DNA of 64,000 nucleotides from Euglena gracilis. Taxonomy: Eukaryota. The position numbers and the translations under genes are program-made. The notes under the pieces were generated by a model, which ran no database searches, was not told the origin of the DNA, and saw nothing but the letters and a program-made list of their open reading frames with translations. The first letter of the stretch is position 1. The number at the start of each line of letters is the position of its first letter. The DNA lies in the NCBI GenBank assembly GCA_039621445.1, contig CP154954.1, positions 7,690,634 to 7,754,633 of the forward strand. Direction: 5' to 3'. This document shows, piece by piece, positions 1-64,000 of this stretch.

Positions 1-455
1 GTTTGCAGTGCGTTCAACCGAAGTTTCGCAAACAGGGCGTCACATATCGACCCCGGAAGGGAGGTCCAGGTCGAAGGTTGGAAATCTGGGCAGGCTGAAA
101 AAAGGCCACTGGTTGAACCCACAGCTGGAACGAGGTCGGACTCGCGTTGAACCGGACACCAAAAGAAAAAGAAGGGAAGTCTGGGGTGGCAAAAAGCCAC
201 TGGCTTGCTGGACCAAAACCTCAACCCCTGGAGGATGGGGTCCACTTCAACGACGTCCTGCTGGCATATCTCCATTCGGTTTTCTGGCACACGAACCCCG
301 CAAACTTTCGCTCGGTGTGGTGATTACTTGCATGCAATGCACCAGTCCGCAGCAAATTCAAACGTTAGTTTCTGCAAGAAAAAAAGGGACACCTGGGGGA
401 AAAAAGGGAACCGGAAAAAAAACTGATGAATCACAAACCGCACGGAAAACCACAC

Positions 456-23923
<23,468 letters not shown>

Positions 23924-23935
23924 GGCGTGGCACGG

Positions 23936-23965
23936 CTGGTGGGGGGGGGGCACAGCAGGGGAGGG
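23936..23965 (-). promoter_or_regulatory. Putative spliced-leader trans-splicing acceptor of GCN1
   Basis: C-rich pyrimidine tract ending in CAG, 12 nt upstream of ATG 23923, with no upstream coding exon. Euglenid mRNAs are SL trans-spliced (established); this site is inferred. Confidence 0.55.
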
Positions 23966-25151
23966 CGGTCATGTGTGGTGCGCGGCGACGTTGCAACACG
24001 TTCCGCAGTTTTACCGCCCTGAAAAGTGTTCCGAGTGAAACCACAACAAGACCTCCCTTCCACCCAGGAAAGTATCACCTGACAAGCAAGCCAGCCTAGG
24101 TGGTAACTTCAAACTCCCAACAACATGACAAGTCGGCTGGTCCGGACCCCTGGCCAGGCGGGAACCTCACGGGAGGGGAGGGGCAACTTCTGGGGAGAAA
24201 CAGGAAGCCGTTCCTAGCACATAGCAGTCTGACAGACAGTTCACACTGGACGATTCACTAGACCTTCACCAATTATGGGACTGACCAGTGATGGGACTGC
24301 CTGCGTGCGCCACCTGTGGAACCTCAGGGAATCTGGGATCTGGAGAAAAATGTGGGAGAAAGGTCAAGGAGCTGGAGGAACATGAGTCCCATTTTTCAGG
24401 AATCCAACATTCATGCTGAATTCTGAAAGCTTTAAAAGTAAAAAAATATATACTTTTTTTCACCGGCCAGACAATTTTCATTCGATGCCTGGATGGCCCG
24501 CCTTTGGAAAATAGAACCTTAAAAAATCTTCAAATGCCTCAAAATACTTTTTAAAAAATACCTTTTAAAATGCCTTGATTTTATTGAAAATTTTCGGCTT
24601 AAAAAAGACTGCCTGCCACCGGAAAAATAGCCAAAATTGACAGCCTCCAAGGCGACAAATTCCCAAGGTAGGCAACACCACCACAGGGGTTCACAGGACA
24701 GGGGAACACTCAATTACAAAATTAGGAATCCCGTGGGGGGGGGGAGCAACTACAAATCAGCCATTCTGGCAAAATTGCCAGCTATGTTTGTGTATGGGTC
24801 TTTGGGATGGGGTTCTAGGGATTTGATTGGTTCAATGCCAAAAGGGATGCCAGGGGGTGTTTTCACGAAGCTATCCTTCACCTCTGCAGCCTCTGGCCTT
24901 TGAAAACGTTCACTCGGGAATAGTTTTATCAAATCGTCATAAATAGTTTTGTAACAATTATATGTGAGTGTCTGTGAGGCTTCATTTTCAAAAGCCCTGA
25001 GGGAGGGGAGCGCCTCAACCCCGGGTGTGCCTGAAACGCTTGGTGGGGGTGGTTTTGGGTCCCAAATGGACCTCTGAGCACAGTTGAGAAAACAGCATGT
25101 GAAGGAAGGCGCCCGCACAGACACACACCTGGAGAGACAGACAGCAGACAG

Positions 25152-25158
25152 ACAGGCA

Positions 25159-25247
<89 letters not shown>
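25152..25247. repeat. (GGCA)n microsatellite
   Basis: Directly visible. Confidence 0.95.
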
Positions 25248-25249
<2 letters not shown>

Positions 25250-25537
25250 ATACATGCAAACACACAGTCAGACACATGTGGACACACAAGAGCGAATTTC
25301 AGACCCAATGGGGGGGGGGCAACACCAGGTGCTATGCCAATTCAAGGATCTCAACCCACCAAAAAAGGGAAGGGTCCGGCGTTGTGCAAGCAAGTGCAGA
25401 GGAATGATTCAGTGTGAAGGGCCGGATGCGGTCAGTCCTGGCCTGGCTGAGACCGGAGCAGTGACAAACCCGTTCAATAGGGACGAAAGAAAGAAAGGAG
25501 TGAGTGGAGAGGGGGGGGGGGGGGGGGCGGGCGGGAG

Positions 25538-25908
25538 CATAGATTCACTTAGTGACTCCCGGGGAGGGGGTGGGCATTTTCCCCCAGGCGGAAACCCACC
25601 CGCCCGCCCTTTGAAAACCCCAGCAACCCACAACCCTCCCCCCCCCAGGGGGGTTCACCCACCCACTCACCCATCAAAAATTCACCCAAAATCATTCAAA
25701 ATCGGCCAAGAAACCGTTTAAAATTCTCCTGGCCAACCTCGAAAGTGCCCTACCCCCCTGCGTGCCCCACCCCCCCCCCCCCGGAGGTGCCCCCGACCTT
25801 CCTAAGAAAAAGCCTGGCCCAAACCCACCCACCCACTCTCAAAAAAACCGCCCCCCCAACCCGGGGGGGGGGGGGGGGCGTGGTTACACTAGGGTTAAGT
25901 AAAATATG
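25538..25908. mobile_element. MITE (CAT..ATG-ended family) just downstream of the zinc-knuckle gene stop
   Basis: Ends CATAGATTCACTTAG / CATATTTTACTTAAC. Perfect TSD GGCGGGAG at 25530-25537 and 25909-25916. Related ends near 13465, 18568, 28548 and 29746. Confidence 0.8.
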
Positions 25909-25971
25909 GGCGGGAGGGAGGCAGTGACATGTGTGGTCACGCAGCACAGCGGGCCAGGATGGGGGGGAGGG

Positions 25972-26181
25972 TCAGCGCTTCTTCCGCTTCTTCTTCTCCT
26001 TGGACTTCTTGGCCTTCTTCTTCTCCTTGCGGCGCTTCTTCTTCGCCCGCCGCTTGCGGTCGCCACTGCTGGAGGAGCTGCTGGACTCGGTCCATTCGCC
26101 ACTGCAGGGCACGCGCGTGCACACACACATACACACACGCGCGCGCGCGCACGCACGCACACACACGCACGCGCGCGCGCG

Positions 26182-26260
<79 letters not shown>

Positions 26261-29200
26261 CTCGTTGCTGCTTTTCAGTTAGGGGGGGGGGGGTGTCCGG
26301 GGGTCCCCCAATTGGGGGGGGGGGGGGAGCACATTGGAAGTCAGGTTTTAATGAGTTTCTGAGAGGTTTATATATTATATTTATTTTGTTTCAGAAAACC
26401 CAAAAAAGCCAAAAAAAACGAGCATTATTGGCAGGCTTTGCCCTACCCCCTGCCCAAAGCACCCACCCCCGCAGGGGGTGTGAATTCCCTTAAAAGAAGC
26501 CTGTTGAGGGTCCAAAAAAAACTTTCACTTCGTTCAGGTCAGCGGGAGAATTCTCCATGATAGCGATTATTGTCACACCCCCATTGTCTTCGACACCCAG
26601 AATTGTGCATCACCCATCCCAACCCCGACAAGCTCCCACAACAGTCGAACGTACCTTCCCCACCCGGCCTACCCATAACAACCGTGCGACCATCATTAAA
26701 AAAAAAAAGCACCCACCTTCTGCTAGCTAGTGCTGCTCAGCAGACCCCCCCTCCTGTGGGGGGGGGGGGTCCACTGGATTCTCCACTGGCCATTGTTTGC
26801 ACTAGCTGCAGTCAAGCCCCCCCCCCCCCCTGGAGGTTCAGCAACCCTTATTGAGAAACCTGCCCACCATAGAGACCATATATAGAGTTTCCAGAAGTCG
26901 CATTCAACCCTGCGAGGGGGGCCAACCGGGTGGGGCCAAGCTGCCTTCAACAGCCCAGGGGCCAACGGGGGGGGGAGGGTCAGCAGTGGCCTGCTTAGAT
27001 GCAGAGCTGGAGCTGGAACCGGAGCTGCGGCGGCGCTTCTTGGCCTTGTCCGCCTTCTTGCGGCGCGCTGCGCCGCTGTCAGGGCCGGGGGGGGTGGGCG
27101 GTGGCTGTGCGCCGAGTGCGTGGACCCCAGGTGGTCATCCTTGCATCGCCCAATTCCATGTAGGGAAGGCGTGGTGGGGGGGGGGGGGGCGACGCTTCAA
27201 GCAGCCACCCATAGAGTTTCCGGGACAGGCCATTGCTTAAGGACCCCCCCCCACGGGGGGGTTGTTCCACTGGCCAGCCAATTTGCTGGACACTGGAAAA
27301 AAGCCACTGCTAAACCCCCTGCCTCGGGGGGGGGGGGGGTCTGGGTCCCCTCCAACTGGAAGAAAATTTCCTTGGCGTGCGCGTCGAGGTGAAAATGAGG
27401 TATTGGATGCATTTTTTGAGCGGTTTTGTTCCAAAATGGCCAAAAATGGGCATTTCTGGCAAGTTTGGGGGTCCAGAAAAAAAATTCCCACTAACTGGCC
27501 CTGCTGACAGACCCCCCGCCGCTAGGATTTCCGCTGGCCAGATTTGGACTAGCTTCAGTCCAGCCCCCCGGGTACTGCGAACCCTGAGCAGTGGCCTGTT
27601 CTGAGATGATGGCTTGGCCTTGGCAACAAGAGTGGCGGGGGACATCGCACTGTTGCACGTCGGCACAAGGCACTACGTTTGTGGTCAAATTTCCCTAGGA
27701 TTCCAGAGTGTCCGACCCCCCTCCAGGGGGTGACTAATTGGCTTTCGGGGGGGAGTGACTGACTGGTTTCTGGAGGAGTGGAAAGGTGGTCGGTTAAGAA
27801 AAAAACGGTACACCCCGAATCAAAGCACACCTTCAGCTGGAATGCGCACAACATATGAACAAGGCTGTGTATATTTTGGTGGGCAGGGGCAGCTACAAAG
27901 AAAATCCCTTGCCTGCAAAGAAGCCTGGGTCCATCCAGAATATGCAACTGCAAATCCAATGGGTTGCCGAGTTTTAGGCATTGAAGCAAAAAAAATGCAA
28001 TAAAGGACGGCCAATAATCCTAAATACACAACAATCTGGCTTTCCATTGAAAATATTTACCAGGTTTACAAATGAAAATTTAAAGCTCAATGATGGATGA
28101 GAAGGCATCAACCTTTGAACCGCAAAAACACGCAAAAAAAAAAAAGCAAAAAAATCTGCAGAAGCACCAGACTACAAAAAAGAACAACCCAATTGGGCAT
28201 TGGGTTCTTCCCTCAGGAAACAGAATTTTCGGCAGCTGACTCAAATCGCGCATGATTGACACCACTGGACATTGCAGGTTGCAACCTGCAGGTCACCGGC
28301 ACTATTTTTGTTCTGCAATGATCTTGGACCAAATGCGATGGATTTATCTCCTGTCCATTGACAAGACTTAAAAAAAAAGGCAAAACTTTTCAGCACCTTT
28401 GGTGCCGGGTCACTTTAGTGGCATTTTCCTGATCCCCCCCCCACCCGGGAGGTAGGGGGTCTGGACCAATAACCAGTCAGTCACTCTGAAAAATCACTCA
28501 TCCACCCTCCCCGGGGGGAGAAGTCGGCCAGTGACTAAGTGATTGTATGTTCTGGGGTTGAGAACGCCTCTGCTCGCTCTCACTGCTCCCATCATCTGAG
28601 CTGCTGCTGCTGCTCCGTCGTCAGCCTCAGAAAGGTGGGTTCTAGTGGGGCAAGGCGAGGCTTTTCAGCCTTTCACAGGTGCACCGGTGGATCGACTTTT
28701 ACCCGTACTTTCTGGTGCTTTTTTTTTCAGATAGTGAAAAATGTACACTAAAATACAAAAAAAATATCTGATGTGTGGTGCAAAATCTTGGTTCGATAAT
28801 CTGGATCTATTAAATGTCCAAGATACAAATGTGGGTGTGGGTGTGTGGGTGTGGGTGTGTGTGTGCATGTGAGCGGGCGTGCGTGCGTGCGTGCGTGCAT
28901 GTGTGCGTGCATGCATGCGTGCGTGCGTGCGTGCATGTGTGTGTGTGTGTGTGCGCGCGCGTGTATGTGCAAATGTGTGTGTGCGTGCGCGCATGCGTGC
29001 GTGCGTGCGCGCGCGTGCGCGTGTGTGTGTAGTGTATACTCAAAGCCAGGCCTATTGCAGTTGACATGGATACTCTTCTGCAAATTGTCACCAAAGGGTT
29101 GGTGACAATTGGTGACAGACCAAGATGGCAAGTTCAGGGTCTGAGAGAACCTCTCGTGTGATAGAAAACCTTCACCCCCTTGGCTTGATAATTTGACACC

Positions 29201-32200
29201 AAAAAAAAATTCAAACCCACATTTTTCGCAGTTGCCATTTCTTTAAACTTCAGTTCATACAAAAGTTGAACTTCATTGTAGTGTTTTTATTGAGGCAATA
29301 ATGAACATTCCCATGAGAAATATCAAAATATATCAAAATATAAGACATAATAACATAAAACACTAAATATCTATACTAAAACTAATAAAATACTAAATAT
29401 CAAAATATACAAGACATCTGCAACCCTCATCCTTGCCGCCAGTGGAGCCTCGGGCGTCCCGGGGCGCCTCAGGGGCCCAATGCGTCTGGGGCGTCTGAGG
29501 CAGCAGACCGGGCCCCGGTCCCCACCCCACCGCCCTGGCCGCTTCAGGGGCTCCGGGATGAACACCACCTCCGTGCCGTCCGCGTCGTCGGGGACCGCCG
29601 CCCGGGGCGGCGGGGGCGAGGGCGGGCGGCAGGGGCACGGCTGCATGTTGGCCAGGGGGGGGCTGGTTAAAAAAAAAACTATTCCGCCGCTTATCCTGAC
29701 CCGTTGTACGAGAAGGCCTAGTGGGGTGGGGGTCGACTCCCACACCATAGATTCACTTACTGACCCGGGGGGGGGGGCTTTTCCCGGGCCTTGGAGGGAT
29801 GGGGTCCCCCACCCCCAACGAGGCCTTCCCAAATTTCTGGGGGTGCCGACTTTTAGGTCAACGTTTTCCTTGTGTGGTGCTGTGCTGGGTGTGTGGCATA
29901 GATTCATAGAAAGATGGATGGACAGGCTACCAAATGGGACTTTGCAAGGGGCGATTCCTTCGGCGCCACCGTAAAACTGGGAAGCAGTGGGTGACCCCCC
30001 CCAACCCCACCACCAGATGGGACCCCCCTCCACCGCCACCCACCGGAAATCCAAACGTGCGATTCCGCCTCCTCCCTCCCGCTATGGGGGCGGGGAGGCC
30101 ACCCCGTCCTCCTCCTCCTCGGCCTCTCTCTCCACACAGGCAGCCCTGGGCGGGGGGCGTAGTACTGCTCGTCGCGCTGGAACTGGGCCCCCCCGCGGCC
30201 TCGGAGCCCGTCGAGGGCGGGCCCCTGCCAAGCCGGCGTTCCGCGGCGTTGGCCCACTGTTTCGTGGCGGAGGTTGACCCTCCGGGGCAGAGGGCAAACA
30301 CACCCGGCAATGAGGGGGAGGATGGCGTTTGGACGGTGCTGGCACGGCGCGGTACCCCGCATCTGGTTTCTCGAAACTCTTGCAGCGGCTCCGCAGCACT
30401 CCAGCCGCTGTCCCTTGACAGCATTGTTTCCATTAAAAGTGGTCCGCACCCACCCACCCACCCACCCACCACCCCTGGGGGTACCCGGGGGAGGGCTTGG
30501 AGGGACCCACTTTTGGGGGTCAATTTTGGGGTCAAAAAGTTTTTGCGCTTCGAAACCCCCCCCTCCAGCGGGCTACCACTCGGCCAGAACTCCACCAGGG
30601 GGGGGGGAGAAACTGCGCATGGGCCAGTCAAAAACTGCACTGCAAAAAACTGCAAAAAAAACCTGCAAAAAAAAAAACTGCAAAAACTGCAAAAAACTGC
30701 ACTTCAACAAAAAAAAGACAATAAACAAGCTGAAATGGTGTGCATATGCAAAACAACGTAAATTGTGACCACATGAGCACGCCCCAATTGATCTAACTTT
30801 TTTGCACAGCTTTGGAGCTGATGAAGACAAAAATGGAAGCAGTCCATCAAGGTACACTGTATACGGTATTTCATACACTGAAATGCAAGTCATGTGTTTG
30901 GATGCCGGGTCACACCGACCATCATGCCCACAATGATGCCAAATGGTTTCCTCTCTAAATATGGAAAAACTGCACATAAACCCATACACAGAAATATTCG
31001 ATGCTTTCAATTCTTGCAGGGGATGTTCAATTTGGAACTTTCGGTCCATTGAGTGGTGTGACATGGGATGAGCATTGGAATGGCATGGCAATGCAAAGAA
31101 AACATCATCGCAACATGCTTTATCGGGTTCTTTTAATCAGAGGAGAGGTCAGACGATGAAGATAAGAAGGAGGAGGAGGACGGGGAAGTGGAGGTTACTG
31201 TTGAACGAAATGTACTCGCAAGCAACCTTCATCTGACACATCGACGTTGAGTCTGCCTTTTCCTTTAGACATACCCTTCGCACGTCGCTTTGTGCCTTTG
31301 TCGGCTCGCTTGAGCCTGAAGCATGCACGCCGAGCACTGAACTGTTGCGCTGCTCAACAACGTCAGAACTCCAACGTAACCGACGATCTGCCAAAATCAT
31401 CCTCAGCCGACTGAATGCAGACTCAACAACTGCATCAGACGGGGTCAGAGCAAGGTCATGCGCAAAAAAATATGCATCAGGTATTGGGGTGGAACGAAGA
31501 CGTCGGTTACCTGTTGTAATTTGCGCACTCCTTTGACGACTGCCCTCACAACCTTCAACATTGTTCAAACCTCCTACAATGCAAAGGTTGGAGAGGGAGC
31601 AATTTTGGTTGGGGAGTAATTGTGGCCTTGTCGCCAAAACAACAAGCACCAAAAAATAAACATCTTAGGTTTCCTCAAAACTGGAACAAAAAAAAGTTGC
31701 AAAAAAACTGCAAAAAACTGCAAAAAACCCAAAACGTGAAAACTGCAAAAAAAAAACTGGAAAAAATGTATAGTACATATTTTCCACCTCCCTGACTCCA
31801 CCCCCCCTGGGGGCGGACCCACCCACGCCCCCATCCCCCCCCCTGCCTTGACGTCTCAATCGTGTCCATGTGTCGGCATAATCTGCGCAGTGTTCTGCAA
31901 AGGAAACGAAGCAAAAGTTTTTAAATAAATTCACAGATCGTTGCTGCTCGCGGTGCTGGCAGCCACCCAATCGGGGGGTTTGGCCTTCTCCTCAACATCA
32001 CTGTCAAGAACACAGGCCCCCCTCCAGCGACCATGTTGGACGTAGGTGGTCAGGCCGACCGCCGCAGGCATTATGACATTTTAAGCCACCTTAAAAACCC
32101 TTAAAATGCCCCAAAATGCCTTCAAATACCTTAAAAAATTCGGACCAGCAGAATTTACTCCGAAAGAGCAAAAAACAAAACGCCAAAGTTCCAGCCAACA

Positions 32201-33822
32201 AAAAACAGCCCAACTCGGGGAAGAAAAATGATTTTCGGCATCAATAGAACATTATCTATCCAAACTAAACTCAAAATTCCCAGCCGTCCCAGCCGTCCAG
32301 GGGGGCACCGACCTGTTAAAACCCTTCTGCGTCGGTGACACCGTGGGACCAGGGCGTTTTTTTAACAACCCCCCCCCCTTAGTTGCACTAAGGCTTCTTG
32401 TCTGTTTATGGCCGGCGCTAACTTCAACCCCCCCCCCCGGGGGGGGGGGTCAGCTCAGAGGCTGGAAAATTTGCGCTAGCTGGAATAAGGCTGCTGGCTG
32501 ACCTCCCTCCCCCCCCGGGCTGGAGCTGGACCCGACCTGGGGCCGAACTGGGTCCCAAAAAATCGAGAGTGCAAAAACGTTCAAAAAAACTGCCACTTAT
32601 GCAAAAAAAAATCAATTTTTTGACCCCAAATATTTCCTGGCCAGGCCAAATCTGACCCATTTTCGCCCCATTTTTGGACCATTTTTGTACCCCCAAAAAC
32701 GAAAACCCGTTACTGTCCAGCTGCCCAAAGGGCGGCTGGAAAGATAAAATAATGTCATTGAGGGGGGGGGGGCGGGCGGAAAAAGGCCTGCTGCGAGCCA
32801 GACCCCGCCCCGGGGGGGGGGGGGTCAAATTTTCTTAAGCTACACGCTGCGTGGGACGTGCGGCGGAAAGGGGGGGCCTGGGCCGCGTCGGGGGCCTTCT
32901 CCTCCTCGCTCGAGACGCTGCTGGTGCTGCTGGGCATCTCCCACCGCTCCGGCATCGCCTTCCCCGACGACTCCGCAGCCCGGTCCGGCCCCGACGGCCG
33001 CATGTGGTTGGGGGGAGGCCGCCGCCGGGGACCACCCGGGCGGTACGGGAAGGCCGGGTGGGGGTGGGACGGTCGACCCCTCGATGGCGCCGGGCACGGA
33101 ATCCGCATTTGTGGCCTAGAAACCCCGGGTCACAGGAAGGGGTGGTGGGGGACTGGTCCTGCCCACCCATCCACCCACCCACCAGGATGGGGGGGGGGGG
33201 GTCGACCCACCCGCCACGCATTGGGTTTTCCCAGCCGGGACCCATAGCCCCAAAGTGGCGGCTGAAACGGCCTGGGGTGGGAAGAAGTCACAGCGTCTTG
33301 CCTTCTCTGCGGGGCGAGGCGCCATGAAGAACTGAGCTTAAATAACCTGCAAGCATCACAGGTGGAGACCTGTGATTTCATAATTGTGCGTGAATGAGTA
33401 TAAGTAACGTATGAAATCATTATGAATTTTTTTTTAATTTATATTTTGAAAAAAAATTGAAAATGATAAATTGAGTGAGTAATAATGAAATATGTAATAA
33501 TAATATAATAGTAAAAACAATATATACAATAATAATAACAAGAACAAGAACAACACCAACAATAATAATTGCAATTGTAATTGTTATTGTAATTGAAATT
33601 GTGATCGTATTGCGATCGCGATCGTGATCGTGATCATGATCGTAATCATAATCATAATCATTATCATAATTGTAATCATAATCAGAATCAGAATCAGAAT
33701 CAGAATCAGAATCAGAATCAGAATCAGAATCAGAATCAGAATCAGAATCAGAATCAGAATCAGAATCAGAATCAGAATCAGAATCAGAATCAGAATCAGA
33801 ATCATAACAACAGCAACAACGA

Positions 33823-33853
<31 letters not shown>

Positions 33854-33865
33854 AAGAAGAAGAAG

Positions 33866-33897
<32 letters not shown>

Positions 33898-35950
33898 TAA
33901 ACAGCTTGCAAACTTGCAGAGGAAGTGACTTTAGGGCTTGGAATGTTAATTGGAAATACAAAGCAAACACCAGCGGCCAGTCTATCCGGGCGCCGGCCTC
34001 ACCGCGGCACTGGAACGTGAGGTGGCCTGTGGCGCCGCAGCGCTTGCACGTCCCCTTCGTAGCCGCCACCTGCCCCGCCCAGGGGTTATCTTAAGGACCT
34101 GGGGGGGGGGGTCCCATGGGCCAGCTGGAAGAAGGAGTTGGCTGGACCCCCCCTGGGGGTGGGGGTCCAGTGGGGGGGTCCAGCCAGCTGGAAGCTGGAC
34201 CCGGCAGGTATCCCAAAAAAAAGCCAAAAAAAAGCCGAAAGCCAGCTGGGTTTGCATTTTTCAGCCAAAATTTGGAGGAAAAACCCCCAAACCCACCCAA
34301 AAACGCCATTTCCCACCATTTTTCATTTTTCAAGAATGTTTGCCATTCTGGCTTCTTCACCGGCTGGCCTGAACTTTCTGTCAGCGGACCCCCTGGGGGG
34401 GGGGGGGGCTGGGAGGTGCTGGCTGGAAAAAAGGTGCTGGCTCCTGGGGGGGTAGGGTCCCCTCCAGCTTTAGAAAACCCCTGGCCCCGCCGCCGCGGCG
34501 TGTGTCTTCGCCAGGCTGAGCAGCCCCTTGTGGTGCCAGGGCGGAGGGGCCCCAGGCTGGGGAGGGGGGACAAAAATGACAGGAAAAAATGACGGGGAAA
34601 ATGACGGGAAAAATTGACAGAAAAAAAGGACTGGAAAACCCATGAAAAAAAAACGGCAAGAAAAAAGACGGGAGAAACTGACAGAAAAAAACTGACGGAA
34701 AAAAACTGATGGGAAAAAAAGACAGGAAGAAAAGATGGGAAGAAATGACGAGAAATACTGGATGGCCATCTTTGTTTCCCGTCATCTTTGTTTCCCGTCA
34801 TCTTTGCCCAGACACACTTCAAAAACATTTCCACACACAACGTCACCCACCAACGAGTCCATGAATCATCTAGTGGATCAGTGGCACAAAGCAAATGATG
34901 TTAAATTGGCGGTAAGCAAACATAAATCATCAGGTTGGGTTCAGGTTTGATAAAAGGGCAGGTGGGGGACACCCCCCCCCACCTAAACAGTGGCACGGTC
35001 TGGGAGTCGCTGATTTTTGGCCCAGCACCAAAAATTTTCGGTCTGGCCCACCAAAAACGGCCAAAAGTGCCATTTTGGGCAATTTTTGGGCAAAAATTTG
35101 TCAAAAAATGCAAAAAAAAAAAAGGCGCAAAGCGCCGGAAGGAAAAGTTGACCTTTGGGGAGGGGTCCCGGTTACCCCCCCCCCCGGTGGGTCCAGACCC
35201 CTCTTGGCAGGTGGGGGGTCCGAACGCCCCCCTCCGGTCCAGGAGGGCCCGCCTAAACCCCGAACACCCTCCTTGTATCAAACCCTGGTCGGGTTGCAGA
35301 AGCGCCGGAAGGAAAAGTTGACCTTTGGGGGGGGGGTCCCGGTTACCCCCCCCCGGTGGGTCCAGACCCCTCTTGGCAGGTGGGGGGTCCGGACGCCCCC
35401 CTCTGGTCCAGGAGGGCCCGCCTAAACCCCGAACACCCTCCTTATATCAAACCCTGGTCGGGTTGCAGCTTGTTTAAAAATCGGACTTCAAAATGCGTTG
35501 CACCGTCCCCTTTTTCTGAACATCCATCCCCAACTGTCCTCAAATTCTATGACAACCCATTTCAATTATCCTCCCCCACCTCCCCCCACCTGGGGGTAAC
35601 TGTCCTCAATGAGAAAACTGCCCTGGAACAATTGTACTTACCAACATGACCTGCATGTTCCTTCCGAAGGGTGGTCACAAGGGTGACAAAAATTCAGGTT
35701 TATGCGGGATTCCATCCTGTCGAAACGAAAGTGGGAAAGGTCGGCTGGGTTGCGTGCCAAAAAAGGGACACTCGCACATTCCGACTGGCCCCACCCTGCA
35801 CACGTGTCGTAGGCACTGCTGCCCGCGGCCTGGGCCCTCCGCGGCGGGCTTCGCGGTGGCGCCCATCGTCTGCCACACCGCGTCGCCCCCGCCGGCGGAG
35901 GACATGTCGAGGTAGTTGTTGCGCCAGAAGTCCGGGGCGTACTTCGGCAT
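25972..35950 (-). CDS. CXIP4/SREK1IP1-like CCHC zinc-knuckle protein with Ser/Arg/Lys-rich C-terminus (putative splicing-associated factor)
   Basis: Exons: 35802-35950 ([24 protein letters not shown]; 1-nt frameshift near 35836), 34487-34531 ([11 protein letters not shown]), 34004-34074 ([18 protein letters not shown] zinc knuckle), 32853-33009 ([18 protein letters not shown]), tentative small exons in ~30100-32344, 29541-29640, 28568-28622 ([16 protein letters not shown]), 27602-27649, 27209-27220, 26997-27075 ([15 protein letters not shown]), 25972-~26100 ([19 protein letters not shown] at 25972-25974). Motif order matches plant CXIP4 as recalled ([31 protein letters not shown]). Confidence 0.8.
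26113..26254. repeat. (CG)n/(CA)n microsatellite
   Basis: Directly visible. Confidence 0.9.
27226..27598. mobile_element. MITE that forms nonconventional intron 27221-27601
   Basis: TIRs CAGGCCATTGCTTAAGG / CAGGCCACTGCTCAGGG. TSD TTCCGGGA vs TTCTGAGA (6/8). Shares internal motifs with 4451-4814 and 34080-34483. Confidence 0.75.
28830..29030. repeat. (TG)/(TGCG) microsatellite
   Basis: Directly visible. Confidence 0.9.
31348..31488 (-). pseudogene. hAT transposase relic, C-terminal dimerization-like segment
   Basis: [29 protein letters not shown] resembles the hAT dimerization motif (L.iP.ssa..Er.FS....i.t.rR.rl). AT-richer than host exons, with no intact ORF. Confidence 0.6.
32350..32849. 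mobile_element. hAT-like MITE that forms nonconventional intron 32345-32852
   Basis: Ends CAGGGCGTTTTTTTAA / CAGCGTGTAGCTTAA (imperfect TIR). Perfect TSD CGTGGGAC at 32342-32349 and 32850-32857. Confidence 0.8.
33640..33894. repeat. (GAATCA)n followed by (GAA)n
   Basis: Directly visible. Confidence 0.95.
34080..34483. mobile_element. hAT-like MITE that forms nonconventional intron 34075-34486
   Basis: TIRs CAGGGGTTATCTTAAG / CAGGGGTTTTCTAAAG. Perfect 8-bp TSD GCCCCGCC at 34072-34079 and 34484-34491. Flanking exons join in frame. Confidence 0.88.
34532..35801 (-). other. Nonconventional/intermediate intron 1 of the zinc-knuckle gene
   Basis: 5' GTG-CAGGGTGGGG pairs with 3' CCCCTCCGCCCTG-GCACC|A. 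Join AYDT-Y-KGLL. Confidence 0.8.
34942..35456. mobile_element. hAT-like MITE (family of 39126) with tandemly duplicated right end
   Basis: TIR CAGGTTTGATAAAAGG / CAGGGTTTGATACAAGG. TSD GTTGGGTT vs GTCGGGTT (7/8). The right ~170 bp, including the TIR, is present twice (ends 35287 and 35456). Confidence 0.8.
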
Positions 35951-35976
35951 GGCGCCCGGGGGAGGGGGAGGGGTGC

Positions 35977-36030
35977 CTGCGTGTGTGTGTGTGTGTGTGT
36001 GTGGAGGGGTGGGCGGGTGGCAGGCAGGGG
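35977..36030 (-). promoter_or_regulatory. Putative spliced-leader trans-splicing acceptor of the zinc-knuckle gene
   Basis: C/CA-rich tract ending CACGCAG, 26 nt upstream of ATG 35950. Confidence 0.5.
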
Positions 36031-38041
36031 TGGGGGAGTGAGTACTGCGCCTGCTGGGACTGGAGGACACTTTTCAACTCTTTTTTTTTTCAGGAACAAA
36101 ATCTTGAATTGCCGTGTTTTTTAAATTAGAATAGGGAACAGGAGAGAGTCAGAGGTAATGCAACGGTTTTTCACAGACTCAATTGCCGCAGCCCATATGG
36201 GGCCCAGGAAATGGGTCTTTTGTCACGTTTAACTTTTAATGATTCATCGTGTGCAAGTATTCACATAATTGCAGCAAATCCATCAGCTGAATGCGCAAAG
36301 GAATCACTGGCGCAATCGTGGAAAACCTCCACTTTGTTCCCACTGTTGTGCAAGTAGTCCTGTGCCAGGCTCCTTTTAAAGGAAGTTCACCCCCAGGGGG
36401 TGGATGCTATGGGCAGGTAGGGGGGGCAGGACACTTTCGACCCCCCGGAGGGGTCAGGTTTTTGGGGTGTTTCTGTTATTGACCCCCCCCCCCCCCCGCG
36501 CGCCCCCCGGCGCGGGGCCTGAAAATGGTCATTTTCAAGGGAAAATTGGAAAGTTGGTAAGCACCGGGACCCAAAGCCGATCTCCTGGGGTGGGGGGTTC
36601 CTGCTGTGGGCATGCCCCATGGCGTCCCCCCCTCTCCCCCAGGTTGGAAAAAAGAAGCCTGCCGTATGCGCATTTGAGCGAATAGTCCCTTTGCGCGATT
36701 GTGCAACCAACATTTTAAGTCGAAGTCAATGGTATCGTCCAGCGCTCGGTCTCACCTGCCCCAAATCGCTCCGGCAACTCTCCCGAAACTAGGTTGCTCG
36801 TTATGGATTTGCGTCTTGTAAACCCCGCAGGTGCATATGCAAGTGTCTTGTCCATTGCCTCGGGTATGTGGTGCAACAACTGAGACACTTTTTTGACCAA
36901 CTCAGATGTACTGTACAAACACTTCCACTTATGAACGCCACTCACAGAAAGCCGCTCCCCACTAGGGCACTTTTTATCGACCCCCCCCTTCCAGGGGGTC
37001 CAGCTCAGATGCTGGCAACTCTGGCTGTCACCCCTCCAACCCCCCCCAGGGGTCCGGGGTCCGGGGTCGAACCAGGTACCAAAAAGAATCGAAACTGCAA
37101 AAATGTCCAAAAAAACTGACAATTACTTCTCAGCCCTTTTCCAACCCATTTTCGCCCATTTTTGACCTATTTTGTGGTCAAAAATGTCGAAATTCCAGAG
37201 GAGCATTGAATCTTCTCGATAAAACCCCATCAGGGTCGAACACCAAGCCGCACTCTGTAACAATGAGGGAGTTGTAAGTGGGGCAGGATTTGACACACTG
37301 AAATCCAGACTTTCCTGGATTCTGTAGTCTTCCTTATTCTGCAGTTAGCTGTGCAGATTATTCAAAGGCCATTGTTTGCTTTTTTCATGGTTTGGGAGAC
37401 ACAGTGGAGTGCACCTGAGGACATTTCATCCGTCGGGGGAATTTTTTCCACACAAAACATATTACTGGCAATGGCAGACTCCCCAGCAACGGTTGAAGAA
37501 TATGGCACCCATGTTCAACTCCGCACTTCAGGCAGCAATGAATTATGAGAGCCCTAAATTCTCGCAAACCAAGAACACAATTGAGCACGTGAACCCTTGC
37601 GGGTGCCCACTGGAGCCAGCGTGATTGGGTCGCAGAGGATTTGTGCCAACGGCGCACCTGTCGCAGGGCAGGAGGCTGTGTTGGCCGGAACACAGGATTG
37701 GCAAACAGGAGGCAATTACTGCCATTCGCCTCCCCCCCCCCCGACACCATGGACATGGCTAGATAGGTAGAGATATCTAGATAGACAGAGCATGGGCATG
37801 GCCATGCTCAGGCCGTGGCTTGGCGTGTACCGGCCCAAATGCCTGCCCAACACCCTCCCCGTGTCTCGCCACGGCTACACTGTACACCGCACTGATGCTC
37901 GCGCAGTCCCCTGCCCTGCCACGCTCCATCCGCCAATAGACTGTGGGGGGAGGGCAGCCCACAGCTCTTGGATGGCACGCGGCGCTGCAGTGGCAAGCGG
38001 AAGCCGGCGGACCGCACTGGTCAGTGAGAGGGCAGGGGAGG

Positions 38042-41000
38042 TCAGAAGGCCAGGGCGGTGGCGAGGGTCACACCGGCGGCGGTGTGGCCGGCGAACAGCC
38101 GCTGCAGCCCGTCCTCCGTCCCGAGCCGGTACTCCCGCTCCTCGGGGGGCACCGCCCGGCCCGGGGCATGCCCGTCCCGCCAGGCTGCATGCTGTTGGCC
38201 CCAAGACGGAGTGCATGGGAAGACCTGGTGGGGGAGACGGTGGACTCTCCCACCAGGGGGGGGGAGTCCATAAAAAAAAAACGCAAAAATACGGGGTTTT
38301 TGCTAAAAATTGGGGAAAAAAACGCGTCAAACACAAAAATAAACATGCCAAAAAAAAAGGCATTCATCGGGGTCCATTCAAAGACCAAAGCTCAGGGGCA
38401 AGAAGAGTCAGGCGGGACAAACAGATGGTCCACCGCAACCATGGGATGGGGGTGGAAAATGGTGGTTTCTGGGGCGATGTTGAGACGCCCTTTTAATAAA
38501 TGCAACAAAGCCGGCGGGGGGGGGGGGGGGACCAAAGGAGCACCACACCATTCCATTCCCTGGTTCAAGGTTTGGGAAACGTCTCCTAAGCGATACCTAG
38601 AAACACGTTCCCAACCCGCGGTTTGGCTGAAGATCTGTAGGGGGGTCAGGACGTTCAGGCCGGGTTGCGGACGACGGGGTGGCGGGCGATGACGTCCCTT
38701 GGCTGCCGGCCGAAGCAACGCTAATCATCCCGGGAAGATGTACCACAACAGCGGAGGACCGCGTGCCCTTTGAGGCCCAGCAAAGAATTCATCCTCGGAG
38801 GATCCAGCGCGATCCCTGTGTCCGGCACAGCACAACCGGGGGAGGGCCAACCCATCCACACCCAGGGGCACACAGGGGGGGGGGACCCACTCTTAAAGGG
38901 TAAAAAACCCCCTTTAGGCAGGGGCAAGCACCTATAGTTGACCCCCAGATTTTTGCCATTTTCGGCCATTTTCGGCCATTTTCGGCCATATAGGTGGGGG
39001 GTAAAGCTGCCTTAAAACTCTTTCATACCAACAATGCATTTTGATCATTCAGTCAACATGCAAGCAGTCGTGACAAGCTAACGCATCCAAGGAGGTCCTT
39101 TGGAATGGGTGCTCAGGGATTAAAGCAGGGTTCGATATAAGGACAGGTGGGGGGTGGTCCGGACCCCCCCCCCCCCTGCGGGCCAGGGGGGAGGGGGACA
39201 CCCCCCCACCTAAACAGTGGCGCAGTCCGGGTGACCGATTTTCAGCCCGGCGCAAAGCGCCGGGCCAAAAGTTTGACATCCAGCGAAATCAAAGCGCAAG
39301 CAGCACATAAACAAAGGAAGCTGGCGAGACATCGGCTGCAAAAGAACAAGCAAATAAACGTGCAGTGCAGGAGCCGAAAGAAAACATTTGGCTGTTGCAA
39401 CAAAAAAAATTACCAAAAACTCCGCCGGAGGAAAAAATTGCCCTTTTGGGGGGTCCTGGGTACCCCCCCCCCGGGTCGGTCCGGACCCCCCTGGCAGGTG
39501 AGGGGGGGGGGGGGTCCGGACCCCCCTGCGGGTCAGGAGGGGGGAGGGGGACACCCCCCCACCTAAACCATGTACGCCCTCCTTATATCGAACCCTGGAT
39601 TAAAGAGGTCAAAGAGCTTTTTGTTGCAATATGCAAACGCAAGGTTTTGGGAATAGGCTTCTTTTTTCTTGCCAGAGAGGCTCTTGTCCACTTTGGTCTT
39701 TTTTGCTGGGGGTTCTTGGGACGCTTCATGAGAGTGGTTGGCACATGACATGTTAACCACAATGGTGGGTGGCAACACCAAAACTGGTGCTTTTCTCTTC
39801 AAGCCTCTTGGCGTGGATGCTTTTCACAAACAACTTCCCCTCACCTATTCCAAACTTGATACCTCAAGCAACATTGTTTGATGGTGGCACTGTTAGATCC
39901 CATCCACTTGTGTGCAATGAACCTAATGCAGGAATCACACCTTTAACAGAGAAAAAAACACCTCGCATACTTACTTTGCCGGTTGCACCTTGTCACCACA
40001 ATTTTCTGAAATGCCATCAAAACCATCAGCTTTGGCCCAAATACCCCATTCGGAGGTGGTTCTTTGAGCAGCATGTGTTCCACAGTCAGGCATAATGGCA
40101 GGACAAGAGAGGCATGACTTCAAAGAAGCCTTGATGTAAAATTTCATCCGTCATGTTGAGACGATCGTCCGTCTGGATGTGGCGAAATTGGGAGAAAGTG
40201 CGCTCAGCTTGAGCGGCAGAACAAAAAAGCAAACATGTGATCGGCCCATAATGTTGAAATATTTCACTTATATCACTGCATCTTCTCCAGCATCTGCATC
40301 TTGTCCAATGTCTGCATCTTGTCCAGCATCTGCATCTTGAACAACATCTACATCTTGTCCAGCATCTGCATCTTGTGCAGCATCTGCGTCTTGTCCAGTG
40401 TCTACATCTTGTCCAATATCTGCATCTTGTCCAGCATCTGCATCTTGTACAGCATCTGCATCTTGTCCAGTGTCGACATCTTGTCCAGTGTCTGCACCTT
40501 GTTCAGCATCTGCATCCATTGCATCTTGTCCAGTATCTGCAAACTCTGCATCCACTGGCTCCCAACCTAGCAAAATGACCACAGAAACCCCAAAAAGACC
40601 ACAAAAAGCCTAAAATTGACCGCAAAAGGCCCCAAAAAGCAACCAAAATGACCTAAAATGGCTTCAAATAACCTAAACTTGCCCAAAAACGCCAACAATA
40701 TCCACAAAAAAAATTGTGAAAAATTACCCAAAATCACTAAAATGGCGCAAAACGACCAAAAATGCCATAAAATGTGACCCAAATTAGTTCAATATTTGCC
40801 AAATCAGTGCAAAATATCCCCAAAATTAGCAAAAATTGATCCAAATTGGCCAAGATGGGTGTAATACTGGAGATTTGTGGAGAAATTATCCCAAAAATGG
40901 GTTTAATTCTTCAAAATATACAAAAAAAAATGCCAGCGTCACCCTTGTCACCAAAATCTTTGGCCCAAATAACCCTTTCGGGGGTGGTTCATTGAGCAGC

Positions 41001-44000
41001 ATGTGTTGCAGGGCCAGGCATAATAACAAAAGAAGAGAGGCTGCACAGAGACAAGCATCAGTCACACTGAAAATTGCCCCTCAGGGAAAAAGAAACTGTC
41101 AGGCAAAAAAACTCGAAAAATTTGCAACAAAATTTTTCTCATTTTCGGCCATTCTCAGCCATTTTCGGCCATTTTTACTGTAGGTGCTTGGGCAGGGGGG
41201 CACCCACTTGGCCCGACCCCCTGCCCCAGAGGGGGGGGGGGCTCAGCCCAGACCCGCCAGCCAGCACACCTCCCGGGTCACTAAACCTTATTAAAAAACA
41301 TCGGGTACCGGCTCAGCTGCGGCCGGGCCATCGCGTGCCACTCCTCCACTGTCGCCTCCACCAGCCTCGTCCCCTCGGCGTCCAGGATGCGGGACACGAG
41401 GGACGCTGGCAGGCTGCTGTGCACCGCGGAGGCAGTCCGGGGGTTGTGGGACAGCATCAAAAAAAAATTGTCCACAACATCCAACGTACTTCAGACAAGG
41501 TTTAGCCCGCCCCCAATGTAATGCCCGGCGCTGGAGGGGTCCAGCAGGCTGGGTTTGACCGGCCCTAGGGGAGGGGGGAGGGGTGCCCTGGAGTGTCTGG
41601 GCAGGCAGGCAATACCCCCTGTCGAGTCGTGGGCCAAAAAGTGCCTAAAAAAGGTCTTTTCTGGGCTTCCGGCACCTTTGGCACTGGAAGTGATTTGGCC
41701 AAGTGCCCAGTCAATGTTGGCCATGTGACCCCCTAGGGGGGTCGGATCTGGGTGCGGTCACCCCCCTAGGATGGGGTCTGACTCACCTTGAACTTCGGCC
41801 TGGTGTCCAGCAACAGACGAAAAAAAAAAACAATCCAGGGCATTTGGGGGGGGGATAGCTGCTTTAAAAGAAGCCCGTCCGCAAGAGGCGCGTCGGGGGT
41901 GGCAGTGGGCGGGCAGCCGAAGCGGGCGAGGAGGGACACCGCGGCGGCGCCGGCGGCCTCTGCCGCATCGAGGCGGTCACACACCTCCGCGTACCTGTCG
42001 GGGAGGCGGGTGGGGGCCAAGCCGGGCCGGCCCGAATCGTCTACACAAGATACCGCAGAAAATTCACTAATAAACACGACAACATGCCTCCCCCAACAGT
42101 GGGAGGAAGCAAAAAAAGGGCAAAAAAAAGGGCAATCAAAACGCAAAAAAAAAACGCAAATTGCATATAAAATCCTTCAGGTGCTCCCCCAGGATGTAAC
42201 AAAAATCCAAAAAGTGTCAGGAAAACAAAACACAAAAAACAAATTTTGCCAAAATTCGAAAAACCAAAAAAACCAAAAAAAACCGCATTTGTGTTCCCCC
42301 CCTGCCCACACCCCCCACACACACGGATGACGCCCCTGGGCCAACAGAATCAAAACGAAGGCATAATAAACCTCCCTGGTGGGGGGGGACGAAGGAGGCT
42401 TGGGACACCTGTTTTACCGAAATGAACGTCGAATGGAGCATGTGTTGTGTGAGAATTCCCAAATTGCAAACAGGGGCCATGTGAAAAACTTGCCCAAACA
42501 GTAACTTTTCCACCCAAAACTACCAAATCTCCTGGACTTCGACTTCGGTGCACTAAACTAAGTGGGTAGTTTCTTTTATGATTTTATGATTATTATTTTT
42601 TTATTACTTATAAAAATTTATGTATTTTGGAGGGAAGGGAAATCGTTCAACCCAAAAAAAAACAAAACAAAAACAAAGTCAAGTAAACAGCAAATAAAAC
42701 GTTGGGATTGGCATGTCCAGAGGAAAGCAGTTACCTCCGGGGGAGGGGGATTCATCAATACTGGTTGGGATTGGGTTAGGATTAGGGTTACGGTTTTAGG
42801 GTTAGAGTTTGGGAAAGGGTTCGGTTTTGGGTTACATATACATAAAGGTACTTTTATAAGCGGACATAAGTGGACATTTGAATGTCCACAGAATGTACGA
42901 AAAATTTTAAAAAGAATTTGCTTCTATGCGACAAACATTTTCAGTCAGAGAATGAAAAATCTGTAATAAAACTGGAAAAGGAAATTGCAGCGCACCCTCT
43001 TAGACGAGGGATGGCAAGCCAAGCATGTTTGCCCCCGCCCCGCACACCTCTCCAGCGAGAGGGGGCGGCCGGGCACCAGCGCCGCCGTCAGGGCGTCCGC
43101 GAGGCGCTGGGCGTGCGCGCGGGCGTGGGGGACGAGCGCCGTGATGGGGGCGTGGGCGAGGGCGGCGAACGCCATGACCACCCAGTGGTCCGCCAGGCAC
43201 TGCAGCACCTGTGCATGGCAGACAGTGGGTTAAGTGTTTGGAGCGCGAGGGCTTTGTGAAGGTTCAAATTTTGGGGGGTTTTCGACGGGTAATGGCACAC
43301 CGGTGCCAAAAAAAAAAACTGAAGCTTTAATCAGGTTTGATGGGTTTAGTCAAGCCGAAAGTTGAGTGCGGGCAAATTGAAGGAGAGAGAAAAGGCAGAG
43401 CGGCCAAAGCAGTTGATGGATAAACAGGCATTGGGGGCTCCGACGGTCCTTCTGCTGCGTTTCAGATTCACTGCTGGAACGGACCGCAGTATGCGCCACA
43501 TTCCGGAAGTCTTGGGCGGCCAAGACCAGTCGCCAGGCCCCGGCAACACCTCGGGCACCGGCAGCTGCTCCAGGAAGTGCAGTGCCACGTTGGCCTCCCG
43601 CACCGCGTCGAACCCCTGCCGCTGCTCTGAAACTGGCCGCTGACCACCCCCACAGCCTCACCACAGCATTCGGGGGGGGGGGGCAAATGAATAGGTTTAT
43701 GGCCGGGAGACTGGGGGGGGGGGGGTTCTCACCTCCTGAATTGGCGACTAACGACCTCAGTAAGATCATTATCTTGTTCGGGGAAGGGGTTCTTAGGGGG
43801 AGGTCCGTCTAAAATTCTGACTGATTGGCCCTTGGCTGGAAGTACCCAAAAGAGGACACAGCCTTCTTTCCATATGGGGTCCCTGGGTGGAGCCCCAGCT
43901 TGGGGGGGAGGGGGGGTGCGGACACCATCCACCTCCATAAGCATGAACCCCAACGTCGCCGGCTGAGACAACTGCCACGTTGTCAGTTTCAGCTATTCGG

Positions 44001-47000
44001 TTGGTATTCCTTTGGCATTCCTTTGCTTTGGTATCAATGTCATTTGGTTTATGAGACTACTTCGCAACATTCGCAAATTTACTGCGATTCGAATTATTGC
44101 ATAACTGAAAAAATAACGCCCAAAAAAAAACGCATCGCTAACCAACGACCTTCGATCTCTAAGCCAATTCTCAGCCAGGAACAGAATAAAAAAAAAGCAT
44201 CATTGTCCCCTTGGCTTGGGGTCTCTATGAAGAAAGGAATTTCACCACGGGGAGATGGAGAACAGGGGCTTTTTTTAAGACCGGGGGAGTCCCCCCCCCC
44301 CCACCCACCCCCTGGGGGCCCCGGGGGGGTCCCGAGGGACCCACTCAATTTTCCCGAAAATGGCCAAAAATCGCAAAAAATGCTAAAAATAGCTCCTTTT
44401 CACAAATTTTCGGCGCCTTCGGCGCTGAAAAGTACACCCCACTCCCCCTGGGGGGACCCCCCGAGAGGCGGGGGGGCTCGGCCGGACCCCACCACCCTAA
44501 CAAGACTAAAAAAAACCCTGATGGAGAAATCAAGCATCCTTAGACCATATTTACTTTGAGGACCCCCGCAACACAGTGGTACAATTTTGGAGGCACGCTG
44601 CCATCCCCTGGAGTGATATGTGGAGGACGAGGAGGGGGTCAGGCCGGGAGCGCCGCAGACTCCTCCCATAGTACCTGCCATACATTGCCAGGCTCCTGCA
44701 TGCGAGCGCTCAAGCGGTCCGCCACATCTCGTTTGAGAGCACAGAAAACAGATTCACGAATAGAACCTCGAGAAACCACAAAGAACCCGAGAAAGCAAAA
44801 GCAGGTTCAGATGTTTATGAGATTTGCATAAAATCTGTTTACATAATATGCATGGACACATGCAAATGAAAATGGAATCATCACATAATTATCTATTGAT
44901 CTATTGTCTTTTTTAATTACAGTATCTATTTCATATTCAATATCCAATATGTGCATGTAACATGATAATTGAAATTGTAACAATGGACGATTTATTTCAT
45001 TAAAAAATCAACAACACAAGAACACACGCGAAAATGACAAAACATATGACTTTTCAGAGCAACTTCCCAGGCCACGGGGATGCGGCGCACAGTGCAGCTC
45101 CCGGGCCTCGTGGGGTCCCACCGTGCAGCCCGTGTTGAGGCCATGCTCCCGGTCGAAGTCTGCCAGCCGGGCGGCACTGAAGTCCTTCGGGGAGTACCAC
45201 CGCACGAAGTCGACGAGGCACGGGTCGAACGGGTTGGCCGCCTTGAACGCCTGCATGTCCGACTGTGGTTGAGAAGAAGGGAACAGGAAACAGCAAACGC
45301 GAGACACGACCAGGAATGCAGCATGAACCCTAAAAAAAGCGACCCAAAAAAAATGCAAAGGGGCATATTTTCCCCCCGAAAGGAGTAGTAAGATCAGCTG
45401 GGCGAGTTGGGCGGGTGTGGGAAGTTGAGCAGGTTTTCCAAGGGGCAGACTCATCAGGGAACACGTACACATAGCATGTTACAAGATGGTGTATCAACAT
45501 ACGGCACAGGACACAAAAGACATCGCAAAAGATGCACAGACGCACACACGATAAGCAAGAACGATCTTCTGAGCAAGAAAGGCAACAAAACACATCAATC
45601 TGGAAGACAAGTGAGCCGTCAACCACATGTTTCAAAAATGATGTGATTCCATTCGGGCCTTAGGTTCTTGACACCATTTCATATATTTCATATTTCATAC
45701 CATTTCATATTTCATTTCATATTTCATATTTCACCACCAATGCCATTGGCAGCGTGCTCCGTCTGACAAAAGGAACTGGTGGCAAATGCAATTGTCTGTC
45801 TGTTGGGTGTGGGAATATCGTCCGTGATGCCACACCAACAGGAACGCCGCCCACACACCAAAACAAAATTGCACACGCCTGCAGCGAGCCAGTCTGCAGC
45901 CGAGTCCGCAGTCGGTGGGCCTCGCGCGAGGTGCCGAGGCGGGAGAACACCTCCTGCTGCTGGCCCACCATGTCCTCCGTGACTGGCAGCGGCTGCTGCG
46001 TAGCCGACAGGAGAGGTCGGCATTTCCAAGGCTCGGTCGCACCGGAACACCAACATCGTTTTCGGTGATTTGCACCATTTTCTGTTTATTTAAACCATAC
46101 CTTCATTCTTTGTTTCTTGTTTTTTTTCCTTCTTGTTTCTTGTTTTTATTTTTACCACTTTCTGTGCCTGAAAAGAATACATTGGTCTGTTGCTGTTGAA
46201 TGGGGTCTGTGGATGTCGAGGAGTGAATTATGGCCCTGCAAGCATCTGCACAAAAAAAATGAGCGAAGTGAAATGAAAAATGAAAACAAAAAAATTTGAG
46301 ACAAATTTCGTTGTTGTTTTTTTGCAACCTCTGCGCGCAGCTCCGGAAGAGAAAAAAAGTAAATTAATAATTCAATTTGGGACTTTGGTTTAAGGTTAAG
46401 GGGGTGGAGATGATGGGTCCGCATCACCCCAGCATTGGATCTGGACCACCCTCCGTCTTACCCCCCTCCCGGGTCGGGCTGTCGGGACCCCTCCCGCTAC
46501 CACCAACCTCAAAACCGAAGCTGGTTCCATCACTGGACGTCCCTCAGTAGTGATGTCAGCATCCCCAAACTTGGACAAACGGTGGGCTTCCATGGCATTC
46601 CCTGAGTTGTGTCAGAAAACAAGGACGGGTGCAGGTCAAACATGCACTCAGACACAGTTGAAGAGCTGGCCGCATGGCAACCCTGCTGGGGCTGGCGCGG
46701 TTCAGAAACTGGCCCCGACCCTACCCCGCGGACCAGCATTCCCCGCCGTCCATTCCCCACCCAGGTGACTTGCAACCGACACTGACACTGACGTTCCGCG
46801 CGCCTTTCGCCGCGGTGTGCTTCACCGAATTTCCCAAATTTATCACTGTGGACCTGTCAACTGGTTTGCGACCGAAAAACAAACTGAGCCCCATTCTGGT
46901 GGTGCAACCCGGTTCCCACTTCCACGGCACATCTGTGCCCCGAACCTTGCAAACACCACAGGCCACCTTGCCACATGGCAGCGGGCCCCTCGGCGGGATG

Positions 47001-48701
47001 AAAAGCGCGCGGCCAGACCGCAACAGCGCCGCGTCGCCCAGCGGCCGCAGCGCCCCCAGCCGGCCCTCCGCGTGCAACGCCGGCGCCGGGCTGGCGGGGC
47101 CGCCCGTCGCCGCCGCCGGAAAGGGGCTCTGCGTGGGGCTGCCGCTGTCGGGCTGGAGGAGTGAAGGGTTTGCACAGATGTCTGTGTGGGTGTGTGTGTG
47201 CGTGTGCGTGTGCGTGTGCGTGTGCGTGTGCGTGTGCGTGTGCGTGTGCGTGTGCGTGTGCGTGTGCGTGGGCGTGCGCGTGGGCGTGCGCGTGTGGGTG
47301 CGCGTGCGCGTGCGCGTGCGCGTGCGCGTGCGCGTGCGCGTGCGCGTGCGCGTGCGCGTGCGCGTGCGCGTGCGCGTGCGCGTGCGTGCGCGTGCGCGTG
47401 CGCGTGCGCGTGCGCGTGAGCGTGCGCGTGCGAGTGCGCGTGCGAGAGCGTGCGCGTGCGCGTGAGAGTGCGAGTGTGCGCGTGCGCGTGCGCGTGCGCG
47501 TGCGCGTGCGTGTGTGCGTGCGTGCGCGTGTGAGCGTGCGCGTGCGCGTGCGCGTGCGCGTGCGCGTGGCGTCGCGTGCGCGTGCGCGTGCGCGTGCGCG
47601 TGCGCGTGCGTGCGTGAGAGTGAGCGTGAGTGCGCGTGCGCGTGCGCGTGCGTGCGCGTGCGCGTGCGCGTGCGCGTGCGCGTGCGCGTGAGAGTGAGAG
47701 TGCGCGTGTGCGTGTGCGTGTGCGTGCGAGTGCGTGTGCGTGTGCGCGTGCGCGTGTGCGTGCGTGTGCGCGTGTGCGTGCGCGTGCGCGTGCGCGTGCG
47801 CGTGCGCGTGCGCGTGCGCGTGCGCGTGCGCGTGCGCGTGTGTGTGTGCGTGTGCGTGAGAGCGTGCGCGTGCGCGTGCGCGTGCGCGTGCGCGTGCGCG
47901 TGCGCGTGCGCGTGTGCGCGTGCGCGTGCGCGTGCGCGTGCGCGTGAGCGTGCGCGTGCGCGTGAGCGCGTGCGCGTGAGAGTGCGCGTGCGCGTGCGCG
48001 TGAGAGTGCGCGTGCGCTGAGCGCGCGTGCGCGCGCGTGCGAGTGCGCGTGCGTGCGAGTGCGCGTGCGCGTGCGCGTGAGCGTGCGCGTGAGAGTGAGA
48101 GTGCGAGTGCGCGTGCGCGTGCGCGTGCGCGTGAGAGTGCGCGTGCGCGTGCGAGTGCGCGTGCGCGTGCGCGTGAGAGTGCGAGTGAGAGTGCGCGTGA
48201 TGTGCGCGTGCAGGTGAGAGTGCGCGTGCGCGTGAGCGTGGTGAGCGTGCGCGTGCGCGTGCGCGTGAGCGTGCGCGTGCGCGTGCGCGGCGCGTGAGAG
48301 TGCGCGTGCGCGTGGAGAGTGCGCGTGCGAGTGAGTGCGTGTTGCGCGTGCGAGTGCGCGTGCGCGTGCGCGTGCGCGTGAGGGCGTAGAGTGAGCGTGC
48401 GCGTGAGAGTGCGAGTGCGCGTGAGCGTGAGAGTGCGCGTGCCGTGCGCGTGCGAGTGAGAGTGCGGAGCGTGAGCGTGAGAGTGCGCGTGAGAGTGCGA
48501 GCGTGAGTGAGCGTGAGAGAGAGTGAGAGTGAGAGTGAGAGTGTGAGTGAGAGTGTGAGAGTGAGCGAGTGAGAGTGCGAGTGAGAGGTGAGAGTGAGAG
48601 TGAGAAGTGAGAGTGTGACGTGTGAGAGTGAGCGTGAGTGAGCGTGACGAGAGATGGTGAGAGTGAGAGTGAGAGTGAGAGTGAGTGTGAGAGTGAGAGT
48701 G

Positions 48702-48785
<84 letters not shown>

Positions 48786-49028
48786 TGAGTGTGAGTGTGA
48801 GTGTGAGTGTGAGTGTGAGTGTGAGTGTGAGTGTGAGTGTGAGTGTGAGTGTGAGTGTGAGTGTGAGTGTGAGTGTGAGTGTGGTGTGTGTGTGTGTGTG
48901 GTGTGTGTGTGTGTGTGGTGTGTGTGTGGTGTGTGGTGTGTGTGTGTGTGTGTGTGGTGTGTGTGTGTGGTGTGTGTGTGTGTGTGTGTGGTGTGTGTGT
49001 GGTGTGTGTGTGTGGTGTGTGTGTGTGT

Positions 49029-49087
<59 letters not shown>

Positions 49088-52000
49088 GTGGGTGGGTGGC
49101 GGGCGCGGGCGGGCGGGTGGGCGTTGTGTTGTGTTGTGCGCTGTGTGTACGTGTGTTGGGAGGGTAAAAGCTACTTTTGAACTACCCGGGGAGAGGGGGG
49201 GTGCCTTTTTTTTTGTGCTATGGGGTGTCTGCCCATGACTGCCCACCCGGGGGGGGGGACTTAAAAAGAAGCCTGGTTGGGTGGGAGGGGAATCGCAACC
49301 CTGTGGAGTGTGGTGGTCTAGCCGGCCAGCACCTGTTTCCGAGTCAGCAGCCCGGCAGGTCTGAGGCCCGGAGTTGACTGAGAAAAGCTGGATCCAGCTC
49401 AGACCAGCCAAACCATTGCAGTGCACAAAAAAAAGTCCGAATGGTGTGCATTGAAGGGGTTGGGAGGGGGGGGGGGTGAATTTCGTGCATTCAGGGGCGT
49501 GTTTCTCTTTGGATGGAAACCTGCACCATCCCCCCACCGTGCAACTTCCTCTGAGGGTTCATTCTGCTGTCATCGAGACAAGGCAAAGATAGGTTCGATA
49601 CTTTTCTGGGACTAGTTAACCTGCATTGGCACAGGTAGACACCTGTTTCGAGTGATGGAGGGTTCTACCCAAGCTAATTAAAAGGTCGGTCGGTCCCACC
49701 AAAAGGGCCAACCCTCCTGACACGAGGGGAGGGGGGAGGGGGGCATGTTCTCATCTGATGTTGGCATGTCTAAAAAGGTGGTGGAAATGTGCTGCGGAAA
49801 TGGGCAGAATTGTATACTGTACAAGAGGCTTCACAAAGAAAGGTGCTGCAACCAATATTTTGGTTGAGTTTTATTTGCCGTGCTTCAGGGGTGTAGGCAG
49901 ATACCCCCTCCCCCTTCAGCCGTTGTCCAACGCCACTAATGTTCGTCTCCAACACGGGGGGGGGGGGGAGTGGCACACCTCGATGTCCTCGTCCCCCAAA
50001 TCAAGGTCCCATCCGTCCGTTTCGCTGGTGAGTGGGGTTGGGGGATGGCTGCCTTGGGAAGGGGCCAAGGCCAAGATGAGACGACAGGCACAGGCGTCCC
50101 TTAGCGAAGAGCAAACTTAGGAATGAGCAAGAAAGCTGCAATGGCAAAGAAGAGGGGCCCTCCGTGGAGGGCGCGACATGGACCCTCAAAAAAGCGACGC
50201 AAAAAAATAAAATAAAAGCAAATAAACAAAAAAACGAGAAAAAAAACGCAAATTGTACGAAATCAAAAACAGCAAAAAAAAAACACAAAAAAGACGCATT
50301 TGCGCCCCCCCCCATGTCAACACCAAGCTGTCTGGACAACAGTACAGCACTCTCCTGGGAGATGGCGGTTTACCCAAGGGGTTCCCCCTCCGTTCATTCT
50401 AATTGTCAAGTAAAAGAACCATGATTCACAATTACGGAACCAGACCACTTGTGCGAACTCTGCGATTGCATTCCCACAGGAGGGAGGCTTTCCCAACCTG
50501 AAGGGGAAGCCCTCTCCACGCGGCAAGCTGCGAGAAATGCACGTTTCGACTGCCTCTCGCCCCACAGCTCATGGCAGCCATGGCACGGGAACCACCGTCC
50601 GCTGTTGTGCAATGCATGCGTTCACCATCTGCAGCTTCTGTGTGTGCGATGGGCCGGAGAACCGGGCTGGAGAACGAATTAGCACGGGGGCGTTTGGAGG
50701 CACCCAGCACATGGGGAGCAAATTTCCCGTCAAGAGTGCGTGATACAGCGCGAAGTCATGCTCCTGCACCACAATATCCTCATCAATAGATCAAGGGCGG
50801 TTCAATTTGAACAAATCATCCACACATGCAAATTGAAAAAGAGGGAGGAAATCGAGCACCTGCAGTTTTTTGTCATTTTCTGTTTTTATTTTTCCCCCCA
50901 AGAAAAGAGACAGAGACTTCAAACCATGGAAATATGAAAGAAAAACCTTGGGCGGAACAAATTGAATTCTCATGCCTTGAGCTTTTGAATTGCTCCAAGA
51001 AATTTCTCAGGGGTTGGTGGCCAGGGGTTGGTGGCCATGATGCATGTCATTGGCGGGCAGGCACACGCCTGGTGGAGGAGGCAGGAACTCCAGTCCGGGG
51101 GGCCGGGGTGGACGTGGGGGAGCAGCGTCTCCCCCGCCTCCCAGAACAGCCGCACCGCCTCCGCGAAGCGCCGCCACAGCCGCAGCACCGCCGCCACGCT
51201 GTCCGCCGCGGAGCTCTGCTGCGGGCAACGGCCTCCGTTCGACCCCCCCCGACCCCGCCGCCGGCGGCCGGACAAGGTTGGGCGGGTCTTGGTTGGCCCC
51301 CAGGGCAGTGTGGGAAGGCCTGTTGGGGGTCGACCTCACCCGCCCATAGGGTTTCCGGACACCCACGCCACCACCCACCACAAGCACCGCCAAGGGAAAA
51401 GTCCTTTGGGCCGGAGGAAAGCGTTGGCCCAGAAATCGGCGGCCCCGGAAACATGGGAAGTCCTGGTGGGGGGGGTCCGACCACAAGGGTTTGGGGGTTC
51501 CCGTGCAGCCCTGGGTCTTGGAGCCTTGGGGTGCCCTGGGGCACCTGTCACGGAAGGAGGGTCGTGCCTGCCGGGGCGTGGAGAGAAATTGCCTGAACTG
51601 CATTTGTATGGAATTTTGGTGCCCTCGGTGCTGGAGAGCCCAACAGCACTTTGCCGAGGGGGTCGAATCTGGGTACTTTGGGGTGCCTGCCCAGGGAAGC
51701 AGGAGGGGGGGGGGGGTGCAGCATGGATCATCGAAAAACGCGAAGCAAGAAAATGCAAAAAAAAAATTGGAAACCCAGGTTTCATGTAAACTCAGGAGTA
51801 CCCCAGGAAGCACATTTTTTGTGCTGCAGAGGACCAAAATTTTTCACCTGCTCTGGGGAACTTTTTCACATACAAATCAAAATTAAATGAATATTTATTT
51901 TGTACATGCATGTATGTGTTGTTATGTCTGTATTTTGATCAGCTTTTGGAAAGCCTGATTCCAAAATTATGTGATTTGTTGGGGGGGAACTCCCCCAAAA

Positions 52001-55000
52001 ATGACAAAAAAATGGTAAAAAGTTTTGGTCTTGGGGGGATGCAAAATTGGCAAAAGTTAAAAAAAAACGCAAAAAACGTCTCCCCCACCCTTTGAAGCAG
52101 ACATGCCCCCACTGGTGACTGGTGGGGTCGGCCAGGCCAAAATCCAGCCTGCTTACACCCATCTGGGTGTGAACAGGAGTGGTCATTGGCCGGAGGGCGA
52201 CCACCTGGGCAGCCTGGTACGCCAGCAGGGCATGAGCAGACCCCGGGCGAAGGGGAATCATTGGACGATGGTGCAGTCCGTGGGGGAGGAGGGGGAAACA
52301 TGCTGTTTGTATTTTTTGTCTTTTTCGCATTTTTGTGGAGTTGCTTTGTGGTGCAGCTATTCACCTGTCCATGTGCAAATGTTTTGCCCCCCCCCCGACC
52401 ACGGTATTGACCAACCAACCTGCCTGGATCAGTCAAGTTCTGGAGTAAACTAGTTGAACGAGTGAATGCAACACGAAGGGGGGGGGTGCCTTGTGATATG
52501 GGGTGCGTGCACGTAGCAGGCATACTCATCGGGGTATTTCACCCTGTCTGCCTGTGTCTGGGATTTCTGAATAATACACCCCCCTCCACACTGTGAAAGT
52601 AAAAAATGAAAAAACCATTGATTTCCTGTTGAAAACAGCATATAGTACAAAAATATGGTACAACAAATTGAACAGCATTGACGTCAAAAAAAAGATTCAA
52701 GAATCGAAATTCTTCAAAATATTGAGTTTTTTAATGTTCATTTTGAGGGTCTTTTTTTCAGTTTTTGAATCCCCTGCACCACGCTTTGGATGCCCAAACA
52801 ATATATTCCCTGGGCAGGTCTCTTGGGGGGTCTCTCTGCGGCTCTCTGCGGCAGGTGGGTGGGGAGCGGAGTGGGTTAGAGGTGGCGGAGAAAGGCAATT
52901 AGGAAAATGCGGTGCAAAGCAGCCCAACCAAAACTCACGGGGCCTGAGTTTGAGTCCCTGCGGGGGGTCCGGGGCCTGGGCCGGCATGGTGTCCGGGGCG
53001 TAGAGGGAGAGGGCGGGGCTGGCCAGGCCGGGCGGCCCCTCGGGGGGCAGGCACTGGAGGGAGGGCGAGAAGACGGCCTGGACGTACTCCAGCGCCTGAG
53101 ACGGGGGAGAAGGGCCGGGGGGAGCCCACCGTAACGACACGCCGGAGTGGGTGGGCGACACGCACCAAACCGACACGGGGCCTACATGATCCCGACACTT
53201 ACAGTTTGCTCCACACATATTTTTTTGTGGTTTCTGAAAATAGGTCGGAAGACAGTCTTACAGCGAGAGTTCAGCGGCCCAACCTGAACCAGCATCCTGC
53301 TGCCGGGGCCGTTGGAACGGGATATCATTTCTCGGCCGTGCACAGCCTGCAATGTGCAAGGTCGGGAATATCCGAAATGTTAAAAATAAAAAAATGTTAA
53401 AAAAATAAAAAATTGTTAATAATAAAAAACAACAGGAAGATTCTCTTTGGGGGAAAGCATTTGAGACACAATGGTCACGGGGGGGGGGGGGGGCACCTGC
53501 TCCTCGGTCAAGAGGTGGGTCTGGTGGTGGGCGAGCAGGGTGCCCACCCGCAGCACCAGTGCCCCGGCGTCCCGCCCGGTGGCCACCAGCACGTCGCACT
53601 GCTTGCGCCGGGAAAGAAACATCTCAGGCGGGGAAACGCACTCGTGGTGGATCGGGCGTCCCAAATGCACAAATCAGCCAGAAATATATACATGTATATA
53701 TAATATTTTTAAAATAAATTTTATAATATATAATATATGTTACATAAAACATGATATAATATATTATGTATAATACATAATACATGACACATAATGTATA
53801 ATATATAATATATGATATAAATAGATAATACTGATATGTAATATATAATAATATATATATATATTAATATATAATATATAATATATAAGATATATAATAT
53901 ATAATCTCTATCTTAATATTATATTTCTCCTCTATATATTATCTCTATATCTATCTCTTAATATATATATATATTATATTATTATCTATCTCTCCTCTCC
54001 TATCTATTCTCTCCTATCTATTAATGTATCTAATCTCTGTCTCCTCTCTCCTCTCTCCTCTTATCTATCTCTCTCCTCTCTCATCTCCTCTTCCTCTCTC
54101 TCTCTGTATATTATCTATATATCCTATCTCCTATATATTATATATATATATATATATCTCCTCTTATCTATATATATATATTATCTTATGTATATATATC
54201 TCTCTCTCTCCTCTCCTATATATATATCCTCTCTCCTCTCTCCTCTCTCCTCTCTCCTCTCTCCTCTTATCTTATATCTCCTCTCTCCTGTATTATTTTT
54301 TTCTCTCCTCTCCCCTCTGTCCTCTTTCCTCTCTCCTATGGTCTCTCCTCTCTTTCTCTCTCTTCTCTTTCTCTTCTCTCTTCCTCTTCTCTCTTCCTCT
54401 TTCTCTCTCTTCTCTTCCTCTCTCCTCTGTGGTCTCTTTCGTCTCCCTCTGTTTTGTCTCCTCTCTCCTGTCTCCTGTCTCCTGTCTCCTGTGTTGTTTT
54501 TTTTCCTTTGTGTCTCTGTGGCTTGTTTTCTCTCTATTGTCTGTCTTTGTCCTCTTGTCTTAATTTATCTTCTCCTCCCCCCATATTCTTATAATATAAT
54601 GTGGTATGTATTTTCAAATATTTCATATAATGTATGGTATATGATATATAATACGTAACATATAATACATAATATATAAATACACAATCTATAATATGTA
54701 ATATGTAATATGTAATATGCAATATGCAATATGTATATATAATATAATAGATATGAATAAAAACAACATGAAAAAAATTAGTCACATTAATAATGTTTTT
54801 TCATTCATCCTGAAAAAAATAGTAAAGAATACACCCAAAAAATTATACGAATTAGGATGCAAAAAGATTAAATTTTCAATTTATTTTTTACCGTTTAAAA
54901 TTAATTTTTTCATCTTATCCTAAACCACACAGAATTAATTGACAATTATTATCAAAAAAAATCATGCGTGGATGCAGAGATGGGAGAGTGAGTTGAATTG

Positions 55001-58000
55001 TTAGTTGCACTGTATGAGGTGGAGCACGGTGGGCATGTGGCACTTTTGTCTTACCATTTCCTTGCAGGATTGTTTGCTGTCACAAAATCATATGTCAAAA
55101 ATCGGACAGTTTATTGAACACATGCAGAGCGAGAGCCCCCCCCCCCCCCAATCCATTGCTTTATTTGGGGTTTCAGAAAAATCTGCCCAAAAGAGTTCGC
55201 CAATTCTTGGGAGGAGCCGGATTTGGTTTTCTGCGCGACTGCGTGTCCTTCAATTCTTCGATCCAAACAGCGAAACAACTTCGCTTCGCTTCGACTTCGC
55301 TTCACTTCGCTACTTCGTCCCAATGAAGAAGAACGATTGGGGAAAACACAATTTGACAGTGAGAACACTCGTCCCACACCAGCACTCCCTCCCCCAAAAA
55401 AGGAACGTAGAGCCTTGAATAGCACAGCTTGGAATGGCATTGGTCGCTCGTGGCTTCTCCTTTGAATTCCTTTTTCTTCATTTTGGGGGTTTCTTGCATT
55501 TGGGTGTCGGTCGGTTTGTTCCCAAAGGTTGCTTAAAGGGGGAACATTTGATTGAGTCCGTCAATCAAGTGGACGCACTTGATTGCCCAGCGCAGCCATA
55601 GACACACTTATGGCCAGTTTCCCCCCCCCCATGACCCTGTCCTGGGGGGTCCTGGGGGGGCCCTGGGGGGGTCTTGGGGGGGTCCTGGGGGGGGGTCCTG
55701 GGGGGTCTTGGGGGGGTCCTGGGGGGGGGGGTCCTGGGGGGGGTCTTGGGGGGTCCTGGGGGGGTCCTGGGGGGGTCCTGGGGGGGTCCTGGGGGGGGTC
55801 GTGGGGGGGGGGGGGGAACTGGCCATGACTCCATAGACAAGAACCTTTGCCCGGGCTACCCAAGAGCGGTCCCCGCCGGGCCGGAAATCGCGATCCGAAA
55901 GCCCCTGCGCCTGGTACTGGTGCTCCAGCACCACATCCGTGGCGGGGCGTCTCACGGAACAGGCACAACCCCCACGGCGCACATGAGAAGCGTGAGCTCC
56001 AAAACCCCCCCTGGCGTTTCAAAGGGAGGCATGGTGATGGAATCGATCGGGGTGAACTCCTGACTTGCGTCTTTCGAAACTGGCGAATGCTGAAGAAAGG
56101 GAAGAGCAAGTGGCTCGCGGGAGTCCCTTTTTTATTGGGCTAATCCCCCCCCCCCATGGGATGGACAATGTAGCCCTGGTGGTGTCAAACAAGTGCAGAT
56201 TTCTTGAAATGGTCAAAAATGAAGTTTTCCCCACAGCGCAAATCATGTCTGGCACAGCCCCACTGAAACTCTAGTCCAGGGGGGTGGAGGGGGGGGAATT
56301 GGTGAATACAGTTGGTAGGTTGAAGGTTGAATTGCTCTTGGAAAAGGGCAGGAGTCATTGGGGGGGGGGGGGATCAGAAGGGGACGCATGGGACCGTGGG
56401 ACCTCCCACTGAGGAACTCGCGGACCTGGTCACCCAGGAGGACACCGACCTCGCCAGCCGCACTCTGGAAGCGGCCAGAGGCGGAGGCTGCCAGGCAGGG
56501 GGTCTAAGTCCTGATCACAGTTGAACTTAGCGTCCCTCCCAGCATGGGGGGGGGGGCACTTTTTCCCAGGCAAAAAACCACCTGCGCACTTTCTTTGAAA
56601 ACCCACCCACACACGCACACCCACCCACCCAAAACCCACCCAAAACTCAAGCCTCTGTATATCTTTCCAGTCCGGCATTCAACCGGGCTGGACTGACCCA
56701 TGGCACACCACCCCCCCCCCCCGGGGCAAAACTCGCGTTGTCAAACGATGTCCCGAATTGCTGTGTGTGGCCTAAACACCCCCAAAATCATACACCCATA
56801 TGCATTTGGGGATCTGAAGTCGGGGTTCGGGGTATATTTTGGGGAGGGGGTGCATTATTTGGGAAAATTCATATTGCAAAAATTGGCACCCCCACTGGCC
56901 TCAGCGGGGGGTTATGGGGGGTAACCAGACGTCCAGATCTGACTCTCCATCTTTGCGGAAAGTGATTTAGGAGATAGGAAATAGAGTGGGTGTTTTTCAG
57001 ATGGTTCTCCAATTCGAGTCCCCCCGTTTTCTGTGAAGTTTTTCCTGCTTTTTCAGCAATGCTTAGTGTGTCGTTAGGAACTTGGAAAATGTCGCAGGAA
57101 ACAGAATGTGTTCTTTTTGTAAAATTTCTGCGAAGTTTCTCTCGGTCTTTTCTGCTTTATGTGTGCTTGAAGGATTTTGTTGTATATTGCAAAAATTGGC
57201 GCCCCCACTGGCCTCAGTGGGGGCAATGTGGGGAGGGGGGTAAACCCGAAAAAAAAATCCTGTTCCTGTATGCATTTTTGGAATCACTGTGAGATGCGCT
57301 TTCTATATCGAGGGTCGAAAAAAAGTGAAAACATTCTTTGCACAAAAAAGTTCGAAATGGACCCACCCACCCGCTCTCAAAAACCCACTTTTAGGGAGAA
57401 AGAGTTTAAAGAAGCACAGATCTCAGGTTGATTCGAAAACTTCTTTCCACTTTCAGGCCTTGAACGCTTCAGGGGACACTGGTGTTGCAACCGTGGGCCG
57501 TTGCAAACAGGCGCCACGCACCTGAATGGCGACCGTGGCAGGGTCAATGGCGTGCAGTTGGTCGCAGCAGGGGTTCAGGAACTTCTCCAGAACGTGCCTT
57601 TTAAAGTCATTTGTGCAGAGAGAACAAGCTGGACGGACCCAATCTCATCCCTGTCCATTGGTCCAGCAGCAGCTGTATGCTAAAAAAAAAAACTATCCAG
57701 AAAGTATCACATTATTTTTTGTTCCTGCAGCACAGTTGCATCACATTATTTTTTGTTCCTGCTGCATGCACACACCCACACACGCACACAACATGCATCC
57801 ACCACACACATAACACAACGCAATGGACACACACACACACACACACACAACACGCAAACAGTGGAAAGGAGACGGTTTCAATTTTTTTGTGGTCGGGAGG
57901 TTATATTGGGATTATCTCACCGGAATCACCCTTCCCTGCAGGTTCTGCATCAAAAGGGGGTGAGGAGCGATCCCATCCATCACTGAGGCTCTTGGCTAAA

Positions 58001-59155
58001 ACCCTGGGCTGCGACGATGTGCGGGGAGTCGTTCGGCAGGGCCGGCCAGCGGAGCTCGCAGCGCAGCTGCTCGATGGGGTCGGCGGTGGTGCCCCAGGTC
58101 ATCGACAGGCTGCAGGCCTGGGGCGGGGGAGCGGCCCTGTGCGGTGAGCGCACTCGTTCGCTGAGTCTCCTGAGTCTCAAAAGACCAAGCTGGCAAAACG
58201 AAACAAAAATGAAGGAGGAAAGGCGGAGATGATGCATTATTTGGGGGGGACACTGCTTTAAAACTAACCATTTCGTTTCTGTGAGAAGGTGGTTTGGAAC
58301 TTTGGCCAGGTGGGTGATGGATATTCCCCCCAAAAAATGGAATCAAAAATCTAGCATATAAACAAATTATTCTGTGTGTGACAGTCTGTCCTGTGAATTG
58401 TCAAAAGATAATTTTCTGCCTGAACACCAGAAGAAACGATTTGGAAAATACATGCTGCAACGCTGCTGGTTTCGGACATTTTACAGCGCCTTATCAACGA
58501 TCCCCCCTCCGAGGAGGCAGACCATCAAAATGCATCACATAACCCGAATGATGGGGGTTACTGCAATCCGACAAATGCAGAAACAACTGCCTAAACAATT
58601 TTTTGCTTTTCATATTGCACCTCTTTCTTGGGTTGATCGAGTGCTACGATTCAGAACTTAAACCCAGCTGTGTGTCAGTCTCGCGGCCTTTCCGCTTCAC
58701 TGTCTCCCACTGGCACATCACGGTTTGCACACCGGCACGGAGCCCAAGGGGCAGGTGACCTCCTGCCAGTCCTCGGCAGCGTAGCCGGCGATACTGTACG
58801 AGTGCTGCGCCGAGACCAGCAACGGGGGAGGGGGCCCCCCGCCCAGAAGGCGGCTTGGGCAAGCTGCTGTTCGGGGAGAGGTGGGACCGCTTGTCCGCTT
58901 TGAACACATTTGGGGCGCGACCATACCACATCAGTGGACGCTGCCCATGCTCCTCCATTCAAATCAGGTTGGTTCATCGCTTTATCTTCTCAGTCGGTCA
59001 GCCTTGCAGGCTTCTTCATGCACCAAACGCCGACGCAGGGGGGGACACAGGGGGGGGATGTCAGGGGGCGCCACAGCACAAAAATACCGTAAAATAAAAA
59101 TGAACTTTTTGGCAAAATTGAAAAACACCTTTAAAGAAGCAAAAAATCGTGACAA

Positions 59156-59233
<78 letters not shown>

Positions 59234-59462
59234 GGTGTGGGTGTGGTGGGTGGGTGGGTGGGTTGTTGGGTGGTGGGTGGGGGGGGGGTGTGGGTGGTTG
59301 GTGTGTGGGTGGGTGGGTGGGTGGTGGGTGGGTGGGTGGGTGGGTGGGTGGGTGGTGGGTGGGTGGGTGGGTGGGTGGTTGTGTGTGTGGTGTTTGTGTG
59401 GTGTGTGTGGTTTGTGTGTTGTTTGTGTGGTGTGTGTGGTTGTGTGTGTGGTGTGTGTTTGG

Positions 59463-59513
<51 letters not shown>

Positions 59514-62500
59514 CCCCCCCCCGCCACCACCCACCCCCCCCAACTCGAAGTCCTCTCCCCGTAAACAGCAGTATGGGCTGAAGAGGCGTTGCAGCCCACC
59601 GAGCTTACTGCACTCAGGGGGAGGGGTTGAGAAATGTTCGACGCGGTAGCGGATGGTGTGCTGCGCCAAGCGGCTGTGGCCCAAGCTGTGCAAGTGGGGT
59701 GGTGCCCCCTGCGGCAGAAATGGGAGGCGGGTCTTGTTGAGCTTGAGCTTGACCCTATTTCTAAGATGTGGACAGTTCTCAACAAACACGCATCAGAAAC
59801 CTGTGCCATTTTTGCAGTGGTGATAAATGCATTTCTGCGCCATCGAATTGCCAGTTCATCCCCGCTGATCATCTGGCCATCCAGATCAGTGCGATCAACA
59901 TAAGGTCGAGCTGTTGCATCTTTTTCAGATTGCTATTTTTTTGTGCGCAACAAAATGGACATAGATGCACAGGGGTGTAGAAAAAAATTCACAGAGTTTG
60001 TGAGGACCGCAACTTTGAGGTTCCCTTCAGGAAGCACCCAACTCTTTTTAAGGAGATGGGGATAGAGATCCCCCCAGAGTTCCGCTGGAGGCCGGGTTGC
60101 AATACCAAAACCCACCCTTCCAGCCCCAAGGAGGGAGGCTCCAGGCTTAAGTTTAGGGTCAGGGTAAGGATAAGAGTTGGGATAAGAGGGTGAGGTTTTA
60201 GGCCAAGTTAGGCAAAAAAAATAGGCCTAAATGAGGCCTGAATTAGGCCCGAATTCGGTCTAATTTTCTAACTTTGGCTCACCCTAACCCTAAATCGCAA
60301 CCCTGACACTATGCCAAAAAGTATATAAAAACATAAAATGCCAAAAAGATCAAGGCCCCAACGGCTTGCGTTCAAGAAAGTGGGCCCCCTGTCAAACTAC
60401 TGGGCTCCCCCCGGGGGGGGGGGGACAGTGGTTGATGCTGCCATATGAATGTGCATTGGACATTTTCCATAATTCATCATGCATTATAATAATATATTAA
60501 TATATATATATTACATTATACATAATATATATAATATAATATAATATGTATATTGCATAATATATATATATTATCATGTATATAATATATTATAATTATA
60601 CATAGTTTATGGTATATGGTACATACATACTATGTATTATTACGTATTATATATTATTCATAATTTGATGATAATCAATCTCCTGCTGGTGTTTTTTTTT
60701 GTAAACGGCAATAACAGGCTTGGGGGGGCATTCCGTCCTGTGCTGAAGGCAGGGCAGGAAGCTGCCCCCCTGCCCCCCCTCCCCCCCATCAGGAACCCCC
60801 CCGGTCCACCCCATTTTTTTTCCCCCCCCATTTTTTTTTCCTTCCCCTTCGTTTTTTTTTTCCACTTCCCCCGTTTTTTTTTGCCAACGTGCTTCAAAGC
60901 ATTGCCACTTGGACCCCTCCCCCCACCACCACCGTCCACCCACCCCCACCGACCAGCGCCCCCCACCCACGCCCGGTCCCCGCCCCCCCGCCCCGCACCA
61001 ACCCTGTCCCCTCCTGCCCCCCACGCCCCCCTACCCCCCCCGCCCTGTCCCCTCTCCCCAGCCCTCCTGCCTGCCCACTCCCCCCTGCCCTCCTCTCACA
61101 TGCCTTGGGTGTGCCACTGTGACCCACAGTTTGCCTTTCCCCCATGTGCCCCCATCCATTCTGCATTTCCACCAATTACAACACAATTGTATCTGTTACC
61201 ATGACCCCATGCACACTTGCCACCAAGGTTTTCGGGGAATTTTTTGCAGTTTTTGTGTTTCTGTTCCTTCCCTTTTTCTGTCCTTAATTTTTTCGGATTT
61301 TTGATCAATCACCTGCTGGTGTTTTTGAGTTCAATTGTAAAAATGATACGGTAATAACAGGCTGAATTGGGGGGGGGGGGCATTTAGCCAAAGTCTAGTG
61401 CTGAAGGCAGGGTTCAATACAAGGAAGCTGTCCCCCTGGTTGGACCAGACCCCCCCTTGGCAGGAAAGGGGGGGTCTGGATCCCCCCCTGGTCAAAGGGG
61501 GACAGAGGACCCCCAAAAAGGTCAATTTTTTCCTTTCGGCTCTTTGCACCAAAAAACTGGCACGTTTAATTTTTGTCCAAAAAAAAGTTACCCCAGAAAT
61601 GACGTTTGGGTGGATTTGGGCGGGATTTGGGCAGCGGATCGCGCTGGGTCGAAACCGGTCATTATGACCGGAAACTTTGGAGAGCACTGCCGATGCAGCA
61701 AACCTGCTCCACAAAGCACGGCCAGTCCACCTTGGCACAGCCACAGGCGTAGACCAGCGCCCCCAGCCACATGGCCGCCCGGTCCCCGTTGGCGAGGGCG
61801 ACCGGGCGGAGCAGCAGAAGGCGGGGGAGAGAGAAATATCGGCGGCACACAACTGCTGAGCGATTCCCGCGTCACCTGCTCCCTCAATGACCCTCACCCC
61901 ACCTACAGGTCACGTCGGACGGACTTTCATTTACGCCAAAGGTCTGCCGTGGACGAGCATAAGAAACCTGTGCTCAAACTGGAAACAAAAGCGCAGCCAG
62001 TGCCTGATGGGTGAGGGGCTCCCTAGCCCAAAAATAAGCCGCCACTCCGAAAACCAGTCAATGACCTCGAGGTGCTGCTGTTGCAGCTGCGCAATCGAGA
62101 TATGTGATGTGCCACAGGGTGTGACTCGCAGTGGGGTTGCCTTCGTGCTGTGCCCCGCAAGGGAGGGATCATGCTGGCGACATGTCCACCAATTACAAGT
62201 GCAGTTGTAATTAATTCACTTGTAAGTGTATAAGGCAGCCCGAAACTACTGGGCCCCCCGCCGGGGGGGGGGGGGGGCAGTAGTTAATCCGGGGGGTCAA
62301 AATAGTTTTTTTTTTGCGTTAATGATGGAATAGGGTTAGGTGCGCGACTTAGGGTTAGGGTTAGGCCTAACTAATAGACGGGTGTTCGGTGTACAAGTTA
62401 GGCCTAACCCTAAGCCTAAGTCGCGCACCTAACCCTATTCCATCATTAACCCCAAAAAAATAATACCTTGTTAATTGTTAATTGTTAATTGTTAATTGTT

Positions 62501-63304
62501 ATTGTTAATTGTGAATAAGTTATTTTTGATTATCAGGGTATTATTTGGGGGGTTCAAGCATTGCCTGAAAAATGTGCATGGGCTATTCACGATTACCAGG
62601 GATTTTTACAGGGAATTTTGGGGATTGCAGACCCAGGAACCTGTTGCACACCTCGATTGAAAGCTTTTATTGAGGGCTTCGACAGACAGCAACAGATTTC
62701 AGCCCAGCCACGCCGCACCGCGCTCTTATTCTGGACGATTGTCCGCGCTGAAATTTAAAATATCTGTTGGTCAGGTTTGGCACTTCAGTTGCCGTACTAC
62801 ACCTCAATCGAGAGCTCTTTACAACGCCTTTCAACAGATGGCAACAGAATTAAAGATATTTTTGCATCTGGGTTGGTCATGAGCAAATTCTACGAACTTG
62901 AGCTGAGAAAAAAATTCAAAAAATAATCATTTTCTCCAAATTATTTGTGAGAACCAAACACCTATAGTTGACCCCCAGATTTTCGTCATTTTCGGCCATT
63001 TTCGGCCATTTTCGGCCATTTTCGGCCATTTTCGGCCATTTTTACTATAGGTGCTTGGTGAGAACTTCAAAAATAATAAACCCTTTTTAGTGATGAGCAC
63101 ACAACAAACATTGGTGCGGCAAACTGATTGTGCAAAAAACAAAAATAACATTTTCAAATATTAGAAACAGTTGAATCCTTTCTTCACCCTTCCTTGCAGT
63201 AAAACGCACGCGCACAGTTGGAGCCAGGACACAGCAGGGATGGTCTTGATGAGTCCCAAATGCATGCAGCTCGTAGCGCTGCCCTCCCCATGACAGCTCA
63301 GGAC
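38042..63304 (-). CDS. RAB3GAP1: Rab3 GTPase-activating protein catalytic subunit; 5' end probably beyond window end
   Basis: Exons (some approximate): ~63250-63304, ~62040-62100, ~61704-61825, ~59525-59707, ~58725-58865, ~57995-58116 (WGTTADPIEQLRCELRWP), ~57522-57600, ~56403-56484, 55835-~55950, 53497-~53605, ~52965-53095, ~52180-52250, 51069-~51216 (LWRRFAEAVRLFWE..PPDWSSCLLHQ), ~50596-50637 (KLQMVNACI), 49979-~50052, 46995-47152 (EGRLG..LFIP), 45879-46005 (TQQPLPVTEDM..LGTS), ~45090-45262 (SDMQAFKAANP..DFVRWYSPKD), 44646-~44735 (LSARM..GNVW), 43550-43634 (FDAVREANVALHFL), 43048-43208, 41881-41994, 41787-41808, 41309-~41428, 38042-38184 (TGA 38042-38044). Confidence 0.92.
39126..39597. mobile_element. 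hAT-like MITE
   Basis: Perfect TIR CAGGGTTCGATATAAGGA. Perfect TSD GATTAAAG at 39118-39125 and 39598-39605. Confidence 0.92.
40113..40233 (-). pseudogene. hAT transposase relic, C-terminal dimerization-like segment
   Basis: Minus-strand translation LLFCSAAQAERTFSQFRHIQTDDRLNMTDEIL carries the AER.FS....i.td.R.n motif. It lies inside a RAB3GAP1 intron. Confidence 0.65.
40276..40545. repeat. 18-bp minisatellite (CATCTGCATCTTGTCCAG consensus)
   Basis: About 14 degenerate units. Reads GQDADA repeats on the minus strand. Confidence 0.85.
44263..44520. mobile_element. hAT-like MITE, same family as 20662-20930
   Basis: Ends CAGGGGCTTTTTTTAA / CAGGGTTTTTTTTAG. Perfect TSD ATGGAGAA at 44255-44262 and 44521-44528. 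Confidence 0.9.
45090..46005 (-). CDS. RAB3GAP1: RAB3GAP1 catalytic-core exons 45879-46005 and ~45090-45262, joined by a GC-AG intron
   Basis: Translation ..RLGTSREAHRLRTRLQTGSLQ|SDMQAFKAANPFDPCLVDFVRWYSPKDF matches the Rab3-GAP catalytic signature. Donor CAG|GCGTGT at 45878, acceptor CCACAG| at 45263. Confidence 0.93.
47186..49085. repeat. 1.9-kb compound hexamer microsatellite (TGCGTG, TGCGCG, TGAGAG, TGAGTG, then TG)
   Basis: Directly visible. Confidence 0.95.
53690..54760. repeat. Degenerate (TA)n/(CT)n low-complexity tract
   Basis: Directly visible; noisy. Confidence 0.85.
55605..55831. mobile_element. MITE with internal G-run/TCCT tandem array, forming predicted intron 55600-55834 of RAB3GAP1
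   Basis: TIRs CACTTATGGCCAGTTTCCCC / GAGTCATGGCCAGTTCCCC. Perfect TSD CATAGACA at 55597-55604 and 55832-55839. It abuts the exon ending ..KVLV. Confidence 0.8.
59163..59511. repeat. (TG)n/(TGGG)n microsatellite
   Basis: Directly visible. Confidence 0.9.
62318..62450. repeat. Near-perfect 55-bp inverted repeat containing TTAGGG units
   Basis: Arms 62318-62372 and 62396-62450 are reverse complements with one mismatch, around a 23-nt loop. Confidence 0.9.
62955..63057. mobile_element. Mini-MITE (103 bp) with internal ATTTTCGGCC tandem repeats
   Basis: TIR CAA(A/G)CACCTATAGT. Perfect TSD GTGAGAAC at 62947-62954 and 63058-63065. Related partial copies at ~38925-38995 and ~41140-41190. Confidence 0.85.
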
Positions 63305-64000
63305 TGGGAGCCTCTGGAGCAGAAACCTCAGCCTGTCAGCTCAGGATATGAACCCGGGTGACGACAAAAAAAAATGTTTGAAATGTAACTTGTTCGAAAA
63401 GGAGGAAAGGATGCAACCTGAACCCTTATTGTTGGGGTACAGGGAAGGGGGTTCCTTTGGGGGGGGGGGGTTGTGCTTTGTGTTCTTCTGTGAAACAACA
63501 AAAAAAAATCAATTTAAAATTTGAAAAAAAATATTTCATTTTATTTCATTTTTAAAAAGGGTGGGAACTGAAATAAAAAATGATAAAATCATTCTGCCTT
63601 CGGCATAATTTTTCAAGCACTTTTTGGGGCTCTTTGCGATGTTCTGTCATCCATTTTAAAAAGATTCTATGATTTGTGTCCACACAGGTACTGTGGCAAG
63701 GAGGAGATATACAGATTGTGCAAATAACATTTTTAAATTTGAGGGCGGGGGCACAAATTCTGAAATTTTCAGTTGTTTGTATGTTTCCCTCTGTTTCTGG
63801 AAATGCAGTTTCCCCAAATGAAAAGTGGTCGTTGCCAGCAGGTACAAATATTGCTTTCAAATCTCCTGCGAATTCTCTTTGAACATTGCAACACGTCGAA
63901 TTTGAAACATGGTGCTCCCATAAGTGGATTTGGATTGACCAGCATCGCACTACATTTTCAAGTGGGAACAGTGCGGGGGGGAACAGCTCGGGGGGGGGGG

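What the first reader, a model, noticed from the sequence alone, without database searches (positions are those of the whole stretch)
34072..34491. Nonconventional introns are hAT-type MITE insertions: the 3+5-nt splice geometry equals an 8-bp TSD
Seen: intron 34075-34486 is a TIR element (CAGGGGTTWTCTWAAG at both ends) flanked by a perfect 8-bp direct repeat (GGCGGGGC on the coding strand). Splicing 3 nt before the 5' CAG and 5 nt after the 3' CTG removes the element plus exactly 8 nt, one TSD copy. This restores the pre-insertion reading frame ([15 protein letters not shown]). Established: euglenid nonconventional introns have CAG at +4..+6 pairing with CTG at -8..-6, and hAT transposons typically make 8-bp TSDs and often have CAG/TAG-initiated TIRs. 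Inference: the splice rule acts as a seamless RNA-level excision system for hAT MITEs, so each new insertion can become an instant intron in either orientation. A general MITE origin for these introns has been suggested before; I cannot verify whether the explicit 3+5=8 hAT-TSD link has been described.
Basis: partly seen in the sequence, partly recalled or inferred. Interest (0 to 1): 0.92.

Follow-up and report, generated by a model that had tools for sequence, protein, structure and literature searches.

The report
Transposon insertion spliced out as intron
A 404-base mobile DNA element sits inside the coding sequence of a Euglena zinc-knuckle gene and is cut out of the RNA, along with one copy of its 8-base insertion scar, by Euglena's unusual non-GT-AG splicing, so the message reads as if the element had never landed.

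Summary
Observation confirmed. Window 34080-34483 is a 404-bp element with 14/16-complementary CAGGGG termini and a perfect 8-bp duplication (34072-34079 = 34484-34491). RNA reads from two studies plus one probable-RNA contig skip exactly 412 nt (element + 8) here, with 8 nt of positional ambiguity. The probable DNA run shows no such joint. An independent transcript-derived protein reads straight across the junction.

The intron fits the published Euglena nonconventional splicing code N3-CAG...CTG-N5|R. The 3+5 spacers equal the 8-bp duplication, so excision leaves no scar.

- Four other CAG...CTG elements in the window, outside the mapped exons, also have perfect 8-bp duplications; two of them belong to one family.
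- Exact 8-mer flanks number 11, against 1.67 in shuffles.
- Two more of the nine introns whose boundaries I could fix show 7/8 and 6/8 identity in the predicted register; the other six are at or near chance.

Interpretation partly supported. This intron is a transposon insertion. The hAT assignment rests only on duplication length and end motif, with no transposase seen. The claim that all such introns arose this way remains open. A MITE origin was proposed in 2013. I did not find the explicit 3+5=8 link in print. Interest is moderate to high.

The parts
34072..34079 (.). Left copy of the 8-bp target-site duplication (GCCCCGCC on +, GGCGGGGC on the coding strand)
   Evidence: Read; identical to 34484-34491; exact-flank scan
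34080..34483 (.). 404-bp non-coding TIR element (MITE-like), CAG...CTG termini
   Evidence: X20 summed contig depth is 8,296-26,045 inside the element against 24-200 in flanking single-copy bins. 11 X20 contigs carry T at 34088
34080..34095 (+). Terminal inverted repeat, left arm CAGGGGTTATCTTAAG
34468..34483 (-). Terminal inverted repeat, right arm (reads CAGGGGTTTTCTAAAG on the minus strand)
34484..34491 (.). Right copy of the 8-bp target-site duplication
34075..34486 (-). Nonconventional intron 2 (412 nt) in the register that fits N3-CAG...CTG-N5|R; one of 9 mRNA-equivalent registers
   Evidence: RNA joint; P0002; registers
34487..34531 (-). Exon 2 (codons ~50-64, ...[15 protein letters not shown])
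34004..34074 (-). Exon 3, encodes the CCHC zinc knuckle ([14 protein letters not shown])
   Evidence: PF13917 at residues 71-95 of P0002
34532..35801 (-). Intron 1 (1270 nt): nonconventional, fixed boundaries, GTG-CAG...CTG-GCACC|A; carries pieces like the 39126 element
   Evidence: Joint with both = 0 in X21 (18 reads), X24 (3) and X1
35802..35950 (-). Exon 1 with start codon at 35950; the window has one extra base near 35832-35833 relative to all reads
   Evidence: (table 4)
29636..30148 (-). Core of intron 6 (intron 29631-30151, 521 nt): CAGGGCTGC / CACGGCTGC ends, flanks CCCCCGCC vs CCCCTGCC (7/8) in the 8-bp TSD register
32350..32849 (.). 500-bp CAG...CTG element with perfect 8-bp TSD CGTGGGAC, nested inside intron 4 of the same gene
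20662..20930 (.). 269-bp element, TIR 14/16, perfect 8-bp TSD TTCGCAAC; same family as 44263-44520
   Evidence: 71.5% identity over 249 columns
44263..44520 (.). 258-bp element, perfect 8-bp TSD ATGGAGAA; same family as 20662-20930
39126..39597 (.). 472-bp element, TIR 16/16 (CAGGGTTCGATATAAG), perfect 8-bp TSD GATTAAAG; very high copy
   Evidence: X20 depth up to 291,527; 41 X20 contigs, 9 X1 contigs and 10 X24 reads diverge right at 39597/39598

Best explanation
Window 34080-34483 is a non-autonomous cut-and-paste DNA transposon (MITE-like). It has CAGGGG... terminal inverted repeats and an 8-bp target-site duplication. It inserted into codon 65 of a Euglena CCHC zinc-knuckle gene on the minus strand, just upstream of the knuckle.

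The gene still works because the pre-mRNA is processed by the euglenid nonconventional splicing system. That system recognises the paired CAG:CTG ends and cuts at fixed distances: 3 nt upstream of CAG and 5 nt downstream of CTG, before a purine. Those two cuts fall at the same position (between bases 5 and 6) of the two duplication copies. Exactly element + 8 nt (412 nt) is removed and the pre-insertion message is restored.

Shown: the element's anatomy; the 412-nt skip in RNA and its absence from the probable DNA run; the in-frame product; the multicopy nature; the 8-bp duplication in other copies and families.

Inferred: the actual cut register in this intron; DNA transposition as the insertion mechanism; the enzyme. 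The fixed 2-nt offset of the terminal helix is compatible with the published suggestion of an RNase III-type cut followed by ligation.

The superfamily is hAT-like by duplication length and CAGGG ends only.
For: Anatomy.

RNA: joint 34071->34484 skips 412 nt, both = 8. X21 has 16 reads with 16 starts, X24 has 3 reads, X1 has 1 contig, and X20 (probable DNA) has 0.

Independent transcript protein P0002 spans the junction in frame. tblastn and k-mer mapping give the exon map.

Code fit (register s5): GGC-CAG...CTG-GGCGG|G, helix 12 of 14 positions paired. None of the 9 registers is GT-AG or GC-AG. End duplex is -25.2 kcal/mol against -12.2 +/- 3.1 for shuffles; 1 of 200 shuffles did as well.

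Published code and spacer genetics: PMC12501133, abstract and sections 5, 8, 11.

Transposon nature:
- Exact 8-mer flanks at CAG...CTG pairs number 11, against 1.67 +/- 1.27 in 100 shuffles (max 6).
- Among 38 pairs with TIR >=13/16, 3 have exact 8-bp flanks and 0 have exact flanks of 4-7 or 9-12 bp.
- Among 693 pairs with TIR >=11/16, 5 reach >=7/8, against 0 in a shifted control.
- Elements 20662 and 44263 are 71.5% identical over 249 columns yet have different duplications.
- X20 depth inside the element is 8,296-26,045 against 24-200 in the flanks, and 11 X20 contigs match the left end.
Against: The cut register cannot be observed: 9 registers give the same mRNA.

The minimum-free-energy fold of the whole intron does not recover the terminal stem, and its z-score is only -1.52.

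No full-length second copy of this element is in the window. Its multicopy status rests on summed contig depth, which shared G/C-rich sub-repeats can inflate.

No transposase was found: 10 of the 43 ORFs of >=220 aa were scanned against Pfam, with no transposase domain.

No empty site was seen. No DNA contig lacks the element, and no orthologue was found.

For the wider rule, 6 of 9 mapped introns show only 0-4/8 identity in the duplication register. One intron (g2b) shows no canonical geometry at all.
Confidence: 0.82

Rival explanations
1. The match 3+5 = 8 is a coincidence, or a survivorship filter. Cut sites are set by the enzyme's fixed offset on the terminal helix (position +n pairs with -(n+2)), independently of any transposon. 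Elements with 8-bp duplications are just one source of such introns, and the only one that can survive in exons. Most nonconventional introns arose otherwise.
For: 6 of 9 mapped introns have 0-4/8 identity in the duplication register, close to the shifted-register mean of 2.7. Intron 4 keeps the helix register but places CAG/CTG one base further in, so element + 10 is removed. In g2a the CAG/CTG lies one base further out, so element + 6 is removed. Intron 3 uses GAG:CTC. The code tolerates N5-6.
Against: 3 of 9 introns have >=6/8 identity in exactly the predicted register, against 4 of 216 shifted comparisons. The window's CAG...CTG elements show 8 bp and no other flank length. The E. gracilis consensus CCAGG at +3..+7 and CCTG at -9..-6 (PMC11170887, passages) resembles the CAGGG element ends. 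An 8-nt repeat flanks a newly gained E. agilis intron (PMC4770533, passages).
Confidence: 0.35
2. The element belongs to another superfamily that also makes 8-bp duplications (P-like, Merlin or Mutator-like) and not to hAT.
For: Two Merlin families with 8-bp duplications are reported in E. gracilis (PMC8101967, passages). From recall, P-type ends (CANRG) also fit CAGGG. No hAT transposase or dimerisation domain was found.
Against: Merlin ends are described as starting with GG. All five elements here start with CAG immediately after the duplication. From recall, the hAT end motif YARNG fits CAGGG.
Confidence: 0.4
3. The 8-bp direct repeat is a by-product of double-strand-break repair that captured filler DNA, as proposed for the E. 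agilis gapC intron, and not of transposition.
For: Milanowski et al. 2016 read their 8-nt repeat in this way (PMC4770533, abstract and passages).
Against: The repeat directly abuts 14/16-complementary terminal inverted repeats. The same end type carries exact 8-bp flanks at four other unrelated sites, and two members of one family carry different flanks. The sequence is multicopy.
Confidence: 0.04

Closest known systems
Euglenid nonconventional introns (Milanowski et al. 2014, 2016; Nomura et al. 2025 code 5'-N3CDG-/-CH'GN5-6|R)
   Same: No GT-AG ends. CAG at +4..+6 pairs with CTG at -8..-6. The downstream exon starts with a purine. The ends base-pair. A direct repeat makes the boundary 'slidable'. 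The intron is removed from RNA.
   Different: Here the intron is also a discrete repeat-family element, with defined terminal inverted repeats and a perfect 8-bp duplication. The papers I read propose that origin but do not show it.
gapC intron 4 of Euglena agilis ACOI 323 (Milanowski et al. 2016, PMC4770533)
   Same: A recently gained nonconventional intron flanked by an eight-nucleotide direct repeat.
   Different: The authors attributed it to double-strand-break repair. No repeat family or inverted-repeat element was described in the passages I read. Its sequence table is in a supplement I could not open.
Transposon-derived introns ('introners') of Micromonas and Aureococcus, Amoebophrya, and Fritillaria
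   Same: Non-autonomous DNA elements with inverted repeats and target duplications become introns on insertion (review PMC11282704, passages; PMC7789003, passages).
   Different: According to the review, the Micromonas and tunicate cases are removed by the spliceosome. The Euglena system is thought to be spliceosome-independent and releases circular introns. The Amoebophrya repeats are 3-5 nt, not 8.
hAT elements spliced from transcripts (maize Ds; Giroux et al. 1994)
   Same: An element class with 8-bp duplications is removed from mRNA after insertion into an exon. I saw only the reference listing; the rest is recalled.
   Different: By recall, Ds removal uses cryptic spliceosomal sites and is usually imprecise. 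Here removal is exact and uses the element's own ends.
Merlin transposons of Euglena gracilis (PMC8101967)
   Same: DNA transposons with 8-bp duplications in the same species.
   Different: Merlin ends start with GG and the elements encode a DDE_Tnp_IS1595 transposase. The elements here start with CAG and are non-coding.

Membership tests
Euglenid nonconventional intron (Nomura 2025 code) | No GT/GC-AG boundary in any compatible register | tested here: met
   The 9 registers start and end GG..TG, GC..GG, CG..GG, GG..GC, GG..CG, GG..GG, GC..GG, CC..GG, CA..GC
Euglenid nonconventional intron (Nomura 2025 code) | N3 then CDG at the 5' end; CH'G then N5-6 at the 3' end | tested here: met
   GGC-CAG ... 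CTG-GGCGG at register 34486->34075 (s5)
Euglenid nonconventional intron (Nomura 2025 code) | Purine as first base of the downstream exon | tested here: met
   G at 34074 on the minus strand
Euglenid nonconventional intron (Nomura 2025 code) | Intron ends base-pair | tested here: met
   TIR 14/16. Duplex -25.2 kcal/mol; 1 of 200 shuffles did as well. The full-length MFE fold does not show the stem
Euglenid nonconventional intron (Nomura 2025 code) | Removed from mature RNA | tested here: met
   19 raw RNA reads from two studies plus 1 contig; transcript-derived protein
Euglenid nonconventional intron (Nomura 2025 code) | Excised as a circular RNA with full-length ends | not tested
   No back-joint was listed among the 15 joints shown (279 not shown). 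This property is known to me only from review text
hAT superfamily (non-autonomous member) | 8-bp target-site duplication | tested here: met
   Perfect 8-bp flanks at 5 elements; no other flank length among high-TIR pairs
hAT superfamily (non-autonomous member) | Short terminal inverted repeats with YARNG ends (motif recalled, from no call) | tested here: met
   All 10 ends start with CAG; 8 of 10 start with CAGGG
hAT superfamily (non-autonomous member) | Target preference nTnnnnAn (recalled) | tested here: inconclusive
   T at position 2 in 2 of 5 and A at position 7 in 3 of 5 duplications, read on the + strand. The sample is too small
hAT superfamily (non-autonomous member) | Cognate autonomous element with the same ends that encodes a hAT transposase | not testable with these tools
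   No genome is held. 10 of 43 long ORFs in the window were scanned, with no transposase domain
Merlin superfamily | Terminal 5'-GG-3' and 8-9-bp duplication (PMC8101967) | tested here: not met
   The duplication length fits, but the ends start with CA and not GG

The most novel reading that the evidence does not exclude
Euglenid nonconventional splicing is, in effect, an RNA-level excision system matched to one class of DNA transposon. Its two cuts fall at the same position (between bases 5 and 6) of the two 8-bp duplication copies. Every CAG...CTG element with an 8-bp duplication is therefore born as a scarless intron, in either orientation, whenever duplication base 6 (or the complement of base 3) is a purine. 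This would explain several published facts at once: most Euglena introns are nonconventional, about 69% of them have 'slidable' boundaries, both junctions show a Y|R bias, and the spacers are 3 and 5 nt. It also predicts that the sliding distance has a ceiling at 8.
Probability: 0.4. Interest if true: 0.85.

Novelty: new member of a known kind. Interest (0 to 1): 0.68.

Why it matters
The origin of euglenid nonconventional introns is stated as open in the papers I read. [quoted passage not shown]'. A 2025 paper says 'origins ... remain unclear'. The 2013/2014 paper notes that no transposable elements had yet been identified in euglenids.

This locus is a concrete case in which one such intron still carries the full signature of a cut-and-paste insertion: defined inverted-repeat ends, an exact 8-bp duplication and multicopy relatives. 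RNA evidence shows that the cell removes element plus one duplication copy.

The equality between the genetically measured spacers (3+5) and the duplication length turns the transposon hypothesis into a precise prediction. It can be checked on the hundreds of thousands of already annotated introns. It also points to which transposase family to look for.

Tried and rejected
- No whole genome is held for this window, so the genome-wide register test could not be run.
- The look-up of sequencing runs: no RNA holder listed. I used raw RNA runs added by species label and contig runs guessed as RNA.
- Only 33900-40250 was laid. Elements 20662, 32350 and 44263 and introns 3-9 have no read evidence. 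Introns 3-7 rest on protein P0002 alone.
- My first guess was that 32350-32849 is an intron of its own, giving a C-terminus ...RRTSHGV.... P0002 refuted this; the element is nested inside the 878-nt intron 4.
- Introns 8 and 9 could not be fixed, because the window and P0002 differ by amino-acid changes there.
- The full-length RNA fold gave no terminal stem and z = -1.52.
- BLAST of the focal element against the window found only itself.
- Pfam scan of 10 of 43 ORFs >=220 aa: no transposase.
- Rfam on 32000-36200: nothing.
- Homologue search with P0002 residues 1-135 returned only P0002. No orthologue was available to test for an empty site.
- Earlier scan notes: none.
- The X20 joint 39121->39611 skips 489 nt, not the 480 expected for an empty site of element 39126. 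I read it as cross-mapping between repeats.
- Six of the 11 exact 8-mer hits have weak inverted repeats (4-8 of 16) and are near the chance level of 1.67. I do not count them as elements.
- Literature searches for the explicit link found none. Guminska et al. 2021 (J Mol Biol) is not in the library, and supplements were closed. These include the sliding-distance data of PMC12501133 and Table S3 of PMC4770533.
Full report
**1. What is in the sequence**

On the + strand, GCCCCGCC occupies 34072-34079 and again 34484-34491. The 404 bases between them begin CAGGGGTTATCTTAAG and end with the reverse complement of CAGGGGTTTTCTAAAG, so 14 of 16 positions are complementary. The repeat finder reports arms of 17 nt at 88%. 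The degenerate motif occurs 3 times in 64 kb at up to 2 mismatches, against 0.14 expected; 1 of 100 shuffles reached 3.

**2. It is an intron, and the removal is exact**

I laid two raw RNA-seq runs from different studies (X21, X24), one contig set guessed to be RNA (X1) and one probable DNA contig set (X20) on 33900-40250.
- A joint from 34071 to 34484 skips 412 nt, with 8 nt that fit either side.
- It is seen in 16 X21 reads with 16 different starts, 3 X24 reads and one X1 contig (depth 144.5).
- It is seen in no X20 contig.
- 412 = 404 + 8.

Independently, a search with the downstream exon found a 272-aa protein that EukProt labels EG_transcript_22677 (P0002). It reads ...[38 protein letters not shown]... 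straight across the junction. It carries a zf-CCHC_3 knuckle (PF13917) at residues 71-95. The element sits in codon 65.

Mapping P0002 back gives ten exons on the minus strand, from 35950 down to 25975. All nine registers from 34072-34483 to 34080-34491 give the same mRNA. The actual cut position therefore cannot be read from the mRNA.

**3. It fits the published nonconventional code**

Nomura et al. 2025 (PMC12501133; abstract and sections 5, 8 and 11 read) defined 5'-N3CDG-/-CH'GN5-6|R by knock-in genetics.
- The 5' spacer tolerates no length change.
- The 3' spacer prefers 5 nt and tolerates 6.
- Register 34486->34075 reads GGC-CAG...CTG-GGCGG|G, with 12 of 14 positions of the terminal helix paired.
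- None of the nine registers has GT-AG or GC-AG ends.
- The two ends form a duplex of -25.2 kcal/mol, against -12.2 +/- 3.1 for shuffled partners; 1 of 200 shuffles did as well.
- The full-length minimum-free-energy fold does not show this stem, and its z-score is only -1.52.

**4. It is a transposon insertion**

Three lines of evidence point the same way.

(a) Flank length. I scanned the window for CAG...CTG pairs 40-4000 bp apart with identical flanks of length k, each k being an independent register.
- At k = 8 there are 11 pairs, against 1.67 +/- 1.27 in 100 shuffles (maximum 6).
- Five of the 11 have good inverted repeats: 20662-20930, 32350-32849, 34080-34483, 39126-39597 (16/16) and 44263-44520.
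- The other six have weak repeats and are near chance.
- Among the 38 pairs with TIR >=13/16, three have exact 8-bp flanks and none has exact flanks of 4-7 or 9-12 bp.
- Among 693 pairs with TIR >=11/16, five reach >=7/8 identity, against none when the right flank is shifted by 3.

(b) Family relations. Elements 20662 and 44263 are 71.5% identical over 249 aligned columns but have different duplications, TTCGCAAC and ATGGAGAA. These are two insertions of one family. All ten ends share CAGGG-type termini.

(c) Copy number.
- In the probable DNA run, summed contig depth is 8,296-26,045 inside the focal element, against 24-200 in neighbouring single-copy bins.
- 11 contigs match its left end with T at 34088, which would make the inverted repeat 15/16.
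- For element 39126, 41 DNA contigs diverge exactly at its last base.

The other four perfect-flank elements lie outside the mapped exons. One of them is nested in intron 4 of the same gene. The 8-bp duplication is therefore a property of insertion, not of splicing.

**5. How far the rule generalises within the window**

I detected 11 introns and could fix the boundaries of nine: seven in this gene (I1-I7) and two in the next gene (g2a, g2b, from reads). I8 and I9 stayed unresolved.
In all six the next exon starts with a purine.
- I4 and I6 keep the same helix register only partly. g2b does not fit.
- I3 uses GAG:CTC in the same geometry.
- Identity between the 8 nt before +4 and the 8 nt after -6 is 8/8 (I2), 7/8 (I6), 6/8 (I5), 4 (g2b), 3 (I3), 2 (I4), 2 (I7), 1 (g2a) and 0 (I1).
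- In 216 shifted-register comparisons, only 4 reach 6.
- I6 also has matching ends, CAGGGCTGC and CACGGCTGC.

So three of nine introns carry a duplication-like signal in exactly the predicted register, and six do not. That is what old insertions would look like. It is also what a mixed origin would look like.

**6. Mechanism**

Shown:
- Paired CAG:CTG ends.
- Removal of element + 8.
- A constant register in which +n pairs with -(n+2).

Inferred: the cuts fall between bases 5 and 6 of both duplication copies. The excised stem would carry a 2-nt 3' overhang. That is the geometry I recall for RNase III products. An RNase III cut followed by ligation has been proposed for such introns (PMC12621601, passages). 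Circular intron products are reported in review text. I did not test either.

**7. What is known and what is new**

Already in print:
- MITE origin proposed by Milanowski et al. 2014 (PMC3935182, abstract and passages), and repeated in 2016, 2018, 2024 and 2025.
- The 2024 review notes 'TSD-like' repeats and CAG/CTG at +4..6 and -8..-6.
- The 2016 paper reports an eight-nucleotide repeat at a newly gained E. agilis intron but attributes it to break repair.
- The 2024 E. gracilis survey gives the consensus CCAGG at +3..+7 and CCTG at -9..-6.

None of the eight searches found a paper that states spacers 3+5 equal an 8-bp duplication. None assigns these introns to hAT or shows one as a member of a TIR/TSD repeat family. 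Guminska et al. 2021 is not in the library, and supplements were closed.

**8. hAT?**

An 8-bp duplication and CAGGG ends fit hAT, by the recalled YARNG motif. By recall they also fit P elements. Merlin elements with 8-bp duplications are reported in E. gracilis, but their ends start with GG. No transposase domain was found in the 10 of 43 long ORFs I scanned. The superfamily is open.

**Verdict**

Noticed in passing
window 35832-35833: The window carries one extra base in exon 1. It is left out in 25 of 27 X21 reads, 3 of 3 X24 reads, the X1 contig and the X20 DNA contig. P0002 needs the deletion to stay in frame. This is probably an assembly indel.
   Followed up: partly
window 36483-36508 and 38510-38530: Many RNA reads join these two places on opposite strands: 175 and 90 X21 reads for the two joints. 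Loose ends there are poly-C/poly-G, and RNA depth is locally high (about 20-30). This may be an inverted G/C-rich repeat pair about 2 kb apart, or cross-mapping from other loci.
   Followed up: no
window 39126-39597: Very high-copy element. X20 summed depth reaches 291,527. It has a perfect 16/16 inverted repeat and the 8-bp duplication GATTAAAG. Pieces of the same family lie inside intron 1 at 34961-35026, 35109-35287 and 35303-35456.
   Followed up: partly
window 33010-34003: Intron 3 (994 nt) follows the 3+5 geometry with GAG:CTC in place of CAG:CTG (GGT-GAG...CTC-CCCCC|A). This falls outside the published CDG/CH'G code. It also holds long (AATCAG)n and (AAG)n microsatellites at 33621-33895.
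   Followed up: partly
the five 8-bp duplications (20654, 32342, 34072, 39118, 44255): Read on the + strand, base 6 is a purine in 5 of 5 and base 3 a pyrimidine in 4 of 5. Nine of ten element-orientation cases would therefore meet the purine-at-exon-start rule. This could be a palindromic target preference that explains the published Y|R junction bias, but the sample is far too small.
   Followed up: no
window 27226-27598 and 56567-57047: Two further CAG...CTG pairs with decayed 8-bp flanks. The first has TIR 13/16 and flanks 6/8, and lies inside intron 8 of the same gene. The second has TIR 11/16 and flanks 7/8. They are possibly older insertions.
   Followed up: no
window 28576-28620 and 26997-27077: The window differs from P0002 by amino-acid changes in exons 8 and 9 (SSES vs SSGS; KKRRR vs KKGRR). 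These are allelic, strain or paralogue differences, and they prevented exact mapping of introns 8 and 9.
   Followed up: partly
window 37660-37920 and 38143-38671: Two introns of a neighbouring minus-strand gene, supported by reads. The first has a 13-bp near-perfect terminal helix in the canonical register, with AGG:CCT at +4..+6 / -8..-6. The second fits no register of the code.
   Followed up: partly
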